64,000 nt of DNA from Alphaproteobacteria bacterium (GTDB taxonomy: Bacteria; Pseudomonadota; Alphaproteobacteria; Futianiales; Futianiaceae): positions 1,249,252 to 1,313,251 of the forward strand of contig OZ242016.1 of the NCBI GenBank assembly GCA_965204825.1. Direction: 5' to 3'. Below the pieces are notes generated by a model that was not told the DNA's origin, did not search any database, and saw only the letters and a list, made by a program, of their open reading frames with translations. The translations under genes were made by a program, and so were the position numbers. This document shows, one piece after another, positions 1 through 64,000 of this stretch (the stretch's first letter is position 1; each line of letters starts with the position of its first letter).

Positions 1-1065
1 TTCATGGGGATGACTATCCCTGAACCCTATGGCGGCCAGGGCGCCAGCTATCACGACGCGGTGGTGGTGATCGAGGAAATGGCCAAGGTCTGCGCCACCA
101 TGGGCCGGATCACGGTCGAGGCGAATATGGGCGCCGTCGGCGCGGTCATGGCCTATGGCAGCGAGAAGCAGAAGAAACTGGCCGCCGAAATGGTCCTGGC
201 CGGCGACAAGCCCGCCATCTGCATTACCGAGCCGAACGCCGGCAGCGCGGCAACGGAGATGGCCACCACCGCGGTCCGCCGGGGCGACAGATACATCGTT
301 AACGGCGAGAAATACTGGATCACCGGGGCCGGCGTTTCGAAATTCCATCTCATCTTTGCCCGCCTGATGGAAGACGGCACCTCTCAAGGCATTGCCGGCT
401 TTATCGCCATTCGCGACGAGACACCGGGCCTGGTCATCGGCGAACGCGAACCGGCCATGGGCGTGCGCGGCATTCCGGAATGCTATGTCCGGTTCGAGGA
501 GATGGAAATTCCAGAAGACAGGATCGTGATCCCGCCCGATGGCATCCGGCGCGGGTTCGCCGGGCTGATGAATGCTTATAATGCCCAGCGGGTCGGCGCC
601 GGCACGGTGGCACTGGGCATCGCGCAAGGGGCCTATGAAGACGCGCTGGCCTACGCCGGCGCGCGCGAACAGTTCGGCCGGCCGATCGCCGAGTTCCAGG
701 GCCTGCAATGGATGCTGGCGGACATGTCCATCGGCCTCGCCGCCTCGCGCGCGCTGTTGCACAATGCCGCGATGAGCGCCGGCGACGGCTTCCCGGATAT
801 GGCGATGGCGGCCCAGGCCAAGATCCTCGCCTCGGAAACCGCGATGAAGGTAACCAATGAGGCGCTGCAGATCCACGGATCGATGGGCTATTCGCGCAAC
901 CTGTCGCCCGAACGCCGGGTCCGCGACGCGCGTATGTTCACCATCGCCGGCGGCACTGCCCAGATATTGCGCACCCAGGTCGCGGGCGCAATCCTTGGCA
1001 TCAAGACCCCGCAGACGCGCGACGGATACGCCCGGCTCAACACCAATTTGAAGGCGGTTGAATAG
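1..1065 (+). CDS. acyl-CoA dehydrogenase family protein, C-terminal ~353 aa; the 5' end lies upstream of the window
   Basis: The ORF is open to the window edge. The translation has the acyl-CoA dehydrogenase middle and C-terminal domain signature (YGGxG... GxGITEPNAGS... IxGxKxWITGAG...; C-terminal QIHGSMGY... TIAGGTAQI). Confidence 0.85.
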   Translation, partial: FMGMTIPEPYGGQGASYHDAVVVIEEMAKVCATMGRITVEANMGAVGAVMAYGSEKQKKLAAEMVLAGDKPAICITEPNAGSAATEMATTAVRRGDRYIVNGEKYWITGAGVSKFHLIFARLMEDGTSQGIAGFIAIRDETPGLVIGEREPAMGVRGIPECYVRFEEMEIPEDRIVIPPDGIRRGFAGLMNAYNAQRVGAGTVALGIAQGAYEDALAYAGAREQFGRPIAEFQGLQWMLADMSIGLAASRALLHNAAMSAGDGFPDMAMAAQAKILASETAMKVTNEALQIHGSMGYSRNLSPERRVRDARMFTIAGGTAQILRTQVAGAILGIKTPQTRDGYARLNTNLKAVE

Positions 1066-1215
1066 GTCTGCGCGGCGCCAACCTTGAGCCACGTCAAATC
1101 CCGCATCCGGCCATCCCGCCATGATCTTCCCGTCGCGCCCGTGAATTTGTGGCGTACCGCGAAGGATATGGCCGATGTCGAACCACAGCCTGCCGCCCCG
1201 GGATCAGTTCGATAA

Positions 1216-1814
1216 AACGGATCGCCCGGCATTCCCAACTGGCTGTGGCTGGTGCTGGTTGCCATCCTGATCGGTAATCTGCTGGTTCCCAGTCTGACGA
1301 CGAACCAGGCCGGCATGACCGAGGTGTCCTATACCAGGTTCCTGGAAGCGGTGCGTGGCGGCGATGTTGAGAAGGTCACCCTGCGCGATCTTGAAATCAC
1401 CGCCATCCTGCGCAAGGCCGTCTCGGTCACCGACGGCACGCCGGAACGGCTGCGTACCCGGGCGCCCGAGATGGGCGATCCTCGATTGCTGGCGCTGCTG
1501 GCAGAACACAATATCGAAATCATCAACGAACCGACGCCCACGCCGGGCATTCTGGTGACCATGCTGCCGTGGATCATCATGCTGGGGTTGTATTTCTGGA
1601 TCTGGAACCGGATGTCACCGATGGGCGGCAGCGAACCGTTCGGCAGCGGCATCAAGGATTTCCTGGCCGGGTCAGCTTCAAAGGAACAGAAGTCCGGCGA
1701 ACGGGTGACGTTCGACGACGTCGCCGGCCAGGAAAACGGCAAACGCGAGGTCGCCGAACTGCGCGAGGTCGCCGAGCTGGTCGAGTTCCTGAAAGACCCC
1801 GAACCATTTCATAA
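1216..1814 (+). pseudogene. ftsH: ftsH-like AAA protease N-terminal remnant (TM region and linker up to just before Walker A), lacking a start codon and interrupted by an IS
   Basis: The translation NWLWLVLVAILIGNLL...SYTRFLEAVRGGDVEKV...[31 protein letters not shown] matches the FtsH N-terminus through the region preceding the P-loop. An in-frame TAA at 1213 sits where the start codon should be. The reading frame runs straight into the IS left inverted repeat at 1815. Confidence 0.6.
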
Positions 1815-2839
1815 GGCTCAGTTTACAAGCCGTGTGCGTTCATGTTATGTTTTTTGTGAAATCAGAAGGATGGATTGACATGGATCACAAGCAGTTTCAG
1901 GAATGGTTATCGGGGATAGACCACCTCAGCCCGGCGCAACGGCAGCAAACCGAAGCCGTGTTCCTGGGGGACACGGAGACGTCAGCGTCGCTGGCTGCCA
2001 TTGAAGCGGCCGTGGGTGGAGATCGCCAGTGCCCGCATTGTGGCACGCCAGGCGCCATATCGCGTGGCAAGGCAAGGGGTCTGCGACGGTACCAGTGCAA
2101 AGAATGCAGGAAGACATTCAATGCCGCGACCGGCACCCCCTTGTCGGGTCTGCACCGCAAGGACAAGTGGCTTTCCTTCGGAGCCTGTCTTGCTGATGGG
2201 CTGACGGTTCGCGCTTCAGCAGAACGTTGCGGACTTGCCGTCAACACCGCCTTCCGTTGGCGGCACCGATTTCTTGCCGCAAAAGACCTGAAGGCACGCA
2301 AGCTCACGGGCATTGTGGAAGCCGATGAAACCTATGTGCTGGAAAGCCGGAAAGGTGCACGAAACCTTGAGCGCAAGGCGCGACGCAGGGGAGGCAAGGC
2401 CAGCAAGCGGGGCCTGTCAGATGAACAGGTTCCGGTACTGGTTGTCGCTGATCGCAGCGGCGCGACAGTCAGTGCGGTTCTGCCCGCGGTCAACGCAGAT
2501 ACCTTGCGAGAGGTGATCGCACCGGTTGTGGACGAGGATATCGTTTTGGTGACCGATGGACACCGCGCTTATCCGCGATGCGCGGCGGCAATCGGTGCGC
2601 ATCACGAAGCATTGAACCTGTCACGAAGTGAACGGGTGCGAGGTGCCTTTCACATTCAGACGGTCAACAACCGACACAGCCGGTTGAAGGATTTCTTGCG
2701 GCGCTACCGAGGCGTCGCGACCAGATATCTCGACAACTACCTGCGATGGTTCCAGCGGCTTGAACTGGAGAACGCCTCACCCCGGGCCTGCCTCGCAACC
2801 GCCATCGCACGTCCATGCATACAATTCGTGAACTGAGCC
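1815..2839 (+). mobile_element. IS1595-family insertion sequence (~1025 bp) with imperfect terminal inverted repeats and an 8-bp target-site duplication
   Basis: Terminal IRs are GGCTCAGTTTACAAG (1815-) and the reverse complement of ...TTCGTGAACTGAGCC (-2839). The exact 8-bp direct repeat TTTCATAA flanks the element at 1807-1814 and 2840-2847. A single transposase ORF fills the element. Confidence 0.85.
1880..2836 (+). CDS. IS1595-family DDE transposase
   Basis: An N-terminal zinc-ribbon (CPHCG...YQCKECRKTF) is followed by a DDE core with IVEADETY and TDGHRAY motifs typical of IS1595/ISXO2-like transposases. An RBS-like AAGGA lies 9 nt upstream of the ATG at 1880. The stop codon TGA lies inside the right IR. 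Confidence 0.8.
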   Translation: MDHKQFQEWLSGIDHLSPAQRQQTEAVFLGDTETSASLAAIEAAVGGDRQCPHCGTPGAISRGKARGLRRYQCKECRKTFNAATGTPLSGLHRKDKWLSFGACLADGLTVRASAERCGLAVNTAFRWRHRFLAAKDLKARKLTGIVEADETYVLESRKGARNLERKARRRGGKASKRGLSDEQVPVLVVADRSGATVSAVLPAVNADTLREVIAPVVDEDIVLVTDGHRAYPRCAAAIGAHHEALNLSRSERVRGAFHIQTVNNRHSRLKDFLRRYRGVATRYLDNYLRWFQRLELENASPRACLATAIARPCIQFVN

Positions 2840-2910
2840 TTTCATAAAATAGGTGCCCAGGCGCCGCGCGGCGTGCTGCTGATGAGACCGCCGGGCACCG
2901 GCAAGACGTG
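2840..2910 (+). pseudogene. ftsH: ftsH-like remnant continuing after the IS: Walker A (GVLLMRPPGTGKT), then an immediate stop
   Basis: Reading through the duplicated TTTCATAA gives FHKIGAQAPRGVLLMRPPGTGKT*, the FtsH P-loop. The rest of the AAA and protease domains is absent, so the 3' part has been deleted. Confidence 0.5.
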
Positions 2911-2971
2911 ACGAAATTTGTCATGTCGTTCCGGGTTCACCTGGCGGCGCCCCGGAATGACGGAGTGAAAA

Positions 2972-4555
2972 TCAGTCCTTGCCCCGGGCGATCTCCAAAG
3001 CCTGGCGCGCCGAGGCTGTAACCTTTTTCGGTGCCAGCCCGGCATTGATCCGGCGCCAACCGATCTTGCCCGGATCGTAGGCAAGCTGGGTTTCGACCAC
3101 GCCGGCATCTGCATCCGAGGCATCGCCGCGCCGGTGGGTGACCCGGTCGACCAGCGTCGCCCTGCCGGCTTCAAGCCACAGACCGTCGAACGTCACACCG
3201 GCCGCGTCGGCGATATCCTCAATCGCCCGGCGCTCGTCCGGGCGGGCATGTACCGCATCGACAACCACGCTGGTCCCGGCTTGCAGGGCCGCCAGTGCCT
3301 TGTCGCGCAGCCGGGCATAGATCCGGTCCGATGCCTCGGGTGTGTAGGCCTCGTCCGGCAAACGGTCGGTCAGGGCGGTGCCCGACAGCACCTTGCGCTC
3401 CACATCGCTGCGCAGATGGAGCGCGCCCGGCGGACCGCCCAGATCAGGGGCGACCCGGCGGCCCAGCGTGGATTTCCCGGTGCCGGACAGGCCGCCGATC
3501 GCCACAAGGCGCGGCGGGGCCGGATCCAGCAGACGTGCCGCGAGTTCGAAATATTGATGGGCCTCGCGCGAGGCCCGGCGCCGAGGCGTTTCGTCCGCCG
3601 CAACGGCAAAGAGATCGCCGGCCACCTTGGCGCGGATCGCGGCGCGCACGGACAGAAACAGGGGCAACAGCGCCAGCCCGGCGACGTCCCCGGGCGTTTC
3701 GCGCGCCATGTAATGGTTCAGGACGCTGTTGGCGTGGCTCGGCAGATCGCGGTGAACCAGGTCCATCAGCAGAAACGCCAGATCGTAGAGAATGTCGATG
3801 ATCGCAAGGTTTTCATCGAATTCAAGCGCGTCGAACAGAGTTGGCTTGCCGTCCAGCACGACGATATTGTGCAGGTGAAGATCGCCATGGCAGCGCCGGA
3901 CCTTTCCGCCATGCTGGCGTGCTGATAGCGGCGGACCGAGGTGGTCCAGCACGGATCGGCTGCGGTTGATCAGACCTTGAACGGCGAGAGGTCGAAAAAG
4001 CTCGGGGCGAACGTCGAAGGAATCCTGGTTTCCGGCGATCAGTCCAGCCATGGCCGCAACAGCATCCGTCCCGCGATGTCGAGGCGCCTTGTCGTGAAAC
4101 GCGTGCGCCGCCTCCGCCAACTGCGGCATCAGATCGAGTGGCAATTCATCTCTTTCGGCCATCTTATCCAACAGATGTTCCTGGCCGAAACGGCGCATGT
4201 GAACGGCCCAGTCGACGACGGACCCGGGTCCATTGATCCCCAGCCCGCCGCCGTGTTCGGAAGTGATCCGGTCGAGGCCCAGATAAATTTGCGGCGCCGT
4301 TTGCCGGTTCAGTTCCAATTCGCGGGCACAGGCCCTGCGCCGTTTCTCCAAGGTCGAAAAATCCATATAGGAATAGGCGACAGGGCGTTTGATCTTCCAC
4401 ACATCGTTTCCGGCGAGAAAAACCCAGGCTCCGTGAGTTTCGATCAGTTCCTGCCGCACCGAACCTGCCCGCCGACGCAGACAGGCCGAAAAAACGGCCG
4501 GATCGAACCGGTTCGCCAGGGTTTCGACCACGGCGAAAACCGCCACCGGGATCAA
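2972..4555 (-). CDS. bifunctional aminoglycoside-phosphotransferase-like / P-loop kinase (AAA-domain) protein
   Basis: The N-terminal half has APH/protein-kinase-like motifs (HGDLHLHNIVVLDGKPTLFDALEFDE). The C-terminal half carries Walker A GGLSGTGKST and resembles gluconate/adenylate-kinase-like P-loop kinases. This domain pair is common in alphaproteobacteria. Confidence 0.75.
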   Translation of the reverse strand: MIPVAVFAVVETLANRFDPAVFSACLRRRAGSVRQELIETHGAWVFLAGNDVWKIKRPVAYSYMDFSTLEKRRRACARELELNRQTAPQIYLGLDRITSEHGGGLGINGPGSVVDWAVHMRRFGQEHLLDKMAERDELPLDLMPQLAEAAHAFHDKAPRHRGTDAVAAMAGLIAGNQDSFDVRPELFRPLAVQGLINRSRSVLDHLGPPLSARQHGGKVRRCHGDLHLHNIVVLDGKPTLFDALEFDENLAIIDILYDLAFLLMDLVHRDLPSHANSVLNHYMARETPGDVAGLALLPLFLSVRAAIRAKVAGDLFAVAADETPRRRASREAHQYFELAARLLDPAPPRLVAIGGLSGTGKSTLGRRVAPDLGGPPGALHLRSDVERKVLSGTALTDRLPDEAYTPEASDRIYARLRDKALAALQAGTSVVVDAVHARPDERRAIEDIADAAGVTFDGLWLEAGRATLVDRVTHRRGDASDADAGVVETQLAYDPGKIGWRRINAGLAPKKVTASARQALEIARGKD

Positions 4556-4987
4556 ACCGCTTCCGGCCAGAGATCGCGGATCTTGCCGGGCGGGCAGGAT
4601 TTGACATCCTTGATTTCACCGGCCGAAACGTGATGTTCCGGTAACTGGAACACCTTGCCCACCAGATCATCGATATCGTCCCGCATGCTGATCGGAAACT
4701 GCTCGACCACATGGAACGGGAATTCCTCGCGGATATATTCGGCGACCGGCTCATGGGCCGGATGCCAGCCGTCGTAATAGACACCGCGGATCAGTGTCGG
4801 CAATTGTGCACCCGGATGCGCGGCCTCGTCGACCGGCAGCCGGTCGCGCAGTGCGTGCAGAACCGTGCGCAGCAATCGGAAAGATATCTGGGCGTCTTCC
4901 CACGGCATCGTGTCGATCAATTCATTGACCCGGGCATGGGCGTCCCGGGACGCGTGGTCAATCAGCTTCACGTGTGATGTACCGGTC
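4552..4987 (-). CDS. DUF2267-like hypothetical protein
   Basis: A 145-aa ORF (MTGTSHVKLIDH...) overlaps the stop of the upstream gene by 4 nt. Its pattern resembles the DUF2267 family. I could not assign a function. Confidence 0.5.
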
Positions 4988-5108
4988 ATGGCAAACTTCC
5001 ATTTCCAGGGATTTTTCGCAGAATTGCCGCGTTTCGGTCCGGCGGGATTGATCCCGCTCAAGGCGATCCGGCCGCCGGGCAGGTTCCATTATGCCTTGCG
5101 AGGACGAC

Positions 5109-5647
5109 ATGAAGAAAATACTGGTTGCCACCGACGGATCGGATCATGCCGGCAAGGCTGTCGAGCTGGCCGCCGATATTGCCTCGAAGTACGACGCCGA
5201 TCTGATCATTCTGCATGTCAGCGGACACAAGCCCCTGAGCAAGGGCGAAAGACACCTGGTCGAGGTCGAACTGGCCGACGAGGTTCTGAAATACTGAAAT
5301 ACATTGCCGAGGAACCACGCGAGATTTTCGAGGGGTTCGCCCGGTCCGGCATCAGCGATTTCTTCATGGGCCACGAAAAGCGCGACATGGCGATCCGCAC
5401 CGCCATCGGCCACGCCATTCTGGAGCGCGCCGAAGCAGATGCCCGCCGCCACGGCGTCAGGGAAATTCGAACCGTTCTGGAAAACGGCGAACCGACCGCC
5501 AGGATCATTCAGACCGCAACCGACGAGGGTGTCAACCTGATCGTCCTCGGCAGTCGCGGCATCGGCAACCTGGTCGGCATTTTCGGTGGCAGCCTCTCGA
5601 ACAGGGTGAACCATCTGTCGGACATCACCGTGGTGACGGTGAATTAG
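5109..5647 (+). pseudogene. universal stress protein (UspA family) gene disrupted by a +8 frameshift
   Basis: The N-terminal part MKKILVATDGSDHAGKAVELAADIASKYDADLIILHV is in one frame. The C-terminal part ...GVNLIVLGSRGIGNLVGIFGGSLSNRVNHLSDITVVTV (the UspA ATP-binding motif) is in the +2 frame. The switch falls at the tandem duplication at 5286-5302. Confidence 0.7.
5287..5302 (+). repeat. perfect 8-bp tandem duplication (TGAAATAC x2) causing the usp frameshift
   Basis: The sequence ...ctgaaatacTGAAATACattg... is seen directly. Removing one copy restores a single UspA reading frame. Confidence 0.7.
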
Positions 5648-5649
5648 CA

Positions 5650-6864
5650 CTACAGCCCCGCCCGGTCCACAATCCGGGTGCCGTCGCTGATGCGGTCGCT
5701 GGGGTGCAGAATGACGCCGTCGCCGATCTCCAGGCCTTCCAGAATTTGTGCCGTGCGGGAATTGCGCCGGCCGATGGTGACGGGTGTCAGCATGGCCGTA
5801 CCATCAACGGCCCGGTAGACCGTCCATTCGCCCCCCGTTCGGAAAAGGGCGCCGAGAGGAACCAGTGGGATGTCATCCGCGGCCCAGGCGCGGATGCGGA
5901 CGAAAACGCGGTAATCATGACCAAGGCCAGACCAATCCCGGGGCGGGCTTTCGATCTCCAGCACGACATTGACACGCTGTTCGTCAATACCGAGGGCTGA
6001 AACCTTCATGAAGCCGGCCGGATCGACCCGGATCACCCGAGCCTTGAGCGGGACGTCGCCGCCCCAGCGTTCAATTGCAGCGATCATGTCCGGGGCCACC
6101 TTCACGGCGTCGCGGGACAACAGATCGGTGACGATCTCCAGATCGTGCGGATCGCCGATTTCGACCAGCGGCTGGCCCGGGGCAATGACCTGCTGGCTTT
6201 CGGTCAGGATGCGCAGCACGCTGCCGGATGTCGGCGCGGCGACATTGACACAACAGTTCGAGGGCTGCTCGCTTGGCAGTTCTTCCGGTCCGATCAGTGC
6301 CGCCTGGGCGCGATTGAACTCCTGTTCCCGGACACCGATATTGGCCTCGGCGGTTGCCAGATTGGCGCGGCGAATTTCCATTTCCATGCGGGCCCGGTCC
6401 AGAGCCTGTGCGGAGATCGTGTTGCGCCGCGCCAAAACCGCGGCACGGTCATGCTCGGCCCGCCAATAATCCAGCTCCGCCTGGACCCGGCCGCGTTCGG
6501 CCCGGGCCAGCGACAGGCCGGCCTGGGCGCCGCGGACACCGGCTTCGGCGGCCTGGCGTGCCCGGGCATCCAGGAACGGCGGGGCTTCCGGTTCGATGAT
6601 CGCCACGATGGTCTTGCCGCCCTCGACCACATCACCGACTTCCAGCGGCGAGCGCAGCATCCGGCCGGGCACCGGCGCGGACACGGCATAGATCTCGCGG
6701 ATTCGGGTGACGCCTTCCTCGTCGATTGTCACTTCCAGCGTGCCGGTGGAAATCCCGGCAATGTCGACCGGCACAGGTTGCGGCTGGAAGGCCCAGAAAA
6801 ACAACGCCGCGATAATCGCCAGAAAGACAACCGGCCAGATCATGTTTCCCAATTTGTCGAACAT
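5650..6864 (-). CDS. HlyD-family periplasmic adaptor (membrane fusion protein) of the ABC exporter
   Basis: It has an N-terminal TM anchor, a long coiled-coil (RANLATAEANIGVREQEFNRAQA) and a beta-barrel/lipoyl-like C-terminus. It is the last gene of the operon with the ABC ATPase and permease. Confidence 0.8.
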   Translation of the reverse strand: MFDKLGNMIWPVVFLAIIAALFFWAFQPQPVPVDIAGISTGTLEVTIDEEGVTRIREIYAVSAPVPGRMLRSPLEVGDVVEGGKTIVAIIEPEAPPFLDARARQAAEAGVRGAQAGLSLARAERGRVQAELDYWRAEHDRAAVLARRNTISAQALDRARMEMEIRRANLATAEANIGVREQEFNRAQAALIGPEELPSEQPSNCCVNVAAPTSGSVLRILTESQQVIAPGQPLVEIGDPHDLEIVTDLLSRDAVKVAPDMIAAIERWGGDVPLKARVIRVDPAGFMKVSALGIDEQRVNVVLEIESPPRDWSGLGHDYRVFVRIRAWAADDIPLVPLGALFRTGGEWTVYRAVDGTAMLTPVTIGRRNSRTAQILEGLEIGDGVILHPSDRISDGTRIVDRAGL

Positions 6865-6868
6865 GGTT

Positions 6869-9298
6869 CTAATCCCGTGTTTTTAGGACCTGAATGAGGT
6901 CGAGCTGATCAATCCGGCGGCGCACGATCAGCGCCGACAGAACGGCGGCTCCAAGGACGACCAGCGTGGCAAAGGCATAGGTTTGCCGCTCGATGATCAG
7001 CGGCACCCGATAAAGCTCGCTTTGCAGGCCCGCCGTAACGGACCAGGCAAACATGTAGCCGAACAACCACCCGAACGGCATCGCCATCACGGTCAATAGC
7101 GTCAGTTCACCCAGCAGGACGATTGAAACCTCGCCCCGGGTAAAGCCCAGCACCCTCAGGCTGGCCAGCTCGCGCGCCCGTTCCGACAGGCTGATCCGGG
7201 CGCTGTTGTAAACCACGCCAAAAGCAATCACCAAGGCGAGCGAGGAATAGACCGTAACCATGATCTTCATGTTCTGCGCCATGTGCCGACGAAAGGATTC
7301 CAGCGAGCGTTCCAGAAGGGCAATGGCACTCACCGCGGGCATGTCCTTGACTTGCCGATACAGCTCCGTGCGTTCTTCCGGGTCGGTAGCCAGATGCACG
7401 CCCGAGATGACGTCACCCTCGCGCAGCATCGCGTTCAACGCGTCCAGCCGCATATAGACCCCAAGCCCGATATATTGCTGCAAGATGGCGGTGATCGGCA
7501 CATCGAACATCTCGCGGTTTCCTTCCAGCAGCTCGATCCGCAGCCGGTCGCCGGGGCCGACCTCCAGCAATTGGGCCAGCTTCTCGGTCAGGGCGATGCC
7601 GGTATCCGGCAGGATGACCGGATCGAGATTGAGATTGATGACACGGCTGAGATCGGCATGTTGTGATACCGGGGTCAGCCAGAACGGATCCATGACCGGC
7701 GTCCGGGTGGCGTCGTCACCCGACGGTTTGCCGGTCAATACCGATCGCTCCACAAGGTGGCCATTGACCAGGCGGACCGGCATCGTCCGGTAAGGCTCCG
7801 CCATCAGCACACCCGGTAACCGGGCGGCCGCCTGTAGGGCGCGACCACCGGCTTCGGGCGCAAAGACCAGGGTGGCATCCTGTCGGTCAGCGCGGAAATA
7901 CGTGGCGTCGATCATATGTTCGATCGAATCCAGCGCGAACAACGACCCCACAAGAACCGCAATCGACAGCGCGGTTCCCAATGTCGTCATCATGGTGCGC
8001 ACCGGCCAGCGCACCATATGCCTTGTGATCATCGCCGCCATCGGTGGCACTCGCTCGGCCAGCAGGGTCAGCCCGGCGAAATAACGGCGGTACTGCATCG
8101 GTGCGGGCGGCGACATGGCCACGGCGGGCGCCAGGGCAATGACACCGGAAACGCTTTTTAACCCGCCACCCAGCGCCGCGGTCACGCTCGCCAGACCGGA
8201 GATCAGAAACACATCGGCGGTGTCGAGAAAGATCAGGAACGGGAAATTGAATAATCCGGAATAGAGCACCGTCAGCCCGCGCCCGAGCCAGATCCCGGCT
8301 GCCCAGCCGATCCCCGTGCCGATTGCCGCGATCAGGATGATCAGTTTGGCGTAATGCAGAGTCACTTCCAGTCGGCCATATCCCAGTGCCTTCAACAAAC
8401 CGATCTGCTCGCGCTCCAGTGCGATCATCCGGGACAGGGTGATGTTGACCAGAAAGGCGGCGACGCCGAGGAAGATCGGCGGCAGAACCCAGCTCATGCT
8501 GCGCAACTGCTCGAGTTCGGCATTGATGAAAGCGTGAGATTGCTGGTCCTCGCGGCCATAGGCCGCCTGGCCGCCATAGGGCGCCAGCAAATCGTCGATA
8601 CGCGCCATGACCTCCGGCTCGGATGCCCCTTTTAACAAACGCGCGTTGATCGAATTGAAAGCTCCCTCCAGATCATAAGCGGCCGCGGCGGCGCGATACG
8701 GCATCCAGATGATACCAAAGCGCTTGTCATCGGGCATCAGCGCGCCCGGGCCCAGGGCATAGATGAACTCCGGAGACAAGGCCGTGCCGACGATCCGCAA
8801 GGACCGCTTGCGGCCGTTGACGATGGCCTCGAACGTGTTCCCCGGGAGGAATCCATGTGCCCTGGCGAAACCTTCGGTGACCACCACCTCGTCATCGCGG
8901 AACGGATCGGGCAGACGACCGGTGCGCAGGTGCAGACCATTAAGACCGGGCTGACCGCTTTCCGGCAGGGAGACGATGAATCCGGTAGCCGGCTCGATCA
9001 TGCCCTCAATGTCCAACAGGGCCGCCTTGGCGATCCGGGTCTCGACCTGGGCAATGCCGTTGATCGCGGCCAGGCGTTCCTCGACCTCCGCCGGCACCCG
9101 TGTGGCCGTGGCAAAGACATCTGCAAAGCGGTACCGGTCGTAATAGGCCGCGCGCGTTTCATGGAGCGACCGCTGAGCGCCGACACCCAGCACCAGGGTC
9201 GCAACCCCGGCCGACAGGACCAGCGAGATCGCCAGCGCCTGGGTCCAGATCCGGCGCAGATCGCGCAGCAGTTTCCGGTCGAGCGGGCGAATCACCAT
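6869..9298 (-). CDS. ABC transporter permease with two FtsX-like domains (MacB/DevC-type, 809 aa)
   Basis: It has the duplicated FtsX 4-TM architecture with large periplasmic domains. It overlaps the upstream ATPase gene and the downstream HlyD gene. Confidence 0.85.
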
Positions 9299-9999
9299 GA
9301 CACCTCCGACGGGGCGAGGCGGGTTTCGTTGATCTCTTCACGGGCAATCGTGCCGTCGGCGAAATACAGCACCCGGTGAGCGATCTGCCGGATCGTCACA
9401 TTGTGGGTGATGATGACGGTCGTGGTGCCCAGATCGCGATTGACGTCGGTCAGCGCCTGCAGCACCTGCACCCCCGTCTTGCTGTCCAGCGCGCCGGTCG
9501 GTTCGTCGCACAGCAGCACTTCGGGGCGCTTGGCGATGGCGCGGGCGATGGCCACACGCTGCTGTTCACCGCCCGACAACTGAGCCGGGAAGTGATCCAT
9601 GCGCTCCGCCAGGCCGACACGGGCAAGTGCCTCCTCCGGAGTCATCGGATCGATCGCAATCTGGGTCACCAGAGCTACGTTCTCACGTGCCGTCAGGCTG
9701 GGCACCAGATTATAGAACTGAAAGACAAAGCCCACATGATTGCGCCGGTAAAGCGTCAGGCCACTTTCACCCATGCCGGTCAACTGTTCATCCTTGAACC
9801 AGGCTTCACCATCTGTCGGCGTATCAAGCCCGCCCAGGATATTCAGCAAGGTCGATTTGCCGCTGCCGGAGGGGCCGAGCAGCACGACCACCTCGCCGGC
9901 ATTGAGCCGCAGATCGACACCGCGCAGGGCGTGCACGTCCACTTCACCGGTGTGGTAGACCTTGGTCAGGCCGCTGGACGTGAAGACAGGATTGCTCAT
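9292..9999 (-). CDS. ABC transporter ATP-binding protein (LolD/MacB-ATPase/DevA-like)
   Basis: It carries Walker [13 protein letters not shown], the signature [14 protein letters not shown] and Walker [12 protein letters not shown]. The start is taken at MSNPVFTSS. Confidence 0.85.
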
Positions 10000-10125
10000 G
10001 GCCGAAATCTGGCGGCTGCAAGGAAATGCGCCCTTGCGTGAGATCAACCGATAATACGTACGCATTTGCCGGCCCGCCCAGAGGCTGCGGCAATGTGCCC
10101 ATCCGAAAAAACCTTATCAGCAGAA

Positions 10126-10139
10126 CCCCTTATAAGGGG
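10126..10139. promoter_or_regulatory. perfect 14-bp palindrome CCCCTTATAAGGGG in the divergent region between the ABC exporter operon and the crp/fnr gene
   Basis: The palindrome is seen directly. It sits ~80 bp upstream of the likely Crp-family start. It is a candidate operator. Confidence 0.3.
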
Positions 10140-10220
10140 ATTTCACGACTATTTACCGGGGGTTGGTTCGTTAATTTGGTGATGCATCGCAGACAGGCGG
10201 GCAGTTCAACGGAGGCGAAA

Positions 10221-10922
10221 ATGCATCACCAGTCACAAGCTTCAATCGAGGCGCGGATCGACCCCAATCTGGCGGCCCTGGCCAATGAAGAGAACATTGG
10301 CAGTCTGGACAGCCTGTTTGTCGAACACGGCACCGTGAAACGCTTTCAGCCTGGCGAAGTTGTTTTCATGGAGGGCGACGATGCTCATTCGGTATACCGG
10401 ATTGCTTCCGGCATGGTGCTGGCCTGTGTCATTATCCGGGACGGTCGGCGCCAGATCGCGCGGTTCGTTTCGGACGGCGGCTCCATGGGACTGACGGCCC
10501 GGGACACGCACAGCTATACGGCCGAAGCGGTTGATTGCGTCGATGTCCAGATCTGCCCGCGTGCGATGTTCGACGCCGCGATACTGGAAAACCGGACAAT
10601 CCACGAGGAAATGATGCAGGCAATTTCCGTCGAACTGGCCGCCAGCCGCGATCTGATGGTTCTGCTGGGCCGAATGACGGCAATCGAAAAGACCGCCTCA
10701 TTCCTGGTAAAACTTGCCGACCAGCTTCGATGCTCGAAGGCCGGCTTTATCCGCCTGCCGATGACCCGGGCGGATATTGCCGACTATCTGGGCCTGACCC
10801 TGGAGACCGTCAGCCGGCTCCTGAACGGGCTCAACCGTGACGGCGTCATCGACATGCCAACGCCTGACCGGTTCCGCGTCGCCGACCGTGACGCGCTACA
10901 TTCCCTGGCCACACCGATATAG
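10221..10922 (+). CDS. Crp/Fnr-family transcriptional regulator
   Basis: A cNMP-binding beta-roll (FVEHGTVKRFQPGEVVFMEGDDAHSVYRIASGMV) is followed by a C-terminal HTH (RADIADYLGLTLETVSRLL). The start is uncertain: the ORF is open from 10026, and in-frame ATGs lie at 10183 and 10221. Confidence 0.75.
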   Translation: MHHQSQASIEARIDPNLAALANEENIGSLDSLFVEHGTVKRFQPGEVVFMEGDDAHSVYRIASGMVLACVIIRDGRRQIARFVSDGGSMGLTARDTHSYTAEAVDCVDVQICPRAMFDAAILENRTIHEEMMQAISVELAASRDLMVLLGRMTAIEKTASFLVKLADQLRCSKAGFIRLPMTRADIADYLGLTLETVSRLLNGLNRDGVIDMPTPDRFRVADRDALHSLATPI

Positions 10923-10957
10923 CCGCTTCCCTCCCCTGGCTTATCGATGGGCAATAC

Positions 10958-10992
10958 GGCCCGCGCCTCTCCCCGGCGCGGGCCTTTACTTT
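10958..10992 (+). terminator. Rho-independent terminator of the crp/fnr gene
   Basis: A GC-rich 10-bp stem GGCCCGCGCC / GGCGCGGGCC with a 7-nt loop is followed by TTTACTTTG. It lies 35 nt after the stop codon and immediately abuts the left end of the mobile element. Confidence 0.55.
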
Positions 10993-11120
10993 GGGAATCA
11001 TATACGATAATGCCCAGAAATAACTTGACCGCTTGACTTTAATTTTGATTCAACAGTGCCCAATATAGAGGTTTGAAATGACGCAGAAAGCGCCCGGAAA
11101 ATCGCTAGAAACTGTTTCAG

Positions 11121-12024
11121 ATGTTCCCCGACGACGCAATCTCTGGGAAGTGGTTTGCGGAACAGCGGTGGCCAGATGGTGCGCATTGCCCACATTGTGG
11201 TTCCGTGAACGTTCTCTCCGGTGCCAAGCATAAGACTATGCCCTATCGGTGCCGCGAAAAGGAATGTCGGAAACGGTTCAGCGTCCGCACCGCAACGCCG
11301 ATGGAATGCTCCAATTCTCGGTTATCAGATTTGGGCAAGCGCGATTTACCTCATGACCACCAGTCTAAAGGGTGTGTCCTCAATGAAGCTGCACCGCGAT
11401 CTTGAGATCACCCAGAAATCCGCATGGCATTTGGCACACCGCTTGCGCAAGGTGTTGGAAAATGATGGTGTTGATTTGCCTTTCAACGGCCCAGTGGAAG
11501 CTGATGAGACGTACATGGGCGGCAAGAAGAACAAGCATCCGAAGAAGAAGCTGAAGGCCGCCGGACGCGGCTCGGTGGGCAAGACCGCTGTTGCGGGCGT
11601 CAGGGGCCGGAACACGGGTCAGGTCGTGGCCAAAGCCGTCGACAAGACGGACGCGGAAACTTTGCAGGGGGTCGTGACCGATCACACCGCAGAGGATGCG
11701 CAGATCTTTACCGATGCGCCAGTGCGTACAAGGGGATCGACAGACCACATGAGGTGGTCAGACACTCAGTCGGGGAGTATGACCCACAAGAACGGTCTCG
11801 AAAACTTCTGGGCACCGCTCAAACGCGGCTACAACGGCGCCTATCACAAGATGTCTCCGAAGCATCTGGATCGGTACGTCAGCGAGTTCTCGGGACGGCA
11901 CAACAACCGGCCAAAGGATACGGTCAACCAGATGAAAGGTCTTGTTTCCGGCATGGAAGGTAAGCGGCTTCGCTCTGTTGATCTGATTGCACCTAACGGA
12001 TTGCCCAGCGGAGCGCGGTCATGA
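11121..12024 (+). pseudogene. IS1595-family (ISXO2-like) transposase with at least three frameshifts
   Basis: The zinc-ribbon N-terminus (CPHCGS...YRCREKECRKRFSV) is followed by ILGYQIWASAIYLMTTSLKGVSSMKLHRDL and the DDE core (VEADETYMGGKK...). Homologous segments lie in three frames, with switches near 11300, ~11725 and ~11765. For example, YKGIDRPHEVVRHSVGEY is in one frame and THKNGLENFWAPLKRGY in another. Confidence 0.75.
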
Positions 12025-12656
12025 GCCACAACGACGCGGCAACCGATCTATCCAGATTTCTCGGTTCTCAAAAGTTCTCAACGGTCATGGCCGATCCGCC
12101 ATGGCGCTTTACCAATCGCACGGGCAAAGTTGCCCCGGAACACAAGCGGCTTGCCAGATATCCGACCATGAGGCTTGAAGACATCTGTGCCCTTCCCGTT
12201 GCTGAATTCATGGAAGATCGTGCGCATTGCTATCTTTGGGTTCCGAACGCACTGCTCCCTGAAGGCTTACAGGTCATGTCGGCTTGGGGCTTCACGTACA
12301 AGTCAAACATCATTTGGCACAAGACCCGCAAAGACGGGGGGTCTGACGGGCGCGGAGTCGGGTTCTATTTCCGCAATGTCACGGAAGTTCTTCTGTTCGG
12401 AATACGTGGCAAGAATGTAAGAACGCTTCAACCTGGCCGACGGCAGGTTAACCTGTTTGGAACGCAAAAGCGGGAACATTCTCGCAAGCCCGACGAACAA
12501 TATGACATTTTCGAAAGTTGCAGCTGGGGGCCATACCTGGAACTGTTCGGGCGCGGGCGTCGCGATAACTGGACGGTTTGGGGAAACCAGTCATCCGACG
12601 ATTACAAACCGACTTGGGACACGTATAAATACAACTCTGCGGTCGCGGTGGAATGA
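12021..12656 (+). CDS. MT-A70-family DNA methyltransferase (N6-adenine or N4-cytosine class with a DPPW motif)
   Basis: Motif IV VMADPPWRF and the S-adenosyl-L-methionine (AdoMet)-binding region (NIIWHKTRK...GFYFRNVTEVLLFGIRGKN) are present. The start ATG overlaps the transposase stop (ATGA). Confidence 0.8.
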   Translation: MSHNDAATDLSRFLGSQKFSTVMADPPWRFTNRTGKVAPEHKRLARYPTMRLEDICALPVAEFMEDRAHCYLWVPNALLPEGLQVMSAWGFTYKSNIIWHKTRKDGGSDGRGVGFYFRNVTEVLLFGIRGKNVRTLQPGRRQVNLFGTQKREHSRKPDEQYDIFESCSWGPYLELFGRGRRDNWTVWGNQSSDDYKPTWDTYKYNSAVAVE

Positions 12657-12662
12657 TCGCGC

Positions 12663-13361
12663 ATGTCTGACAATGAGACAAGTTTGTTTTCCGAGAACAT
12701 CAGACGGAAGTTCGAGATCCACAGCTATCGGAACGCGGTGTCGATATTGGCCAACAGTTTCCCCGGCCAATTTTCACATGTGGCGGACGCTTTGGAGAAA
12801 TTCGAGATCACAACTGAAATGATCCGGCGTCCCGGTGGCAGCAAAGGCGAAATCGCCCGTTATGTCGACACGCTGTTTCCATCACCGGATTGGGTTGAAA
12901 CTCGGATTACAGCCGACCTCATGGTTCGATTGGAGCATGCGAAGAAAAGCGGGGGCATCCTTCGCAAATACATCCGCAAAGGGTTTCTCGACGGCCACAG
13001 GATTGATTTCGTTTCTGGAAAGGTTGCGCTTGATTTAGAGTGGAACAGCAAAGATCAAACATATGATCGGGACTTGTATGCGTTTTCGGCCTTCTACGAC
13101 GCGGGCGCAATAGACGTTGGAATCATACTGACACGTGGTTCATCCTTGGATAATGCGTTCTTTCAGAGACTCGGGAAGGTTCTGAACAAAGACGGAACCG
13201 AAGGCACCGAAGAAGTGTACAAGAAGTTTGGGGCATCAACCACATGGATGGGTAAATTGCTTTACAGGCTTGAGGCAGGGCGCAACGGCGGTTGCCCTGT
13301 GCTGGCGATTGGAATCAAACCTGAGTGTGTTGGAAGAAAAAATGGAAAAACGGAAATCTGA
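12663..13361 (+). CDS. BamHI-like Type II restriction endonuclease
   Basis: It aligns by eye to the BamHI catalytic core. RIDFV corresponds to BamHI PID94V. ALDLEWNSKDQTYDRDLYAFSAFYDAGAIDVGIILTR corresponds to BamHI GMEFETGNISSAHRSMNKLLLGLKHGEIDLAIILMP, so E111/E113 are replaced by D/E here. It lies immediately downstream of the MTase. Confidence 0.7.
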   Translation: MSDNETSLFSENIRRKFEIHSYRNAVSILANSFPGQFSHVADALEKFEITTEMIRRPGGSKGEIARYVDTLFPSPDWVETRITADLMVRLEHAKKSGGILRKYIRKGFLDGHRIDFVSGKVALDLEWNSKDQTYDRDLYAFSAFYDAGAIDVGIILTRGSSLDNAFFQRLGKVLNKDGTEGTEEVYKKFGASTTWMGKLLYRLEAGRNGGCPVLAIGIKPECVGRKNGKTEI

Positions 13362-13512
13362 TTATTACACGAAAGTCATGGACCGGGGATACCAGCCCAA
13401 CAAGCAGGACATGAACAAGGATGTGGGCGTTCCCGTGCCGCCAGACCGATTGGCACAGGCCGTCATGCGTGGAGGCGCGGACCGCAGAGGGCCAAATGAA
13501 GAAAATCCCTGA
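13342..13512 (+). CDS. small hypothetical ORF (56 aa) inside the mobile element, overlapping the endonuclease stop
   Basis: MEKRKSDYYTKVMDRGYQPNKQDMNKDVGVPVPPDRLAQAVMRGG... lies in a lower-GC region. It could be a controller or accessory protein, or it could be spurious. Confidence 0.2.
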   Translation: MEKRKSDYYTKVMDRGYQPNKQDMNKDVGVPVPPDRLAQAVMRGGADRRGPNEENP

Positions 13513-13601
13513 GTTGATGGAAGAAACTATTTATGGCGTAGGCGTTCAATACCATCAAGTTTTAGAGTCCGTACGATTGGGCACTATCGTATATAATTCC
13601 C

Positions 13602-13960
13602 TTTACCTTTGCGTTCACGAGTCCTGACCCTCCTCTGTCCCTGGCCCTCTTGCCGGTGAACCATGTGACCGCCAGCGGCACCGCGATCAGCAGCCCCGGG
13701 ATCAGCGCCGCCAGCGCGACCCTGTTGGCCGATTCAGTAACCATGGCACTGCCGAAATGGGCAAGCAGAAAACCAGCCGGAACGATTCCGGCCATGGTGG
13801 CGACGGCAAACCGCCAAAACGCCAGCGCCGTCGGACCGGCCACGTAGCAGATGATGTCAAAGCCGACAAAGGGCATCAGGCGGCTGGCGAACACAGTCCA
13901 CATCAGGAAATTCCGCGACCCGACCAGACCCTGTGTCAAATGATCGCCGAACCCGTGATG
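13602..13960 (-). pseudogene. TVP38/DedA-family membrane protein C-terminal fragment
   Basis: The translation ...FLMWTVFASRLMPFVGFDIICYVAGPTALAFWRFAVATMAGIVPAGFLLAHFG... matches the C-terminal half of TVP38/TMEM64-type proteins. The N-terminal half is absent. The frame runs into the IS right end. Confidence 0.45.
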
Positions 13961-14015
13961 GACAAGGCCTCGGACCCTGCAAGCACATGCAACCCGCCCC
14001 ACCAGCAACACGGCC

Positions 14016-14258
14016 ATGGCCGCCGTCTTCCTGCCCATTGCCGCCGCCATCGAACTGGGCCTCGATCCGCTGACCCTGATCTTACCGGTGGCATTGGCCG
14101 CCTCGCCGGGATTCATGCTGCCGATAGCGATCCCGCCCAACGCCATTGTCTTTGGCAGCGGCGAGATGATCGCCGGTCAGATGTTGCAGGCGGGGTGGAT
14201 TCTCGACATCGTATCCATCCTGATTGCTTTTGGCGTCGCGTTGTTTATTGCCCCCTGA
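14016..14258 (+). pseudogene. C-terminal ~80-aa fragment of an anion/DASS-type (ArsB/NhaD-superfamily) permease
   Basis: The translation AAVFLPIAAAIELGLDPLTLILPVALAASPGFMLPIAIPPNAIVFGSGEMIAGQMLQAGWILDIVSILIAFGVALFIAP* resembles the last two TM helices of SLC13/CitT-like permeases. There is no upstream body. Confidence 0.4.
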
Positions 14259-14346
14259 TCATCCCGGCTGCCGGTTGATCCTGGACAAGTCCGGGTCTGC
14301 GATAGCGGGAAGAATGGCCGTATCGGCCAATGGACAGACCTGCTGT

Positions 14347-15666
14347 ATGAGATCGCTGACCCTTATTGTTCTCTATCTGGCCGTCATATTGTCGCCACTG
14401 GTGCTGGCTGCGCTGAGCGGGTACCCGCCCCGATCCTTCTTTGACGAACTTGCCTCGGGCGCCGGCTTGCTGGCCTTCGCGATCATCCTGGTTGAATTCA
14501 TCCTGTCGGGTCGCTTCCGCATCGTTTCCAGACGCGTCGGGATGGATGTGACGATGCGGTTTCACCAGTTGCTGGCGCGCGCGGCGCTGGTCCTGGCCCT
14601 GGTGCACCCGTTTCTCTACCGGGTGCCGTTTGCCCATGCCCGCCCGTGGGACCCGATGCGCCAGTTGACCCTGTCGATGGATTTCGGCGCGATCGCCAGC
14701 GGCGCGGCCGCCTGGGTGCTGTTGCCGGTATTCATCGTGCTGTCCATCGGTCGCGACCGGTTGCCATATTCCTATGAGGCTTGGCGGCTGATGCACGGTC
14801 TGGGTGCGGTGCTGATCGCCGGCCTCGTCCTGGACCACACCTTGTCGGCCGGACGCTATGGTCAGGATCCGGCACTGGCCCGTCTGTGGTGGACGATGTT
14901 CGGCGCGGCACTGGTCTCGCTGGCCTATGTCTATCTTGCCAGGCCATTGCTGCAGCACGCCCGGCCCTGGACCGTCGCCTCGGTCCGATCGATTGCGATG
15001 AACACCTGGGAACTGACCCTGGAACCGGATGGTCACGGCGGCCTGCGCTATCAGGCCGGCCAGTTCGCCTGGCTCAAGGTCGGTCCAAGCGCGCTTTCAC
15101 GGCGGGAAAATCCCTTCTCGATCAGTTCCGCACCGGGTTCCGGCAATGCACTGCAGTTCGTGATCAAGGAACTTGGCGACTTCACCGGGTCTCTGGACAA
15201 GCTGCAATCCGGCACGCCCGCCTTTGTCGATGGCCCCTATGGCAATCTGGTCATTACCGGCCGGACCGAACCCGGAATCGCACTGATCGCCGGCGGCGTG
15301 GGCGTCGCGCCACTGCTGGGCATTCTGCGCCAGCTTCAGATTGACGGCGATCCCCGGCCGACGGCGCTGGTTTATGGCAATCGCCTGAAAGACAAGATCG
15401 TCTATCCCGGCGAACTGGATCGGATGGCCCGTGACCACGGAACACAAATCGTAAATGTCCTGTCGGAACCGCCTGCGGGCTGGGCCGGAAAGACGGGTGT
15501 GATGGGTCCGGATCTGATCCGCAGCATATTCAATACGCCGGAACGTAAGGAATGGCTGTATGTCCTGTGCGGGCCGCCGCCCATGATGACGAGCGTCGAA
15601 GACACGCTGATCGGCATGGACGTGCCGGCACACCGGATCCTGTCGGAGAATTTCAAATATGACTAG
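14347..15666 (+). CDS. ferric-reductase-like transmembrane domain fused to a ferredoxin-NADP-reductase-like FAD/NAD(P)-binding domain
   Basis: An N-terminal 6-TM domain with conserved His residues (HQLLARAALVLALVHPF, HGLGAVLIAGLVLDH) is followed by the FNR-like motifs RENPFSISS (FAD) and GGVGVAPLLGIL (NAD). Confidence 0.75.
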   Translation: MRSLTLIVLYLAVILSPLVLAALSGYPPRSFFDELASGAGLLAFAIILVEFILSGRFRIVSRRVGMDVTMRFHQLLARAALVLALVHPFLYRVPFAHARPWDPMRQLTLSMDFGAIASGAAAWVLLPVFIVLSIGRDRLPYSYEAWRLMHGLGAVLIAGLVLDHTLSAGRYGQDPALARLWWTMFGAALVSLAYVYLARPLLQHARPWTVASVRSIAMNTWELTLEPDGHGGLRYQAGQFAWLKVGPSALSRRENPFSISSAPGSGNALQFVIKELGDFTGSLDKLQSGTPAFVDGPYGNLVITGRTEPGIALIAGGVGVAPLLGILRQLQIDGDPRPTALVYGNRLKDKIVYPGELDRMARDHGTQIVNVLSEPPAGWAGKTGVMGPDLIRSIFNTPERKEWLYVLCGPPPMMTSVEDTLIGMDVPAHRILSENFKYD

Positions 15667-15869
15667 GATTAGCCTGCTACCACTGCACCGCCGAATTCGG
15701 GTTCTGTTCTGGTTGCTCAATGCGCTTCTGATTTTGGCGTTGCTGGCCTTCGCAATGCGGGGCGAACCATTGATGGACCAAAGAGCGCAAATTGAAGCGG
15801 CAGGCAATGGCGCCCGAAACTGAAACCGTGACGACTCCGGTTACGGCGGCGCTGGAACATCTGACCGGG

Positions 15870-16379
15870 CTATCCCGGGATCTGGTGACCTGGCTCAACA
15901 CGGCCGAACTTGATGTCTCGCTGGAATCGGGCCGGCTCCTGCAGGTGGGCGAAGCCACCACCGGGATTACGCCGGCCACCACCCTTGCCCGGCTCCACCG
16001 CGCCGATCACAGCTACACCGTCGAGGCGGGCCGTGGCCAGAGCCGCCCGGTTCCCGGGCAAAGCCAGCGTATCGGTCTCGAATCGCCCCATTTGAGACGC
16101 GGAGGCCGCCCGTGCATCGACTGCCGGAACAGGCCGTCGAGCCGGTGGACGGTGTGTTCTGGCCCAAACGGCTATCGCGCAAGGCACCAGCCCCGGGATC
16201 GGACAGACCGGGCGCATCATCCAGCGCTCCCGCACCACCAGCAGGCCGCCATCCGAACTGAACTGTGTGCCCTGGAACTCCAGCCGCACACGACGGTCGA
16301 AATCCACCCGATCACCCCGCTTTGCACCCGCACCCTCCGGGTGATCCATGAAACCCGCCATTCGCAATCGCCAACTCAA
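15870..16379 (-). pseudogene. possible IS4/IS5-superfamily transposase N-terminal remnant
   Basis: The motif RLEFQGTQFSSDGGLLVVRE resembles the conserved N-terminus of IS4-type transposases (xFTSDAGLLLLRE). The rest does not extend into a DDE domain. Confidence 0.3.
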
Positions 16380-16814
16380 TGATTTATAACGAAAATACTG
16401 AGATCAGAACAGCAAAACCAACGGATCACCTAGGGAATGCGGGTCAAAAGTGTCTCAATAACCCTAGGGCGATACAGAAGGCAATGTCGCCGCGCAGAAT
16501 TTGGCCGAACCGCCCTTGATCAACTATTGCTGGTCGGGCACGAGGCTGGTTCAGGCGATCTGACATCACGCCGGGATAACTGTCCGGTATCCGAATTTCA
16601 GGCAATCCGGCTGGCGGGAACCCTGAAGTGTAACCGAACCCTCGCACAGCGATGATGCCAGCACGAATTGGCAATCGTCCTCACGGGCACAGGATTGTGA
16701 TATCCGGCAACCGGGCTATCTCGCCTTTCATATGCTTGCTAGGATCCACGTGCGCCGAATTTGACTGGCGCGTCGTCTGCCTCTGCTTTATGTAAAATGA
16801 CTGGAATGTGACAC

Positions 16815-17690
16815 GTGACCGATACAGCCGAATACACCCCCCCCAGCGTCTGGACATGGGACAAGGAGAACGGCGGCAAATTCGCCAATATCAACCGGCC
16901 GATCGCCGGGGCGGCCCATGAAAAGGGCCTGCCCGTCGGCAAGCACCCCTTGCAGCTCTATTCGCTGGCGACACCCAACGGGGTCAAGGTCACGGTCATG
17001 CTGGAGGAATTGCTGGCACTGGGACATGCCGAGGCTGAATACGATGCCTGGCTGATCAATATCGGTGATGGCGACCAGTTCGGCAGCGGCTTTGTCGAGA
17101 TCAATCCCAATTCAAAGATTCCGGCGTTTGTCGATCGCAGCGGGTCCGAACCGGTGCGCGTGTTCGAGTCCGGCGCCATCCTGCTTTACCTTGCCGAAAA
17201 GTTTGGCGCCTTCCTGCCGACAGGACACAAGGCGCGGACCGAATGCCTGAACTGGCTGTTCTGGCAAATGGGTGCAACGCCTTATCTGGGCGGCGGCTTC
17301 GGTCATTTTTACGCCTATGCGCCGATCAAGATGGAATATCCGATAGACCGCTATGCCATGGAAACGAAGCGCCAGTTGGATGTGCTGGACCGGCATCTGG
17401 CGGACAACGAATATATGGCCGGCGCCGATTATTCCATCGCCGACATGGTGATCTGGCCCTGGTATGGTGGCATGGTCCTGGGCCGGCTCTATTCGGCGGC
17501 CGAGTTCCTGGACGTCACCAGTTACAAGAATGTGGTACGCTGGGCCGAGGCAATTGGTAAGCGCCCCGCCGTCCAGCGTGGCCGCATGGTCAACCGCACC
17601 TATGGGGAACCGTCGGAACAATTGCACGAACGCCACGACGCAAGCGATTTCGAGACCAGGACCCAGGACAAGCTGGAGGCAGCGGAGTAA
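16815..17690 (+). CDS. yghU: nu-class glutathione S-transferase YghU (glutathione-dependent disulfide-bond oxidoreductase)
   Basis: It is near full-length colinear with E. coli YghU (VWTWDKENGGKFANINRPIAG...KHPLQLYSL...VFESGAILLYLAEKFG...HERHDASDFET). Confidence 0.9.
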   Translation: MTDTAEYTPPSVWTWDKENGGKFANINRPIAGAAHEKGLPVGKHPLQLYSLATPNGVKVTVMLEELLALGHAEAEYDAWLINIGDGDQFGSGFVEINPNSKIPAFVDRSGSEPVRVFESGAILLYLAEKFGAFLPTGHKARTECLNWLFWQMGATPYLGGGFGHFYAYAPIKMEYPIDRYAMETKRQLDVLDRHLADNEYMAGADYSIADMVIWPWYGGMVLGRLYSAAEFLDVTSYKNVVRWAEAIGKRPAVQRGRMVNRTYGEPSEQLHERHDASDFETRTQDKLEAAE

Positions 17691-17767
17691 GGCGCGAAGA
17701 AGCGCGCGGGGTCAACTGAATGCCGGTATTCTCCGATAGGCTACCTCAGCCATTGGGGAGACAATAA

Positions 17768-18188
17768 TTGTCTGACCGGGTGCTCCGCGAGAAGCTGCGC
17801 AAGATAGAGGCCCTGTTTGCCGGGGCCGCGACCGCTGGCGAGCGGCCGGCGCGGCGGCGGACCGTATCCGCCGGCGTCTGGACCGGGCGACCCGCACCGA
17901 AGATGAAATCGAGACAAAGTTCGATCCCGTATGTGCGGTCGCGGCAACTCTTTGTGGCGCTCTGCCGCCGATATGGTTTGCATCCCTTCCGGGTATCGCC
18001 GCAGGCACCGGCAGAGCGTCATCGTCCGGGCGCCGCAAAGCTTTATCGATGAGGTGCTGTGGCCGGAATTCGAGGAACTCGGTACCGCACTGACCGCCTA
18101 TCTGTCCGAGATCACCGAACGGGTGATCCGCGAGGAGGTTCACAGAGATACCGGGAAAATTGACGATTCAAAGCAGATCGGCCGGTGA
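17768..18188 (+). pseudogene. conserved alphaproteobacterial small protein (MSDRVLREKLRKIEALFAGA...SRQLFVALCRRYGLHPFRY...VIVRAPQSFIDEVLWPEFEEL...) with three frameshifts
   Basis: Homologous segments lie in frames A, C, A and B. The inferred lesions are a 1-nt loss near 17840 in a GC run, a 2-nt loss near 17912 and a 1-nt gain near 17985 (CCGGG). Confidence 0.6.
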
Positions 18189-18343
18189 GGCGATGATTGC
18201 CGGCATGCCGTCTCTCGAGTCTTTTCGACCAGCGTTGACCCTGACAAGATTTACCTTTTCATCGGTCGTTCCTGGTTCGCCTGCGGCGTCCCGGAACGAT
18301 GCGATCAGGATGGGTTGAAATATAAATCTCAGTCAGAAACATT

Positions 18344-19555
18344 CTAGATAATCCCCTTCTCGCGCAGATCCGCTTGCGCCGCATCATCCAGTTTCAAAAC
18401 CTCGCCATAGACATAATCATTGTGCTGGCCAAGCTCAGGGCCGGCATGTCGCACGGCGCCGGGCGTGTCCGACAGCTTGGGAGCGACGTTCTGGATTTTC
18501 ATCGGTCCGAAATCGGGATGCTCAACCTCGACAATCGCCTCACGGGCCTTGAAATGTTCGTCTTTCAGCATGTCCTCGGCCTTGTAGATCAGACCGCAGG
18601 GCACGCCGTTTTCATTCAGCAGTTCTTCAAGTTCAGTCAGCGGAATGGTTCTAGTCCAGTCATTGATCATGTCGTCCAGTTCGACCTGGTACCGGCCGCG
18701 CGCCGAATGGGTGGCATAGCGCTCGTCCTCGGCCAGTTCCGGGCGACCCATGACCGCGGCCAGCCGGATAAACACCGTGTCCTGGTTGGCCGCGATCAGC
18801 AACAGCTTGCCATCGGCGGTATCGAACACATTGGACGGCGACACATTGGGCAGGATAGCGCCGGTTCGCTCGCGCACGTAACCGGCCACATCGTATTCGG
18901 TAACCAGACTTTCCATCATGTTCAGAACGGATTCATAGATCGCGCTGTCGACAACCTGGCCTTTGCCGGTGCACTCGCGCGCATGCACCGCCATCAGCGC
19001 GCCCATACAGGCATGAACGGCCGCCAGTTCGTCGCCAATGGAAATCCCCATCCGGCTCGGCTGGGTCGATGGGTCGCCGACCACATAGCGCAGACCGCCC
19101 ATCGCTTCGCCGATCGCGCCATAACCGGCGCGCGATGCATAAGGACCGGTCTGACCGTATCCGGTAACGCGCACCATGATCAGACGTGGATTGATCTCGG
19201 CCAGTTGTTCGTACCCCATATTCCAGCGCTCCATGGTGCCGGGCCGGAAGTTTTCGATCAGGATATCGGTGTCCCTGATCAGATCGTGAACGATTTTCTG
19301 TCCCTCGGGGGTGCGCAGATTGAGAGTGATCGATTTCTTGTTGCGCGCCACGACCGGCCACCACAGAGATTTGCCATGGGGCTTTTCCCGGCCCCATTCG
19401 CGCATCGGATCGCCGGTACCGGGCTGTTCGCACTTGATCACTTCCGCGCCGAAATCGGCCAGCAGCTGACCACAGAATGGACCGGCCAGAAGCTGTCCCA
19501 TCTCCAGAACGCGCAGATCGGTCAGCGGTCCCTGTCTCGGTTTTTCCTCGGTCAT
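18344..19555 (-). CDS. CaiB/BaiF-family (class III) CoA-transferase
   Basis: LRVLEMGQLLAGPFCGQLLADFGAEVIKCEQP and the length and family pattern are typical of formyl-CoA / succinyl-CoA:acid CoA-transferases. Confidence 0.85.
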   Translation of the reverse strand: MTEEKPRQGPLTDLRVLEMGQLLAGPFCGQLLADFGAEVIKCEQPGTGDPMREWGREKPHGKSLWWPVVARNKKSITLNLRTPEGQKIVHDLIRDTDILIENFRPGTMERWNMGYEQLAEINPRLIMVRVTGYGQTGPYASRAGYGAIGEAMGGLRYVVGDPSTQPSRMGISIGDELAAVHACMGALMAVHARECTGKGQVVDSAIYESVLNMMESLVTEYDVAGYVRERTGAILPNVSPSNVFDTADGKLLLIAANQDTVFIRLAAVMGRPELAEDERYATHSARGRYQVELDDMINDWTRTIPLTELEELLNENGVPCGLIYKAEDMLKDEHFKAREAIVEVEHPDFGPMKIQNVAPKLSDTPGAVRHAGPELGQHNDYVYGEVLKLDDAAQADLREKGII

Positions 19556-19657
19556 GTTTCCCTTTTTCCTTTTATCCCGGGTCCGCGAGTTCCAATGCGC
19601 TGGATTTAGCGGTTTGGTCATGTTAACCTGTTCCTAAATTCATAAGGGAACCACAGT

Positions 19658-20617
19658 ATGGCAAGCGATTTTGTCGAAATCATCGAGGTATCGCCACGCG
19701 ACGGCATCCAGAACGAAAAGAAAATCCTGTCAACGGAAACCAAGCTTGAACTGATTGACCGGGCCGTGAAGGCCGGCGCGGCGCGGATCGAGGTCACCAG
19801 TTTCGTCAATCCCAAGCGCGTGCCGCAAATGGCCGACGCCGACGATGTGGCCGCCGGCCTACCCCGGCCGGTGGATTGCCGGTATATCGGCCTGACCCTC
19901 AACCGGCGCGGATTCGACAGGGCGGTTGCCGGCAGATTGGACGAGGCAAACTTCGTCGTCGTTGCTTCGGACACTTTCAACCGGAAGAACCAGGGCTGCT
20001 CGACCCAGGACAGCATTGATGCCTATCTCGACGTTTCGGAAACCGCACCGAAGACGATCCGGACCGGCGTCACCATCGCCGCCGCATTCGGTTGTCCGTT
20101 CGAGGGCGAGACGCCGCTGAAGCGCCTGATGCAGGTCATCGACGAATGCATGGAAGCAAACCCGTTCGAACTGGCCCTGGCAGATACCATCGGCGTCGCC
20201 ACCCCAAGGGATGTGGCCGAGCGGGTTGGCGCGGTGCGCAAGGCATACCCCGACACCCCGATCCGCCTGCACCTGCACAACACCCGCAATACCGGCATCG
20301 CCAACGCCTGGGCAGGGCTTGAGGCCGGCGCCCGGACACTGGATGCCAGTTTCGGCGGCGTCGGCGGCTGCCCCTTCGCCCCGGCCGCCACCGGCAATAT
20401 CGCGACGGAAGATCTGCTCTACATGCTGGACCGGTCCGGCGTGGTGACCAACATGTCGCTTGATCTGGCGATCGAGGCCGCCGAATGGCTGGAACGCCAG
20501 CTCGGTGAAACCGTTCCGGGCATGGTGATGAAGGCCGGCAAATTCCCAGGCCGCAACAGCTTGAAGCCGCCGAGTAGGCACAGGATTGGCTGCCGCCAGT
20601 TTTCTTTCCAAATCTGA
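19658..20617 (+). CDS. HMG-CoA-lyase-like (HMGL/citramalyl-CoA-lyase family) TIM-barrel lyase
   Basis: VEIIEVSPRDGIQNE...RIEVTSFVNPKRVPQMAD...LHLHNTRNTGIANAWAGLEAG is the HMGL-like signature. Confidence 0.85.
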   Translation: MASDFVEIIEVSPRDGIQNEKKILSTETKLELIDRAVKAGAARIEVTSFVNPKRVPQMADADDVAAGLPRPVDCRYIGLTLNRRGFDRAVAGRLDEANFVVVASDTFNRKNQGCSTQDSIDAYLDVSETAPKTIRTGVTIAAAFGCPFEGETPLKRLMQVIDECMEANPFELALADTIGVATPRDVAERVGAVRKAYPDTPIRLHLHNTRNTGIANAWAGLEAGARTLDASFGGVGGCPFAPAATGNIATEDLLYMLDRSGVVTNMSLDLAIEAAEWLERQLGETVPGMVMKAGKFPGRNSLKPPSRHRIGCRQFSFQI

Positions 20618-20634
20618 AATTTGAAGGAAAAATC

Positions 20635-21117
20635 ATGGCACTGCGCGTAGGCGACCGGGTTCCTGATGTTCCGTTGGTCCAGATGACCAGCGATGGCCCG
20701 GCGCCGCTATCCCGGGACGAACTGTTCGGTGGCAAAAAGGTCGTGGTGTTTGCCGTCCCCGGTGCCTTTACGCCGACCTGTTCGGCACAGCACCTGCCAA
20801 GCTTTCTGGCCAATGCCGAAGGGATCACGGCGAAAGGAGCGGAGGCGATCGCCTGCATCTCGGTCAACGATGTCTTCGTAATGCATGCCTGGGGCCAGGC
20901 CAGGGATCCGGACGGTATGGTCGTGATGCTGGCCGACGGCTCGGCGGCGTGGACAATGGCCTCCGGACTGGAATGGGATCTGGGAGACCTGGGTCTGGGC
21001 GTGCGGTCCCAGCGCTATGCCATGATCGTCGAGGACGGTACGGTGACCCACATCGCTGTGGAACAAGGCGGCGCGTTCGAGGTCTCCAGCGGCGAGGCGA
21101 TTCTGGCGGCGCTTTAG
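20635..21117 (+). CDS. Prx5-type peroxiredoxin
   Basis: VVFAVPGAFTPTCSAQHLP is the peroxidatic-Cys motif, and the 160-aa thioredoxin fold fits. Confidence 0.85.
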   Translation: MALRVGDRVPDVPLVQMTSDGPAPLSRDELFGGKKVVVFAVPGAFTPTCSAQHLPSFLANAEGITAKGAEAIACISVNDVFVMHAWGQARDPDGMVVMLADGSAAWTMASGLEWDLGDLGLGVRSQRYAMIVEDGTVTHIAVEQGGAFEVSSGEAILAAL

Positions 21118-21980
21118 TCCCGCGACCATTTCCTGTTGAAGGCCCAAACGTCCTCGAACCCGATCAGGCGGCAGAACTCCTTGAAATCGAACAGGGAAAC
21201 CGAAGGGTCCTGGGAGGTGCCGATTTCCTTCAGGCTGGTCAGCACGCCCTGGACTGCATGGGCCGCCGCCAGCGAAGTGGCACCGGGAAAGATCGCACAG
21301 GCATAACCGAGATCTTCCAGCTCTGCCGCCGAACGGATCGGTGTGTCACCGCCGTCGGCCATATTGGCGATCATCGGTGCACCCACTTCGTCGCAGGCGC
21401 GGCGCATTTCATCATCACTGGTCAAGGCTTCGACAAAGACGATGTCGGCACCGGCTTCGGCGAAGGCGGCGCCCCGAGCGACGGCGCTGGTAAATCCCTC
21501 GGCCTGGCGGATGTCGGTGCGGGCAATGATCAGGGTGTTCTTCGGGTCGCGGCGAGCCTCGCACGCCACCTTGATCTTGTCGGCCATCTCTTCCAGGGGG
21601 ACACAGCGCTTGCCCGGCGTATGGCCGCATTTCTTGGGGAATTCCTGATCCTCGATCTGGATGGCGGAAATGCCGGCCTCTTCATAGCCGCGCACGGTGT
21701 GATGGACATTCAGCAGACCGCCATAGCCAGTATCGGCATCGGCAATGACCGCGGCATCGGCGGTGCGCGCCAGGGTCGAGACCCGGTCCAGCATCTGGGT
21801 ATAGGTGGCGATCCCGGCATCTGGCAGGCCGTAGGCCGACGCGGTCATCCAGTAGCCGGAGCCATAGACCACGTCGAAGCCGATCTTGTTGGCAATGACC
21901 GCCGTCATCATGTCGTGGACGCCAGGCGCCAGGAAAAAGGCGCCACGATCCAGCTTGTCGCGAATGGTCGGATTGCTCAT
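21114..21980 (-). CDS. PEP-mutase/isocitrate-lyase-superfamily enzyme (2-methylisocitrate-lyase / oxaloacetate-decarboxylase / dimethylmalate-lyase-like)
   Basis: GSGYWMTASAYGLPDAGIATYTQM...ADTGYGG...ISAIQIEDQEFPKKCGH...IIARTD matches the ICL/PEPM family motifs. Confidence 0.8.
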   Translation of the reverse strand: MSNPTIRDKLDRGAFFLAPGVHDMMTAVIANKIGFDVVYGSGYWMTASAYGLPDAGIATYTQMLDRVSTLARTADAAVIADADTGYGGLLNVHHTVRGYEEAGISAIQIEDQEFPKKCGHTPGKRCVPLEEMADKIKVACEARRDPKNTLIIARTDIRQAEGFTSAVARGAAFAEAGADIVFVEALTSDDEMRRACDEVGAPMIANMADGGDTPIRSAAELEDLGYACAIFPGATSLAAAHAVQGVLTSLKEIGTSQDPSVSLFDFKEFCRLIGFEDVWAFNRKWSRD

Positions 21981-22088
21981 GCGTCTGTCTCCGGGAGTTT
22001 CAGATGGTCGGAGATTTCAACCTCGAACATTACGTCGCCATGCCTGGCGTCCATGTCCATCAGGTTGACGCCGTCCCGCGGTCGCCAG

Positions 22089-22295
22089 TCACCAATTGGC
22101 CTTGAGGCGAAACGGAATGCCCGAGACCGTGCCCTCGACCACCGAACCTGTCGTGGCGGCGGACCGAGGTGCGGTCTGCCCGGGCACCGCCCGGGGGGAT
22201 TCCGGCGCGGCAACCGGTTTGCCGGCCAGTTCGTCGAATTCGCGCCGGCCCCTGTCGAGAAGTTCGTCGAAGCCGGATGAAAATTTCGAAGCCAT
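22089..22295 (-). CDS. small hypothetical protein (68 aa) between the isochorismatase-family gene and the PEP-mutase-family gene
   Basis: MASKFSSGFDELLDRGRREFDELAGKPVAAP... starts 3 nt after the upstream stop. I recognise no family. Confidence 0.3.
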   Translation of the reverse strand: MASKFSSGFDELLDRGRREFDELAGKPVAAPESPRAVPGQTAPRSAATTGSVVEGTVSGIPFRLKANW

Positions 22296-22297
22296 GA

Positions 22298-22969
22298 TCA
22301 AGCGCCTCCCGCCGCCTGTGCCGAGCCATAGGGCGACAACCCGTCCACATAGGCGAGGCATTCGGTCAGCGACACCACATCGGCATATTTGGCGTCGATG
22401 TCGAACAGATTGGCTTCGTGCGGTCCCTCGGCACGGTCGCCGCAGCCCTCGCGCACCACGATGGTCTGATAACCGTATTGCAGCGAGTCGACGGCCGAGG
22501 CCCGGACACAGCCGCTGGTCGTGCACCCGACGATGACACAAGTATCGACGCCGTGGTTGCGGAAATAGATGTCCAGATTGGTGCCGAAGAACGAACTGGC
22601 GTATTTCTTCGAGATGATATAGTCGCCCGTCCCCGGTTTGATCCGCGCGTCGACTTCGCACATGGGCGAGCCGCGCAGCAGGATGCTCAGCGACGGCACC
22701 TTCCTGATAAAGACGCCAGCATCGGCAAAACCAGGCTCGTATTCGATCACGGTGTAAACAATCGGCAGATCAGCCTTGCGAAAGCTGTTCAGCAGTTTGC
22801 CGGTCGCGTCAAGCTGGCTGGAAAAGTCGCCGCCCAGCGGCGATGTCGGGTCGGTAAACCCGACCATATAGTCGACAATCAGCAAACCTGGCCGCCTGCC
22901 ATAACCCGACCGCACCGCAAACCCCTTGCTTCGATAACTCGCCAGCGTGTCTTTCTGCCAGTTGTGCAT
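22298..22969 (-). CDS. isochorismatase-family cysteine hydrolase (N-carbamoylsarcosine-amidase / maleamate-amidohydrolase / nicotinamidase-like), copy 1
   Basis: LLIVDYMVGFTDP...DLPIVYTV...CVIVGCTTSGCVRASAVDSLQYGYQTIVVREGCGDR gives the catalytic Cys in the conserved GxxTxxCVR context. Confidence 0.75.
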   Translation of the reverse strand: MHNWQKDTLASYRSKGFAVRSGYGRRPGLLIVDYMVGFTDPTSPLGGDFSSQLDATGKLLNSFRKADLPIVYTVIEYEPGFADAGVFIRKVPSLSILLRGSPMCEVDARIKPGTGDYIISKKYASSFFGTNLDIYFRNHGVDTCVIVGCTTSGCVRASAVDSLQYGYQTIVVREGCGDRAEGPHEANLFDIDAKYADVVSLTECLAYVDGLSPYGSAQAAGGA

Positions 22970-23102
22970 GGTAACGTCTCCCGCCGCCAGTTTGGGCCAT
23001 GCCGCAACTCTTGCCAACGGCAATGACCTGTTCCAAAGTTAACAGCATAATCGGCATCCGGCAACGCACTCGCGGCGTTGCCCGCAAGGGGACGGCAGGT
23101 AG

Positions 23103-24140
23103 ATGAGCAAATTTTCGGGACCGGGAAGACGGCCCTATGGTTCGGGGGCGCCGGGCGCCATGACCGGTCCGCGCTATCAGCCAAGGCCGTTGATCTCACC
23201 GTCGTCCGATGCCTCGTCCTTGGCCTCGCGCTCGCTGGTCAATGGCGGCAAGAAGGAAATCCTGTGCGCCATCGGCGTCGATGTGGATGCGGTGGCCGGT
23301 TGGCTGGGATCCTATGGCGGCGAGGATTCGCCGTGCGACATTTCCCGCGGCCTGTTCGCCGGCGAGGTTGGCGTGCCGCGCATGGTCCGCCTGTTCAACC
23401 GGCTGCAGATCCCGACCACCTGGTTCATTCCCGGCCACTCGATCGAAACCTTCCCCGATGAGATCAAAATGGTCGTCGATGCCGGCCACGAGATCGGCAT
23501 GCATGGGTATTCCCACGAAAATCCGATCGCCATGACACCGACCCAGGAAGAGGCGGTGATGGATAAATGCATTGACCTGATCGAGCGAGTCTCGGGCCGC
23601 CGGCCGACGGGGTATGTGGCGCCCTGGTGGGAATTCAGCCCGATCACCAACGAGTTGCTGCTGTCCAAGGGCATCAAATACGACCACAGCCTGATGAATG
23701 ACGATTTTCATCCGTTCTATGTACGGGTCGGCGACAGCTGGACCAAGATTGACTATTCCAAACAGGCTGAAGAATGGATGAAGCCGCTGGTACGCGGTGT
23801 CGAAACCGATCTGATCGACATTCCCGGCAGTTGGTATCTGGATGACCTGCCGCCGATGATGTTTATCAAGGGGGCGCCCAACAGCCACGGCTTCGTCAAT
23901 CCGCGCGACATCGAACAGATCTGGACCGACCAGTTCGACTGGGTCTATCGAGAATACGATTATGCGGTCTACACCCTGACAATCCATCCCGATGTGTCGG
24001 GCCGGCCCCAGGTGCAACTGATGCTGGAACGGGTGATCGACTACATCACCTCCCACGCCGGCGTTCGCTTTTGCACCTTTGACGAGATCGCCGACGATTT
24101 CGCCCGCCGATGCCCCCGCAACCAGACCGCCGCGGAATAA
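23103..24140 (+). CDS. polysaccharide-deacetylase-family (NodB fold) hydrolase, PuuE-allantoinase-like
   Basis: [15 protein letters not shown]...HGYSHENP...YVAPWWEF resemble PuuE/CE4-like metal-dependent amidohydrolases. The true start may be an internal Met (e.g. MTGPRY). Confidence 0.75.
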
Positions 24141-24146
24141 TTATCC

Positions 24147-24473
24147 ATGTGTGGCCTGTGCGGCATATTGGGCGGCAAGGGACACTGGACCGACAGTTCG
24201 ACGACGCTGGACGCTTTTGCCGGGCGCACTGATACCCACACCATGCAGCGTGAGCGCATGGAGCGGACCGCGCTGGTCAACCGGGTACTGAAGCCATACC
24301 GGCTTTCGCTGAAAGACTGGTCGGGGACGTCCTATATGCTGCAGGGCGGCACCGGCAAGACGGCAATGGTCGATAATCTGTCTCAGATGTGGGCCGAGGC
24401 AGAACGCATGACCGGCCAGGATTTCGACCCGCTGGATGAAGCGCTGATCGATGAACTGGCGGCGGATCGCTGA
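24147..24473 (+). CDS. hypothetical 108-aa protein starting MCGLCGILGG, in an operon between the deacetylase and the COG0523 GTPase
   Basis: It starts 6 nt after the deacetylase stop and overlaps the GTPase start by 4 nt (GCTGAATGG). I do not recognise the family. Confidence 0.45.
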   Translation: MCGLCGILGGKGHWTDSSTTLDAFAGRTDTHTMQRERMERTALVNRVLKPYRLSLKDWSGTSYMLQGGTGKTAMVDNLSQMWAEAERMTGQDFDPLDEALIDELAADR

Positions 24474-25508
24474 ATGGCCTATGGCGAGCTGATCCCGGTC
24501 AATATGGTCACCGGCTTTCTCGGCAGCGGCAAGACAACCCTGTTGCAGCGGTTGTTGACGTCAACGCTGCTGGCCGACACCGCCGTGCTGGTCAACGAGT
24601 TCGGCGAAGTGGGCCTTGATCATCACCTGCTGCAAAGCGCAACCAATCCGACATTGCTGATGGACAATGGCTGTGTCTGCTGCGCCATTCGCGGCGATCT
24701 GCAGGACGCCCTGCGGGACCTGTTCAATCAGCGAGAGCGTCGCGAAATTCCGGCCTTCAAACGTGTGGTGATCGAAACCTCCGGCCTCGCCGATCCGGTG
24801 CCGATTGCCTATACGGTGCTGGCCGAACCGGTGCTGCGGCACCATTTCCGCCTCGGCAGTGCCATAACCGCGGTCGATGCGGTGAACGGCCTGAACCAGC
24901 TTGAGGAGTTCGAGGAGTCGGTCAAACAGGTTGCCGTGGCCGATCGGCTGATCCTGACCAAGACCGACATCGCCGAAGAAGGCCAGATTGCCGCGCTGAA
25001 GAACCGCCTGGCCGGGATAAACCTGTCGGCGCCGATACTGGACGCCTCGAGCGACGATCTCAGTCCGCAAAGCCTGGTCGTCGAGGACCTGCACGACCCG
25101 GCCGGCAAGGTCCGCGAAGTCGATCACTGGACGGCGGCAGCCGCCCAGCCCCTGAATCACCATCATACCGAAGGGGTTACGTCATTCGCCCTGGTGCTCG
25201 GCCGACCGCTCGACTGGACCGCCTTCGGCATCTGGATGACCATGTTGCTCAACCGGCACGGAGACCGGCTGCTGCGGATCAAGGGGCTCCTGAATGTCAC
25301 TGGCGTCGCAACCCCGGTGCTGATCAACGGGGTCCAGCACGTCGTTCATCCGCCGGTGCATCTGGAAGCCTGGCCCGACGCCGATCGCCGGTCGCGTCTG
25401 GTATTCATTGTCAATGGAATGGACCGCCAGCGGATTGAAGCCTCGCTGTCGGCCTTCAATGGCCTGGCAAACCCGGTGGATGTTGAAAGAGTTACGTTGT
25501 CTGCCTGA
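24474..25508 (+). CDS. COG0523 (CobW/HypB/UreG-family) GTPase, zinc-metallochaperone-like
   Basis: It has GFLGSGKTTLL (P-loop), CVCC, ETSGLADP and a C-terminal CobW_C domain. Confidence 0.85.
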   Translation: MAYGELIPVNMVTGFLGSGKTTLLQRLLTSTLLADTAVLVNEFGEVGLDHHLLQSATNPTLLMDNGCVCCAIRGDLQDALRDLFNQRERREIPAFKRVVIETSGLADPVPIAYTVLAEPVLRHHFRLGSAITAVDAVNGLNQLEEFEESVKQVAVADRLILTKTDIAEEGQIAALKNRLAGINLSAPILDASSDDLSPQSLVVEDLHDPAGKVREVDHWTAAAAQPLNHHHTEGVTSFALVLGRPLDWTAFGIWMTMLLNRHGDRLLRIKGLLNVTGVATPVLINGVQHVVHPPVHLEAWPDADRRSRLVFIVNGMDRQRIEASLSAFNGLANPVDVERVTLSA

Positions 25509-25514
25509 ACCCGT

Positions 25515-26040
25515 TCAGGACCGCGACGATTGCGTCCGCCTGGGCGGCGCGCGTCTTGTGGTCCAACCATCACGGAAGGCCCGCACCATATGGTGCAGCA
25601 GATAGAACAGCAGCGCCAGGATCACCAACAAAACGATGGCCAGCAGATTTTCGCCGAGCCCCGAACCGATAATCGGTTCATCGCCCATCAAATGCAGGGC
25701 CAGCATGGCGACAGCCTGCAAGGTTGCACCGGCCAGAAAGATCACCGCGATCAGAATCGAGATCTGCAGGGTGTCGAACACCAATACCGTGACATCCAAC
25801 GACGTGACCTGCACCGAAAGGTTCTGACGGAACGAACTCCAGTGCGACACGACATAGGCGATAACGCCGACGGTGGAGGCGAACCAGAAGATCACATTAG
25901 TGAAATGGATGTTGGGGATGGCGTCGATCAGAAAGGTTTCGAACGGCGCGTAGAAATACAGAAAGATCAGACCTATGATGATCGCGATCAGGCCGATCCA
26001 GAAACGGGGCCGGCGGCTGACTTCGATTGCTTCAGACATG
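25515..26040 (-). CDS. small 4-TM membrane protein, unknown family (paralog of 39615-40127)
   Basis: MSEAIEVSRRPRFWIGLIAIIIGLIFLYFYAPFE...NVIFW...HW...LQAVAMLALHL... has the same conserved pattern as the second copy. It is transcribed divergently from hyuA1. Confidence 0.55.
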
Positions 26041-26233
26041 ATGTCACCTTGAATGAAAGGTCCGGCCGATCCGTCGGCGTTTCGTCGTCGGATCGTATCG
26101 AAATTCATTTCCCTGTCAAACAGCATGGGGCAATGGTGGTTTACATCGTTGACCCCGCCGCCCGCATGGGAAATCATGTTTTCGATCGGTCACCATTCAA
26201 TCGCCATTTCAGGCAGGGGATGAGGGAGGGGCA

Positions 26234-28288
26234 ATGCCAAGCCGTCTCGGCATTGACGTTGGAGGCACGCATACGGACTTTCTGTTGTTCGAAGGAACAA
26301 CCGGCCGGATCCATGCGCTCAAAACCCCGTCAACACCCGACGATCCGTTACGTGCCATCCAGCACGGGCTGGAAGAACTGATGCATGCCTCGGGCATTCA
26401 GGCGGACGAGATTACCGATCTGGTGCACGGCACCACGCTGCCGGTCAATCTGGTGCTGGAACGCAAGGGCGCAAAGGTCGGCCTGCTGGTCACCAGAGAC
26501 TTCGAGCAGGTTCTGCATCTGGCGCGCGGGCGCACGCCGGGGCCGCTGACCGGCTGGATGCATATGGACAATCCCGAGGCGCTGGCCGACCTGGGAATGA
26601 CCCGGGGGATCGTCGAGCGCGTCTCGGCCCATGGCGACACGATCACTCAGCTGGATGAGGCCGCGGCGCGCCAGGCAATCGCCGAACTGTTACAGGCCGG
26701 CGCGGAGACGCTGACGGTTTCCCTGCTGCATTCCTATGCCAATCCGGCTCATGAATTGCAACTCAAGGCCATCATCCGGGAAATGAACGAGAAAATTCCG
26801 GTCTCGCTGTCCTGCGAACTGACCCCGGAAGCCGGCGAGTACGAACGAACCCTGGCGAGCGTGATGAACGCCTATGTCCAACCCGGCATGCAGCGCTATC
26901 TCGGCGGTCTCGAAGATCGGTTGAAGTCGGTTCAGGCCGGACCGGAAATCAAGATAGTCCAGTCCTCCGGCAGCCTGACAAGTGCGCGCCAGGCCGCCGA
27001 GACGCCGGTACAGGCCATGACGGCCGGCCCGGCCGGCGGTGCGGCCGGCGCGGCGCGCATTGCCATGTTGGCGGGGTATCCGGACGCGCTGTCGCTGGAT
27101 ATGGGCGGCACGTCGGCGGACATCGCCCTGATCCGCAACGGCATGGCGCGGATGGCGAACCAAACAAATGTGGGCGGCGAACCGGTTACCGTCCCGTCGC
27201 TCAATGTGCGCAGTATCGGCGCCGGCGGCGGGCTGATCGCACATATGCCGATGCCGGGCATGTTGCGCGTCGGGCCGCAAAGCGCCGGAGCTGTGCCAGG
27301 CCCGGCCTGTTACGGACGCGGCGGAAAAACGGCAACGGTAACCGACGCCCATGTGGTGCTGGGCCGTCTGCCGGGCGCGCACCTGTCGCTGGATGTTCAG
27401 GCGGCGGCGAATGTGATGGCCGCTTTCGGGCGCGAACTGGGCCTGGATCGCCACCGCGCGGCCGAGGGTATAATCGACATTGCCAATGAATCCATGGCCG
27501 GCGCCCTGCGCCTGGCGGCCGTGGAAAAAAATCAGTATCCAGGCAATCTTGCCCTGGTCACCTTTGGCGGCGCCGGGCCAATGCACGGCTGTGCCCTGGG
27601 AACGCTGACCGGCGCCCAGCCCGTTATCGTTCCACGCAATGCCGGCGTTCTGTCCGCGCTGGGATTTCTGACATCCGATACAACCGGCCAATTTACACAA
27701 GGGGTGTGCCGGACCCTGGATAATATCGGAATACAACAGATCGGCGAGATCATCGAACGGCTCGGCGCCCGGGCTGCGGCTTGGCTTGCAGCGGAAGGCG
27801 GCGGTGGAACCCGGAGGGTCAACTACCGGGCCGACGTGCGTTATTTCCGGCAGGAATTCCAGACATCGCTGGAGGTCGATCCGGTGAGCCTGGCCCATGG
27901 CGGCCTGAACGCACTGGCCGCCCGTCTGGGCGATGCACACCATCGCCGATTTGGCATGAAGCTGGACCAGCCGGTTGAGATCGTCGCCCTGCGCGCCATC
28001 GCCGCCGTCAAGGAAGAGCATGCTACCTTGCCCAAGTCCGAGCGTGGCGGCCCCGATCCCGCCGCCGCCAGGATTGACGAGACACAGGTCTATTTCGACG
28101 GCGGCTTTACCAGGACCGCCATCTTTAAGCGCAAGAAGTTGACCGCCGGCAACCGGATCCCGGGACCCGCGATCATCGTCCAGAAAGATGCGACCACAGT
28201 CATCCATCCCGGCCATATCGGCGAGGTGGATGATTATCTGAACATTCTTATCCGGACAGAGGGCGCAGCGCCCGGACGGCGGCACTGA
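26234..28288 (+). CDS. hyuA: hydantoinase/oxoprolinase subunit A (HyuA-like, ATP-dependent N-methylhydantoinase A family), copy 1
   Basis: LGIDVGGTHTDFLLF, the sugar-kinase/Hsp70-like ATPase fold and overall colinearity with the hydantoinase A / acetone-carboxylase beta family support the call. Confidence 0.9.
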   Translation: MPSRLGIDVGGTHTDFLLFEGTTGRIHALKTPSTPDDPLRAIQHGLEELMHASGIQADEITDLVHGTTLPVNLVLERKGAKVGLLVTRDFEQVLHLARGRTPGPLTGWMHMDNPEALADLGMTRGIVERVSAHGDTITQLDEAAARQAIAELLQAGAETLTVSLLHSYANPAHELQLKAIIREMNEKIPVSLSCELTPEAGEYERTLASVMNAYVQPGMQRYLGGLEDRLKSVQAGPEIKIVQSSGSLTSARQAAETPVQAMTAGPAGGAAGAARIAMLAGYPDALSLDMGGTSADIALIRNGMARMANQTNVGGEPVTVPSLNVRSIGAGGGLIAHMPMPGMLRVGPQSAGAVPGPACYGRGGKTATVTDAHVVLGRLPGAHLSLDVQAAANVMAAFGRELGLDRHRAAEGIIDIANESMAGALRLAAVEKNQYPGNLALVTFGGAGPMHGCALGTLTGAQPVIVPRNAGVLSALGFLTSDTTGQFTQGVCRTLDNIGIQQIGEIIERLGARAAAWLAAEGGGGTRRVNYRADVRYFRQEFQTSLEVDPVSLAHGGLNALAARLGDAHHRRFGMKLDQPVEIVALRAIAAVKEEHATLPKSERGGPDPAAARIDETQVYFDGGFTRTAIFKRKKLTAGNRIPGPAIIVQKDATTVIHPGHIGEVDDYLNILIRTEGAAPGRRH

Positions 28289-28290
28289 TC

Positions 28291-30549
28291 ATGGCGGAGA
28301 GTGCATCCACCAGGACCCCGGTTTCGCTGGACGATCTGCTGTCGGCAAATCGGAAACGGTTCGACAGCCTGTTCCAGCACCAGATATCCGGACCTGCGCC
28401 GCGCCGGGCACAAGCCGAACCTGAACCCCGCGACGACACCGATGAAGAGAGCACACTTTCATCCGTCCAAGCGATTCCGGCCGCCGGCGCCGGCGAGAAC
28501 ATCGTTGCCGAACTGAACAAACGTTTCACGATCACCTGGTCCAGCGAGGTTCTGGAACGCCGCGTCGAGAGCGACCGTGCGGTTGTCCTGTGCAAGCTTG
28601 ATGTCGGTGATGACTCCCGCACCGAGTCAGGATCAAGCCGGATCGGTGAGGACGGCGACCAGGACGCCGCCTTTGATCGCGCCCTCGCCCGGGCCCTGAA
28701 AAAATGCGCCGACCAGTTCGGTGAAAACGGCGCTGCCGCATCGATTGAAACCATGACCCCAATCGCACCGCTGAGCCCGGCGGCCGAGGCGCGGCGGAGC
28801 GCCTTGCGGGGAAGACTCCTGGATGTGGTCACCATGGACCGGGTCGAGACGGCATTGATGAATGCCCGGCGGGAGATGGAAACGGTTCTGCGGTATTCGG
28901 CCCTGTCACAAGGCCTGCGCGATCACCACGCCGAGCTTTCGATGATCATGGATTTCCAAGGCAATATGATTGCCGGGCGTTATGGCTCCTATGTGGCGCA
29001 CATGCTGAAGGCGCGGAAGCTGTCATTTGCGCCGGGCGATGTGCTGTTGCAAAGCGATCCCTATATCTCCGGCGGCGCGGTCAGCCATCCCAATGACTGG
29101 TTGGTCCTGATGCCGGTGTTCCATGGCTCTGATCTGGCCGGTTTCACGTCGATGTACGGCCATGTCGCCGATGCAGGCGGCCCGGCGGCCGGCAGCATGC
29201 CGGCCGATGCCGGGTCGGTCTTCGGCGAGGGGCTGCGCATTCCGCCGATCAAAATTCTACAATCCGGCGTCCTGAACGAAAGCGCGCTGCAACTGATCCT
29301 GAACAACAGCAGAACGCCGGAAACCAACCGTGCCGACTTGATGGCGCTGATCGCCGGGTGCCGGGCCGGGTCGGAGCAGGTCATCCGGCTGTGCGATCGG
29401 TTTGGACCGGAGCTCTATCACCGGACCTGTACTGCCCTGCTCGACCGCACCAATCAGGCCATGCGTCGGCTGATCGTCGATACGGTTCCCGAGGAACCAC
29501 AATCTTTCGAGGATCAGGTCGATGATGACGGCCGCGGCAATGGCCCCTTCAAGCTGAAACTGACAGTCTGGCGCGAGGGCGCTCATGCCTATTTCGACTG
29601 GACCGGCAGCTCGGCCCAGGCGCCGGGGCCGGTCAATTTCTATCTGCATGTGGGATTGGCCAAGATGTATGCCGGGCTGTATCTGACACGGGTCTTTGGT
29701 CCGGGCAGCGTTTGCAATGACGGTTTTTACGAGTTGATCCACGTGACCTTGCCCAAGGGTTCGCTGTTAAATCCTGAATTTCCCGCTGCGGTCGGTCGCC
29801 GCGATCATGCCCTGGCGCGGCAATTCGATGTGCTGGGAAATGCGCTGGGCCGGCACCGTCCCGAGGAATTGACTGCGGCCAGTTATGGCACCAGCCCGTC
29901 GTTCCGGTACGCCGGATCTGACTTTCAGATGACCGAAACCCTGTTCGGCGGCTTGCCGGGCCGGGACGGCGGTGATGGCATGGACGGGCATTCCCTGTGG
30001 CCGGACGCGCAAAGCGCGGCAACCGAACAGCTGGAAAGCAATTACCCCGTCATTGTTGAAAAATGCGCCTCTATCCCCGACACCGGCGGCGCCGGGCTGC
30101 ATCGCGGCGGCAACGGCGTAGAGAAGATCTACCGGATGCTGGAAGCGGGAGAAGTTTCGATCCACGATGACCGACATGCCTCGCGCCCCTGGGGTATCCG
30201 GGGCGGAAAGGCCGGCGAAGTGTCGGAAAAATGGATTGCACGCGCTGATGGAACCCGCGAGGCGCTGCCGGCGAAAATCGATGGCCTGGCGGTGCAGGCG
30301 GGCGACCGGATCGTTTTCCGGACCGCCGGCGGCGGAGGCTGCGGCGATCCGCTGGACCGCGATCCGGCGCTGGTGCGGCGCGACGTGGCACGCGGATTTC
30401 TGACGGTGGAACAAGCTGGCGCGGCCTATGGCGTCATCCTGTCGGGCGCGCGCCTGGAAATCGATCCGCGGGCGACCCGGGAATTGCGCGAGGGGGTGAA
30501 GCGCGAGCGGAAACCTTTGGAATTGTTTGACTATGGCGATCCGGTTTAG
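28291..30549 (+). CDS. hyuB: hydantoinase/oxoprolinase subunit B (HyuB-like) with a ~165-aa N-terminal extension, copy 1
   Basis: The core from ~residue 170 (MDRVETALMNARREMETVLRYSA...DPYISGGAVSHPNDWLVLMPVF...GLRIPPIKI) matches HyuB and the paralog at 44585. Residues 1-165 are acidic and low-complexity, plus a short globular-looking segment with no HyuB counterpart. Confidence 0.85.
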   Translation: MAESASTRTPVSLDDLLSANRKRFDSLFQHQISGPAPRRAQAEPEPRDDTDEESTLSSVQAIPAAGAGENIVAELNKRFTITWSSEVLERRVESDRAVVLCKLDVGDDSRTESGSSRIGEDGDQDAAFDRALARALKKCADQFGENGAAASIETMTPIAPLSPAAEARRSALRGRLLDVVTMDRVETALMNARREMETVLRYSALSQGLRDHHAELSMIMDFQGNMIAGRYGSYVAHMLKARKLSFAPGDVLLQSDPYISGGAVSHPNDWLVLMPVFHGSDLAGFTSMYGHVADAGGPAAGSMPADAGSVFGEGLRIPPIKILQSGVLNESALQLILNNSRTPETNRADLMALIAGCRAGSEQVIRLCDRFGPELYHRTCTALLDRTNQAMRRLIVDTVPEEPQSFEDQVDDDGRGNGPFKLKLTVWREGAHAYFDWTGSSAQAPGPVNFYLHVGLAKMYAGLYLTRVFGPGSVCNDGFYELIHVTLPKGSLLNPEFPAAVGRRDHALARQFDVLGNALGRHRPEELTAASYGTSPSFRYAGSDFQMTETLFGGLPGRDGGDGMDGHSLWPDAQSAATEQLESNYPVIVEKCASIPDTGGAGLHRGGNGVEKIYRMLEAGEVSIHDDRHASRPWGIRGGKAGEVSEKWIARADGTREALPAKIDGLAVQAGDRIVFRTAGGGGCGDPLDRDPALVRRDVARGFLTVEQAGAAYGVILSGARLEIDPRATRELREGVKRERKPLELFDYGDPV

Positions 30550-30592
30550 GGTCACAACAAAGAATGAAGATACAGGGACAGGTATAGGAACG

Positions 30593-33409
30593 ATGCTGGA
30601 AATCTGGATTGGGCTTGTCTTCACGGTGATCGTCATCATCGCCGTCTTCTACGTGATTTCAATCTGGGTCTATAAACGGGCCCCGGCGAATATGGGCTTC
30701 ATTCGAACTGGCTTCATGGGGACCAAGGTGTGCCTGGGCCGCGGTGCCATGGTACTGCCGGTGTTCCACGAGGTGTCGTGGATTTCGCTGGAGACCCTGA
30801 AGCTGATCGTCAACCGCTCGCGCGAGCAGGCGGTGCTGACTGCCGACAAGATCCGAATCGACGTGGTGACCGAGCTCTATACCCATGTGGGCCGGACCGA
30901 AGATGACTTGCTGACCGCCAGCAGGTCCCTGGGCGAGAAAACCTTCGAGGCTGACCAGGTCCGTAATCTGCTGGAAGCCAAGGTCATCGGCGCCCTGCGC
31001 AGCTATGCCGCCACCAAGACCCTGACCGAACTGCACGAAAACCGCGACGCCTTCGCCCAGGCGATCAAGGAAGCGGTACTTGAAAGTTTCCGGTCCAATG
31101 GTCTGGAACTGGAGGAAGTCACGATTGTCACCCTGGAACAGGCCGGCAAGGAGTTTTTCAATTCCAACAACATCTTCGATGCCGAGGGTCTGAAAATCAT
31201 CACCGACATCACCTCGGATGCCAAGCGCAAGGTGCACGACACGGAAAAGCGGACCACCGTCGCTATCCGCCAGAAGGATTTGGACACCCAATTGGAGTTG
31301 CTCGAGATCGAGCGGAAAGAGGCTTTTGCCCAAGCCGCCCAGGACAAGGACGTGGCCAACGAGCAGGCCCTGCAACTGGGCGAAAAGCAGGTCTTCCTGC
31401 TTGACCGTCGCAAGGCGGTTGAGGAGCGCGAGATCGCCAACGAGGTCGAGCTGGAACGCCAGCGCACCGATCGCGAACTGGCTGTCACCGAGGAAGCCAA
31501 GAAGCGCGAGCAGGCGGAAATACAGCGCATGCTGGCCCTGGAACAGGAACAGCGCGACAAGGAGATCGCCCTGATCGAAAAGGCCAAGGAAGAGGAACTG
31601 GCCAATATCGAACGCAACCTGTCGCTGGAACAGGCGGAAAAAGACCGGCAGATTGCCTTGATCGAAAAGGCCAAGCAGGAAGAGTTGGCCGAGATCGACC
31701 GCAGTCTTTCCCGCGAACGTGCCGAAAAGGTCCGGTCCATCGAGCTGGCGGCCAGCGAGCGTGAGCGCAAGGAAACCGAGATCGCCCTGGAGACCGAGAT
31801 TCAAAAAGCCGAGGAAGCCGCCCGTGATGCGCGTCATCAGGTGTCGGAGGAGATCGCGATCAAGATCCGCCAGCGCACGCTGGAGACCCGGAAAGAAACC
31901 TTGAACATTGATCAGGACGAGGCGATTGCCGTCGCCCTGCAGGAAAAGACGGTGTCGGAGGAGAAAGCCAAGGCACTGTCGGAGAAACAGCGCAACCTGC
32001 TGGAACGCCGCCTGGAGGTCGAACGCGAGGAGATCGCCAAGGATAAAGCCATCGAGGAAGCACAGATCCGGAAAGAAGCCGAGCTCATCGACATCTCCAA
32101 GGCCCGCGAAGCCGCCGAAATCCGCAAGCAATTGGCCCGCGAGGCTGAGGAACGCGACCGCGATATCGCCCTGGTCGGCAAGGCCGAGGAACTGGAACGG
32201 GCCGAGATCCGCCGCCAACTGGCGCGTGAGGCCGAGGAGCGCGACCGCGAGATCGCCCTGGTCGGCAAGGAGGAGGAATTGCGCAAGGCCGAGGTTCAGC
32301 AGCGCGCAACGATCGAGCTGGAACAGAAGGACAGAGAAATCCGGGTCATCGCCAAGGAGCAGGAACGTGAAAAGGCCGATATCCAGCGCTTCCTGGCCCG
32401 CGAGACCGAGGAACGCGAGCGCGAGATCATCCTGGTCAAAAAGACCCGCGAGCTTGAAGAGGCCGAAATCGACCGTCTGCGGATCACCGCCGAAAAGGCC
32501 AAGGCCGAACACGAAACCGGCGCCGTCCGGATCATCGCCGATGCCGAACAGGAAAAGGCGGTGGAACTGATCCGCGCCGAACAGGCCGCCGACGCCTCGC
32601 GCATTGCCGAAAAGACCCAGGCCGAGATCGCCTCAATGCACCTGGTCAGTGAGGCCGAGGCACGCAAGAATTCCGCCGCGCAGGATTCTGATGCCATCCT
32701 GGTCCGAGCCAGGGCCAACAGCGAGGCTCGGAAGATCTCTGCCAGCGGCATTCAGGAAGAAGCCGCCGCGCGCGGCCGGGCCGAGGCGGAAGTGGAAAGC
32801 CTGCGTGTGGAAAACACGCAAGCCATGCTGGAGGCCGAAGCCACGGGCATGGAGGCCAAGGCAACCGCGTTGAAGAAATACAATGATGCGGCAATGTTCC
32901 TGGAACTGTCCAAACTGCATATCGAGGCCGAGCGCGACGTTCACATCGACCAGGCCAAGGCCATGGGCAACGCCCTGGCGGGAGCTCAGATCCGCATGTA
33001 TGGCGGCGGCGACGGCACGGTCGACACGATCCGCGACATGTTTACGTCGGGCTTCTCGATGGGCGAAGTTCTGGAGGGCGTGGCCCAGTCCCTGCCCGCC
33101 GGCCTGCGCGACCGGTTCGCCAGCAACGGTATTCGCGGCATCTTCGGCAAACCCGGCCGCACCGGCCAGTTCCAGGAAATGGCCGGCCAGCTGGCGCAAT
33201 TGGTGCGCGATAATTTCGGCAACAAGAAATCGCGCGAGATCCCCTTCGGCGAGGCCATGGCGGTGCTGGAAAACAAGGCTGGCGACAACGAGGTCCAGGT
33301 TCAGGCCCTGAACCTCCTGAAAACTGCCAATGAAGACGGCGTCTTCAACGAGGTACCGTTCGACACGGTCTGGTCGCTGTTGCAGGCCACCGCCAAGGCG
33401 GCGGAATAG
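30593..33409 (+). CDS. flotillin-like SPFH/band-7 protein (YqiK-like) with a greatly expanded coiled-coil repeat region (~940 aa)
   Basis: An N-terminal TM helix is followed by an SPFH domain (FIRTGFMGTKVCLGRGAMVLPVFHEV...), then by EA-rich heptad repeats that include near-identical ~29-aa units. The C-terminus is flotillin-type. The gene follows hyuB1 on the same strand. Confidence 0.75.
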   Translation: MLEIWIGLVFTVIVIIAVFYVISIWVYKRAPANMGFIRTGFMGTKVCLGRGAMVLPVFHEVSWISLETLKLIVNRSREQAVLTADKIRIDVVTELYTHVGRTEDDLLTASRSLGEKTFEADQVRNLLEAKVIGALRSYAATKTLTELHENRDAFAQAIKEAVLESFRSNGLELEEVTIVTLEQAGKEFFNSNNIFDAEGLKIITDITSDAKRKVHDTEKRTTVAIRQKDLDTQLELLEIERKEAFAQAAQDKDVANEQALQLGEKQVFLLDRRKAVEEREIANEVELERQRTDRELAVTEEAKKREQAEIQRMLALEQEQRDKEIALIEKAKEEELANIERNLSLEQAEKDRQIALIEKAKQEELAEIDRSLSRERAEKVRSIELAASERERKETEIALETEIQKAEEAARDARHQVSEEIAIKIRQRTLETRKETLNIDQDEAIAVALQEKTVSEEKAKALSEKQRNLLERRLEVEREEIAKDKAIEEAQIRKEAELIDISKAREAAEIRKQLAREAEERDRDIALVGKAEELERAEIRRQLAREAEERDREIALVGKEEELRKAEVQQRATIELEQKDREIRVIAKEQEREKADIQRFLARETEEREREIILVKKTRELEEAEIDRLRITAEKAKAEHETGAVRIIADAEQEKAVELIRAEQAADASRIAEKTQAEIASMHLVSEAEARKNSAAQDSDAILVRARANSEARKISASGIQEEAAARGRAEAEVESLRVENTQAMLEAEATGMEAKATALKKYNDAAMFLELSKLHIEAERDVHIDQAKAMGNALAGAQIRMYGGGDGTVDTIRDMFTSGFSMGEVLEGVAQSLPAGLRDRFASNGIRGIFGKPGRTGQFQEMAGQLAQLVRDNFGNKKSREIPFGEAMAVLENKAGDNEVQVQALNLLKTANEDGVFNEVPFDTVWSLLQATAKAAE
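32140..32320 (+). repeat. tandem ~87-bp coding repeats (RQLAREAEERDR[D/E]IALVGK[A/E]EEL[E/R][R/K]AE[I/V]) inside the flotillin gene
   Basis: Direct nucleotide repeats (gcccgcgaggctgaggaacgcgaccgcgatatcgccctggtcggcaaggccgaggaactgga...) occur twice in tandem. A third degenerate copy lies at ~32390 and another repeat pair at ~31560-31740. Confidence 0.5.
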
Positions 33410-33431
33410 CGTTCAGGGAAAGGAACGCGCG

Positions 33432-34538
33432 ATGGCAGATTACGACGTCGTTCTGGAAGGCGTCGACAAGACCTATCCCGACGGGGTGCGCGCGGTCATC
33501 GATTTCAATGCCGAAATCGAACACGGCGAATTCGTTGCCATGCTGGGACCCTCGGGTTGCGGCAAGACCACCACCCTGCGTATGATCGGCGGCCTGGAGG
33601 AGGTCACCGCCGGCAAGATTTTCATCAAGAACGAAGACGTGACGGACCTGCCGCCGTCACGGCGCGACACCTCGATGATGTTTCAGAGCTTTGCTCTTTT
33701 TCCCCACCGCAACGTTTTTCAGAACGTGGAATTTTCCCTGAAAATGCAGGGCATGGGCAAGGATGTCCGGGCACCCAAGGTCTGGGAAATGATCGAGATG
33801 GTCGGGCTGAAGGAATTCGCCACGCGCCGGCCCAGCGATCTTTCCGGCGGCCAGCAACAGCGTGTTGCCCTGGCCCGTGCCCTGATCTCCAACCCGACCC
33901 TGTTGCTGCTGGACGAACCGCTGGGCGCGCTCGACTATTCCCTGCGCCAGACCATGATGTTCGAGCTCAAACGCATCCAGCGCGATCTCGGCCTGACATT
34001 CATCATGGTCACCCATTCCCAGCAGGAAGCCATGGCCATGGCCGACAAGGTCATCGTCATGTCGGATGCGCTGATCCAGCAGACCGGCACCTCGCGCCAG
34101 ATCGCCGAGGCGCCGCGCACCAGATTTGTCGCCGAGTTCATCGGCAACAACAATCTGTTCAGCGGCGTCGTCAAATCCCGCAGCGGCTCGATCGTTTTCG
34201 TCGAGTCGGGAGAAAATTTCTTTTACGTCAAGGTGCCGGACGATCATCGCCAGATCGACGTCGGCGCTTCGGTCACCTTCTCGGTCCGCGCCGACCTGAT
34301 GCATGCCGGTGATCACCCCGACATGGGCAACAGTATCGAGGGCACCTTCTTCAACACCGAATATCTGGGCACCCTGGAAACCGATGTCTTCGAGATCGCG
34401 CCGGGCCAATACGTTTCGGTCGAACAGCACCGCAAGATCTCGGACCGCGAACGCACCCCGGGCGAAAAGCAGATCATCAGTTGGGGTGCAGAGGCGGGGA
34501 TATTGCTGGAAGAGGCAGGAAGTCGGCAAAACGCGTAA
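33432..34538 (+). CDS. ABC transporter ATP-binding protein, PotA/spermidine-putrescine-type with a C-terminal TOBE domain
   Basis: It has Walker A GPSGCGKTT, the signature LSGGQQQRVALARAL, Walker B LLLLDEPLGALD and a C-terminal regulatory beta-domain. Confidence 0.85.
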   Translation: MADYDVVLEGVDKTYPDGVRAVIDFNAEIEHGEFVAMLGPSGCGKTTTLRMIGGLEEVTAGKIFIKNEDVTDLPPSRRDTSMMFQSFALFPHRNVFQNVEFSLKMQGMGKDVRAPKVWEMIEMVGLKEFATRRPSDLSGGQQQRVALARALISNPTLLLLDEPLGALDYSLRQTMMFELKRIQRDLGLTFIMVTHSQQEAMAMADKVIVMSDALIQQTGTSRQIAEAPRTRFVAEFIGNNNLFSGVVKSRSGSIVFVESGENFFYVKVPDDHRQIDVGASVTFSVRADLMHAGDHPDMGNSIEGTFFNTEYLGTLETDVFEIAPGQYVSVEQHRKISDRERTPGEKQIISWGAEAGILLEEAGSRQNA

Positions 34539-34620
34539 GAAGGATCAAGCGCAGCGCGACCCACCGAGGGCACGTCAATTATACCGCTGCAACGGCAGGT
34601 CGCCAGTTGGTTGACCCGCC

Positions 34621-35448
34621 CTACTGCGACCTTCGGAACAGGATCGTATAGATCGCCAGGAACGTCCCGATCATCAGCAGCGAAAACAATGTCGAGACCG
34701 TGCCGAGGGCAAACAGCGTCGGCCGGATACGCTGGGTCATCGAGGCATTGATGTCGAGCGGCAGCGTGTTGAATTCACCGGCCAGCAGCGTGGTGCGGGC
34801 AAATTCGTCATAGGAGAGCGTGAAGCCGAACAGGCCGGCGGCGACAATGCCCGGCAGGATCAGGGGGAAGGTGACCTCCTTGAACACCTTCCATTCGCTG
34901 GCGCCCATGTCGCGGGCCGCCTCCTCCAGCCGGGCATCGAAACGATTGAAGACCGCCATCATCACCAGATAGCCGAACGGCAGAGCCCAGACGACGTGCA
35001 CCGCCAGGGCCGAGGTATACCAGGACGGCGACAGGCCCAGCTGACGCATCAGGATGGCCAGCCCCAGGCTGAGCAGAACGCCCGGGATCATCAGGCCGGA
35101 CAGGATGGTGTAGAACAGCACGTTGGAAAACCGGAACTTCTTGCGAAACGCCATGGCCAGCATGGTTGAAAACAGGGCCGTAATCACCATCACCATCAGG
35201 GCCAGCATGATCGACCGGCCCATGGCGCCCTGCAGATCGCCGACCACCGAAGGCTCGATCAGCTTGTTCCACCAATAAAGGCTCCACCCACGCATGGGAA
35301 AGCTGGTGCCGCCGCGCCGGCCCTGGAAGGACAGGATGAACATGGCGATCATCGGTCCATAGATGAACAGCAGGAAGATGATGTAATAGATGCTGAAGCC
35401 GGTCTTCACCCGCAGCTTGCGACGCCGTTCCGGGGTCCAGCGGACCAT
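34621..35448 (-). CDS. ABC transporter permease (PotC-like)
   Basis: It has 6 TM helices and the binding-protein-dependent permease EAA motif region (EAARDMGASEWKVFKEVTFPLILPG). Confidence 0.85.
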   Translation of the reverse strand: MVRWTPERRRKLRVKTGFSIYYIIFLLFIYGPMIAMFILSFQGRRGGTSFPMRGWSLYWWNKLIEPSVVGDLQGAMGRSIMLALMVMVITALFSTMLAMAFRKKFRFSNVLFYTILSGLMIPGVLLSLGLAILMRQLGLSPSWYTSALAVHVVWALPFGYLVMMAVFNRFDARLEEAARDMGASEWKVFKEVTFPLILPGIVAAGLFGFTLSYDEFARTTLLAGEFNTLPLDINASMTQRIRPTLFALGTVSTLFSLLMIGTFLAIYTILFRRSQ

Positions 35449-35646
35449 CTATGCCGTACCTCTGAAGGGTGTTGATGGTTTGATGTTGCCGTCAATTGTT
35501 CTCGAATTTCCCGGACGGAGCGGCGTCAGCCGCGCAGAGCCGGGAAATTCTGGAGGATCGATAGGGTGAAAAGATACCTTGGGATACTGCCCTGTATCCC
35601 GGATCAAGTCCGGGATGACGGTTGAATTTAAACTCCTCGCCAAAAC

Positions 35647-36627
35647 CTACAGCTCCTTCCGGATATCAATCAGGCGCAGGATGATGATGATGCCGACGAC
35701 CATGGCCAGCATCAGCATCAGCGCGTTGACCGCGGCGAACGGGTAGTTCGCAATGCCGTAATAGTTCAGGATCACGGTGCCCGCCGTGCTGGTCTTGCCG
35801 CCATAGACGACCACGGCGGTGGCAAATTCGCCCATCAGCATGACGAAAATGAAGATCATGCCGATGGCAACGCCGGGCAGGGACATCGGCATGATGATTT
35901 CACGGAAGATCTGGAACGGGGTGGCGCCCATGTCGATGGCCGCCTCGATAATCGACTTATCGATCTTGGCCAGCGAGAAGAAGATCGGCCCGATGGACAG
36001 CACCACATAGATCTGGACCAGGGCCAGGACATAACCGAACTCGGAATAAAACAGGAAGGTCGCCGGCTTGTCGATGACCCCCATGCCCATCAGGGCCTGG
36101 TTGATAAGCCCCTTGCGTCCCAGCATCGGCAGCCACGCAACCGCCCGGATCAGATAGCTGGTCCAGAACGGCACCATGCACAGCAGGAAGAGGGACAACT
36201 GCCATTTGAAGGCCTGGACCTGCATGGCCAGGAAATAGGCGATCGGATAACCGATGATCAGGCACAGCACCATGACAACCAGTGTGTAATAGATCGTTGA
36301 TCCCAGGGTCCGGATGAAGATGCTCGGCAGCAGGAAGCGTTTGGCTTCGGGATCGAAAAATCCCTCGGTAAAGAAATACTCGCCATAATATTGCAGCGTC
36401 AGATCGGGCACCATGCCCTGCGGCGTCAACGTCCAGAAACTGAAGACAATGATCGAGGCCAGCGGAACGACCAGAAAGACGACCAGCCACAGGGTCGCCG
36501 GGGCAATCAGCCAGCCGGTGGCAAAGCCTTCCTCCGGCCGGACGATCCTGGCGCGAACCGCCACCTCGTCAGGTTTGGGCTGCGCGCCGATCAATCCTGG
36601 ATGCTGGCTGTGACTGATATCGGTCAT
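35647..36627 (-). CDS. ABC transporter permease (PotB-like)
   Basis: It has 6 TM helices and the motif IEAAIDMGATPFQIFREIIMPMSLPG. Confidence 0.85.
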   Translation of the reverse strand: MTDISHSQHPGLIGAQPKPDEVAVRARIVRPEEGFATGWLIAPATLWLVVFLVVPLASIIVFSFWTLTPQGMVPDLTLQYYGEYFFTEGFFDPEAKRFLLPSIFIRTLGSTIYYTLVVMVLCLIIGYPIAYFLAMQVQAFKWQLSLFLLCMVPFWTSYLIRAVAWLPMLGRKGLINQALMGMGVIDKPATFLFYSEFGYVLALVQIYVVLSIGPIFFSLAKIDKSIIEAAIDMGATPFQIFREIIMPMSLPGVAIGMIFIFVMLMGEFATAVVVYGGKTSTAGTVILNYYGIANYPFAAVNALMLMLAMVVGIIIILRLIDIRKEL

Positions 36628-36729
36628 GCGGCTTTCAGGGTATCAAATGTCGAGGCCGGCATGACTTACGCCACACCGGCCTCGGCAGTTTTCCATATGA
36701 TCCCGACATGGAAACCACTTCATCCGGCC

Positions 36730-38004
36730 CTAGGCGTTGAGGAACTCGGTCCAGCGCTTCACCAGATAATCGTTCTCGCTCATGATCGAATTCCACACGG
36801 CGATCTTCTTGAAGCGCTGCTCGTATGAGCCGCCATCGCGGATCGTGCCTTTTTCAACCAGGGGCGAACCGAACGGATCCGGCAATTCCTCGGCCGCCGG
36901 CTTGCCCTCATACCAGTAATCCCATTCGATCGGCGGCAGGGCTATCCTGGTGTTTGCCGGGGTCGACATGTAGTAACCCTGACGGGCCACAAACGCGCCG
37001 GCCCAGCCGCTGAGCCACCAGTTGATATACTCATAAGCCTGATCCAGCCTGGCGCCTTGGGTCCTGGCGGAAATCGCCAGCGCGCCGTGCCAGCCACGCA
37101 TGCCTTCCTTGGGCGAGGCATAGATGCACGGAACACCCTCGGCATTAACCGCGGTGACGGCCGGCGACCACATGGATTGCACGGCAACCTCGCCGCTGAC
37201 CATCAGGTTGACCGACTGGCCGAAGGTTTCCCAGAACGCCCGGAAATGACCGGCTTCTTTCTTCGTGATCAGGAAGTCGACCAGGAAGTCGATCTCCTCG
37301 CGGGTCATGTCACCCTTGTCGCCGAAGGTCTTCAGGCCCAGGGCCTCAACCCCCATGGCTGCATCCATCACACCGATTTGGGGCACGTTGATCAGGGCGA
37401 CCCTGCCCTGGAAATCCTCGCTGAACATTTCCGCCCAGCTTTCAATCTCGCGGCCCGTATCGTCCGGATTGTAGCCAAGCGAGTCCGCATTGTGCCAACC
37501 CGGCACCGCTGAGATATAGCGTGAGGGACCGTCCGTTGGCTTGCCGTTTTCATCGACCCACAGCTTGGTCACCGGGGCGTCGCCCTGGCCGACGGTCGAA
37601 CCTTCCGTCAGCTTGCCGGTCTTGGTCAGATTGGACACCTTGTCCCAATCCTTGATCCGCTGGGTATCGACCGGCTGGAATACACCGGCGGGCAGCATGA
37701 CGTCGAACATGTCGAAATAACATTCCGACACTTCATATTCGTTGTTCTGGTTCAGTGTCTTGCCGAACAGGGCGCCATATCCCAGCGCCTGGCCGCGAAC
37801 ACCGAAGCCCAGATCCCCGGCCGCCTTGCTTTGAATTTCGTTGATGATGCTGACGCCCAGGCCGATCGACCGGATCGGATCGGCGGCGTGAACGATATTG
37901 GGGAAACTGATTATTGAACTGGCGGCAGCGGCGCCTGCCGCTCCCCCTACGAACTTCCGGCGCGACACACCCTTGCCGGGGACCCTGAATTTGCCTTTAG
38001 CCAT
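36730..38004 (-). CDS. periplasmic substrate-binding protein (PotD/PotF-type family 1) with a Tat-like signal
   Basis: The N-terminal signal SRRKFVGGAAGAAAASS is twin-arginine-like, and the length and family fit PotD/PotF. It is first in a minus-strand operon with the two permeases. Confidence 0.85.
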   Translation of the reverse strand: MAKGKFRVPGKGVSRRKFVGGAAGAAAASSIISFPNIVHAADPIRSIGLGVSIINEIQSKAAGDLGFGVRGQALGYGALFGKTLNQNNEYEVSECYFDMFDVMLPAGVFQPVDTQRIKDWDKVSNLTKTGKLTEGSTVGQGDAPVTKLWVDENGKPTDGPSRYISAVPGWHNADSLGYNPDDTGREIESWAEMFSEDFQGRVALINVPQIGVMDAAMGVEALGLKTFGDKGDMTREEIDFLVDFLITKKEAGHFRAFWETFGQSVNLMVSGEVAVQSMWSPAVTAVNAEGVPCIYASPKEGMRGWHGALAISARTQGARLDQAYEYINWWLSGWAGAFVARQGYYMSTPANTRIALPPIEWDYWYEGKPAAEELPDPFGSPLVEKGTIRDGGSYEQRFKKIAVWNSIMSENDYLVKRWTEFLNA

Positions 38005-38180
38005 CTTTGTGCTCCCTCTAAGCGGATCGGAATTATTCCGATCTCCCTGCGAACGACCTCGGGCATCCGCAATTTTCGAGACAAGCGCCGCCGCTTTATG
38101 TTTTCCTGCGGCATGCAGCCGGTCAGTCGACAGCTTAGAGGCAAATTCGGAGACACCGCAAGGATTAGGGGAGGGCTCCT

Positions 38181-39632
38181 GTGAGCGTACTGATCAAGAA
38201 CGGCCGGATCGTCACGGCGAGCGATGATTATCACGCCGACATCTTCATCCATGATGAAACCGTCGACCTGATCGGCGCCGACCTGGAGATAAATACCGAT
38301 CTGGTCATCGACGCCGGCGGCAAGCTGGTCATTCCCGGCGGCATTGATCCGCACACTCATCTTGAACTGCCCTTTGGCGGTACCGTCACGTCGGACACGT
38401 TCGAGACCGGGACCCGCGCCGCCGCCTTTGGCGGCACCACCTGCATTATCGATTTCGCGGTCCAGTTCCAGGGCACTTCGGCCCTGGACGCGCTGGAAAC
38501 CTGGCATGAAAAGGCCGCCGGCAAGACCGCCATCGACTATGCCTTTCACATGATTCTGACCGATATGCCGGAAAGCCGGACCCGGGAAATGCGTGTCTTG
38601 GCCGAAGAAGGTGTCACCAGCTACAAGATGTTCATGGCCTATCCCGGCGCGATGCTGTCGGATGACGGCACGATCTTCCGGGCCATGCGCCAGGCCGGCG
38701 AGGACGGCACCCTGGTGTGCATGCATGCCGAGAACGGCATCGTCATGGACGAGTTGATCAAGATCGCGCTGTCGCAAGGTCACATCGAGCCCAAATATCA
38801 TGCCCTGACCCGTCCGACGCGGCTGGAGGCCGAAGGGGTTCACCGGGCCCTTGCAATTGCCGAGGTGGCAAAGTCCCCCTGCTATATCGTCCATCTCAGC
38901 AGCTATGATGCGCTTCAGGAATTGCGCATGGCACAGGCGCGCGGCGTCATGGCCCATGCTGAAACCTGTCCGCAATATCTCCTGCTTGATATCGCCAAAT
39001 ACGACGAACCCGGTTTCGACGGCGCGAAATATGTGCTGACCCCGCCCTTGCGCGAGAAATGGAACCAGGAGGAACTGTGGCGCGGCCTGCGCGGTAATGC
39101 CCTGAACGCCATATCGACCGATCATTGCCCGTTCTGCATGAAGGAACAGAAGGAACTGGGAAAAACCGACTTTTCAAAGATCCCCAATGGCGGCCCGGGC
39201 ATCGAAAACCGGATGAGCCTGATTTATCATTACGGGGTCAGCGGCGGCTATATAGATATCAACCGCTTTGTCGAGCTGACCTCGACCGGGCCGGCCAAAA
39301 TCTTCGGCCTGTTCCCCAGGAAGGGCACTATCGCGGTAGGCAGCGACGCCGACATCGTGATCTTCGACCCCGACCGGGAAGAGACCATCAGCTATTATAA
39401 CGGCCACACCCATCACATGAACATCGACTACAACGCCTATGAAGGGATGCTGGTCAAGGGCTTCACCGAAACGGTCTTCAGCCGCGGCCGGATGATCATC
39501 GACAAGGGTCAGTATCTGGGGCGGGCCGGTGACGGAAATTTCGTCAGGCGCGGGCCTTATGGCGGGCAATACCGGCCGGCGAAATCAGGCGATATCCCTT
39601 CTCGCGCGCCGGGATCACGCCATGGGATTTAG
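38181..39632 (+). CDS. dihydropyrimidinase / D-hydantoinase (cyclic amidohydrolase)
   Basis: VLIKNGRIVTASDDYHADIFI...GGIDPHTHLELPFGGT and the metal-binding His, Lys and Asp positions match the DHPase/D-hydantoinase family. Confidence 0.85.
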   Translation: MSVLIKNGRIVTASDDYHADIFIHDETVDLIGADLEINTDLVIDAGGKLVIPGGIDPHTHLELPFGGTVTSDTFETGTRAAAFGGTTCIIDFAVQFQGTSALDALETWHEKAAGKTAIDYAFHMILTDMPESRTREMRVLAEEGVTSYKMFMAYPGAMLSDDGTIFRAMRQAGEDGTLVCMHAENGIVMDELIKIALSQGHIEPKYHALTRPTRLEAEGVHRALAIAEVAKSPCYIVHLSSYDALQELRMAQARGVMAHAETCPQYLLLDIAKYDEPGFDGAKYVLTPPLREKWNQEELWRGLRGNALNAISTDHCPFCMKEQKELGKTDFSKIPNGGPGIENRMSLIYHYGVSGGYIDINRFVELTSTGPAKIFGLFPRKGTIAVGSDADIVIFDPDREETISYYNGHTHHMNIDYNAYEGMLVKGFTETVFSRGRMIIDKGQYLGRAGDGNFVRRGPYGGQYRPAKSGDIPSRAPGSRHGI

Positions 39633-40127
39633 GTCTGATCCGGCACCGACCGGGTCCGATGCCCCCACCGTCCGAATATTTTTCAGCAGCCAGAAAATGA
39701 TACAGAACAGGCCGGTCAGGATGAGCAGCGCAATCAGCGCGACCAGCCGTTTGCCGAAGGCGCCGTCCAGTGCGTAGCCCGGCTGCAGCAGGTGGACGGC
39801 CAGCATCTGCATGGCCTGCAGCGCCGCGCTGGCGCTGAGCAGGATGGCAGTGAAGGTCGACCCCCGGAGTGAACTGAGAACCATGGCCTCGACATTGCGC
39901 TGTTTGACGATGTGCAGGCGATAGGCCCGCCAGTGGAAGGCGCAAAAGCCGATAATGCCGATGATCACCCCGGCCCAGAAGATTGCATTGCTGTAGCTCA
40001 GGCCACGGACGACCAGATTGAACAAATCTTCGAACGGTTTATAGAAATACAGGAATATCAGGACGATGATGTAGACGATGAAACCCACGAGGGTCCAAAA
40101 CCACTGCCAGACGCTCATATCCCCCAC
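39615..40127 (-). CDS. small 4-TM membrane protein, unknown family (paralog of 25515-26040)
   Basis: The shared motifs are LIFLYFYKPFE...NAIFW...HW...LQAMQMLAVHL. Its 3' end overlaps the dihydropyrimidinase 3' end in convergent orientation. Confidence 0.55.
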   Translation of the reverse strand: MGDMSVWQWFWTLVGFIVYIIVLIFLYFYKPFEDLFNLVVRGLSYSNAIFWAGVIIGIIGFCAFHWRAYRLHIVKQRNVEAMVLSSLRGSTFTAILLSASAALQAMQMLAVHLLQPGYALDGAFGKRLVALIALLILTGLFCIIFWLLKNIRTVGASDPVGAGSDLNPMA

Positions 40128-40200
40128 CCGCTTCTCCGAACCGATGTCCGGTGTTGATCCGCAGCTTCGATACCTGAAACCCTATCCCAGCCATTGTTGG

Positions 40201-41277
40201 TCAAGCAACCGCCTCGGGCCGCGCGGCAATCAGCAGGATCACGTAAAGAATCAGGAAAATAATGTCCTTCGCGGTTCCGGCGCCCTGGCTGTCATTGTCG
40301 CGATTGGCGATCAGAACGATGATCTCCAGCACGAAGAAGATCAGGGCCAGGAAGAAGAACGGCCAGATCGTCCCCCACCAGGAAATCTCTGGCGCCAGTT
40401 CAACCTCCTGAACCGTTTGCCAGATCAACAGCAGAATGGGCAGCGCCAGCAAATAGAGATGGCCGATCAGGAATCGCAACCGTGTGACCTTGCGATCGAT
40501 GATCCATAGCACCAGCAGAAACGCCAGCACATTGAGGAAGTCCCAGAACATCGCGGCATAGGCGTCGCCGGCGCCTGAATTAAGCAGATTGAGATATCCG
40601 ATCAGATAAAGGAACACGATGGCGTCGCAGAACAGCCATTCGCGCAGCGTCTCGTCCGGCAGCTTGATATTCCAGGCGCGGCTGGCCTTGTCGAACAGCA
40701 TCACCAGTGCCACGATCAGCCCGGCCGGATAGATCAGATACAGCATCATCGAATACTGTTGTTCATGAGGCACATAGGACCAGTTCAGAATCAGATAGGC
40801 GATGCCGAGGCCGAAGAGGCCAAGCAATCGGACCGCGGACGGGCTTTCATGGCTGGCGACTCGCTCGGATACCGGTTCCGGCACGACGGTATCTGTCGCC
40901 ATTAGACCAATGGGCGACGCCGCCGAAGCCGGGCCCTGGCGGTTCCGCGCAACGCGCCAGAACATGGTCAGCAGGAAGATGATCAACCCGGCGCCGCCGA
41001 TAATCAACATAATGACAAAGAATGTCAGGCCGCGCGTATCGGCGCTCCAATCGATCTCGGTCCAGGGCGGGAACTGCCACAGAAACAAGACGGCAATGAT
41101 GCCAACCGCGGCGGTGGCCAGCAGGAATTCATACCATTGCGGCTGATAGCCGGCGCCCTGCCCGCCCGGTGTGGTGCGCAAGGCGTGGCGGGAGACCAGG
41201 AAAATCAGAAACGCGATGACACCGACAATGCCGATGGCTGCCATGACTTCCAGGAAGGCGACAGACCTGCTGTCCAC
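40201..41277 (-). CDS. polytopic (~9 TM) membrane protein of unknown family
   Basis: It is a 358-aa hydrophobic ORF located between the small membrane protein and the divergent isochorismatase-family gene. I recognise no motif. Confidence 0.5.
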   Translation of the reverse strand: MDSRSVAFLEVMAAIGIVGVIAFLIFLVSRHALRTTPGGQGAGYQPQWYEFLLATAAVGIIAVLFLWQFPPWTEIDWSADTRGLTFFVIMLIIGGAGLIIFLLTMFWRVARNRQGPASAASPIGLMATDTVVPEPVSERVASHESPSAVRLLGLFGLGIAYLILNWSYVPHEQQYSMMLYLIYPAGLIVALVMLFDKASRAWNIKLPDETLREWLFCDAIVFLYLIGYLNLLNSGAGDAYAAMFWDFLNVLAFLLVLWIIDRKVTRLRFLIGHLYLLALPILLLIWQTVQEVELAPEISWWGTIWPFFFLALIFFVLEIIVLIANRDNDSQGAGTAKDIIFLILYVILLIAARPEAVA

Positions 41278-41455
41278 GATTGTCCCTCAAGCTAACAACA
41301 GAAATTCTGCCGCGCCGCCCGCTGCGCACCGCCAAGGTTAGCATCGGTTTTTCGCACTGTCGATTGTCTGATCCGCCTTGCCAAGCCGGGAATGGACCGT
41401 GACAATCCTCGCTCTGGGCCTATGATATCGTCTGGGGAAAACGAGGGGAGAGGCC

Positions 41456-42103
41456 ATGAGCGATCCATCCGACAGCATCTACAAGGACCGCAGTTATGGC
41501 GCCGGCGAGATCGGCTATGGCGATATGCCGGGGATCGCGGTGGTGGATTTCCAGAATGCCTTTACCGATCCGCAATATGCCCTGGGCGGGGCACCGATGA
41601 TCGACCGGGCGGTGAACAATAGCGCCCGCCTGCTGGACGTGGCCCGCCGGTGCAAGGTTCCGGTCGCGACCTGCTATACGGCCTACACCTCCAAGGCGGA
41701 CATGCCCTATTGGAAGGTATCCGCGGTGCAGGAACAGCTGATCCACGGCAGTCACGCGACGGAACTGGACCCACGGATCTATGATCCCGACTATGATGTG
41801 CGTCTGAGCAAGACCGGTGCGTCGATCTTCTTTCAGACCCCGATCGTACCGTTCATGGTGAAACAGAAGGTGGACACGCTGATCGTCGTCGGCTGTGTCA
41901 CCTCGGGCTGTGTTCGCGCTTCGATCATCGACAGTTTTCAGAACGGGTTCCGCACCATCGTGCCCGAGGACGGGGTCGGCGATCAGGACGAGCGGCCGCA
42001 CAATGACAATCTGCGCGATGTCGACCGGCGCTATTGCGACATCACCGATGTCGATAGCGTAATCGAATGGATCGAGGCCTGGCGCGGGCGCAACGAACAC
42101 TGA
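41456..42103 (+). CDS. isochorismatase-family cysteine hydrolase (N-carbamoylsarcosine-amidase-like), copy 2
   Basis: IAVVDFQNAFTDP...VPVATCYTAY...LIVVGCVTSGCVRASIIDSFQNGFRTIVPEDGVGD shows the same catalytic Cys context as copy 1. Confidence 0.8.
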   Translation: MSDPSDSIYKDRSYGAGEIGYGDMPGIAVVDFQNAFTDPQYALGGAPMIDRAVNNSARLLDVARRCKVPVATCYTAYTSKADMPYWKVSAVQEQLIHGSHATELDPRIYDPDYDVRLSKTGASIFFQTPIVPFMVKQKVDTLIVVGCVTSGCVRASIIDSFQNGFRTIVPEDGVGDQDERPHNDNLRDVDRRYCDITDVDSVIEWIEAWRGRNEH

Positions 42104-42139
42104 TCGGACGGCATGGCCGCCGGAGGATGAAGACAGAAC

Positions 42140-44563
42140 ATGGCAAAAGATCGTGACACCATCACCAGTTGGTTCGACAACCAGTTGGACGATCTCAAGG
42201 GCGAATTCGACCGCCTGGGCGGCGACGCCGGGCAACCCAATGGGCGCCCGCCGGTCGGCCGGCCATCGGTCGAGAGTCGATCCGGCGCCAATGGCGGATC
42301 GGCAAACATCGCGCCGCCGCCGTCATCCAAACCGCCTGTCATTTCGCCGCCACCGAAGATCGCGCCGCCCGAGGTGGCCCGTGCACGCAATGCCCCGGCA
42401 CCCGCTCCCTCAACGCCGTCCTACACCCCGCCGCCGTCGGTACCTGCCGCGGCAAGGCCTGCATCGCCCAAGCCGCGGGAAGCACCGCGCCGGCGGGCAA
42501 CATCCGGCGGAGGCTATATGCTGGGGGTCGATGTGGGCGGCACCTTCACCGATCTGCTGCTGATCGAGGAAAGCAGTGGGCTGACATTTACCGCCAAGGT
42601 GCCCTCCACGCCGCAGGATTCCTCTGTCGGAGTCCTGAACGGGATTGAGCGCATCTGCGGTATTGCCAGGATCAAGCCGACGGCCATCAACCAGGTGATG
42701 CACGGCACGACAGTGGCCACCAACACAGTGCTGACCAATTCGGGCGCGCGGGTCGGTCTGGTCACGACCAGGGGGTACAAGCAGACACTGCAGATCGCCC
42801 GATCCTATGTGCCCGGCGGCCTTGGCGGCTGGGTGATCTTCAACAAGACCGACCCGCTGGCGCCGCTGGAGCTGACCATCGAAGCCGACGAGCGGATGGA
42901 CGCCAAGGGCGAGATCGTCGATCCGCTGGATGAGGCGAAAATGAAGGCCGACCTTGCCAAACTGGCCGGCGAAGGGATCGAGGCGCTGACCGTCTCGCTG
43001 ATGAACGCCTATACCAACGGCATCCACGAACAGAAGATCCGCTCGATCGCCGAACAGGTTCTACCTGGCGTGCCGGTGTCGATCTCGTCTGAAATCGTGC
43101 CGGAGATGTACGAGTATGAGCGCACCGAAACCACAGTGGTGAACTCCTATATCAGGCCAGTGGTAGGCAAATATATCGAGAACCTGCGGAACGAACTGGA
43201 CCGGCGGATGAGTAGGGTGCAACTGCATATCCTGCGGTCTGACGGCGGATTATCCTCGGACGAGGCAGCCAAGGAGCTGCCCGTAAACCTGCTGATGAGC
43301 GGTCCGGCCGGCGGCGTCTCCGGCGCCATCTGGATGGCGAAACAGGCCGGCTTCAAGGATCTGCTGACCTTCGACATGGGGGGCACGTCAACCGACGTGG
43401 CCCTGATCCAGGACGGCGTGGCCCAAACCCGGCGCGAAACCCGCATTGCCGACGTTACCGTGCGCGCACCCTCGGTCGATGTCCGTACGGTCGGCGCCGG
43501 CGGCGGTTCAATCGCCTATGTGCCCGAACTGACCAAAGCCTTGCGCGTCGGCCCGCAAAGCGCCGGCGCGGAGCCTGGCCCCGCGGCCTATGGCAAGGGC
43601 GGCATGGAACCGACAGTGACCGACGCCAATGTGGTGCTGGGGTATCTGCCCTCGACCTCCAGGCTGGGTGGGGACATGCAACTTGACCGCGCAGCCTCGG
43701 AAAAGGTGGTCAAGACAGTGGCCGATGCCATGGGCCTGCAAATGAAAGAGGCCGCGGAAGGCATCATCAATATCGTCAACGAGAACATGTTCGGTGCCCT
43801 GCGCCTTGTTTCCGTCGAGCGGGGGTTCGATCCGCGCGACTTCGCCCTGATCGGTTTTGGCGGCGCCGGTCCCTTGCATGCCAATGCTCTGGGCAAGCTG
43901 ATGAATTCCTGGCCGGTGATCATTCCGCCCGGGCCCGGCGTTCTGTGCGCTTATGGCGACGCCACGACCCGGGTGCGGAACGAGGCATCGCGCACATTCG
44001 TGCGCCGCTTCGATGATACCAGCGACGGTGAAGTGCTCGGCATCCTGCAGGACCTGGCCGCTTCGGCCGCCCAGGCCCTGAACGACGAGGGCGTGCCGCG
44101 CGGAGAACAGACAACCCAGTATCAGATCGACCTGCGCTATGCCGGCCAGGGCATGCGTCTGAGCGTGAACATGAGCCCGGAAGAGTTTGCCAGCCAAGGC
44201 CTGAAAGAACTGGGCCACCGGTTCGACGACCTGCACGAGCAACTGTTTACCTTCCGCCTGGATACACCGCATGAGCTCTACAATTTGCGTGCCGTGGTCC
44301 AGGGGCGTGAGAGCCTGGCGACCGCCGGCGCCCTGCCGACCGGCACAGGCGACGCATCGGGCGCGGTGCACGAGAAATCGACCATCTTCTTCGAGAGTCG
44401 CGATCATCCTGCCCGGATCTATGACCGCGCTTTGCTGAAAGCGGGGGACCGAATCCCCGGTCCGGCCATCGTTACCGAGATGGATTCAACGTCACTGATC
44501 CTGCCTGGCCACACCGGCGAGGTGGACCCGGTCGGCAATATCCTCATCCGCCCGGCGCAATAA
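42140..44563 (+). CDS. hyuA: hydantoinase/oxoprolinase subunit A (HyuA-like) with a 125-aa proline-rich N-terminal extension, copy 2
   Basis: The core starts at YMLGVDVGGTFTDLLLIEE (~42515). The ORF is open from the ATG at 42140, which has a GGAGGA RBS, through a segment encoding APPPSSKPPVISPPPKIAPPEV...STPSYTPPPSVPAAARPASPKPREAPRRR. Confidence 0.85.
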   Translation: MAKDRDTITSWFDNQLDDLKGEFDRLGGDAGQPNGRPPVGRPSVESRSGANGGSANIAPPPSSKPPVISPPPKIAPPEVARARNAPAPAPSTPSYTPPPSVPAAARPASPKPREAPRRRATSGGGYMLGVDVGGTFTDLLLIEESSGLTFTAKVPSTPQDSSVGVLNGIERICGIARIKPTAINQVMHGTTVATNTVLTNSGARVGLVTTRGYKQTLQIARSYVPGGLGGWVIFNKTDPLAPLELTIEADERMDAKGEIVDPLDEAKMKADLAKLAGEGIEALTVSLMNAYTNGIHEQKIRSIAEQVLPGVPVSISSEIVPEMYEYERTETTVVNSYIRPVVGKYIENLRNELDRRMSRVQLHILRSDGGLSSDEAAKELPVNLLMSGPAGGVSGAIWMAKQAGFKDLLTFDMGGTSTDVALIQDGVAQTRRETRIADVTVRAPSVDVRTVGAGGGSIAYVPELTKALRVGPQSAGAEPGPAAYGKGGMEPTVTDANVVLGYLPSTSRLGGDMQLDRAASEKVVKTVADAMGLQMKEAAEGIINIVNENMFGALRLVSVERGFDPRDFALIGFGGAGPLHANALGKLMNSWPVIIPPGPGVLCAYGDATTRVRNEASRTFVRRFDDTSDGEVLGILQDLAASAAQALNDEGVPRGEQTTQYQIDLRYAGQGMRLSVNMSPEEFASQGLKELGHRFDDLHEQLFTFRLDTPHELYNLRAVVQGRESLATAGALPTGTGDASGAVHEKSTIFFESRDHPARIYDRALLKAGDRIPGPAIVTEMDSTSLILPGHTGEVDPVGNILIRPAQ

Positions 44564-44584
44564 CGCCAGCACAAGGCTTTTCAG

Positions 44585-46480
44585 ATGCCCGCAACAATCA
44601 TCCAGTCCAATACCTGCCCGTTCAACCGGGTCGATATCGACCCGATCACGCTGGACATCATCGAGAACGCGCTGAAAAACGCACGCACCGAAATGGATGC
44701 AGTCCTGTTCCGCACCGCCATGTCACCCGGCATCCGCGAGCAGCACGATGCCTTTCCGATGATCGCCAATCCGGAAGGCAAGATGGTGGTCGGCCAGTTC
44801 GGTTCGTTCTTTTCCGGCTTCAAGGAGGGCTATGACGGCGATATCGAAGAAGGCGATATCTTCCTGACCAATGATCCATATGGATGCAACGGCGCGGTCA
44901 GCCACCTCAATGACTGGCTGACCCTGATGCCGGTCTATATCGACGGTCGGATTGTCGCCTGGGCGGCGATGTTCGGGCATATGACCGATATCGGCGGCAA
45001 GGTGCCTGGTAGTCTGCCGACCGATGCGGCCCAGATCTTCGAGGAAGGTATCCAGATCCCGCCGGTCAAGATCTATCGTCAGGGCAAGCTGAACGAGGAG
45101 ATCCTCAACCTGATTTTGCGCAATTGTCGCCTGCCGGAATGGAACAAATCCGATTTCAACGCCATTGTTGCTGCTCTGCGCATGGCCGAACGGCGGGTGG
45201 TGGAAATGGCTGACCGGTTCGGTGTCGATCAACTGGTCGGCGCCATGCAGGAGATGCTGGACCGCAACAAGATGGCCATGGGCGAGATTCTGAAAATCGT
45301 CGTGCCCGAGACCAAGCAGTATTTCGAGGACTATATCGACGATGACGGCATGGGCATGGGCCCCTACAAGATCGCCTGCCATCTGTGGCGCGAGGGTGAT
45401 GGCGTGGTGTTTGATTTCGAGGGCACCGACCCCCAGTCGATCAGCTCGGTGAATTTCCTTCTGAACGAGGAAATGTTCAAAATGTTCCTCGGCTCGTTCT
45501 TCATCAACATTTTCGATCCGCAGATCCTGTTCAATGACGGTTTCTACGATCTGGTCGAGGTGAGGATTCCGCGCGGCTCGATCCTGAAACCGATCCGGCC
45601 GGCGGCGCTGTCATCACGCACCCATATGCTGGCGCGGATCTTCGATATTATGAGCGGCCTCCTGGGCCAGGGATCGCCCGATGCACTGTGTGCCGCCGGA
45701 TTTTCCGACAGTCCACACTTCATGTATTCGGGCTATAACAAGCACGGCGAATGGTACCAGCTCTATCAAATCGGTTTCGGCGGTGTACCCGGCCGGCCGG
45801 CCGGCGACGGTCCCGACGGGCATTCCCTGTGGCCGGCCTTTACCAATGTGCCGAACGAGTTTCTCGAGGCGTATTTTCCGCTGCGCATAGTCAGATACGA
45901 GACCATCGCCGACAGCGGCGGGCCCGGCCAGCACCGCGGTGGCAACGGCCTGTCGATGGGTTATCAGTTCCTGGAACCCGGCGAAATTTCGATCCACGAT
46001 GACCGTTGGCTGACCCACCCCTGGGGCGTTAATGGCGGCCTGCCGGGCCAGCGCAGCGACAAGCGGATGGTGCGCGCCGACGGCACGTCGGAATGGATGG
46101 AATCCAAGTGCGACCGGATCAAGGTCGATACCGGAGACATACTCTATTTCAATACCTGGGGCGGTGGTGGCTGGGGCGACCCCCTGGAGCGCGATGCCGA
46201 ACAGGTGTCCCTGGACGCACGGCGCGGCCTGATCACTGCGGAAGGGGCGAAACGCTATGGCGTCGCCCTGAACGACGACCTGTCGGTCGACCGGCGCGCG
46301 ACCGATGAATTGCGCAAACGCATGGCATCCGAACGTGGCCCGGTCGAGTTGTTCGATCGGGGTGGCACCGTCGAGGAACTGAAAGCCCGCTGCAAGGCCG
46401 ACACCCATTTCGATCCGCCCCGCTCGCCGGTCTTCCAGAAATGGATGGGGCGGCAGGATCTACCGACCGCGGCGGAATGA
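44585..46480 (+). CDS. hyuB: hydantoinase/oxoprolinase subunit B (HyuB-like), copy 2
   Basis: DIIENALKNARTEMDAVLFRTAMSP...DPYGCNGAVSHLNDWLTLMPVY...GIQIPPVKI is the canonical HyuB pattern. It starts 19 nt after hyuA2. Confidence 0.9.
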   Translation: MPATIIQSNTCPFNRVDIDPITLDIIENALKNARTEMDAVLFRTAMSPGIREQHDAFPMIANPEGKMVVGQFGSFFSGFKEGYDGDIEEGDIFLTNDPYGCNGAVSHLNDWLTLMPVYIDGRIVAWAAMFGHMTDIGGKVPGSLPTDAAQIFEEGIQIPPVKIYRQGKLNEEILNLILRNCRLPEWNKSDFNAIVAALRMAERRVVEMADRFGVDQLVGAMQEMLDRNKMAMGEILKIVVPETKQYFEDYIDDDGMGMGPYKIACHLWREGDGVVFDFEGTDPQSISSVNFLLNEEMFKMFLGSFFINIFDPQILFNDGFYDLVEVRIPRGSILKPIRPAALSSRTHMLARIFDIMSGLLGQGSPDALCAAGFSDSPHFMYSGYNKHGEWYQLYQIGFGGVPGRPAGDGPDGHSLWPAFTNVPNEFLEAYFPLRIVRYETIADSGGPGQHRGGNGLSMGYQFLEPGEISIHDDRWLTHPWGVNGGLPGQRSDKRMVRADGTSEWMESKCDRIKVDTGDILYFNTWGGGGWGDPLERDAEQVSLDARRGLITAEGAKRYGVALNDDLSVDRRATDELRKRMASERGPVELFDRGGTVEELKARCKADTHFDPPRSPVFQKWMGRQDLPTAAE

Positions 46481-46484
46481 CGGG

Positions 46485-47180
46485 TTACCCCTTCGCCGCC
46501 ATGATTGCTTTCAAATCGATGTCGAAGGTGTTCTGAACGATCTCGGCGATCCGGTCGTAGACACAGCCGACCCGGATGGTTTCGAAATTCTCCAGATCGA
46601 CGATGGTGCTGCCGAGCCCGCGGTCATTGTGATAGGGTACCAAGCCGTAATCGATCTGGATATCGGCGATATCGCGCACCTGGTCCTGGACATCCTGCAA
46701 CACGAATTTGCTCCCCGTCAGCGATACGTTCGCCGACGAGCCGGACACGCCATAGGCGTTTTCCCGCGCCAGACGGGCAATCTCGTCATGCAGCGGCCCG
46801 GCGTTCAGCAGCACGTCCATGGTGCCGGCCTTGGTCGCGTTCTTGAAGGTGAAGGGAGGCAGTCCCCGTGCCAACGGATGTTCGGCGCGCAAGGGGCCAA
46901 CCACGGAAAACGGCAGATCGTGATCCTGGGTGATGACACGCACCATCTCGCGTGCCTGTTTGGTCACGTCGAGTAATTCGTTGAACAGCTGCCAGTCGCC
47001 GAAGTTGCCGCACGGTTTTTCAAACGAACGTTCCTTGGCCTTGTAGATTCGCCGGATTGCCTCGTCCTCGTGCCCGACAATGGCGTAACCGACGCTGACC
47101 GGGAAGATCGCCACGCCGCCATTGCGCACGGTTTCAAATATCCGCGCCGCGTCTTCCTTGATAGGCTGTCCCTCAAACAT
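46485..47180 (-). CDS. YrdC/Sua5-domain (L-threonylcarbamoyladenylate-synthase fold) protein, paralog A
   Basis: VAIFPVSVGYAIVG (compare YPTDTVYGLG), KAKERSFEKP (KxRPxxKP), GVSGSSANVS (STSANxSG) and GSTIVDL (PSTIVD) match YrdC/Sua5 landmarks. The start is at MFEGQ, with an RBS GGAAGG. Confidence 0.65.
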   Translation of the reverse strand: MFEGQPIKEDAARIFETVRNGGVAIFPVSVGYAIVGHEDEAIRRIYKAKERSFEKPCGNFGDWQLFNELLDVTKQAREMVRVITQDHDLPFSVVGPLRAEHPLARGLPPFTFKNATKAGTMDVLLNAGPLHDEIARLARENAYGVSGSSANVSLTGSKFVLQDVQDQVRDIADIQIDYGLVPYHNDRGLGSTIVDLENFETIRVGCVYDRIAEIVQNTFDIDLKAIMAAKG

Positions 47181-47335
47181 CCTTCCCCGCTCCCCTTTCT
47201 CGATTACCCGTTGGGACGATAGAGGCAGGCGCGAAATTGACCAAGCAGGGATGTGGTAGGTGCATGAGCGTAGAAGAATTGGCCTCCTCTTCAAAATCAT
47301 GCTGAACTGTCGGCCGTCTTGGAGGGAGCGACGGA

Positions 47336-48085
47336 GTGGGCAGACCGGATATTGCGGCGGACGCGCAACGGGCCTTTGATGTACTGTGGTCGGGCGGCAC
47401 CGCGATCCTGCCGATGGATGTGGGATATTCCCTGATCGGCGGGTCGGCGGACGCGCTGTCGGCGATATTCCGGACCAAGGGACGCGCGCCGTCAAAACTG
47501 AATGCCATGCTGGGCGACATGACGCTGCACCGGGAGATCCACCGTCTGGACACACGGGGGCGGGAAATCGCCGAGGCCATCACGCTCGACTATGACCTGC
47601 CGCTCGGCGCCATCGCCCCGGCGGATCTGGATCATCCGATCCTACGCAAAATGGCGCCGGGCGCCCTGGCCCGCAGCAGCAAGACCGGCACCGTACTGAT
47701 GCTGCTCAATGCCGGCCAATTCCATGGTGAGATCTGCCGGCTGAGCCGCGAACACATCCATCCCCTGTTCGGCTCATCGGCCAACCGGTCGCTGCAGGGT
47801 ACGAAATTCCGGGTTGAGGACATGGAACCGGAGATCACCGCCATCGCCGATATCATCATCGACCACGGCTTGCGGAAGTATCATCTCTATGGGGCGTCCT
47901 CGACGCTGCTGGATCTGCAAACCCTGGAAGTTGTCCGTTTCGGATCCTGCTTTGAGTTGATCCGCGACATTCTGAACCGGCACTTCAACGTCGCCCTGCC
48001 GGACCCGCCCGCGATCGATGCCGGTGAGATCACCGACAAAGGCTACATCAAATCAGCGCGCGGTTTTGGAAAACCGGTTGGCTGA
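47336..48085 (+). CDS. YrdC/Sua5-domain protein, paralog B (divergent from paralog A)
   Basis: TAILPMDVGYSLIGG, KGRAPSKL, LFGSSANRSLQG and GASSTLLDL give the same YrdC landmarks. It is ~30% identical to paralog A by eye. Confidence 0.65.
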   Translation: MGRPDIAADAQRAFDVLWSGGTAILPMDVGYSLIGGSADALSAIFRTKGRAPSKLNAMLGDMTLHREIHRLDTRGREIAEAITLDYDLPLGAIAPADLDHPILRKMAPGALARSSKTGTVLMLLNAGQFHGEICRLSREHIHPLFGSSANRSLQGTKFRVEDMEPEITAIADIIIDHGLRKYHLYGASSTLLDLQTLEVVRFGSCFELIRDILNRHFNVALPDPPAIDAGEITDKGYIKSARGFGKPVG

Positions 48086-48153
48086 CCTCTCCAAGCTTCA
48101 GGGTGGTGATCCCGGCGACTATGTCGCGATACTGGACTAGAGTCTGTTGACAA

Positions 48154-48540
48154 TCACCGGGCAGCGTTGAGCATTGCGCAGAGGTGCCAGTTGGCCGCGT
48201 AGCTGGTATCTGTTTTGTCGTATCGCGTTGCCATCCCCCTGAATTCTTTGATCTTTGCGAAGTAGTTTTCAATCAGGTGACGCCACTTGTACATGTGAGT
48301 ATCGTAGTCTCGTTGCACTTTCCGGTTCGATTTGGGTGGAATAACCGCAGTTGCGCCGCGCTCATCAAGGTCTTGCAGGAGCCAATCGGCGTCGAAGGCC
48401 TTGTCGGCCAGCAACGCTGCGAAGGAGACATCGTGGATCAGGGGGGCAACCCCCTTCATGTCGTGCGCTTGCCCCGGCAGAAGCAGAAAGCGGAACAAGT
48501 TGCCGAGCGCATCGACCAGGGCAACGATTTTGGTCGTCAG
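48154..48540 (-). CDS. IS5/IS427-group transposase OrfB (DDE part), probably expressed by a programmed -1 frameshift from OrfA
   Basis: ...GQAHDMKGVAPLI...ADKAFDADWL...GATAVIPPKSNRK...RHLIENYFAKIKEFRGMATRYDKT is the IS5 DDE C-terminal signature. Its frame overlaps the OrfA 3' end. Confidence 0.7.
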   Translation of the reverse strand: MTTKIVALVDALGNLFRFLLLPGQAHDMKGVAPLIHDVSFAALLADKAFDADWLLQDLDERGATAVIPPKSNRKVQRDYDTHMYKWRHLIENYFAKIKEFRGMATRYDKTDTSYAANWHLCAMLNAAR

Positions 48541-48923
48541 CCCGCCGCGAGAGCGTCCGATGGCTTGATTCCGTGTCCCCCTTTTGCGCCCGAAGCCTTC
48601 TGATGGGCCTGGACAATCGTTCCGTCGATGAGAGCATATTCAAGGTCTGGCTCGTCGCTTATGGCGTTGAAAAGTCTCTCGAACACACCGGCCTTTGCCC
48701 ATCGACGAAATCGTTTGAAAACCGAATTCCAGTTGCCGAAATCCTGGGGCAGGTCACGCCAGGGAGACCCTGTTCGCACACGCCAAAGTACGGCCTCCAT
48801 GAACCGACGGTTATCCCGACCGGTTGCTCCCGGGTCCCCGGCCTTACCGGGTAACAGGGGCGCAATCTTCGCCCAGAGTTCATCTGAAATCACCAAACGA
48901 TCTTCGTCCATCCAAACCTCCAT
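48537..48923 (-). CDS. IS5/IS427-group transposase OrfA
   Basis: MEVWMDEDRLVISDELWAKIAPLLPGK...RFMEAVLWRVRTGSPWRDLP is the typical IS5-family InsH-like N-terminal HTH. Confidence 0.75.
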   Translation of the reverse strand: MEVWMDEDRLVISDELWAKIAPLLPGKAGDPGATGRDNRRFMEAVLWRVRTGSPWRDLPQDFGNWNSVFKRFRRWAKAGVFERLFNAISDEPDLEYALIDGTIVQAHQKASGAKGGHGIKPSDALAAG

Positions 48924-49083
48924 TTTCGAAGCTTGAATAACAGTTCAGGCCAAATCGCAACCCCGAATGTCAACAGGCCCTAGAATTACCGGCATTACTG
49001 ATCCCATCCGCGATCATGGGCTTGTTGATATTTTGCGGGCCAACCGATACCAACGCGGCGCAAGAACAGACGGGGCATGACGC

Positions 49084-50376
49084 ATGTCGGATCGGTTGAG
49101 GGACAGGGCCTTTACGGCGCTGTCGGCATGGGGGTTTTACGGCTGGTGGATACTGGGTGTGGCGGCGCTGGGCATCTTTGCTTCGGGCCCCGGCCAGTCC
49201 CACACGTTCAGTGTCTTTGTCGGCCCGATATCGCAGGATCTCGGCGTCACCCCCACCGCCATCGCCTCGGCCTATGCCTTTGCCACCATGGCCGCCGCCT
49301 TCGGCCTGCCGTTCATGGGCCGCCTGACGGACCGGTACGGGCCACGCACCATGTTGCTGATTGTAACGGTCCTGCTCGGATTTGCCTGCATGGCGTTCGG
49401 GGCAGCGGCAAACCTGATCATGCTGGGGCTCGGCTTTGCCGCCCTGCGCTTCCTCGGCCAGGGATCGCTGATGCTGAACTGCGCCAATCTGGTGTCCCAG
49501 TGGTTTGACCGCAAGCGCGGCTTCGCCATGAGCCTGATGGCGATGGGGTTTGCGGTCTCGATCGCGATCCATCCGCCTCTCGGCCAGATGCTGATTGAGG
49601 CCCATGGCTGGCGCTCGGCCTGGGTGATTCTGGGCCTGGTGACCTGGGCCGTCCTGTTGCCGCCGGTCTGGCTGCTCATTCACAACAAGCCGGAGGAAAT
49701 GGGGTTGGAGCCCGACGGCGGCGACGCTGCGACCGGCATCCAGCTGGGTCCAAAACCGGTTGGCGCCGGCATCGGCCTGACCCTTGATGAAGCCCTGCGC
49801 ACCCCGGCTTTCCACATCGTCGTCGGCGGGATGTTTTCCATGTCGATGCTGGTCACAGTGCTGCATTTCTATCAGGTGACGATCTTTACCGCCCAAGGCC
49901 TGGACCCAGGATTCGCCGCCCGAGTCTTTCCGATTTCCGCGGTTGTCATGGTGGCCTTCATGCCCTTGGTCGGGCGCCTCCTGGACAGTATCCGCACCCG
50001 CTTTGCCTTTGCCATGGCGCTGTGTGTCCAGTCCGCTTCTCTCCTGACCGCGACCCTGGTGACCGACCTGACCACGGCCAGCATCTACGCCGCGACCTTC
50101 GGCCTCAACAACGCCTGCGTCATGACCTTTTTCGGCTATGTCTTTCCGCGCTATTTCGGCCGCAAACATCTCGGCTCGATCCAGGGCACCGGCCAGACCG
50201 TTATCGTCATCGGCGCCTCCCTCGGCCCACCCCTGATCGGCTACACCGCCGAGTTCACCGGCGGCTACGGCCTGCCTTTGCGCACCGCAGCCCTCCTGCC
50301 CCTCGGCTTCGCGGTCGTTGCGGCGCTGTTTCTCAGGACGCCCGCGCCGATGGACACACATGTGGAGCGAGATTGA
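49084..50376 (+). CDS. MFS transporter
   Basis: It has 12 predicted TM helices and MFS motifs (GRLTDRYGPR in loop 2-3). Confidence 0.8.
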   Translation: MSDRLRDRAFTALSAWGFYGWWILGVAALGIFASGPGQSHTFSVFVGPISQDLGVTPTAIASAYAFATMAAAFGLPFMGRLTDRYGPRTMLLIVTVLLGFACMAFGAAANLIMLGLGFAALRFLGQGSLMLNCANLVSQWFDRKRGFAMSLMAMGFAVSIAIHPPLGQMLIEAHGWRSAWVILGLVTWAVLLPPVWLLIHNKPEEMGLEPDGGDAATGIQLGPKPVGAGIGLTLDEALRTPAFHIVVGGMFSMSMLVTVLHFYQVTIFTAQGLDPGFAARVFPISAVVMVAFMPLVGRLLDSIRTRFAFAMALCVQSASLLTATLVTDLTTASIYAATFGLNNACVMTFFGYVFPRYFGRKHLGSIQGTGQTVIVIGASLGPPLIGYTAEFTGGYGLPLRTAALLPLGFAVVAALFLRTPAPMDTHVERD

Positions 50377-50532
50377 GTATAGCGAAACGGTTCGACACGT
50401 TATCGGGGTGCGACATAAAAGGGAGATTGCTCCAATCCTCGCACAAACTCATCGAGTCGATTTATGCTAAATAGCCCTGTGACCATCTCTTATGCCAAGA
50501 CAACCTTGCCGGTTGTGTGCTAAAATTCAGCC

Positions 50533-50754
50533 ATGAACAAAGCGACAGAAAAATTCAAGAAGGCGTTCGAGGAGCTTCCCGAGGAAATACAGGAAGGCCT
50601 TGGCATTTCGTTTCTGGAACAGATCGAAGAATGGACATCACCCAGTCAACAGGTCGAAGAAGGTTTGACCGCAATCGATCAGGGAGATGTCGTGCCGTTT
50701 GAAAATGCCGAAACTTTTCTGACGCGAATGCACAAGAAATATGGCGCCGGCTAG
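50533..50754 (+). CDS. small hypothetical protein (73 aa), possibly ParD/RelB-like antitoxin-fold, with no adjacent toxin
   Basis: The C-terminus AIDQGDVVPFENAETFLTRMHKKYGA resembles the ...GEGIPAEEVFARLRAKY tail of ParD/CC2985-type antitoxins. It stands alone between the MFS gene and nadA. Confidence 0.3.
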   Translation: MNKATEKFKKAFEELPEEIQEGLGISFLEQIEEWTSPSQQVEEGLTAIDQGDVVPFENAETFLTRMHKKYGAG

Positions 50755-50843
50755 CTATCGTATCGTCAAAATATCAGAGAGATCATGGATTTGTGAGCAG
50801 TTATTTTGAGTTCAGTCAAATAGATCGATTTACAGCTTGAATT

Positions 50844-50860
50844 ATGCTCAATTTGAGCAT
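50844..50860. promoter_or_regulatory. perfect inverted repeat ATGCTCAA-T-TTGAGCAT 18-34 bp upstream of nadA; candidate operator of the NAD biosynthesis operon
   Basis: The inverted repeat is seen directly in an AT-rich intergenic region. A related half-site TTGAGCAT recurs at the nadA 3' end (~51928). Confidence 0.3.
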
Positions 50861-50877
50861 ATACACGGACCAATGAA

Positions 50878-51945
50878 ATGCGACAGGATAGGAGGGCATC
50901 CCCCATGGTACCGACCCCCGCGAAGTATGACCTGAAGCTGACGCCGACGGCGAAAAAGACAACGGCCGCGATCTATCAGAAGATCAAGGATATTATTCCC
51001 GAGGCGGAATGGGATTATTACGCTCCTTACGTCCACAAGATCAACCAGCTGAAAAAGAAGAAAAAAGCGGTCATCCTAGCGCATAACTATATGACGCCGG
51101 ACATTTTCCACACCGTGGCGGATTTTGCCGGCGACAGCCTGCAGTTGGCGGTCGAAGCATCGCGCACCGAGGCCGACATCATCATCCAGTGCGGCGTACA
51201 TTTCATGGCCGAAACCTCGAAACTCCTGAACCCTGAAAAGACCGTGATCATTCCGGATATGAAGGCGGGCTGTTCGCTCGCCGCCTCGATCACCGGGGCA
51301 GACGTAAAACTGATGCGGGAGAAATATCCCGGCGTGCCGATCGTCACCTATGTCAACACCTCGGCCGATGTGAAGGCTGAAAGCGACATCTGCTGCACCT
51401 CGTCCAATGCGGTCGCCATTGTGGAGGCGATGGACAGCAATATGGTCATCATGATCCCGGATCAGTTCCTGGCCCGCAATGTGGCCAAACAAACTTCGAA
51501 GAAGATCATCACCTGGGCGGGTGCGTGCGAGGTGCACGAGCGCTTCACCCCGGCCGAGATCCGTGCTTATCGCGCCGCCAATCCCGGCATTGCCGTGCTG
51601 GCGCACCCCGAATGTCCGCCTGAAGTAGTGGCCGAAGCGGACTTCTCCGGGTCGACCAGCGCGATGATCGCCAAGGTCAAGGAAGACAAGCCCGCGCGCG
51701 TTCTGATGGTCACCGAATGTTCGATGTCCGACAATGTCGTCGCCGAAGTGCCCGAGACCGAATTCGTGCGCCCGTGCAATCTCTGCCCGCACATGAAGCG
51801 AATTTCCCTGCCCAATATCCTGGCCGCGCTGGAAGCCATCGGCAAACCGGGACTGGCCGAACTGGAGGTTGCCATCGAGCCGGAACTGGCCGAGCGGGCT
51901 CGCGCGGCGGTGGAACGGATGATTGAGCATAATAAGAGTCACTGA
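50878..51945 (+). CDS. nadA: quinolinate synthase NadA
   Basis: ILAHNYM...VHFMAET...CSLA...TYVNTSA...CTSSNAV...ECSMSDNV are canonical NadA motifs. The true start may be the internal Met at 50905. Confidence 0.9.
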
Positions 51946-52023
51946 GGGCACGAGCCCTCAGTGTTTTTCTTGACCTACCGCCGATCGGCTATTTGAGGCG
52001 GGACAAGATCAGGGATACTCTTC

Positions 52024-53613
52024 ATGGCAGAACCTGACACCATCGGTGTCGGAGACGTGCTGATCGTCGGGGCTGGCCTGGCCGGTCTCTTCACTGCGCT
52101 CAAAATTGCCCGCGAACGGCCCGTTACCGTGCTCGCCGCCGCGCCTCTGAACGAGGGCGCATCGAGCGCCTGGGCACAAGGCGGTGTCGCTGCGGCGCTC
52201 GGCGACTGGGACAGCGCCGCGTCCCATGCCGAAGACACAAACATCGCCGGCGCCGGGATAAATGATCGCGCCATCGTCCAGCTACTGACCCAAAGCGCGT
52301 CGAGACGGATCGAGGACCTGTTGACCATCGGCGTTCCGTTCGATACCGACGAAGAAGGTAATCTGGTGATGGGGCGCGAGTCGGCCCACTCGGAACGCCG
52401 CATCGTCAAGGTCAAGGGTGACAGGGCGGGCCGCGAGATCATGACCGCTCTGGTCGAGGAGGTCGGCCGTAATCGTGACATCACCGTGATCGAAAACATG
52501 ACCGCGACCGAACTAGTCACCCATGACGGCCATGTTGCCGGTGTCTTTGCCGCGCCCATGGGCCGCGACACGCAAGTCTTCGTCAAGGCCCGGGCCGTGG
52601 TGCTAGCAACCGGGGGCCTTGGTCATCTCTTCCAGATCACCACCAATCCCATGCCCATTCGCGGCGAGGGGCTGGGCATGGCGGCCCTGGCCGGCGCAAC
52701 CATCGCCGATCCCGAGTTCGTCCAGTTCCATCCGACGTCGATGGATGTGGGCAAGGACCCGGCGCCCCTGGCGACCGAGGCGCTGCGCGGCGAGGGCGCG
52801 ACCTTGCACAATTCAAAGGGCGAGCGCTTCATGCTGGCTCTTCACGAAGATGCCGAGCTTGCCCCACGCGATGTGGTCACACGGGGCATCTTTGCCCAGA
52901 TCCAGGCCGGTGAGCGGGTGTTTCTGGACACGCGCAAGGCTGTCGGCCCAAGTATCACTGAGCGCTTTCCCACGGTTTACGGCTATTGCCAGGATGCCGG
53001 CATTGATCCCGCGGCCGAGGCAATTCCGGTGACGCCTGCCCAGCACTACCACATGGGCGGCATCCTGACCGACGCGAACGGCCGGTCTGCCCTGCCCGGC
53101 CTGTGGGCGGTGGGCGAGGTGACATCGACCGGAGCGCACGGCGCAAATCGGCTGGCTTCGAATTCGCTGCTGGAGGCGATCGTTTTCGGACACCGGGCTG
53201 CCGAGGACATCTTGCAGGCCGATCTAGCTCCGACCATCGATTTCACGCCGAAACCTTCCCTGAAGATGAATCGGGCCGCCGTACGGCGCTGTCTACCGGC
53301 CCTGCGCCAGATCATGACCCGCTATGCGGGTGTCCTGCGGTCGGGCGAGGGGTTGCGCGCCGCGATCCGCGAGATTGCCGTGCTGGAAGCAGAAACCGAC
53401 TATGCCGCGCCATTCGTCAATATCGCCACGGCCGCCAAGCTGATCGCCACGGCGGCGTTGCTTAGAACCGAGAGCCGGGGCGGTCATTTCCGTACCGATT
53501 ATCCCGATGCCGACCAGGCCCAGGCCGAACGCACCATATTCGACATCCGCCAGATGCACGCTGTGAAAGAAACCGTTCTGGATGCCCATGCCGGGGAGAC
53601 CACCGGCACATGA
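52024..53613 (+). CDS. nadB: L-aspartate oxidase NadB
   Basis: DVLIVGAGLAGL (FAD motif), ...AQGGVAAAL... and the C-terminal RESRGGHFRTDYP fit the fumarate-reductase/succinate-dehydrogenase flavoprotein family. It overlaps nadC by 4 nt. Confidence 0.9.
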   Translation: MAEPDTIGVGDVLIVGAGLAGLFTALKIARERPVTVLAAAPLNEGASSAWAQGGVAAALGDWDSAASHAEDTNIAGAGINDRAIVQLLTQSASRRIEDLLTIGVPFDTDEEGNLVMGRESAHSERRIVKVKGDRAGREIMTALVEEVGRNRDITVIENMTATELVTHDGHVAGVFAAPMGRDTQVFVKARAVVLATGGLGHLFQITTNPMPIRGEGLGMAALAGATIADPEFVQFHPTSMDVGKDPAPLATEALRGEGATLHNSKGERFMLALHEDAELAPRDVVTRGIFAQIQAGERVFLDTRKAVGPSITERFPTVYGYCQDAGIDPAAEAIPVTPAQHYHMGGILTDANGRSALPGLWAVGEVTSTGAHGANRLASNSLLEAIVFGHRAAEDILQADLAPTIDFTPKPSLKMNRAAVRRCLPALRQIMTRYAGVLRSGEGLRAAIREIAVLEAETDYAAPFVNIATAAKLIATAALLRTESRGGHFRTDYPDADQAQAERTIFDIRQMHAVKETVLDAHAGETTGT

Positions 53614-54470
53614 GCGCAGTCCCCGCCCTGCCCCGCGTAATGATCGAACCGGTCGTGCGCGCAGCCCTGCTGGAAGACCTTGGCCGGGCCGGCGACATTA
53701 CCGCCGACGCCACCATTCCCGAGGGGACAGAAGCCATCATCGCCATGGCCGCGCGCCAGGACGGTGTCGTTGCCGGCATTGATCTGGCCGCGATCGCGTT
53801 CGAACTGATCGACCCGGCCCTGAAGATCGACACCCTGATCGCCGATGGCGGCGCGGTGACCAAAGGCGACAAGGTGATGCGTGTTTCCGGCCACGCCCGC
53901 GCCATCCTGGCGGCAGAACGGGTCGCCTTGAACTTTGCCGGGCACCTGTCGGGTGTCGCGACCCTGACCAACACCATGGTGAAACTGGTCGAGGGCACCG
54001 GCGCCCGTATAGTCTGCACCCGCAAGACCACGCCGGGCCTGCGCGCCTTGGAAAAACGCGCCGTGCGCCTTGGCGGCGGGGCCAATCACCGCCTCGGCCT
54101 CGACGACGCCATCTTGATCAAGGACAACCATGTCGCCGTCTCAGGCGGCATCACCGCAGCGGTCACCCGCGCGCGCGAGGCCATTGGTCATCTGGTGAAG
54201 ATCGAGGTTGAATGCGACACCCTTGACCAGATCGCCGAGGCCGCTGGCCTCGGCATCGACGTGATCATGCTCGACAATATGGGGCCGGATCGATTGCGCG
54301 AGGCGGTCGCCCTGATCGATGGCCGCGCGGTGTCCGAGGCTTCCGGCGGTATCGCCGCCGAAACCGTCCGCGCTGTGGCTGAAGCCGGCGTCGACTATAT
54401 CTCCTCCGGCGCCATCACCCATTCGGTCCCGACGCTGGATCTGGGGCTCGATTTTGAGAAACTCAGGTAG
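53610..54470 (+). CDS. nadC: nicotinate-nucleotide pyrophosphorylase (carboxylating) NadC
   Basis: It has QPRTase type II family motifs (...RVALNFAGHLSGVATLT..., ...TRKTTPGLR..., ...GGGANHRLGLDDAILIKDNH...). Confidence 0.9.
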   Translation: MSAVPALPRVMIEPVVRAALLEDLGRAGDITADATIPEGTEAIIAMAARQDGVVAGIDLAAIAFELIDPALKIDTLIADGGAVTKGDKVMRVSGHARAILAAERVALNFAGHLSGVATLTNTMVKLVEGTGARIVCTRKTTPGLRALEKRAVRLGGGANHRLGLDDAILIKDNHVAVSGGITAAVTRAREAIGHLVKIEVECDTLDQIAEAAGLGIDVIMLDNMGPDRLREAVALIDGRAVSEASGGIAAETVRAVAEAGVDYISSGAITHSVPTLDLGLDFEKLR

Positions 54471-54584
54471 AAACGCGCATCATTCAGGGGCTCGCAAAGC
54501 GAGAGCCCGGAAACACTTGAATTGGCATGAAAGGCTAAGCGATTCCGGGCTCCGCCTGGCGGCGGCCCCGGAATGACGGCACAA

Positions 54585-55127
54585 TTACCGCAGCGAGGCC
54601 ACCTGGCGTGGGTCGCGATAGAAGATGTGGCGACCGATTTGACGGGTGCGTTCCAGTTTCACCGCCCAGAAGGGATGCACATAGTCGGCGTGGTAGTGGG
54701 TCGCCAGTTCGGTGATCTCGATGGTTTCGCTGCGCATTACCGACAGTGCGACATCGTGCGACCGGTTCCAGGCATTGGGTTCGGCCGGAATATCTTTCTT
54801 ACCGTCGCAGGCAAAGGAAAACTGGCAGCGATGACGCCGGCTTTTGCCCTGGAGGACGACACCGCAGATGGTCTCTGGATAGCGCGAACTGCGAACCCGG
54901 TTCATCACCACTTCGGCAACGGCGACCTGGCCGGCGAGATCCTCGCTCCGCGCCTCGAAATAGATCACCTGAGTCATGCAGGTCAATTCCGAAGGCACGG
55001 GCGCTTCCACAACACTTGTCGTCCAGCCCGCGGCCACAGCCGCTCCGGTTCCGACAAACACCAGAAATCCAAGCGCCAAAACCCACAATCGGGCTAGGCG
55101 AACGTTAATGCAGGAGAATGCCCCCAT
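54585..55127 (-). CDS. SleB-like cell wall hydrolase domain protein
   Basis: VIYFEARSEDLAGQVAVAEVVMNRV...YPETICGVV...QFSFACDG matches the Hydrolase_2 (SleB) family. An N-terminal signal or TM is present. Confidence 0.7.
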   Translation of the reverse strand: MGAFSCINVRLARLWVLALGFLVFVGTGAAVAAGWTTSVVEAPVPSELTCMTQVIYFEARSEDLAGQVAVAEVVMNRVRSSRYPETICGVVLQGKSRRHRCQFSFACDGKKDIPAEPNAWNRSHDVALSVMRSETIEITELATHYHADYVHPFWAVKLERTRQIGRHIFYRDPRQVASLR

Positions 55128-55304
55128 AACCCCAACCAATCTGTTCTTCAGCCATCCAGGAGCGCCCGTCGGGCGCCCCGAATTGTTGTCATTGCAATGT
55201 CGAGCACATGTTTTTGGTGCTCTTGTATCATTGCGATCTACTAACGTTATCAAATCAGTTGAGCGAATCAAGCAGAATATGGCGAGAATATGTTTCATAT
55301 TCGT

Positions 55305-56186
55305 TCACGTCTGAGTCCCTGCATAACCGAGTATAGCGATTCCGGCGATAATCGTACCAATTGCACCCCATTGTGAAGAACTTACGGGTTCTTTCAGGAT
55401 GATCCGGGCCAACAGCACGGTGATTGCGGTAAAGGCGGAGAACACAACCGGCGCCACGGCCCGGCCCACGCCCTGGCTGCCTGCCAGCACCGCCCAGCTG
55501 CCGCCGGTTTCAAGAATTCCGTGAAATATCAGAAGGATGGCCCAAAACATGGTTAACCCTTCCAACCCGCCTCCGCCGCGTGCCAAACGCGCCACCAAAA
55601 TGATTAAAATGATACATACCGGCACAACCCGGCTTATCAGGGTTGCCAGTGTGGCGCCCAGTTCCACTGCCGCCTCCTGGGCCACGATCAGGCGCACGGC
55701 GATCACCAGCATGGCCGCAAACGCGATTCCGAAGGTCGCCCAGACGTGTTCGGGCGTGTAATCGGACTGCCGCCACCGAGCCATGGCGCCCAAGGATACG
55801 GCACCGACCAGGGTGACGATAATCCCGATCCATTGCAGAACCAATGGTGAAATTCCCAGAAAGCCCCAGAACAATGCAACCAGGGCGGGATGCGCGGCCA
55901 CCACGGGCGAGGCAATGGCGACAGGCCCCCGCGCCAGGGCAAGATAGAGCATTGAAAGCCCGGCCAGGCCGAATATCCCCGACAGGATGGCCAGGCCCCA
56001 GGCACGGACGCCGGCCTCGGGAATGCCGCCCCAGAAATAGAGGCCGACGCCGAGAAAAATCGACCCTATCAGATTGGCCGAGAACACCGCGAACAACACG
56101 CCGAACCGGCGCGATGTAAACCACGCAATAAAATCGCCGGTCCCGATCCCGACGGCACCAACCAGCCCCCAAAATACACCGATCAT
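55305..56186 (-). CDS. DMT-superfamily (EamA-like) transporter
   Basis: It has 10 TM helices in a duplicated 5+5 EamA pattern. Confidence 0.75.
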   Translation of the reverse strand: MIGVFWGLVGAVGIGTGDFIAWFTSRRFGVLFAVFSANLIGSIFLGVGLYFWGGIPEAGVRAWGLAILSGIFGLAGLSMLYLALARGPVAIASPVVAAHPALVALFWGFLGISPLVLQWIGIIVTLVGAVSLGAMARWRQSDYTPEHVWATFGIAFAAMLVIAVRLIVAQEAAVELGATLATLISRVVPVCIILIILVARLARGGGGLEGLTMFWAILLIFHGILETGGSWAVLAGSQGVGRAVAPVVFSAFTAITVLLARIILKEPVSSSQWGAIGTIIAGIAILGYAGTQT

Positions 56187-57115
56187 TGCGGTTGATCCCG
56201 GGCCAGCAAGCCCGCCAGCCGGGCAGTATCGCCGAACGGGTCTTCGCCGGTCAGCGCGGCAATCTCGCGGTGGAGCCGACGTGCGCCATCACGGCCGAAC
56301 ATCTCGCGGACGGCAAGCCGGGTCCAGCCACGCGCCATTTCCCGGCGATCGCCCTGCAGCGTACCGCCTTGTTCCAGATTTTCACGATGGGCTTCAATCG
56401 CGTCCAACACATGGTCGACGCCCAAGCCGCTGATTGCCGAGACCTGCAATATCTGCACCTGGCCGGCATCGCTCAGCGATAGCGCCCCCTCCACATCGGC
56501 CTGGGCCCGCTGGGCCATCACGCCCATATCAGCCTTGGTCACCAGCGCGATATGGGGCACCTCCATGATGCCAGCCTTCATGTATTGCAGCGCATCGCCC
56601 GAACCCGGCTGGACGCAGAAAATCACCGTGTCGGCAACGCCGGAAATCTCGGTTTCCGACTGACCGACACCGACGGTTTCAACGATCACCCAGTCATAGC
56701 AGGCCCGCATCAACACGCTGGCCGCCACCGTCAGGCTGGCCAGGCCGCCGAGCCGGTCGCGCGCCGCCATGGATCGCATGAAAACACCACTGTCCTCGGG
56801 ATCGGTGACGATCCGCGTCCGGTCGCCAAGTAAGGCGCCGCCGGTGTGTTTCGAGGACGGATCAACGGCAATCACACCGACGCTCAGCTCGCGGACACGC
56901 CATTCGGCGATCATCGCATTGACCAATGTTGATTTGCCGACCCCCGGCGGACCGGTCAGGCCGATCACATGCCCTGCCCCGTTCCGGAAGGCTGTATCCA
57001 ACAGGGCGATCAGTTCGGCATCGAAGCCGCCCCGGGTTTCCATTTCCTCAACCCGGGCCAGCACTTCGGCCAAGGCGCGCTTGCCGCCCTGTTGCAGTTC
57101 AGCAAGAGTCATCAT
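56183..57115 (-). CDS. meaB: methylmalonyl-CoA-mutase-associated GTPase MeaB (ArgK family)
   Basis: It has GLTGPPGVGKST (P-loop), IAVDPSS and the MeaB/ArgK family layout. Confidence 0.85.
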   Translation of the reverse strand: MMTLAELQQGGKRALAEVLARVEEMETRGGFDAELIALLDTAFRNGAGHVIGLTGPPGVGKSTLVNAMIAEWRVRELSVGVIAVDPSSKHTGGALLGDRTRIVTDPEDSGVFMRSMAARDRLGGLASLTVAASVLMRACYDWVIVETVGVGQSETEISGVADTVIFCVQPGSGDALQYMKAGIMEVPHIALVTKADMGVMAQRAQADVEGALSLSDAGQVQILQVSAISGLGVDHVLDAIEAHRENLEQGGTLQGDRREMARGWTRLAVREMFGRDGARRLHREIAALTGEDPFGDTARLAGLLARDQPQ

Positions 57116-57351
57116 GCCGAGACAGTTTGAAAAATCGCCACGTAAATGATCCCGGCGACCAGGCACACAATCCCCGCCAACACCAGATCGGTGCGGGTTC
57201 GCCGGGCGAACATTGCGGGATGTCCCTTCAGGGCCGAAACCTGGATCACGCCAATGAGCAGAAGGATCGCCGACAGGGTGCCCGAAACGCCGAACCCGCC
57301 AAAGAAGGCCCCGGCAATCGCCACGACCAGAAAGAACCCGAACCGCTCCAT
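57112..57351 (-). CDS. small 2-3-TM membrane protein (79 aa), hypothetical
   Basis: MERFGFFLVVAIAGAFFGGFGVSGTLSAILLLIGVIQ... lies between meaB and ppdK on the same strand. Confidence 0.4.
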   Translation of the reverse strand: MERFGFFLVVAIAGAFFGGFGVSGTLSAILLLIGVIQVSALKGHPAMFARRTRTDLVLAGIVCLVAGIIYVAIFQTVSA

Positions 57352-57379
57352 GGCGCCCGCCGTCCGCGCCGGGCGCGGA

Positions 57380-60046
57380 TCAGGACCCGTCCGCAAGCGC
57401 GGCCTGGGCCGCAGCCAGGCGAGCAATCGGCACCCGGAACGGCGAGCAGGAGACATAGTCCAGGTCAACTTCGTGGCAGAAGGCGACCGAGGCAGGATCG
57501 CCGCCATGCTCGCCGCAAATGCCGCACTTCAGGCCCTCGCGGGTCGCACGGCCACGTTCAACGCCCATTTGTACCAGATAACCAACACCTTCCCGGTCGA
57601 TGGTGACGAACGGGTCGCGCTCGATCAGGCCCTTGCGCTCGTATTCCGACAGAAAACTGGAGGCATCATCGCGGCTGATCCCCAAAGCCGTCTGGGTCAG
57701 GTCATTGGTGCCGAACGAGAAAAATTCAGCCGTTTCGGCAATCTGGTCGGCCAAGATCGAGGCACGCGGCATCTCGATCATGGTGCCAACGATATAGTCG
57801 AAGGATTTGCCGGTTTCCCTGCGCACCTCGGCAGCCACTGCATCGACGCGGTCCTTGAGGAAGTCCAACTCCGGTTTCCAGACGATCAGCGGGATCATCA
57901 CCTCCAAAATGACTGCCTCACCGGTCTGGCGTTCGGTCTCGATGGCGGCCTCAAATATGGCCCGCGCCTGCATCTCGTATATTTCCGGATAGGATATGCC
58001 CAGCCGGCAGCCGCGATGGCCCAGCATCGGGTTGAACTCGTGCAGTTCGTTTACCCGGGCGCGCAAGGTCGATGCCGGCACGCCGGCGGACCGCGAAACC
58101 TCTTCGATCTCGGCATCATTGTGGGGCAGAAACTCGTGCAGCGGCGGGTCGAGCAAGCGGATCGCCACGGGCAAGCCGCGCATGATCTTGAATAGCGCGG
58201 TGAAATCCTCACGCTGGACCGGTAGCAGGCGGTCGAGGGCGAACCGGCGGCCTTCCGCGGTTTCGCTCAGGACCATTTCGCGCACGGCGACGATGCGATC
58301 TTCGTCAAAGAACATGTGCTCGGTGCGCGACAGACCGATGCCTTCAGCGCCGAAGTCGCGCGCGGCCTGGGCATCGACCGGTGTTTCGGCATTGGTGCGC
58401 ACCCCCATCTTGCGAAACCCGTCGGCCCAGCTCATCAGCGTCCCGAAATCGCCGGTCAGTTCGGGCTGAATGGTATCGACCGCTCCGGCCATGACCTGGC
58501 CGGATGTGCCGTCGATTGTAATGATGTCGCCGGCCGACAGGGTACGTCCCATCACGGTCATCTGCCCACGCGTATAATCGATATTGATCATGCCGGTGCC
58601 GGAGACACAGGGCCGGCCCATGCCGCGCGCCACCACGGCGGCGTGGCTGGTCATGCCGCCGCGCGTGGTCAGAATTCCCTCAGCAGCGTGCATACCGTGA
58701 ATGTCCTCCGGCGAGGTCTCGATACGCACCAAAACGACCTTCTCACCGTTATTGCGCGCATGTTCGGCTTCGTCGGCGGAAAACACAATCTTGCCGGACG
58801 CCGCTCCGGGCGAGGCAGGCAGTCCGGTAGCGACGACATCGCGGGTGGCGTCCGGGTCCAGGGTCGGATGCAATAGCTGGTCAAGTGATGCCGGATCGAT
58901 ACGGGCGATCGCCTCTTCGCGGCTGATCAAGCCCTCTTCGGCCATTTCCACGGCAATCTTCAGCGCCGCCTTGATGGTGCGCTTGCCCGACCGGGTCTGC
59001 AGCATCCACAGCTTACCTTCCTCCACCGTGAACTCGATGTCCTGCATGTCACGGTAATGGGCTTCCAGGTTCTTGTAGATCTCGACCAGTTGATCGAAAG
59101 CGTCCGGCATTGCCTCTTCCATCGATGGCTTGTCATCGCCCGCCGCCTCGCGCGCCGCTTTCGTCAGATTCTGCGGTGTGCGGATTCCCGCCACAACGTC
59201 CTCACCCTGGGCATTGATCAGAAACTCGCCGTAAAATTCGCGCACGCCGTTGGAGGGATTGCGGGTGAAGGCAACGCCGGTCGACGATGTCTCGCCCATA
59301 TTGCCGAACACCATGGCCTGGATATTGACCGCCGTGCCCCAGCTGACCGGAATGCTGTGAAGACGGCGATAGGTCTCGGCCCGCTGGTTCATCCAGGATC
59401 CGAACACGGCACCAAGCGCACCCCACAACTGCTGGCGCACATCCTGCGGAAAGGGTTCGCCCGACGCGTCCTCGACGATCTGTTTGTAGCGCACGATCAT
59501 TGCCTGCCAGTCGTCGGCCTGCATGTCCGTATCCAGAAAATAGCCCTGCTCGTCCTTATAGTAGTCTAGGACTTCCTCGAAATTGCCATGATCGACCCCT
59601 AGCACCACGTCGGAGTACATTTGGATGAAGCGGCGATAGCTGTCATAGGCAAAGCGGGTATCGCTCGATAATTTCGCCAGCCCCTCGACGGTTTCGTCAT
59701 TCAGTCCGAGGTTCAGCACCGTGTCCATCATGCCCGGCATCGACGCGCGCGCGCCGGAACGAACTGAAACCAGCAATGGATTTTCCGCCTTGCCAAATGC
59801 CTTGCCGACAATCTTGCCGACCGCGTCCACCGCGCTGTCCACCTGTGTCGTCAATTCATCGGGATAGGTCCGGCCATTGTCGTAGTAAGCGGTGCAAACC
59901 TCAGTCGTCAGGGTAAAGCCCGGCGGCACCGGCAGACCAAGATTGCTCATCTCCGCCAGATTGGCGCCCTTGCCGCCCAGCAGATTTTTCATATCCCCCG
60001 CCCCTTCGGCGCTGCCCCCGCCAAAGCCGTAAACCCATTGCGTCAT
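57380..60046 (-). CDS. ppdK: pyruvate, phosphate dikinase
   Basis: GGKGANLAEM, ...TRGGMTSHAAVVARG... (the phospho-His domain) and the C-terminal PEP-utilizing TIM barrel match PPDK. It is 889 aa from the MTQWVYGF start. Confidence 0.9.
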   Translation of the reverse strand: MTQWVYGFGGGSAEGAGDMKNLLGGKGANLAEMSNLGLPVPPGFTLTTEVCTAYYDNGRTYPDELTTQVDSAVDAVGKIVGKAFGKAENPLLVSVRSGARASMPGMMDTVLNLGLNDETVEGLAKLSSDTRFAYDSYRRFIQMYSDVVLGVDHGNFEEVLDYYKDEQGYFLDTDMQADDWQAMIVRYKQIVEDASGEPFPQDVRQQLWGALGAVFGSWMNQRAETYRRLHSIPVSWGTAVNIQAMVFGNMGETSSTGVAFTRNPSNGVREFYGEFLINAQGEDVVAGIRTPQNLTKAAREAAGDDKPSMEEAMPDAFDQLVEIYKNLEAHYRDMQDIEFTVEEGKLWMLQTRSGKRTIKAALKIAVEMAEEGLISREEAIARIDPASLDQLLHPTLDPDATRDVVATGLPASPGAASGKIVFSADEAEHARNNGEKVVLVRIETSPEDIHGMHAAEGILTTRGGMTSHAAVVARGMGRPCVSGTGMINIDYTRGQMTVMGRTLSAGDIITIDGTSGQVMAGAVDTIQPELTGDFGTLMSWADGFRKMGVRTNAETPVDAQAARDFGAEGIGLSRTEHMFFDEDRIVAVREMVLSETAEGRRFALDRLLPVQREDFTALFKIMRGLPVAIRLLDPPLHEFLPHNDAEIEEVSRSAGVPASTLRARVNELHEFNPMLGHRGCRLGISYPEIYEMQARAIFEAAIETERQTGEAVILEVMIPLIVWKPELDFLKDRVDAVAAEVRRETGKSFDYIVGTMIEMPRASILADQIAETAEFFSFGTNDLTQTALGISRDDASSFLSEYERKGLIERDPFVTIDREGVGYLVQMGVERGRATREGLKCGICGEHGGDPASVAFCHEVDLDYVSCSPFRVPIARLAAAQAALADGS

Positions 60047-60285
60047 GATTGTTCCCTTAGATCGCCTTTTGGGCGGTTCCATAGCAGAGCGCAACCGGAC
60101 TCGGGAAGCGACTCAGCGGCCTGTGGATCAGTTTGTCACGGGGGTGAGGAAGATGGCCACCGATCTAGCCAGGTGATCTCCCTCTCCCGCGCCAGCGGGA
60201 CGAGAGAACAAGGGAGAAGAAACATGCGCGGGGAATGTCCCCTTTGATGTTGAAACTCGCCCGGGCGGCGCTGCCTGATGGGAGG

Positions 60286-61100
60286 TTATGCGGCGCCCTT
60301 GATCCGGTCAAGCTGGCGCTTTTGGCGGTGCTCGGTGAGAGCCTGCCCGAGAATGGGGAGTTGCCTGCGGGCCTTGATGCGACGGAAACCTTTCCCGGCC
60401 TCGAACATTCCGGCTGCTGTCCAGCGCGGGGCCATTCTGGCGTTCCGCCAGCGCTTCACGTTGCGGCGGACCTGCCGGATGTCGCCGTTCATGGATGCGA
60501 TGATGTTTATGCCGGCCAGGGAGCGGCGCAATTCGAGGGGCAGGCCCAGCCCGACCACGGTCAGGATTTCGTCGAGACCTTCCAGGATCGATCCGGATAC
60601 GTCCGGCGCCTCCTGCCCGAAGCGCCACGCCAGGTTGCGCATCAGGCGTTCGGCCTTGTCGGCATCGTCGGGTTCCCGGGCCTGTTTCGGGGCGCGGCGC
60701 ATGGCGGCATGGCGGCATGCCGCCTGGGCGCAAGCCGGATGCCGCCTGGGCGCAAGCCGGTCGGTGATGTTGCGCGCCTTGTGGTTCTGGCGTCTCTGGA
60801 GGGGAATGTCTCGCGCCGAAGGAGCGGCGCCTGGACTGTGGCAGCGTTCCCCGTGGCTCCTTCGACGATGCCCGGTGGGTGTTCTTGACCGGAAACCTCA
60901 ATGCCGACAGCCCCGATCATCAACAGACGGTCGTCCGGATGCCGCCCGTCGATCCGGATCGCCACAAGGTTCGGCTCCGGGCGATCAGATCCCGCTCACT
61001 CATCGAATTTGGCCTGCGTCAGCGCCTTGAACCGCCGTGATACCGCGGATCTGGACAGGCCGCTGCCCGCCTCGGCCGCAACACCGGCCTCGGGCAGACG
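60286..61100 (-). pseudogene. DDE transposase remnant (resembles Rhizobium y4pF/y4sB-type transposases; family not assigned), split across three frames
   Basis: Colinear pieces are ...SRSAVSRRFKALTQAKFDE (61000-61060), IRIDGRHPDDRLLMIGAVGIEVSGQEHPPGIVEGATGNAATVQA (60642-60965) and ...ADKAERLMRNLA...LEGLDEILTVVGLGLP...RRNVKRWRNARMAPRWTAAGMFEAGKGFRRIKA (60286-60702). Confidence 0.5.
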
Positions 61101-61192
61101 AACGGCGCGGCGGAACTTGCGGGTGGCCACATTGATCACCATCAGGTTCTTCGCCCACTGATCGAGATATCCATCCGCCGAAACCTCCTCCC

Positions 61193-61440
61193 GGCCCGGC
61201 AGCGACATTTCCCGCCTTGAGGTCGCGCGCAATGAAGTGGTCCTGCCGGACGCGGCATTGCAACTGCTGGACCGCAATATCCTGATTTTTATCCAGAACC
61301 GGGATGGTTTGCGCGCCCATGGCCAATTCACTCGTAAGGGCATTTTACTGTATGGCCCACCGGGAACCGGCAAGACCCACACCATCCGGTATCTCACCAG
61401 CAATTTGGAAGATCATACGACACTGATCATCACCGCCGGC
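61193..61440 (+). pseudogene. fragment of an AAA-family ATPase gene (Walker A region only)
   Basis: ...VVLPDAALQLLDRNILIFIQNRDGLRAHGQFTRKGILLYGPPGTGKTHTIRYLTSNLEDHTTLIITA then degenerates. There is no start and no Walker B. Confidence 0.4.
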
Positions 61441-61765
61441 ATCAGGCCCGCCAGCCGGGTCCCGCCAGGACGGCCTTCGCGACAGGCATGGCGCCAGGCA
61501 AGCAGCAGGCCGCGGGAACGCCCGTATCGACGCGCCGTCGAGGATGCAAGCCGGGGCCGGACAGGCTCTCTTCAACAATTCGCACCTTCTTGGTACCCGT
61601 CCAGCGCCGCCGGCGCCCGGTATCCACAGCCTCAAGAAGGCTGAATTGCGCACTGGCTGTAAGAACATCCATAACGACACTCAGCTATGGATCAAGCCCA
61701 TCCGCAAGACGATCCTCACCGGATGCTTGCCAAAGCGGGCACCAGGGATTACCGGCCTTGGGCTC

Positions 61766-64000
61766 CTACTCATTCGGATCCCTTGTCAGGACCTCGCGTT
61801 TGCCCTGGTGGTTGGGGCCGGAGATGATGCCCTGGTCTTCCATTTCCTCGACGATGCGGGCGGCGCGGTTATAGCCGATCTGCAGCTTGCGCTGGATATA
61901 ACTGGTCGAGACCCGGCGGGCGTGGGTGACCACATCGACGGCGGCGTCGAACATGGCATCCCCGCTGTTTGAATTGCCGCCGGCCATGCCGCCAGCGGCG
62001 CCATCATCGTCATCGATATCGCTTTCGGTAACCGATGACAGGTAATCGGGCGGACCCTGGCGTTTCAGGAAATCGACGACCTCTTCGACCTCCTCGTCGG
62101 AAACGAACGGGCCGTGGACGCGGCCGACACGGCCGCCACCGGCCATATAGAGCATGTCGCCCATGCCAAGGAGTTGTTCGGCGCCCTGTTCGCCGAGGAT
62201 GGTGCGGCTGTCGATCTTTGACGTGACCTGGAAGGAAATCCGGGTCGGGAAGTTGGCCTTGATCGTGCCGGTGATGACATCGACCGACGGGCGCTGGGTC
62301 GCCATGATCACGTGGATGCCGGCGGCTCGGGCCATCTGGGCCAGGCGCTGAACCGCGCCCTCGATCTCCTTGCCTGCGACCATCATCAAGTCGGCCATCT
62401 CGTCGATGATGACGACAATAAAGGGCAGATGTTCGGGTTCCAGCTCCTCGATCTCATAGGTGAACTGGCCGGTCTCCTCGTCGACGCCCGTCTGGATTTC
62501 GCGCTCGATCATCTCGCCGTTGGTCAGCGCCTCTACCATGCGCTGGTTGTAGCCGGCGATGTTGCGGACGCCCAATTTGGACATTTTGCGATAGCGGTCT
62601 TCCATTTCCTTGACGACCCATTTCAGGGCGACCACCGCCTTGCGCGGATCGGTCACCACCGGGGCCAGCAGATGGGGAATGCCCTCATAGACGCTGAGTT
62701 CCAGCATCTTCGGGTCGATCATGATCAGGCGGCACTGCTCCGGCGGCAGACGATAGATCAGGGACAGGATCATGGTGTTGATGGCCACCGATTTGCCCGA
62801 GCCGGTGGTGCCGGCGATCAGCAGATGCGGCATGCGCGCCAGGTCGGCAATCACCGGTTCGCCGCCGATGGTTTTGCCGAGTGCCAGGGCCAGCCGATAG
62901 GACGCGTCCTCATAGTCGCGCTCGGCAAAAAGCTCCCGCAGATAGACGGTTTCGCGGCGTGGATTGGGCAACTCAATGCCGATGGTCTTCTCACCGGCGA
63001 TGCGGGCGACCCGGGTTGAAATAGCGCTCATCGACCGAGCGACGTCGTCGGCGAGGCCGACAACTCGGCTGGTTTTCAGGCCCGGGGCGGGATCAAGCTC
63101 GAACAGGGTGACGACCGGGCCGGGGGACCAGCCCTTGATCTCGCCGCGCACGCCGAAATCGTCGAGCACGCTTTCCAGCACCCGCGCCTTTTCGCCAAGC
63201 GCGGCGTTGGACAGCTCCGGCGGCCGTGCGCGGTGTTCGGGTTCCTGCAACAGGGCCAGCGGCGGCAGGGCGAAATCCGATCCGCCTTCCAGATTGAGGG
63301 CGGGCTGCGGTTCCTTTTTGCGCCGGGTCTTTTTCTTCGCCGGCGCTTTCTGCAGGGCTGGCGGGGCGGCCGGCGCAACACGCCGGGACTTGCGCGGACT
63401 GATCGCAACCGCCTCGTCCATCAGCGGTTCGACCCGGGCGTTCACGGGCGCCTCTTCGCGGCGCGGCCAGCGGGGACGGGCGTCGATGATCCGGGCGGTC
63501 AGCGCGACGATGCCGGGAGCAATGCGTAAAACGATCCGGACAATCTGGCCCAGCGGGATGCCGGCGACAAATATCACCGCGGCCAATGCGCAGATCGTCA
63601 TCAGAGCCAGGCCCAGCCAGCCGCCGATCGGCAGACCGGTGATATCGCCAAGCGCGATCGCCTGGGCGTGGATCAACTTGCCCAACACGCCCCCCGGTCC
63701 GGCCGGCAGGGATTCAGGCTCGGATCCGGCAAAAATCGCCAAGACCCCGGCCGGCAACAATACCGCCAGCGGAAACAGCCCTACCCGCAGCGCGCTCCAG
63801 CGCGGCAGGGCGTGAGAGACCAGCCGCCAGCCCCAGATCGCCGTCAGGAAGCAGAAGGCAAAAGCAGCCAGGCCCAATGTCTGATAGCCCAGATCGGAAA
63901 AGGTGGCGCCGGCCGCGCCGAGCAGGTTCTGTACCGGCTGTCCGCCGGCAAAAGACCAGCTGGGATCGGTCGGATGATAGGCCGCAAGGGCAATGCCGAG
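61766..64000 (-). CDS. ftsK: DNA translocase FtsK, 5'-partial (the N-terminal TM region continues beyond the window end)
   Basis: It has the C-terminal gamma domain (...YIQRKLQIGYNRAARIVEEMEDQGIISG...), the motor domain Walker A GTTGSGKS and a Pro/Ala-rich linker. The reading frame is open to coordinate 64000 (…DPSW…). Confidence 0.9.
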   Translation of the reverse strand, partial: LGIALAAYHPTDPSWSFAGGQPVQNLLGAAGATFSDLGYQTLGLAAFAFCFLTAIWGWRLVSHALPRWSALRVGLFPLAVLLPAGVLAIFAGSEPESLPAGPGGVLGKLIHAQAIALGDITGLPIGGWLGLALMTICALAAVIFVAGIPLGQIVRIVLRIAPGIVALTARIIDARPRWPRREEAPVNARVEPLMDEAVAISPRKSRRVAPAAPPALQKAPAKKKTRRKKEPQPALNLEGGSDFALPPLALLQEPEHRARPPELSNAALGEKARVLESVLDDFGVRGEIKGWSPGPVVTLFELDPAPGLKTSRVVGLADDVARSMSAISTRVARIAGEKTIGIELPNPRRETVYLRELFAERDYEDASYRLALALGKTIGGEPVIADLARMPHLLIAGTTGSGKSVAINTMILSLIYRLPPEQCRLIMIDPKMLELSVYEGIPHLLAPVVTDPRKAVVALKWVVKEMEDRYRKMSKLGVRNIAGYNQRMVEALTNGEMIEREIQTGVDEETGQFTYEIEELEPEHLPFIVVIIDEMADLMMVAGKEIEGAVQRLAQMARAAGIHVIMATQRPSVDVITGTIKANFPTRISFQVTSKIDSRTILGEQGAEQLLGMGDMLYMAGGGRVGRVHGPFVSDEEVEEVVDFLKRQGPPDYLSSVTESDIDDDDGAAGGMAGGNSNSGDAMFDAAVDVVTHARRVSTSYIQRKLQIGYNRAARIVEEMEDQGIISGPNHQGKREVLTRDPNE

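What the first reader, a model, noticed from the sequence alone, without database searches (positions are those of the whole stretch)
10993..13601. IS1595-family element carrying a complete Type II R-M system (MT-A70 methyltransferase + BamHI-like endonuclease) as passenger cargo
Matching 24-bp terminal IRs (22/24) and a near-perfect 8-bp target duplication (TTTACTTT / TTTACCTT) enclose more than a transposase. They also enclose a methyltransferase whose ATG overlaps the transposase stop (ATGA), a BamHI-fold endonuclease and a small ORF, all at lower GC (~50%) than the flanks. Ordinary ISXO2-like elements are ~1 kb, so this is a cargo-carrying transporter IS that mobilises a restriction-modification system. 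The transposase now carries at least three frameshifts, so the R-M pair may be stranded here. The element sits exactly at the base of the crp terminator hairpin.
Basis: partly seen in the sequence, partly recalled or inferred. Interest (0 to 1): 0.8.

Follow-up and report, generated by a model that had tools for sequence, protein, structure and literature searches.

The report
Restriction-modification genes inside a dead transposon
A 2.6-kb insertion sequence that carries its own DNA-marking and DNA-cutting enzyme pair landed just behind a regulator gene and then lost its transposase. Intact relatives sit in many copies in other marine bacteria, so this group of insertion sequences does move whole restriction systems around.

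Summary

**The element.** Window 10993-13601 is a 2,609-bp IS1595-family transporter IS. It has 24-nt inverted repeats (22/24), and shuffles give no such match. It is flanked by TTTACTTT/TTTACCTT, the T-tract of the crp terminator.

**Its genes.** It holds a transposase pseudogene with four frame-breaking indels. It also holds an intact MT-A70 methyltransferase, an intact BglII/BstYI-family endonuclease (not the BamHI family by sequence) and a 56-aa ORF.

**Mobility of relatives.** Elements about 75% identical occur at 7 or more sites in each of two other metagenome samples. They have the same repeats, intact transposases, the R-M pair inside the ends and perfect 8-bp duplications.

- The small ORF belongs to the IS backbone, not to the R-M cargo.
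- The same R-M pair is usually stand-alone in Alphaproteobacteria.
- Related transposases carry at least seven other kinds of R-M cargo.
- The two short (about 1.5 kb) relatives examined are deletion derivatives that keep R-M remnants.
- A sister strain shares the insertion but has lost the R-M.

**Verdict.** Transporter ISs of this family are a known category, so this is a new member. The family-wide pattern of R-M cargo is the more interesting result.

The parts
10958..10984 (+). Stem-loop of the intrinsic terminator of the upstream Crp/FNR-family gene (10221-10922)
   Evidence: Terminator scan: 10 G-C pairs, loop of 7, followed by TTTACTTT. Crp domains by Pfam.
10985..10992 (.). Left copy of the 8-bp target duplication (TTTACTTT), which is also the T-tract of the terminator
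   Evidence: Relatives make perfect 8-bp, A/T-rich duplications (82% A+T over 37 sites).
10993..11016 (+). Left terminal inverted repeat (IRL)
   Evidence: It differs at 2 positions from the consensus GGGAATTATATACGATAGTGCCCA found in relatives.
11025..11062 (+). Probable operon promoter: -35 TTGACC (11025-11030), 18-nt spacer, -10 TTCAAC (11049-11054). It overlaps a second copy of the IR inner motif (ACAGTGCCCA, 11053-11062), which is a putative transposase operator.
   Evidence: The layout is conserved in about 15 related elements, and the IR motif and the motif at the -10 box co-vary. The window copy has TTCAAC where its closest relatives have TTCAAT. Function is inferred, not shown; the generic promoter scan did not call this site.
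11078..12024 (+). IS1595-family transposase pseudogene (zinc ribbon plus DDE domain) with four frame-breaking indels
   Evidence: Pfam PF12760 and PF12762 in different frames. Alignment with intact 324/325-aa relatives gives -20 after 11102, +1 at 11315, -1 after 11716 and -11 after 11781. tblastn hits are split.
12021..12656 (+). MT-A70-family (class beta, DPPW motif) DNA methyltransferase, 211 aa, intact ORF. Its ATG overlaps the transposase stop codon (ATGA).
   Evidence: Pfam MT-A70 E = 5.7e-28. PADLOC MTase_II E = 1.5e-88. PDB relatives are MT-A70 DNA/RNA m6A enzymes. Same length as in intact elements, with dN/dS 0.03-0.04.
12663..13361 (+). BglII/BstYI-family type II restriction endonuclease, 232 aa, intact ORF
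   Evidence: Pfam Endonuc-BglII E = 1.2e-39. A family profile hits BstYI (1SDO); D115, D124 and E126 align with the first D, the E and the Q of the BstYI stretch DFVKDRVAIEVQ, and are invariant or nearly so in 17 homologues. dN/dS 0.04-0.07.
13342..13512 (+). 56-aa ORF of unknown function. It is a backbone gene of this IS group, not R-M cargo.
   Evidence: Homologues lie next to the right end in elements with other cargo and in a 1.5-kb deletion derivative. dN/dS is about 0.17. No Pfam, NCBIfam or PADLOC family. The structure model has low confidence, with one helix.
13578..13601 (-). Right terminal inverted repeat (IRR), identical to the consensus of relatives
13602..13609 (.). Right copy of the target duplication (TTTACCTT, one substitution)

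Best explanation
Window 10993-13601 is one decayed copy of a transporter IS of the IS1595 family.

**Layout of the intact element (shown).** The order is IRL, promoter, transposase (325 aa: zinc ribbon plus DDE), a cargo slot, a small backbone ORF, then IRR. All genes point the same way and are tightly packed or overlapping. In this lineage the slot holds a complete type II restriction-modification pair: an MT-A70-type methyltransferase followed by a BglII/BstYI-family endonuclease.

**How it moves (shown in relatives).** The whole unit moves together, R-M included. It inserts into A/T-rich 8-mers and duplicates them.

**How it is expressed and regulated (inferred).**
- The DDE transposase binds the 24-nt repeats.
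- One promoter in the left end drives the whole operon, methyltransferase before endonuclease.
- A second copy of the IR inner motif at the -10 box lets the transposase repress that promoter.
- The IS gives the R-M pair mobility within and between genomes. The R-M pair gives the IS an addictive or defensive function.

**History at this locus.**
- The element inserted into the T-tract of the crp terminator.
- The transposase then acquired four frame-breaking indels, three of them shared with a sister strain.
- The copy can no longer move by itself.
- The methyltransferase, endonuclease and small ORF remain intact ORFs with conserved catalytic residues.
- Whether they are still expressed is not shown.
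For: **Structure.** IRs, 8-mers, domains and indels are.

**Mobility of the composite.**
- Set A (ENA ERZ25067590, L002-L010) is a 2,794-bp element. Copies are at least 99.7% identical, with seven different perfect duplications.
- Set B (ERZ18545485, MAGs labelled Roseovarius and Limibaculum, L011-L024) is a 2,578-bp element. Copies are at least 99.7% identical, with four perfect duplications plus recombinant flanks.
- Every copy has transposase (324/325 aa), MT-A70 (211 aa) and a BglII-like gene (228/232 aa). In almost all copies a 53/56-aa ORF was also called, inside the same repeats.

**Long association.** All four ORFs are under purifying selection, while synonymous sites among window, A and B are mostly saturated (dS 1.2 or more in the three large genes; dN/dS 0.03-0.17).

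**Family membership.** An intact relative scores 176 bits on NCBIfam transpos_IS1595 against a cutoff of 75.

**Enzymes.** DPPW motif and MTase_II models. The catalytic D/D/E residues align with BstYI.

**Promoter and operator.** The layout is conserved and the motifs co-vary.

**Selection after transposase death.** All four frame-breaking indels fall in the 947-bp transposase and none in the 1,492 bp of M, R and small ORF. Under uniform decay this has probability of about 0.02 (my arithmetic).
Against: **No direct evidence of activity.** Nothing here shows methylation, cleavage or transcription.

**Signs that the operon may be weakened.**
- The window copy has a T-to-C change at the last base of the putative -10 box.
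- It has two changes in IRL.
- Premature stops lie upstream of the R-M genes, which could reduce expression through polarity.

**Current dispensability.** In the sister contig L109 (98.7% identical) the similarity ends 50 nt into the methyltransferase, at the end of another IS. So this R-M is dispensable in this lineage.

**Gaps.** No empty site was found. The recognition sequence is unknown. The right-hand 8-mer differs by one base.
Confidence: 0.9

Rival explanations
1. The R-M genes at this locus are now a silent relic. The element is a fossil in which M, R and the small ORF are merely not yet disrupted, so there is no working restriction system here.
For: - The -10 box reads TTCAAC against TTCAAT in the closest relatives, and IRL has mutated.
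- Transposase frameshifts lie upstream in the same operon.
- The sister strain lost the R-M without obvious harm.
- No avoidance of AGATCT or GGATCC is seen in the window.
Against: - Three ORFs totalling 1.49 kb are intact, while the 0.95-kb transposase took four frame-breaking indels (p about 0.02).
- The catalytic residues are conserved.
- An internal promoter cannot be excluded.
Confidence: 0.4
2. The inverted-repeat match is coincidental, or the R-M pair lies outside the true IS. On this reading an ordinary 1-kb IS simply sits next to an unrelated R-M island.
For: The same M-R pair is usually found without any IS in other Alphaproteobacteria.
Against: - The repeat is unique in the window and absent from shuffles.
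- The identical repeat sequence closes elements with the same gene order at 11 or more other sites with perfect duplications.
- The small backbone ORF lies beyond the R-M genes, next to IRR.
Confidence: 0.01
3. The R-M pair is the autonomous mobile agent and inserted itself into a pre-existing IS. It would be a nested insertion of an R-M unit rather than cargo moved by the transposase.
For: - R-M units with their own repeats and 8-bp duplications have been described (Furuta et al. 2010, PMC2853133).
- The same M-R module sits in a second IS lineage whose transposase is only 39% identical (L070/L071).
- The cargo differs between close transposases.
- Together these show that the slot is refilled somehow.
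Against: - No repeats or duplications bound the M-R segment inside the element.
- The methyltransferase start overlaps the transposase stop.
- The copies in sets A and B are delimited by the IS ends, so present-day movement is of the whole IS.
- How cargo first entered the slot remains unknown.
Confidence: 0.05

Closest known systems
[quoted passage not shown]
   Same: - A single DDE transposase with an N-terminal zinc ribbon.
- Short terminal inverted repeats and an 8-bp target duplication.
- Passenger genes inside the ends.
- The ends start GGGAATTAT, which fits my recollection of the ISNwi1-subgroup consensus (ggnnatTAT; from memory, not checked against ISfinder).
   Different: - The passenger here is a complete type II R-M pair.
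- The group has a conserved small second ORF next to IRR.
- It also has an IR-like motif at the promoter.
- I could not read the 2009 paper or query ISfinder. I therefore cannot say whether this element, or R-M cargo in this subgroup, is already catalogued. Furuta et al. cite the 2009 paper for IS-flanked R-M or M genes, which suggests something similar was seen.
Transposon-like R-M units (Furuta, Abe & Kobayashi 2010, PMC2853133)
   Same: R-M genes bounded by imperfect inverted repeats with an 8-bp target duplication. One case (N. gonorrhoeae NCCP11945) has 26-bp repeats and a degenerate COG3677 transposase-like gene.
   Different: - Those were single-copy cases, and the authors could not say what moved them.
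- Here intact relatives with a working-length transposase occur in many near-identical copies, so the mobile unit and its driver are clear.
BglII and BstYI restriction-modification systems
   Same: - The endonuclease matches Pfam Endonuc-BglII.
- A family profile aligns its catalytic stretch with BstYI (1SDO).
- MT-A70-clade methyltransferases are reported as partners in BglII-type R-M systems (Iyer et al. 2016, PMC4738411).
   Different: - No pairwise sequence hit to any solved structure.
- The third catalytic position is E, as in BamHI, where BstYI has Q at the aligned position.
- The DPPW motif predicts N6-adenine methylation.
- The recognition site is unknown.
Stand-alone MT-A70 plus BglII-like pairs of Alphaproteobacteria (for example L025-L069) and Comamonas plasmid pZM22-2
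   Same: The same two protein families lie adjacent, at 65-81% (endonuclease) and 67-90% (methyltransferase) amino-acid identity in the M-then-R loci L025-L069.
   Different: These have no transposase, no repeats and no small ORF. In some the gene order is reversed (R then M), or the two genes face each other.
Tn7-like and other transposons with defence cargo (from memory: Benler et al. 2021)
   Same: A transposable element whose cargo region is repeatedly filled with defence or addiction modules.
   Different: This is a minimal IS with one DDE transposase and a cargo of 1-3 genes. It has no targeting machinery.

Membership tests
IS1595 family of insertion sequences | Transposase with the DDE_Tnp_IS1595 (ISXO2-like) catalytic domain | tested here: met
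   Pfam PF12762 E = 2.4e-27 on the window pseudogene. An intact relative scores 176 bits on NCBIfam NF033547 against a cutoff of 75.
IS1595 family of insertion sequences | N-terminal zinc-ribbon domain | tested here: met
   PF12760 at 29.1 bits against a cutoff of 25.4. CPHCG...C..C is conserved in 10 relatives.
IS1595 family of insertion sequences | Terminal inverted repeats and an 8-bp target duplication | tested here: met
   24-nt repeats at 22/24, and 8-mers at 7/8 here. Relatives have perfect 8-bp duplications.
IS1595 family of insertion sequences | Intact catalytic D, D, E (plus K/R) in one open reading frame | tested here: not met
   D149, D219, E252 and K259 are conserved in intact relatives. 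The window gene is broken by four frame-breaking indels, one next to the second D. It is a pseudogene of a family member.
ISNwi1 subgroup of IS1595 | End consensus ggnnatTAT and a DDEK transposase (criteria recalled from ISfinder, not verified here) | tested here: inconclusive
   The ends are GGGAATTAT and the DDE-K spacing fits. ISfinder could not be queried.
Transporter IS (tIS) | Passenger genes unrelated to transposition lie between the IS ends and move with it | tested here: met
   Sets A and B, plus L106-L108, L110 and many others, keep the cargo inside the repeats with a duplication outside them.
Type II restriction-modification system | Separate, adjacent methyltransferase and endonuclease genes with intact catalytic motifs | tested here: met
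   MT-A70 with DPPW, and PADLOC MTase_II at 1.5e-88. Endonuc-BglII with conserved D115, D124 and E126. The genes are 6 nt apart and co-oriented.
Type II restriction-modification system | Sequence-specific methylation and cognate cleavage | not testable with these tools
   This needs a methylome or enzyme assays. REBASE is not available here.
   The Pfam scan returned only Endonuc-BglII, and the profile search of PDB returned only BstYI. That BamHI shares the fold with BglII is established knowledge, not tested here.
C-protein-controlled R-M systems | A small helix-turn-helix controller gene belonging to the R-M unit | tested here: not met
   The 56-aa ORF has no HTH or other family match. It is absent from stand-alone M-R pairs. 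It is present in elements with other cargo and in a deletion derivative that has lost its cargo.

The most novel reading that the evidence does not exclude
This element may be one member of a large clade of IS1595-type insertion sequences, mostly in marine and host-associated Alphaproteobacteria. On this reading the clade acts as a dedicated shuttle for restriction-modification and other addiction modules.

- **Fixed chassis.** The ends, an autoregulated promoter, the transposase and a small conserved ORF stay the same.
- **Exchangeable slot.** The slot holds many unrelated R-M types: MT-A70/BglII-like, Dam-class/NotI-like, Dam-class/other REase, N6_N4-HNH and N6_N4-Mrr fusions, Eco29kI-like and Mom/PvuII-like. 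One element carries a Panacea-domain antitoxin.
- **Copy number.** Complete type II R-M systems reach at least four to seven distinct insertion sites in single samples or genomes.
- **Spread.** Near-identical copies occur in different genera.
- **Short forms.** The two roughly 1.5-kb forms examined arose by internal deletion of the cargo. The transposase of one (L101) represents a cluster of 202 sequences.

I did not find this pattern described in the searchable literature.
Probability: 0.5. Interest if true: 0.75.

Novelty: new member of a known kind. Interest (0 to 1): 0.55.

Why it matters
R-M systems are argued to behave as selfish mobile elements, but clear cases where the vehicle and its mechanism are visible are few.

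- **The vehicle is explicit here.** It is a minimal DDE insertion sequence that moves a complete type II system as one unit. It does so to many sites in a genome, and apparently between genera.
- **This links two processes.** IS expansions, common in symbiont genomes, become tied to the spread and dosage of restriction systems.
- **It suggests mutual benefit.** The R-M pair gains mobility and the IS gains an addictive or defensive function.
- **It yields natural, compact R-M cassettes.** These are 2.5-3 kb, self-contained and possibly autoregulated.
- **It touches eukaryotic m6A enzymes.** The MT-A70 partner belongs to the bacterial radiation from which these enzymes are thought to derive (PMC4738411). 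A mobile form of that module is therefore of some evolutionary interest.

For this particular locus the practical message is modest: it is a fossil copy with a possibly still-coding R-M pair.

Tried and rejected
1. **Methylation-coupled control of the ends.** An AGATCT or GATC site abuts IRR in sets B and A. It is absent from the window copy, L110, L112 and others, so the idea was dropped.
2. **Avoidance of AGATCT or GGATCC in the window.** None was seen: 16 and 14 sites against roughly 9 and 21 expected. The recognition site stays unknown.
3. **Small ORF as controller protein or R-M component.** Rejected, because it is present in elements with other cargo and in a deletion derivative that has lost its cargo.
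4. **Fold of the small ORF.** The single-sequence model has low confidence (pLDDT 58), so no fold search was done. phmmer over 1.8 billion representatives found only 18 relatives.
5. **Empty site.** The only close relative of the flanking crp gene (L109) already carries the insertion.
6. **Naming the source organism.** The window's proteins are in the collection without names, and the contig look-ups failed.
7. **Phage carriage.** The repeat pattern has no exact match in IMG/VR. Only more distant transposases (62% identity or less) occur there, and they were not followed up.
8. **Plasmid search.** Only the methyltransferase matched broadly. One Comamonas plasmid carries the pair in R-M order without an IS.
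9. **Siguier et al. 2009 and two reviews** could not be retrieved.
Full report
**1. The observation**

- The arms 10993-11016 and 13578-13601 are complementary at 22 of 24 positions.
- Allowing three mismatches, they are the only two occurrences in the 64-kb window. None arose in 100 dinucleotide-preserving shuffles.
- They are flanked by TTTACTTT and TTTACCTT.
- The left 8-mer is the T-tract that directly follows a 10-G-C-pair hairpin (10958-10984). This hairpin lies downstream of a Crp/FNR-family gene.
- The interior has 52.8% G+C against 60.9% for the window.

**2. Gene content**

Pfam finds the following.
- The IS1595 zinc ribbon and the ISXO2-like DDE domain lie in two different reading frames.
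- An MT-A70 methyltransferase occupies 12021-12656. Its ATG overlaps the transposase stop codon as ATGA.
- An Endonuc-BglII domain protein occupies 12663-13361 (E = 1.2e-39).
- A 56-aa ORF at 13342-13512 has no family.

The methyltransferase matches PADLOC type II methyltransferase models at 1.5e-88. Among solved structures it is closest to MT-A70-type m6A enzymes, and it carries DPPW.

The endonuclease has no pairwise hit in the PDB. A profile of 17 homologues aligns its catalytic stretch with BstYI. D115, D124 and E126 take the places of the first D, the E and the Q of the BstYI stretch DFVKDRVAIEVQ, and these columns are invariant or nearly so. So 'BamHI-like' should read 'BglII/BstYI family'. 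That BamHI shares this fold is textbook knowledge and was not tested here.

**3. Related copies elsewhere settle the interpretation**

The endonuclease has thousands of homologues. Two of the closest were looked up in their contigs.
- P0003 (87% identity) lies in nine contexts in ENA sample ERZ25067590.
- P0004 (82%) lies in ten contexts in ERZ18545485. These contigs are deposited as MAGs labelled Roseovarius and Limibaculum.
- In every one the order is transposase (324/325 aa, intact), MT-A70 (211 aa), BglII-like (228/232 aa). A 53/56-aa ORF follows in almost all.

The same 24-nt repeat (consensus GGGAATTATATACGATAGTGCCCA) bounds all of them, giving elements of 2,794 and 2,578 bp. Copies within a set are at least 99.7% identical, while their flanks are unrelated.

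The flanks show perfect 8-bp duplications.
- Set A: ATCGAAAA, TTTTTTTA, AATGTTTT, CATGAATA, AAAAAAAA, TAAAAAAA, AAAAAAAG.
- Set B: CAACGTAA, AAATGAAT, CAAAATTG, TTCTATTT.

The ends are homologous IS ends, and the R-M genes lie inside them in related copies.

**4. State of the window copy**

The window element is about 75% identical in DNA to both sets. Aligned with them, its transposase has four frame-breaking indels:
- -20 after 11102
- +1 at 11315
- -1 after 11716
- -11 after 11781

It also has two in-frame 3-nt indels. By contrast, M, R and the small ORF have the same lengths as in the intact elements.

Selection:
- Pairwise dN/dS is 0.05-0.11 for the transposase, 0.03-0.04 for M, 0.04-0.07 for R and about 0.17 for the small ORF.
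- dS is 1.2 or more in the three large genes, mostly saturated. The four genes have therefore travelled together for a long time, and the transposase died recently relative to that divergence.
- All four frame-breaking indels hit the 947-bp transposase and none hit the following 1,492 bp. Under uniform decay this has a probability of about 0.02 (my arithmetic). That is modest evidence that the cargo stayed under selection.

No second copy of the repeat or of this transposase lies in the window.

**5. A sister strain**

The flanking Crp protein has one 99%-identical relative, on contig L109 from ERZ25068762.
- That contig is 98.7% identical to window 5039-12072.
- It carries the same insertion at the same site and shares three of the four frame-breaking indels, but not the +1 at 11315.
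- Similarity stops 50 nt into the methyltransferase gene. There the terminal repeat of a different, ordinary 1-kb IS1595-family element begins.

So the insertion and most of the transposase decay predate the split of the two strains, and the R-M pair has since been destroyed in one of them. No empty site was found.

**6. The R-M module is usually not IS-borne**

A scan of one genome per species returned 80 loci with relatives of the endonuclease.
- Most have an adjacent MT-A70 gene but no transposase, no repeat and no small ORF.
- They come from Rhodobacterales, Sphingomonadales, Hyphomicrobiales and others.
- Exceptions are the set-B genomes, two degraded copies (L078, L084) and L070/L071.

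L070/L071 is a MAG labelled Candidatus Poriferihabitaceae. There a 3,182-bp element has 36-nt perfect repeats that also begin GGGAATTAT, with perfect duplications CTCGTTTT and AAAAAAAG. It carries the same M-R module behind a transposase only 39% identical to that of set B. The module has therefore entered, or been exchanged between, two deeply diverged IS lineages.

**7. The small ORF and the cargo slot**

Close homologues of the transposase were looked up in context.
- P0185 (68% identical, four copies in the same Roseovarius chromosome) and P0125 (77%) carry a fused N6_N4 methyltransferase-HNH nuclease in place of M and R. A 53/57-aa ORF follows.
- P0129 (75%, a cluster of 202 sequences) sits in a 1,528-bp element with only a 58-aa ORF after the transposase.
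- These small ORFs align with the window's (YQPxKxDMxxDVxVxVxPERLAQAV..GGA.RR). The elements with P0125 have the identical repeat and perfect duplications.

Hence the small ORF belongs to the IS chassis, and the cargo sits between it and the transposase.

The 1,528-bp element still encodes 29 residues of the MT-A70 N-terminus (E = 1e-12) and about 57 residues of the BglII-like C-terminus (E = 4e-10). It is therefore an internal deletion of an R-M-bearing element. A 1,502-bp element (L139/L140) likewise keeps a remnant of the fusion protein.

**8. Breadth of the pattern**

A metagenome scan with a transposase alignment gave 80 loci at 55-79% identity. In about 27 of them both ends could be found, mostly with perfect 8-bp duplications, and the lengths were 1.5-4.9 kb.

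Cargo by Pfam and PADLOC:

| Cargo | Loci |
|---|---|
| MT-A70 plus a divergent BglII-like gene | L110/L111 |
| Dam-class methyltransferase plus a type II REase model | L112 |
| Dam-class plus NotI-like | L185 |
| Dam-class plus unknown | L180 |
| N6_N4 methyltransferase fused to an Mrr-type nuclease | L113 |
| N6_N4 methyltransferase fused to HNH | L116, L134 |
| N6_N4 plus a weak REase match (L119) or an unknown gene (L124); N6_N4 with no partner examined (L188) | L119, L124, L188 |
| Eco29kI-like endonuclease | L123 |
| Mom-like plus PvuII-like | L155 |
| Panacea-domain antitoxin | L137 |
| KilA-N protein | L162 |
| Reprolysin-type peptidase | L187 |
| Proteasome-like protein | L127 |
| No family found | several |

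Counting the elements found earlier, about 19 of 34 distinct bounded elements carry recognisable R-M-type genes. Pooled target duplications are 82% A+T, which explains why a terminator T-tract was hit in a 61% G+C genome.

**9. Inferred regulation**

The left ends of these elements share a layout:
- the repeat;
- about 8 nt;
- TTGAC-like hexamer;
- 17-18 nt;
- a -10-like hexamer (TTCAAT, TACAAT, TATAAT...);
- then a second copy of the inner half of the repeat (ATAGTGCCCA).

The two copies change together from element to element: AAGTCACA in L102 and L152, ACTAGCCA in L155, AAGTGCCAT in L116. In three elements the second copy is inverted.

I read this as a promoter whose -10/+1 region is a binding site for the protein that binds the ends. 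That would give autoregulation of the whole operon, R-M included. This is inference from conservation and covariation. The generic promoter scan did not call the site. In the window copy the -10 box reads TTCAAC and IRL has two changes, so expression may be impaired.

**10. Comparison with what is known**

- Transporter ISs are an established category. According to the TnCentral authors they are restricted to the IS1595 and IS66 families.
- Furuta et al. described R-M units bounded by inverted repeats with 8-bp duplications. One includes a degenerate COG3677 transposase-like gene. They also cite the IS1595 paper among reports of IS-flanked R-M or M genes.
- The pairing of MT-A70-clade methyltransferases with BglII-type systems is noted by Iyer et al..
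- I found no paper in the searchable library that describes this IS group or its varied R-M cargo.

**11. Verdict**

The locus itself is a fossil: an immobile tIS copy whose R-M pair is intact on paper but of unproven activity. As a kind it is a new member of a known category. The family-level pattern is the part worth following up: modular R-M cargo, multicopy type II systems, short derivatives made by cargo deletion, and near-identical copies in two genera.

Noticed in passing
window 1813-2841: A second, ordinary IS1595-family element of about 1.03 kb. It has 25-nt inverted repeats and a 334-aa transposase with zinc ribbon, HTH and DDE domains, only 27% identical to the tIS transposase. In sister contig L109 the end of a related copy abuts the methyltransferase gene at the point where similarity to the window stops.
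   Followed up: partly
window 13610-14260: The DNA right of the element is gene debris. A VTT/DedA-like ORF on the minus strand reads into the IS right end. An 80-aa C-terminal fragment of a Na/sulfate symporter lies at 14016-14258.
   Followed up: partly
window 11025-11062; left ends of L003, L018, L102, L106, L110, L112, L116, L123, L152, L155: The inner half of the terminal repeat is repeated at the -10 box of a conserved promoter-like layout. The two copies co-vary between elements, which suggests a transposase operator controlling the whole operon.
   Followed up: partly
L101 2917-4444; L139 710-2211: These short (about 1.5 kb) relatives keep short coding remnants of the methyltransferase and endonuclease (or of the fusion enzyme). 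They therefore arose by internal deletion of R-M cargo. The L101 transposase represents a cluster of 202 sequences.
   Followed up: partly
L011-L016 (Limibaculum MAG) and L017-L019, L024 (Roseovarius MAG), sample ERZ18545485: Copies at least 99.7% identical occur in MAGs assigned to two genera of one sample. Several Limibaculum copies have mismatched flanking 8-mers that pair up across loci (TATCAATT, TTCTATTT, TTTTCGAA). This points to recombination between copies, or to assembly variants.
   Followed up: no
L003, L004, L008, L009, L010 around locus positions 3300 and 6110: Several insertions of the set-A element fall in the same A8 tract of an IS630-like (DDE_3/HTH_33) element. They occur at offsets of one base and in both orientations. 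L003 and L004 share identical nested flanks in different genomic contexts.
   Followed up: no
L070 and L071 4326-7507: A 3,182-bp element with 36-nt perfect repeats and perfect duplications carries the same M-R module. Its transposase is only 39% identical to that of set B, and a different small ORF follows the endonuclease.
   Followed up: partly
L155 5436-6642; L137 5797-6243: Unusual cargo in related elements: a Mom-family protein overlapping a convergent PvuII-like endonuclease gene, and a Panacea-domain (SocA-like) antitoxin.
   Followed up: no
P0363 (771 aa) and P0367 (3,569 aa): Two long proteins match residues about 10-50 of the 56-aa ORF in 9 and 5 separate stretches. This is unexplained.
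   Followed up: no

Follow-up and report, generated by a model that had tools for sequence, protein, structure and literature searches.

The window (the whole 64,000-nt stretch of DNA analysed here) encodes two paralogous orphan membrane proteins, A and B, which are genetically linked to hydantoinase genes. They belong to an unclassified family, tightly conserved as a membrane component of a roughly 25-kb gene cluster, and because several types of cyclic-amide hydrolase, an ABC importer and a flotillin-like scaffold are combined in this cluster, it probably serves to exploit a dissolved organic nitrogen compound that occurs in abundance. Our best guess, to which we would give a probability of roughly 35%, is that A and B serve as small accessory subunits of a membrane complex which handles a solute. 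If such a transport role were true for A, B and M358, the large membrane protein encoded next to B, they would represent a new small-subunit transporter architecture; the function of the three proteins, once worked out, would give these ‘hypothetical’ genes a meaningful name.

Table 1. Features of the window discussed in the text
Feature	Coordinates	Strand	Basis and context
Isochorismatase-family amidohydrolase, module 1	22298..23023	-	Biuret amidohydrolase and RutB NCBIfam matches, all below cut-off
Polysaccharide-deacetylase-family enzyme	23103..24140	+	Partial resemblance to PuuE allantoinase
p108, 108-aa orphan, N-terminal CGLCG motif	24147..24473	+	No Pfam match; always between deacetylase and CobW genes
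CobW/COG0523-type metallochaperone GTPase	24474..25508	+	Pfam cobW, CobW_C; convergent with A
Protein A, A-type 4-TM orphan membrane protein, 174 aa	25515..26039	-	ORF and translation, promoter-like site, RBS
Sigma-70-like promoter candidate of gene A, TTGACA-16-TACGAT	26092..26119	-	Consensus scan, pattern match only
HyuA1, hydantoinase/oxoprolinase A-family subunit	26234..28288	+	Pfam Hydant_A_N, Hydantoinase_A, Hydant_A_C; divergent from A
HyuB1, hydantoinase B-family subunit	28291..30549	+	Pfam Hydantoinase_B at residues 178-687
Flotillin-like SPFH protein, ~950 aa	30527..33409	+	Pfam Band_7, E 5e-13; always after hyuB1 (synteny)
ABC transporter ATPase	33330..34538	+	Pfam ABC_tran; downstream of flotillin-like gene
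ABC permease B	34621-35448	-	Pfam BPD_transp_1
ABC permease A	35647-36627	-	Pfam BPD_transp_1
ABC solute-binding protein	36730-38004	-	Pfam SBP_bac_8
Dihydropyrimidinase / D-hydantoinase	38181..39632	+	TIGR02033, 591 bits vs cut-off 393
Protein B, B-type 4-TM paralogue, 170 aa from GTG (167 aa from ATG 40118)	39615..40127	-	ORF, homologue starts
M358, orphan 10-TM membrane protein, 358 aa	40201..41277	-	73 nt upstream of B, same strand
Isochorismatase-family amidohydrolase, module 2	41456..42103	+	Pfam Isochorismatase; divergent from M358-B
HyuA2	42140..44563	+	Pfam; conserved N-terminal helix LTSWFDxQLxxLK and Pro-rich linker
HyuB2, hydantoinase B-family subunit	44585..46480	+	Pfam Hydantoinase_B

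Both small reading frames claimed in a preliminary description of this DNA are present on the minus strand; the end given there for gene A (26040) was off by one, as its reading frame ends at 26039, and the interval 25515-26040 yields no translation. The longest ORF over gene A extends to 26177, which would give a protein of 220 aa. We favour the 174-aa start, since the promoter-like site, an AGGTGA ribosome-binding site and the lengths of protein A homologues (mostly 167-177 aa) agree with it. The promoter candidate has 10 of 12 consensus matches, and the scan by which it was found returned three sites where 0.2 were expected in shuffles. It sits inside the spacer between A and hyuA1. Homologues of protein B begin at the residue matching the ATG at 40118, and thus this protein is probably 167 aa long. 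The proposed paralogy of the two is borne out by BLASTP with composition correction on (34% identity over 146 residues, E 9e-23), and the motifs named as common to them (LIFLYFY.PFE, N.IFW, HW and LQA..MLA.HL) all lie within this alignment. A single profile recovers the A-type and B-type subfamilies (532 and 553 homologues, respectively) together. The likeness of A and B is real homology, beyond shared hydrophobic composition.

The statement that the pair fits no known family also stood: in Pfam-A and NCBIfam, the strongest match of either protein was BcsF (E 0.018, 15 bits where the cut-off is 23), ahead of Cation_ATPase_C (E 0.15), and each of these is a short stretch of TM helix. A profile of the family had zero matches among solved chains in the PDB, and the defence-system models of PADLOC matched none of A, B, M358, the flotillin-like protein and p108; no known housekeeping family was found in any of these four collections. 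Faint precomputed matches to PF28548 (4TM_phosphoesterase), none reaching 0.001, occur on a few A-type homologues (P0047, P0049, P0051 and P0065); this family was unreported in our local Pfam scan of A and B, and that copy may be without the PF28548 model. Small multidrug resistance transporters of the EmrE/Gdx type are four-TM proteins of about 105-120 aa with a conserved glutamate in TM1, whereas A and B are longer (167-177 aa), have a fixed positive-inside bias and show no Pfam match to this family (PF00893). In total, the A/B family comprises only four full-length clusters at 50% identity among 1.84 billion representatives, and relatives are encoded in 217 stretches found by a scan of species-representative genomes. 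Their sources are Alpha-, Beta- and Gammaproteobacteria of marine and soil origin, the closest named ones being marine Alphaproteobacteria such as Limibaculum and Boseongicola, and the relatives are called ‘hypothetical protein’ throughout, save one stray transporter label; the plasmids of PLSDB gave no matches. By sequence criteria, A and B constitute a compact new orphan protein family.

Nineteen positions are at least 90% conserved in A-type and B-type proteins alike (83 and 60 sequences). They concentrate in TM1-TM3 and include the polar N48, H66 and Q108, while E34 is conserved in 89% and 97% of the same two sets. Relative to the proteins of the window, median identities are 63% (A), 56% (HyuA1) and 55% (HyuB1); the four-TM proteins are conserved about as strongly as the enzymes, and the alignments show purifying conservation of the family. 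Hydropathy and an AF2 model agree on the four TM helices that had been proposed, the model of A (pLDDT 71) having four long helices and a short one. As the charge distribution gives an N-in/C-in topology, the conserved cluster is placed in the periplasmic leaflet; this topology and the putative ‘pocket’ are predicted from the positive-inside rule and the pLDDT-71 model only. A structure search with the same model returned generic helix bundles only (BAR domains, connexins, designed proteins) and was uninformative for fold assignment.

The link to hyu genes extends far beyond a single genome, with hyuA found within 3 kb of an A-type gene in 80 of 82 loci (80 loci, all of them from MAGs, were examined). 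Since co-occurrence spans many genomes and no housekeeping family was matched, neither of the two grounds on which the preliminary description could have been dismissed (confinement to this genome, or membership of such a family) applies. Its ‘conserved pairing with hydantoinase operons’ is correct as to a strong co-occurrence, but too narrow, as the cluster is wider and has other partners. A-type genes have hyuA-hyuB-flotillin to one side and CobW-p108-deacetylase to the other; B-type loci often have a hyuA-hyuB pair upstream and the ABC importer downstream. In the window, A does adjoin a hyuAB operon, being divergent from hyuA1 over a 194-nt spacer; for B this is only loosely so, as it lies 2 kb from hyuA2 on the opposite strand, with M358 and an isochorismatase-family gene between them. 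The near-invariable partner of B is M358, not hyuAB.

The A and B modules belong to a single conserved supercluster, which spans about 25 kb and is present in Alpha-, Beta- and Gammaproteobacterial MAGs. Besides A, B, hyuAB and M358, it holds genes for the flotillin-like protein, CobW, p108, the deacetylase-family enzyme (76-89% identical across loci), dihydropyrimidinase, two isochorismatase-family hydrolases and a complete ABC importer. The module 1 isochorismatase-family gene adjoins the deacetylase gene, an arrangement conserved across loci; the ABC importer genes adjoin B in most long loci, and the dihydropyrimidinase gene is convergent with B, their 3' ends overlapping by 18 nt. We found nothing in the literature on hydantoinase with flotillin, or with COG0523 and deacetylase, and searches on hyuA/hyuB with a membrane protein or on N-methylhydantoin pathway clusters returned unrelated papers only.

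In the role that we prefer, A and B would be four-helix inner-membrane proteins, predicted to be N-in/C-in, within the membrane machinery of a supercluster for cyclic-amide catabolism (substrates of hydantoin, dihydropyrimidine or lactam type). B and M358 would make up a two-subunit permease or channel, and A would be the equivalent small subunit alongside the flotillin-like scaffold. In the outer half of the membrane, the residues invariant throughout the family (LYFYxPFE where TM1 ends, N48/W52 where TM2 begins, and Q108 in TM3) may build a recognition or passage site for a small polar solute, one that the neighbouring ATP-dependent HyuAB ring-opening enzymes would take as substrate or co-substrate or release as product. 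We infer both the B-M358 complex and any transport activity; of the dedicated transport or sensor role put forward in the preliminary description, transport-type roles for A and B seem plausible.

M358, noted previously as a co-oriented ‘~9-TM protein’, is real, although its model has ten TM helices. In 49 of 50 B-type loci its gene lies directly upstream of B in the same orientation, mostly with gaps of 100-330 nt, and in the window neither a promoter nor a terminator was found between the two. A same-strand hyuB precedes 23 of 35 M358-B pairs, and 17 of 53 B genes are followed on the same strand by an ABC solute-binding gene, resulting in gene strings of the form hyuA-hyuB-M358-B-SBP-permeases. 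M358 (241 homologues) matches no Pfam family and only noise (E > 1) among PDB sequences; its AF2 model has a pLDDT of 75.5, and many invariant charged residues lie in its predicted cytoplasmic loops. TMEM175/DUF1211 proteins are potassium channels with a 6-TM repeat. In a Foldseek search of M358, TMEM175 appeared among generic helical bundles with no significance (E 1.1, probability 0.28). M358 differs from it by three additional N-terminal helices and a long linker; this likeness is a lead only. We also considered M358 as a duplicated four-TM unit or a relative of A/B, an idea rejected because hhalign gave a probability of at most 1.5% for every segment pair.

The nearest analogues of the accessory-subunit role are DctQ of TRAP and TctB of TTT transporters, which A and B might resemble in function. 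Like A and B, these have four TM helices, are about 150-230 aa long and are poorly conserved in sequence from family to family, and like B they are encoded beside a larger multi-TM partner, near a solute-binding gene and in catabolic clusters. There are also differences. A and B have no HMM match to DctQ (PF04290) or TctB (PF07331) even at E <= 10, the large partner lacks the DctM or TctA signature in Pfam, and the nearby binding protein is of the ABC-type SBP_bac_8 family with two permeases and an ATPase of its own. A-type genes have no large membrane partner alongside, and the best-correlated neighbour of A (see below) is a scaffold, not a permease. Moreover, a second uptake route is not needed, because the supercluster already encodes a complete ABC importer. 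Also against the accessory-subunit role are the lack of homology of A/B to transporter families in Pfam, NCBIfam and PDB, the generic results of the two structure searches, and M358, in which no internal repeats typical of transporters were found.

Distance-matrix (mirror-tree) correlations of A range from r 0.81 to 0.87 for the flotillin-like, CobW, p108 and deacetylase genes, the flotillin-like protein being the best (0.87), followed by CobW (0.84) and p108 (0.82). B correlates best with M358 (0.84) and then with ABC permease B (0.81). The strong match of A to the flotillin-like protein agrees with the main competing explanation, which we regard as somewhat doubtful, namely that A, B and the flotillin-like scaffold tether soluble HyuAB to the inner membrane near the ABC importer, as a membrane-bound metabolon. 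Yet the tree of A matches HyuA1 (r 0.57) and HyuB1 (r 0.43) unexpectedly poorly for a direct binding partner. Tethering would require A/B to bind conserved terminal amphipathic helices, possibly also a Rad52-like oligomerisation domain, on Hyu linkers. HyuB1 carries a 177-aa N-terminal extension, conserved across 15 loci, which consists of an amphipathic helix, a linker and a Rad52-like domain (weak Rad52_Rad22 matches in 5 of 14 sequences). The helix (SLDDLLxANKxxFDxxF) is universally conserved on a variable Pro/Ala-rich linker and is retained in lineages where the following domain is missing. A different conserved N-terminal helix is carried by HyuA2, whose extension is conserved in loci L108 and L115. 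As to the Rad52-like domain, it is absent from HyuB2 of the window, but the HyuB preceding M358-B in locus L090 has it at the C-terminus.

Further support for such docking comes from three gammaproteobacterial MAGs in which A is co-directional with hyuA1-hyuB1-flotillin, and from the conservation of the cytoplasm-facing F13, W14, H66 and W67; subfamily-specific conservation in the cytoplasmic loop 2 would fit partner-specific docking. On the other hand, the densest shared conservation is predicted in the periplasmic leaflet and not on the cytoplasmic face. The flotillin-like protein itself has an N-terminal TM helix as membrane anchor, a Band_7 domain and a very long charged coiled coil rich in E/A/R/K (as read from its translation), the features by which SPFH/flotillin proteins are recognised, while its score with the FloT equivalog is 38 bits against a cut-off of 700. 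If docking were true, this would be a rare concrete case of a bacterial flotillin organising a defined metabolic pathway.

There is a published precedent in the flotillin-associated rhodopsin (FAR) cluster, a conserved, about 26-kb cluster of marine bacteria (SAR11, HIMB59 and Pseudothioglobus), where a flotillin gene is co-transcribed with a specialised multi-pass membrane protein and linked to transporters and amide-/urea-type catabolic enzymes (PMC10308929). In that cluster, however, the membrane protein is a 7-TM rhodopsin directly beside the flotillin gene, the enzymes are different (a PxpA-like protein, carboxylases and formamidase), and its description is without HyuAB, CobW, M358 or the four-TM family (PMC10308929). 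NfeD partners of SPFH operons (YqiJ-YqiK, NfeD2-FloA) are likewise small membrane proteins genetically coupled to a flotillin-like gene, and in some gammaproteobacterial MAGs A and the flotillin-like gene lie co-directionally in one operon. Unlike A and B, which are all-helical in the AF2 model, have a short tail in place of a soluble domain and lack a Pfam match to NfeD (PF01957), NfeD has a soluble C-terminal OB-fold. In addition, two hyu genes usually separate A from the flotillin-like gene, and B has no flotillin gene of its own.

A more elaborate and rather unlikely version is a flotillin-organised, membrane-attached catabolic compartment. A and B (the latter with M358) would be membrane receptors capturing HyuAB via short, conserved terminal targeting helices on flexible linkers, which would correspond to the encapsulation peptides known from bacterial microcompartments. 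Multimers of the cargo would arise through the Rad52-like, ring-forming domain on HyuB, and ABC uptake and ring opening would be physically coupled in the flotillin microdomain.

The divergent layout of A and hyuA1 is typical of regulator-operon pairs, the conserved aromatic and polar residues are predicted on the periplasmic side, and no classical transcription factor was found within the window's cluster. These points might suggest that the four-TM proteins sense a substrate in the periplasm and regulate how far the cluster is expressed or active. We find this improbable. The family has no output domain, and among 87 representative matches there were no fusions to kinase, GGDEF, DNA-binding or anti-sigma modules; nor is there a conserved signalling neighbour, the sole GGDEF being in locus L087, which also bears transposase genes. 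A sensor role is weakened by this lack of any fused or conserved neighbouring signalling domain, and B ends enzyme and transport operons, which is not the position of a regulator.

Another role suggested by the neighbourhood, and one we hold to be highly improbable, is uptake or hand-over of a metal (Zn, Co or Ni) for the CobW-type metallochaperone and the metal-dependent enzymes of the deacetylase and amidohydrolase families. A is convergent with the CobW gene in most loci (within 3 kb in 65 of 88), it remains with CobW-p108 in two loci where the hyu side is lost, its tree follows those of CobW and p108 closely, and the family has the invariant His66 and the conserved Glu34. But B-type proteins have the same invariant residues, yet their genes are never beside a CobW gene in the loci examined, and three Xanthobacteraceae loci (L080, L081 and L084) retain A without CobW and p108. 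Furthermore, the invariant His is a single one, no His- or Cys-rich motif is present, and the Pfam-A/NCBIfam search gave no similarity to NiCoT, CbtA, HupE or ZIP.

As to the solute itself, Rfam showed no riboswitch or other element in the window that could name a ligand. The start of module 1 was considered as a TRAP transporter (ORFs of 319, 160 and 443 aa) and this was rejected, Pfam showing an HMGL-like protein, a redoxin and a non-gene. Both HyuA-HyuB pairs belong to the hydantoinase/oxoprolinase families by Pfam (E 1e-45 to 1e-148), while their scores with NCBIfam equivalogs such as caprolactamase and acetophenone carboxylase are far below cut-off, the nearest for HyuA1 being caprolactamase alpha. 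For module 2, a route from creatinine through N-methylhydantoin to N-carbamoylsarcosine was not adopted, as no equivalog reached its cut-off; the idea is in line with an isochorismatase-family hydrolase being paired with HyuAB, and in some sources HyuB2 bears the name ‘N-methylhydantoinase B’.

The gene for A, the 4-TM membrane protein of module 1, had been placed at 25515-26040 in a preliminary description made from the sequence alone; a minus-strand open reading frame does exist there, but ending it at 26040 shifts the frame by one base and the true end is 26039, giving a protein of 174 aa. The longest possible reading frame reaches 26177. We favour the 174-aa start because of an upstream promoter-like site, an AGGTGA ribosome-binding site immediately 5' of the ATG at 26039, and the lengths of the homologues, most of which have 167-177 aa. 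For B, its counterpart in module 2, the frame opens with GTG; an ATG at 40118 falls at the residue where B homologues start and gives a 167-aa protein. The convergent 3' ends of gene B and the dihydropyrimidinase gene share 18 nt, and no terminator-like structure was detected when we looked for one between them. The proposed paralogy of A and B was borne out by BLASTP (34% identity over 146 residues, E 9e-23), in an alignment that includes every motif quoted in that description; judged from it, the relationship is real and far above chance.

At E <= 0.001, a set of 5.8 billion proteins holds 532 homologues of A and 553 of B. Where a source name is given it reads 'hypothetical protein', bar one (P0094, 'ABC-type xylose transport system permease subunit'), and some homologues bear the precomputed label 'PF28548 4TM_phosphoesterase', flagged 'faint' as no individual match reaches 0.001. 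Searched exhaustively with HMMER, 1.84 billion representatives yielded only 87 matches: four full-length clusters at 50% identity (two A-type, two B-type) and otherwise fragments, with no domain fusions or distant relatives among them. Against Pfam-A and NCBIfam, A and B had only sub-threshold matches to short TM stretches (best E 0.018), PADLOC gave no match, and the 4-TM family profile found no PDB chain. Every test of membership in DctQ/TctB, NfeD, SMR or any Pfam-A or NCBIfam model failed; the neighbouring genes qualify as HyuA/HyuB, SPFH, CobW, ABC importer and dihydropyrimidinase. As far as sequence searches define it, the 4-TM family is compact and orphan, with two subfamilies. It is a new unclassified family within a conserved, undescribed supercluster; most likely it supplies a catabolic or transport module with an accessory membrane subunit, a kind of protein that is already known.

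Features of the cluster in the order in which they occur, with window positions
Feature	Position	Strand	Remark
Left border	19658-22280		HMG-CoA-lyase-like, redoxin, PEP-mutase/isocitrate-lyase-family genes
Isochorismatase-family hydrolase (first)	22298-23023	-	
Polysaccharide-deacetylase-family enzyme	23103-24140	+	partial match to PuuE allantoinase model
p108	24147-24473	+	108-aa orphan, between deacetylase and CobW genes
CobW-type GTPase			between p108 and A
A	25515-26039	-	
TTGACA-16-TACGAT	26119-26092		promoter-like, upstream of A
HyuA1, HyuB1	26234-30549		after A; HyuB1 752 aa
HyuB1 N-terminal extension	28291-28821		177 aa
Flotillin-like SPFH protein	30527-33409		after HyuB1; ~950 aa, unusually long; TM segment at the N-terminus, then a Band_7 domain and a coiled-coil-like stretch of ~500 residues in E/A/R/K-rich repeats
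ABC ATPase			after flotillin-like gene
Two ABC permeases, solute-binding protein		-	after ABC ATPase
Dihydropyrimidinase		+	exceeds its NCBIfam cut-off
Dihydropyrimidinase/B overlap	39615-39632		
B	39615-40127	-	after dihydropyrimidinase
M358	40201-41277	-	358-aa multi-TM orphan, after B
Isochorismatase-family hydrolase (second)		+	after M358
HyuA2, HyuB2			end of listed order
HyuA2 N-terminus	42140-42517		
Two Sua5/YciO-like ORFs	46485-48085		directly after hyuB2

Scanning a single genome for each GTDB species gave 217 stretches that encode relatives of the family; we used the best 80 of the 217, all A-type and from Alpha-, Beta- and Gammaproteobacterial MAGs, and placed the window proteins on the loci by tblastn. 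hyuA lies <=3 kb from A in 80 of the 82 A-type loci with enough flank and is divergent from A in 77 of these 80, while three gammaproteobacterial MAGs show the order CobW>A>hyuA1>hyuB1>flotillin in one direction throughout. Wherever an A-type locus has enough sequence, the flotillin-like gene comes after hyuB1, with the ABC ATPase gene next; the opposite flank of A is formed by CobW, p108 and the deacetylase. The two exceptions (L063 and L066) have their hyu side swapped for unrelated genes, and A is still found with CobW-p108.

The B-type profile scan of metagenomes gave 72 loci. M358 lies upstream of B on the same strand in 49/50 loci with at least 1.5 kb upstream, an amidase gene interrupting the order in some, and hyuB is directly upstream, on the same strand, in 23 of 35 M358-B pairs. 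Downstream of B (53 loci with at least 1.5 kb) we found the dihydropyrimidinase gene in 21, the ABC binding-protein gene in 17 and ABC permease B in 7. Long loci, for example L103, L106, L119 and L141, continue through ABC ATPase, flotillin, hyuB1 and hyuA1, and the A-centred locus L159 has the same string, terminating in A. Because of these shared strings, A and B are two parts of a single conserved supercluster of ~25 kb. The pairing with hyuAB operons noted earlier is thus conserved beyond this genome, as the A loci show, but not in the form of two independent 'hyuAB + membrane protein' modules. In some marine Alphaproteobacteria the gene between M358 and B carries an amidase signature (PF01425; L088:8489-9922, L089:6258-7691); there hyuAB is not directly upstream, and UPRTase and Sua5/YciO-like genes are nearby.

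The AF2 model of the 4-TM protein, of moderate quality (pLDDT 71), has four long helices and a short helix after TM1. The charge distribution, basic in the N-tail, loop 2 and C-tail and acidic or neutral in loops 1 and 3, indicates an N-in/C-in topology. In both subfamilies (83 A-type and 60 B-type sequences, all unique), conservation reaches at least 90% at the same 19 positions: M1, F13, W14, L24, F26, L27, Y28, F29, P32, F33, N48, W52, H66, W67, L91, G104, Q108, G129 and F145; E34 is conserved at 89% and 97%. In an N-in/C-in protein, the LYFYxPFE motif would lie together with N48/W52 and Q108 in the outer leaflet and H66/W67 at the cytoplasmic face, and the conserved positions that differ between subfamilies cluster in cytoplasmic loop 2, TM3 and TM4. 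A sensor role for such proteins is unlikely, as they carry no output domain and have no conserved signalling partner. Conservation of the 4-TM proteins is close to that of the enzymes: measured against the window proteins, median identity is 63% (A), 56% (HyuA1) and 55% (HyuB1).

M358 has 241 homologues, with inconsistent or 'hypothetical' source names, and no Pfam domain. Many of its charged residues are invariant, and by the positive-inside rule most of these (D196, K197, R200, K205, R212, E213, D261, R262, R268, K337 and D338) would be in cytoplasmic loops. Its AF2 model has 10 TM helices (pLDDT 75.5 overall, 80-90 in the C-terminal bundle); the best Foldseek match, TMEM175 at E 1.1, can serve as a lead only. 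We found neither an internal repeat in M358 nor similarity to the 4-TM family.

We also ran a crude mirror-tree comparison of query-anchored pairwise distance matrices across loci, in which, the genes largely sharing a phylogeny, only contrasts between correlations are informative: A correlates best with the flotillin-like protein at r 0.87, then CobW at 0.84, p108 at 0.82 and the deacetylase at 0.81, and clearly less with HyuA1 (0.57) and HyuB1 (0.43). The best correlations of B are with M358 (0.84), ABC permease B (0.81) and ABC ATPase (0.81). The window HyuA1/HyuB1 are ~55% identical to nearly all pairs in the orthologous position, which average ~72% among themselves. The hyu genes thus seem to have a partly independent history, and these identities suggest that the pair of this genome was replaced in place or diverged faster. 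The 4-TM proteins therefore follow the cluster's membrane machinery, not the hydantoinases themselves. The ~55% value holds even in loci whose A, flotillin-like protein and deacetylase are 72-84% identical to those of the window.

The best explanation, to which we give a probability of roughly 0.35, is that A and B may serve as small accessory subunits in a complex that handles solutes at the membrane, comparable in working terms to DctQ and TctB of tripartite transporters. B would partner M358, A would act beside the flotillin-like scaffold, and the aromatic and E/N/Q residues conserved as a cluster in the outer leaflet would make up the recognition or passage site. Against this, the cluster already encodes a complete ABC importer, A has no large partner, and no homology to transporters was found in Pfam-A, NCBIfam or the PDB.

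The main rival, possible though doubtful, holds that A and B are membrane docking sites which catch the Hyu enzymes by their terminal helices inside a flotillin microdomain. The enzymes do carry such extensions. The one on HyuB1 is conserved and starts with an amphipathic helix (SLDDLLxANKxxFDxxF), continues as a variable linker rich in Pro and Ala, and then forms a ~75-aa domain in which a WSxE...ALxxCA motif occurs; the helix is retained in lineages lacking the domain, which matches Rad52_Rad22 (Pfam) weakly but repeatedly (5/14 sequences, best E 6e-4) and recurs at the C-terminus of the HyuB upstream of M358-B in one locus (L090:8238-8840). HyuA2 starts with a conserved helix (LTSWFDxQLxxLKxxVxDLGG) and a long Pro-rich low-complexity linker, both kept in the orthologues of L108 and L115; its gene therefore starts at 42140, not at the Pfam-domain start near 42518. 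Helix-plus-linker layouts are typical of tethering or targeting peptides. Docking also fits the co-evolution of A with flotillin, yet conservation is predicted on the periplasmic side and A correlates poorly with Hyu. A flotillin-organised membrane compartment tethering enzymes appears rather improbable. The sole analogue found in our literature search was the flotillin-associated rhodopsin cluster of SAR11, HIMB59 and Pseudothioglobus, where a flotillin gene is linked, within ~26 kb, to a specialised membrane protein and to enzymes of amide or urea type; it differs from the cluster of the window in its membrane protein and its enzymes (PMC10308929).

A metal-handling role for A and B is very unlikely, as B-type proteins have the same invariant residues and were never observed beside CobW. 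Roles other than solute handling, docking, sensing and metal handling take up the remaining probability. p108 itself matches nothing in Pfam and carries CGLCG as an N-terminal motif; its gene invariably lies between those for the deacetylase and CobW, and it may act as a partner in metal handling. The deacetylase-family enzyme is 76-89% identical across Alpha-, Beta- and Gammaproteobacterial loci, its neighbours only 50-65%; by these identities, the constraint on it is unusually strong for an enzyme without a known substrate. At the left border, related loci additionally have a family III CoA-transferase and a Zn-dependent alcohol dehydrogenase, and the genes there suggest that the carbon skeleton is handled after ring opening via a CoA-ester lyase route.

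Follow-up and report, generated by a model that had tools for sequence, protein, structure and literature searches.

The PF01300 family (the YrdC/Sua5 fold) has three understood uses, i.e. the supply of threonylcarbamoyl-AMP for t6A, of carbamoyl-AMP in HypF and of carbamoyl-AMP in TobZ-type enzymes, and YciO is a long-standing orphan of the family. ATP is bound in TsaC/Sua5 by a KxR/SxN catalytic tetrad (PMC10321239), threonine is contacted in Pa-Sua5 by Thr33 and Thr35 of the PTET motif, by His67 and by Arg121 (PMC6004061), and Ser181 and Arg195 of Sua5 bind threonine, bicarbonate and the carbamoyl group (PMC10321239, PMC6004061). YciO is recognised by a yciO-rnm gene context, where rnm encodes RNase AM, and by a surface patch of conserved positive charge (PMC12506659). 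Two genes of this fold, termed yrdC1 and yrdC2, were analysed next to a hydantoinase module in a 64,000-nucleotide stretch of alphaproteobacterial DNA (i.e. the window). The preliminary description had called a link between YrdC-fold proteins and hydantoinases undescribed, and the literature searched contained no paper pairing the two, nor any pairing PrpD with a hydantoinase and an isochorismatase.

The yrdC1-yrdC2 gene pair and its surroundings

The features of the locus are listed in Table 1. The yrdC1 and yrdC2 products are paralogs with 39% identity over 221 aa (E 6e-51); paralogy had been proposed previously, with a figure of ~30% that was too low. The genes had also been described as back-to-back but are oriented head-to-head. 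The mechanical extent of the minus-strand yrdC1 ORF reaches a GTG at 47555. Its true start is the ATG at 47180 (MFEGQ...), in agreement with the homologs' lengths of 229-233 aa, with the gene called independently on a metagenome contig of identical sequence and with a GGAG-type ribosome-binding site upstream. The start codon of yrdC2 is a GTG with GGAGGGAG upstream. Orthologs of yrdC1 with 66-87% identity are present in alpha- and betaproteobacterial MAGs. Homologs of yrdC2 span ~90% of the query; its last ~22 residues are predicted to be disordered and lack conservation (AlphaFold2 pLDDT below 50 for residues 228-249).

Table 1. Coordinates of yrdC1, yrdC2 and neighbouring features in the window
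Feature	Position	Strand	Description
Dihydropyrimidinase/D-hydantoinase	38181..39632	+	ATP-independent; TIGR02033 591.5 bits (cutoff 393)
Second multi-pass membrane protein	39615-40127		No family match
Multi-pass membrane protein	40201..41277	-	No family match; syntenic with iso-hyuAB in 13 related loci
Isochorismatase-family cysteine hydrolase	41456..42103	+	First gene of the iso-hyuA-hyuB run; PF00857 98 bits
hyuA2	42140..44563	+	Hydantoinase_A subunit; PF01968/PF05378/PF19278, 306 bits
hyuB2	44585..46480	+	Hydantoinase_B subunit, ATP-dependent hydantoinase/lactamase-type; PF02538 496 bits
yrdC1	46485..47180	-	Stand-alone YrdC/Sua5-fold protein, 231 aa; clade 8 in the clustering performed here
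Divergent intergenic spacer	47181..47335		155 bp, between the yrdC1 and yrdC2 start codons
yrdC2	47336..48085	+	Stand-alone YrdC/Sua5-fold protein, 249 aa; clade 1 in the clustering performed here
IS5-family insertion sequence	48137..48983	-	Two ORFs; PF13340, PF01609

The stop codons of hyuB2 and yrdC1 lie 4 nt apart in a convergent junction, placing yrdC1 outside the hyuAB transcript. The outer coordinates given in the preliminary description stand, and its 4 nt correspond to this gap between the stop codons. No terminator fits in this gap. The 155-bp spacer presumably contains the promoters of both yrdC genes; a search of it for the sigma-70 consensus gave no match. A regulatory RNA or riboswitch in or near the spacer was rejected, as an Rfam search of positions 38000-50500 produced no match at E<=0.1.

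Upstream of the pair, hyuB2 has N-methylhydantoinase (7hk5, 9.5e-69) and caprolactamase (6yra) as its best solved relatives. HyuA2 carries a ~125-aa Pro/Ala-rich N-terminal extension and scored 525 bits against the NCBIfam CapA-like model (cutoff 1000), and both subunits fall under the caprolactamase and acetophenone-carboxylase equivalog cutoffs. We take the HyuA subunit to be an ASKHA-fold protein and presumably the ATP-binding subunit, but not a member of the Kae1 family. The best solved relatives of the isochorismatase-family hydrolase are N-carbamoylsarcosine amidohydrolase (26st, 1.4e-35; 1nba, 2e-29), followed by 4l07/4l08, which were deposited merely as 'Hydrolase, isochorismatase family' and of which 4l07 is, we assume, maleamate amidohydrolase. 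Asp, Lys and Cys residues visible in its translation (within VVDFQ, LSKTG and TSGCV, respectively) are presumably the catalytic triad of the isochorismatase family. Orthologs of the dihydropyrimidinase are syntenic with the cluster in six related loci (L006, L007, L012, L014, L036 and L038). The membrane protein at 40201..41277 matched nothing in Pfam or NCBIfam and is possibly a transporter. Beyond yrdC2, the IS5-family element, with 19-nt inverted repeats (48137-48155 and 48965-48983), closes the island and is not part of the system; truncation of yrdC2 by this element was rejected, as the inverted repeat begins 51 nt beyond the stop codon.

Fold, active-site residues and relation to TsaC and YciO

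Both proteins are single-domain, with PF01300 (Sua5_yciO_yrdC) as the sole significant Pfam match (43.9 bits for yrdC1 and 33.0 bits for yrdC2 against a gathering score of 25.1). AlphaFold2 models were confident, with pLDDT values of 95.5 and 90.9, respectively, and the best Foldseek matches of the pair in the PDB were TsaC2/Sua5, SMU.1377c, E. coli YrdC, YciO and HypF, with a probability of 1.00 to TsaC2, Sua5, YrdC, YciO and HypF. Top matches were TsaC2, Sua5 and 3l7v for yrdC1 and Sua5 and TsaC2 for yrdC2. These results bear out the fold assigned to both genes in the preliminary description, and the distinction from bona fide TsaC held as well: scores against the TsaC equivalog TIGR00057 (NCBIfam) were 40.5 (yrdC1) and 24.6 bits (yrdC2), as compared to a cutoff of 123.2. 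A query with an approximate E. coli TsaC sequence matched neither protein at E<1 by BLAST/phmmer, and the 64-kb window yielded no further PF01300-like ORF or canonical tsaC when searched with the clade profile and the same approximate sequence. At E<=1e-3 a search among 1.84 billion gave 1575 representatives; the number fell to 385 at <=1e-10, roughly the size of the clade, and to 112 at <=1e-30. Judged on sequence, neither protein is the t6A enzyme TsaC, and the pair falls in a small and distinct clade of the YrdC/Sua5 fold that is uncharacterised.

Conservation was assessed in 104 dereplicated relatives, all of which retain K49, R51, K55, N126, S148, S149, N151, S191 and R203. The KxR/SxN tetrad (K49-x-R51 and S149-x-N151) is kept in both paralog families, and mapping by sequence alignment indicates that the full ATP/adenylate-forming set (K49, R51, S148/S149 and N151) is retained. 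The invariant S191 and R203 align with Ser181 and Arg195 of the Sua5 bicarbonate/carbamoyl site. The positions equivalent to Thr33 and Thr35 are occupied by Val or Met, with PTET aligning to PVSV in yrdC1 and to PMDV in yrdC2; two independent phmmer alignments placed FPVSVGY on FPTETVYG. The segment equivalent to VRMPAH reads LLNAGPLH or LLNAGQFH and contains neither Arg nor Lys, hence no equivalent of Arg121; the invariant Asn126 lies there. The position of the His67 equivalent is ambiguous and shows no conservation. The ATP and bicarbonate sites of the clade thus appear invariant and its amine/acid pocket remodelled, and the absolute invariance of the predicted catalytic residues argues for catalysis.

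Two rival explanations were considered. Identity of the pair with the genome's housekeeping TsaC, duplicated, would fit the shared Pfam family, the retained tetrad and the automatic JGI annotation of homologs as 'TsaC/SUA5/YrdC'. This explanation was rejected, and is close to refuted, on the equivalog scores, the missing threonine-binding residues (i.e. the equivalents of Thr33/35 and Arg121), the tiny and patchy clade and the gene context. The genes sit within catabolic islands and vary in copy number, with a single MAG containing two yrdC1-type copies on separate contigs (L003 and L005). A YciO-like protein with an RNA-related role, or a non-catalytic binding protein, is very improbable. YciO (1k7j) is among the structural matches and likewise keeps a TsaC-like active site with its function unassigned (PMC12506659). 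The phmmer match to YciO is, however, limited to ~35 N-terminal residues (E 0.16-0.2), the catalytic residues are absolutely invariant, the neighbours are all small-molecule catabolic enzymes and neither the window nor the gene-called neighbourhoods of relatives contained an rnm-type (RNase AM) gene.

Gene neighbourhoods of relatives

Carriers of the clade are alpha- and betaproteobacterial. Neighbourhoods within 10 kb were compared for 62 dereplicated anchors flanked by 8 kb or more; these loci were selected for their resemblance to the query and most are MAG or metagenome contigs, such that the counts are not an unbiased sample. HyuA/B was present in 40 of the 62 (65%) and an isochorismatase-type or signature amidase in 46 (74%), as compared to 13 (21%) for the control ABC ATPase and 10 for SDR genes; HyuA/B was missing from 35% of informative loci. 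In 13 of 18 genome loci a hyuB(-hyuA-iso) run adjoins yrdC1, and HyuA or HyuB was found within 8 kb in all six relatives examined by gene calls (five with 50-60% identity to yrdC1 and one, P0216, a yrdC2-type homolog of ~70%). The co-occurrence with hyuAB proposed for checking in the preliminary description is therefore positive across clades and gene arrangements. The arrangement is convergent in the window, L003 and L004, divergent in L021 and L024, and forms same-strand operons elsewhere (hyuA-hyuB-iso-PrpD-yrdC-iso in L023/L060; hyuA-hyuB-yrdC-iso in L089/L092/L099). HyuB proteins near the yrdC relatives exhibited 29% to 92% identity to hyuB2, a spread indicating that the YrdC-HyuAB link is more than inherited synteny.

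Other genes also recur in the clusters of relatives, namely those for MmgE/PrpD, HMG-CoA-lyase-like (HMGL-like) and family III CoA-transferase proteins. A universal extra partner, for which unannotated ORFs of 468, 484 and 506 aa and FMO-like genes were considered, was rejected, as these were shared only among near-identical contigs. Two domain fusions were encountered, a PrpD_N fragment joined to a YrdC-like domain (P0275, possibly a merged gene call) and one YrdC-like protein with Haem_oxygenase_2/TENA; neither is decisive as a functional Rosetta stone. Another YrdC-like gene was nearby for 16 of 17 yrdC2-type genes and 14 of 22 of the yrdC1 type.

The recurrent metabolic genes could point to adenylation by the pair of a plain carboxylate in CoA-dependent di-/tricarboxylate (C5-dicarboxylate-type) catabolism, with HyuAB and the amidases as mere frequent co-residents. 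MmgE/PrpD is the commonest co-directional immediate neighbour of yrdC1-like genes (16 cases within 300 bp), HMGL-like genes lie within 300 bp in 12 cases on the opposite and three on the same strand, and CoA_transf_3 genes lie within 300 bp twice and within 10 kb in the case of 21 of the 62 anchors. Genes for mesaconyl-CoA-hydratase-like and acyl-CoA dehydrogenase proteins lie downstream of yrdC2 in L025, and the P0275 fusion or merged call involves a PrpD_N fragment. In Variovorax paradoxus, a tandem YrdC-like pair shares a HyuAB-free operon with genes for a CoA ligase and a LeuCD-like dehydratase, together with those for an ICL/PEP-mutase protein and TTT binding proteins. Nevertheless, the clade of the window itself has PrpD, HMGL or CoA-transferase genes rarely (3-4 of 22) as compared to HyuAB (16 of 22) and an amidase (18 of 22), and in Sua5 the bicarbonate/carbamoyl site is formed by the Ser/Arg pair that is conserved here. 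We regard this explanation as unlikely, if worth keeping in view.

A somewhat less probable alternative is HypF/TobZ-like carbamoyl-AMP chemistry on ureido acids, whereby the pair would activate or transfer the carbamoyl group of the hydantoinases' N-carbamoyl products. It accords with an adjacent hydrolase closest to N-carbamoylsarcosine amidohydrolase, a hyuB2 closest to N-methylhydantoinase, the syntenic dihydropyrimidinase, the invariant bicarbonate/carbamoyl-site residues and the presence of HypF and TobZ YrdC-like domains among the structural matches. The chemistry is a difficulty, however, as the nucleophile of YrdC-type enzymes is a carbamate or carboxylate and a ureido group lacks the carboxylate oxygen that would be adenylated. 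No Kae1-like transferase is fused or adjacent, unlike in the fused HypF and TobZ (a search for a Kae1/TsaD-like gene in the window and the neighbourhoods of gene-called relatives was negative), and the structural similarity to TobZ is weak (E 8.6e-4 with yrdC1, above 0.05 with yrdC2). Gene context is also unfavourable: yrdC1 is not co-transcribed with the convergent hyuB2 in the window, many relatives belong to HyuAB-free operons or to clusters in which PrpD, HMGL and CoA-transferase predominate, and the broader family adjoins MmgE/PrpD, HMG-CoA-lyase-like and CoA-transferase genes as often as anything carbamoyl-specific.

The HyuAB-amidase module is, in addition, found without a YrdC-like gene. 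An Acidiphilium plasmid carries HMGL / CoA-transferase-hyuA-hyuB (71% to hyuB2)-isochorismatase and no YrdC-like gene. Of plasmid records, 949 contain HyuB homologs and one contains a member of the YrdC clade. A megablast of the cluster against plasmids produced only a 10% partial match. As the module occurs without any YrdC-like gene, the YrdC function would be accessory to it and dispensable for the module itself.

Proposed function and comparison with known systems

Retention of the ATP-activating residues, loss of the threonine-binding residues and location in clusters for ring opening and amide hydrolysis together suggest that the pair has probably acquired a new job in the breakdown of nitrogen-containing rings. 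We propose, with a probability of roughly 55%, that yrdC1 and yrdC2 encode adenylate-forming proteins that perform TsaC-type chemistry on a non-threonine intermediate of a ring-opening/deamidation pathway, as an accessory to the HyuAB-amidase module. The surrounding clusters would provide ATP-dependent ring opening by HyuA/HyuB and amide or ureido hydrolysis by the isochorismatase-type or signature amidase. YrdC1 and YrdC2, retaining TsaC-type chemistry as their motifs predict, would act on a carbamate or carboxylate from this pathway. yrdC1 would be the core gene and yrdC2 its partner paralog, probably in a heteromer because yrdC2 almost never occurs without a second copy. Our tentative preference is for a bicarbonate-dependent carbamoyl-adenylate formed on the amine or carbamate that the amidase step frees; a less probable second version is that an amic or dicarboxylic acid is converted to its acyl-adenylate. 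Several points weigh against the accessory adenylate-forming function as a whole: it is not obvious where an ATP-consuming adenylation would fit into a catabolic pathway, yrdC1 is convergent with hyuB2 in the window with no promoter match in the spacer, HyuA/B is missing from 35% of informative loci and from the Variovorax operon, and the Acidiphilium plasmid has the module but no YrdC-like gene.

A more speculative and rather doubtful extension is that the carbamoyl- or acyl-adenylate from YrdC1/YrdC2 might be handed to, and consumed by, HyuA(B) or the Cys hydrolase/amidase partner, by analogy with the recurrent pairing of YrdC and ASKHA proteins in TsaC-TsaD, HypF and TobZ. Such a hand-off, if true, would mean that the cluster performs CO2/ATP-dependent carbamoyl or carboxyl transfer, or ring formation/interconversion, on an N-heterocycle instead of plain hydrolysis, and would give the YrdC fold a fourth functional class and the hydantoinase/oxoprolinase family a new activity.

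The yrdC clade is a further PF01300 orphan but one with a sharply defined context, being genetically tied to ATP-dependent ring-opening enzymes and amidases that are themselves without assigned substrates. Solving it would give a function to a mis-annotated family now labelled automatically as 'TsaC/SUA5/YrdC', could expose a carbamoyl- or acyl-adenylate step that is new to N-heterocycle catabolism and would help to define the substrate of the widespread HyuAB-amidase-CoA-transferase-lyase module.

Among known systems, TsaC/Sua5 (TsaC2; L-threonylcarbamoyl-AMP synthase, EC 2.7.7.87) has the same fold (Foldseek E 6e-13 to 1e-10, TM about 0.65-0.7) and has the tetrad and the Ser181/Arg195 pair in common with yrdC1 and yrdC2. 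Identity is just 19-26%, however, and the yrdC proteins differ in the substituted Thr33/Thr35 and missing Arg121 described above, in further clade invariants (DLP...P...HP, LLNAG..H, K158 and D177), in the absence of a SUA5 domain and in a catabolic as opposed to housekeeping context. YciO of E. coli (PDB 1K7J/1KK9), a stand-alone TsaC paralog of the YrdC fold whose active site is conserved and whose physiological substrate is unassigned, resembles the pair in sequence only over the N-terminal stretch and has an rnm/RNA-related context whereas that of the yrdC genes is catabolic. The YrdC-like domains of HypF and of TobZ/GdmN-type O-carbamoyltransferases are the closest precedent for a threonine-free carbamoyl-adenylate and have the same fold, although structural scores are weaker (E about 1e-9 to 1e-5 for HypF; 1e-3 or worse for TobZ). 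In these proteins the adenylate passes to a Kae1-like ASKHA transferase domain fused to the YrdC-like one, whereas yrdC1 and yrdC2 are stand-alone with no Kae1-like neighbour, HyuA being the sole neighbour that we take to be of the ASKHA type. The YrdC-fold protein SMU.1377c of Streptococcus mutans (PDB 3L7V), for which a literature search returned no functional report, is the structure that matches yrdC1 best over the full length (TMq 0.75, TMt 0.69) and, among solved structures, the closest to yrdC2 in sequence. It differs in its Firmicute origin, in a Thr at the first PTE position and in an identity of only ~20%, but has, like the yrdC pair, the VGY and SSAN motifs and a longer insert between the KxR and SSAN motifs.

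Structure and fold of the yrdC pair

The neighbouring genes yrdC1 and yrdC2, which encode YrdC/Sua5-fold paralogs, are two real genes. The minus-strand ORF containing yrdC1 was listed as 46485-47555 by ORF calling; its proper start was placed at the ATG at 47180 because homologs are 229-233 aa long, a separate annotation of an identical metagenome contig begins the gene there too, and a GGAG-type ribosome-binding site lies upstream of this codon. For yrdC2, GGAGGGAG lies upstream of the start codon. With 155 bp between its two facing start codons, the pair is divergent; the reported position 4 nt past hyuB2, the adjacent Hydantoinase_B gene, is instead a stop-to-stop gap at a convergent junction and hence yrdC1 cannot belong to the hyuAB transcript. 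Identity between the paralogs was 39% over 221 residues (E 6e-51), higher than the ~30% first estimated.

Both proteins scored above the Pfam gathering score of 25.1 for PF01300 (43.9 bits for yrdC1; 33.0 bits for yrdC2) and produced confident AlphaFold2 models (pLDDT of 95.5 and 90.9, respectively), with disorder in yrdC2 limited to the last 22 residues. The top Foldseek matches in the PDB were T. maritima TsaC2, Sua5 of S. tokodaii and P. abyssi, SMU.1377c, E. coli YrdC, YciO and HypF, the best full-length TM-score being that of the uncharacterised SMU.1377c (3L7V). The initial YrdC-fold assignment is therefore upheld.

An IS5-family insertion sequence begins 51 nt past yrdC2, leaving this gene intact, and its two-ORF layout could be a frameshift. 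Identical metagenome contigs end exactly at this element, beyond which lie an MFS transporter, a NadA-matching gene and then two further ORFs.

Features of the window around the yrdC pair
Feature	Position	Strand	Remarks
Polysaccharide-deacetylase-family (PF01522) genes	23103-24140; 24474-25508		beside CobW-type GTPase
hyuA1/hyuB1 (second pair)	26234-30549
hyuB1 extension	28291-28820		177 aa, before Hydantoinase_B
960-aa protein	30527-33409	plus	SPFH/Band 7 sole domain match; start overlaps hyuB1 end
Dihydropyrimidinase/D-hydantoinase			further upstream of iso-hyuAB run; bona fide, TIGR02033 591 bits
Multi-pass membrane protein	39615-40127	minus	no Pfam or NCBIfam match
Multi-pass membrane protein	40201-41277	minus	358 aa; no Pfam or NCBIfam match
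Isochorismatase-family cysteine hydrolase (iso)	41456-42103	co-directional with hyuA2-hyuB2	best solved relatives N-carbamoylsarcosine amidohydrolases
hyuA2	42140-44563	plus	Hydantoinase_A
hyuA2 N-terminal extension	42140-42520		~125 aa, ahead of Hydant_A_N domain
hyuB2	44585-46480	plus	best solved relative N-methylhydantoinase, then caprolactamase
yrdC1	46485-47180	minus	ATG start, 231 aa, begins MFEGQ
yrdC2	47336-48085	plus	GTG start, 249 aa
IS5-family insertion sequence	48137-48983	minus (ORFs)	19-nt imperfect inverted repeats, two ORFs
DDE_Tnp_1 ORF	48154-48498	minus	IS5-family
DUF4096 ORF	48537-48923	minus	IS5-family
ORFs beyond the IS5-family element	52024-53613; 53610-54470

Active site and separation from TsaC

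In TsaC/Sua5, a KxR/SxN tetrad serves ATP, threonine is contacted by Thr33/Thr35, His67, Arg121, Ser181 and Arg195, and bicarbonate is also held by Arg195 and the Ser143 backbone (PMC10321239, PMC6004061). Alignment of both paralog families and 104 dereplicated relatives showed that K49-x-R51, S148-S149-A150-N151, S191 and R203 are invariant. In two independent alignments, the PTET motif corresponded to PVSV for yrdC1 and to PMDV for yrdC2, and the Sua5 Arg121 segment was replaced by LLNAGPLH or LLNAGQFH, with an invariant Asn and no basic residue. Selection on the part of the site that serves ATP and bicarbonate/carbamoyl is therefore strict, and the threonine part has been rebuilt, which amounts to a conserved adenylate-forming site whose substrate pocket has been remodelled.

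Scores against the NCBI TsaC equivalog TIGR00057 (40.5 bits for yrdC1; 24.6 bits for yrdC2) were below the cutoff of 123.2, and BLAST and phmmer searches of the window with an approximate E. coli TsaC sequence found neither yrdC gene at E<1. A profile of the clade (i.e. yrdC1/yrdC2 relatives) matched only the yrdC1 and yrdC2 ORFs in the window. Among 1.84 billion sequences, the profile matched 1575, 385 and 112 representatives at E<=1e-3, <=1e-10 and <=1e-30, respectively; the clade is a small, distinct branch.

Genomic contexts of YrdC-like genes

Upstream of the convergent junction, iso, hyuA2 and hyuB2 form a three-gene co-directional run. The next solved relatives of iso, 4l07/4l08, are deposited merely as isochorismatase-family hydrolases; 4l07 is presumably a maleamate amidohydrolase. 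The iso translation contains the Asp, Lys and Cys that we take to be the catalytic triad. hyuB2 fell below every cutoff of the curated equivalog models. The hyuA2 extension opens with a short part that looks helical and continues as low-complexity sequence rich in Pro/Ala/Ser, and the extra length is kept by orthologs in two related loci (L021 and L025). Two membrane proteins separate the dihydropyrimidinase from the iso-hyuAB run; synteny of the 358-aa protein with the cluster extends to 13 related loci (41-61% identity), and this protein could be the transporter for the cluster's substrate. The presence of the SPFH/Band 7 protein beside a hydantoinase pair is unusual. Besides those in the window, PF01522 genes lie near YrdC-like genes in L024 (8782-9696, directly downstream of a yrdC2-type gene) and in L108 from Variovorax (24122-24654); among the members of this family is PuuE, a metal-independent allantoinase, which likewise hydrolyses a hydantoin ring.

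Co-occurrence was assessed on 18 loci from species-representative genomes, 80 metagenome loci and 7 gene-called contexts of further relatives, with neighbour families placed by tblastn. Among 62 YrdC-like genes (dereplicated at 95% identity, >=8 kb flank), HyuA or HyuB occurred within 10 kb of 40 (65%), as compared to 13 (21%) and 10 (16%) for the ABC ATPase and SDR controls, percentages that are indicative only for loci gathered by similarity and mostly from MAGs; the suspected association with hyuAB was thus borne out. In the same set, an isochorismatase-type or signature amidase was found near 46/62 (74%), MmgE/PrpD near 23/62 (37%), a family III CoA-transferase near 21/62 (34%) and an HMG-CoA-lyase-like gene near 17/62 (27%). 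Arrangements were convergent (the window, L003, L004), divergent (L021, L024) or tight same-strand operons, either hyuA-hyuB-iso-PrpD-yrdC-iso (L023, L060) or hyuA-hyuB-yrdC-iso (L089, L092, L099). Identity of the linked HyuB proteins to hyuB2 spanned 29-92%, indicating that the association is more than inherited synteny.

Clustering split a yrdC1 type from a yrdC2 type and from several further, mostly PrpD-linked types. HyuAB accompanied 16/22 of the yrdC1 type; a second YrdC-like gene was nearby in 14/22 of these and alongside 16/17 of the yrdC2 type, a pattern suggesting that yrdC1 is the core gene, with yrdC2 supplying a partner subunit. In one relative (P0336, 446 aa), a YrdC-like domain is fused to a Haem_oxygenase_2/TENA-PQQC-family domain; in another (P0275), the YrdC-like domain is combined with a fragment of the PrpD N-domain, possibly through a merged gene call.

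HyuAB was missing within 10 kb at 35% of informative loci (n=62). In cultured Variovorax paradoxus VAI-C (L108, CP063167.1, 8045-18341), whose YrdC-like pair is open to knock-out, the tandem genes share a same-strand operon with an esterase, two TTT binding proteins, an ICL/PEP-mutase protein, a fatty-acid-CoA ligase, a LeuCD-like dehydratase and a CapA-family protein, and HyuAB was not found within 12 kb. Conversely, HyuB homologs were present in 949 plasmid records and the YrdC clade in one. The Acidiphilium multivorum conjugative plasmid NZ_CP041720.1 (L110, 3601-10530) carries HMG-CoA lyase / CoA transferase-hyuA-hyuB-isochorismatase under a GntR regulator, with hyuB 71% identical to hyuB2 and no YrdC-like or PrpD gene; this module may represent the pathway in its minimal form and may serve well as a cultured model in which to find the substrate. 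Hence, the YrdC-like proteins are an accessory of the HyuAB module rather than a general subunit of HyuAB. In several HyuAB-poor loci (L009/L028-L030, L026, L050, L061), the YrdC-like gene lies immediately next to a flavin monooxygenase (FMO / Lys-Orn-oxygenase-like), L026 also having a TRAP transporter before the YrdC-like gene and a TauD-family dioxygenase after it; these look like a second, oxidative context.

Putative chemistry and relation to known systems

yrdC1 and yrdC2 are linked genetically to ATP-dependent ring opening and amide or ureido hydrolysis. The proteins probably retain TsaC-type chemistry with another substrate, in which a carbamate or carboxylate oxygen would attack the ATP alpha-phosphate with release of PPi. 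A bicarbonate-dependent carbamoyl-adenylate on a non-threonine amine or carbamate is tentatively favoured (probability about 0.3), because the Sua5 residues that bind bicarbonate and the carbamoyl group have invariant counterparts in these proteins and because N-carbamoylsarcosine-amidase-type cysteine hydrolases release the amine through an N-carboxy intermediate. An acyl-adenylate of an amic or dicarboxylic acid, the main alternative, would suit the PrpD, lyase and CoA-transferase neighbours and is considered rather unlikely. Activation of the N-carbamoyl product itself, as originally worded, is chemically awkward since a ureido group has no carboxylate oxygen. The ring substrate need not be a hydantoin, as opening of opine lactams has also been proposed for HyuAB-type proteins (PMC6733357).

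As first supposed, the searched library contained no paper that relates YrdC-fold proteins to hydantoinases or to the gene set described here. Relative to TsaC/Sua5, the ATP half appears alike, but assignment as TsaC was rejected as improbable on equivalog score, threonine contacts and housekeeping context. The YrdC-like domains of HypF and TobZ differ in that yrdC1 and yrdC2 stand alone, the gene context of YciO is absent around them, and the closest structure to theirs is that of the uncharacterised SMU.1377c. yrdC1 and yrdC2 probably represent a separate and uncharacterised branch, in function, within a well-known fold; it has a reproducible genomic signature, is of specialist interest and can be tested directly.
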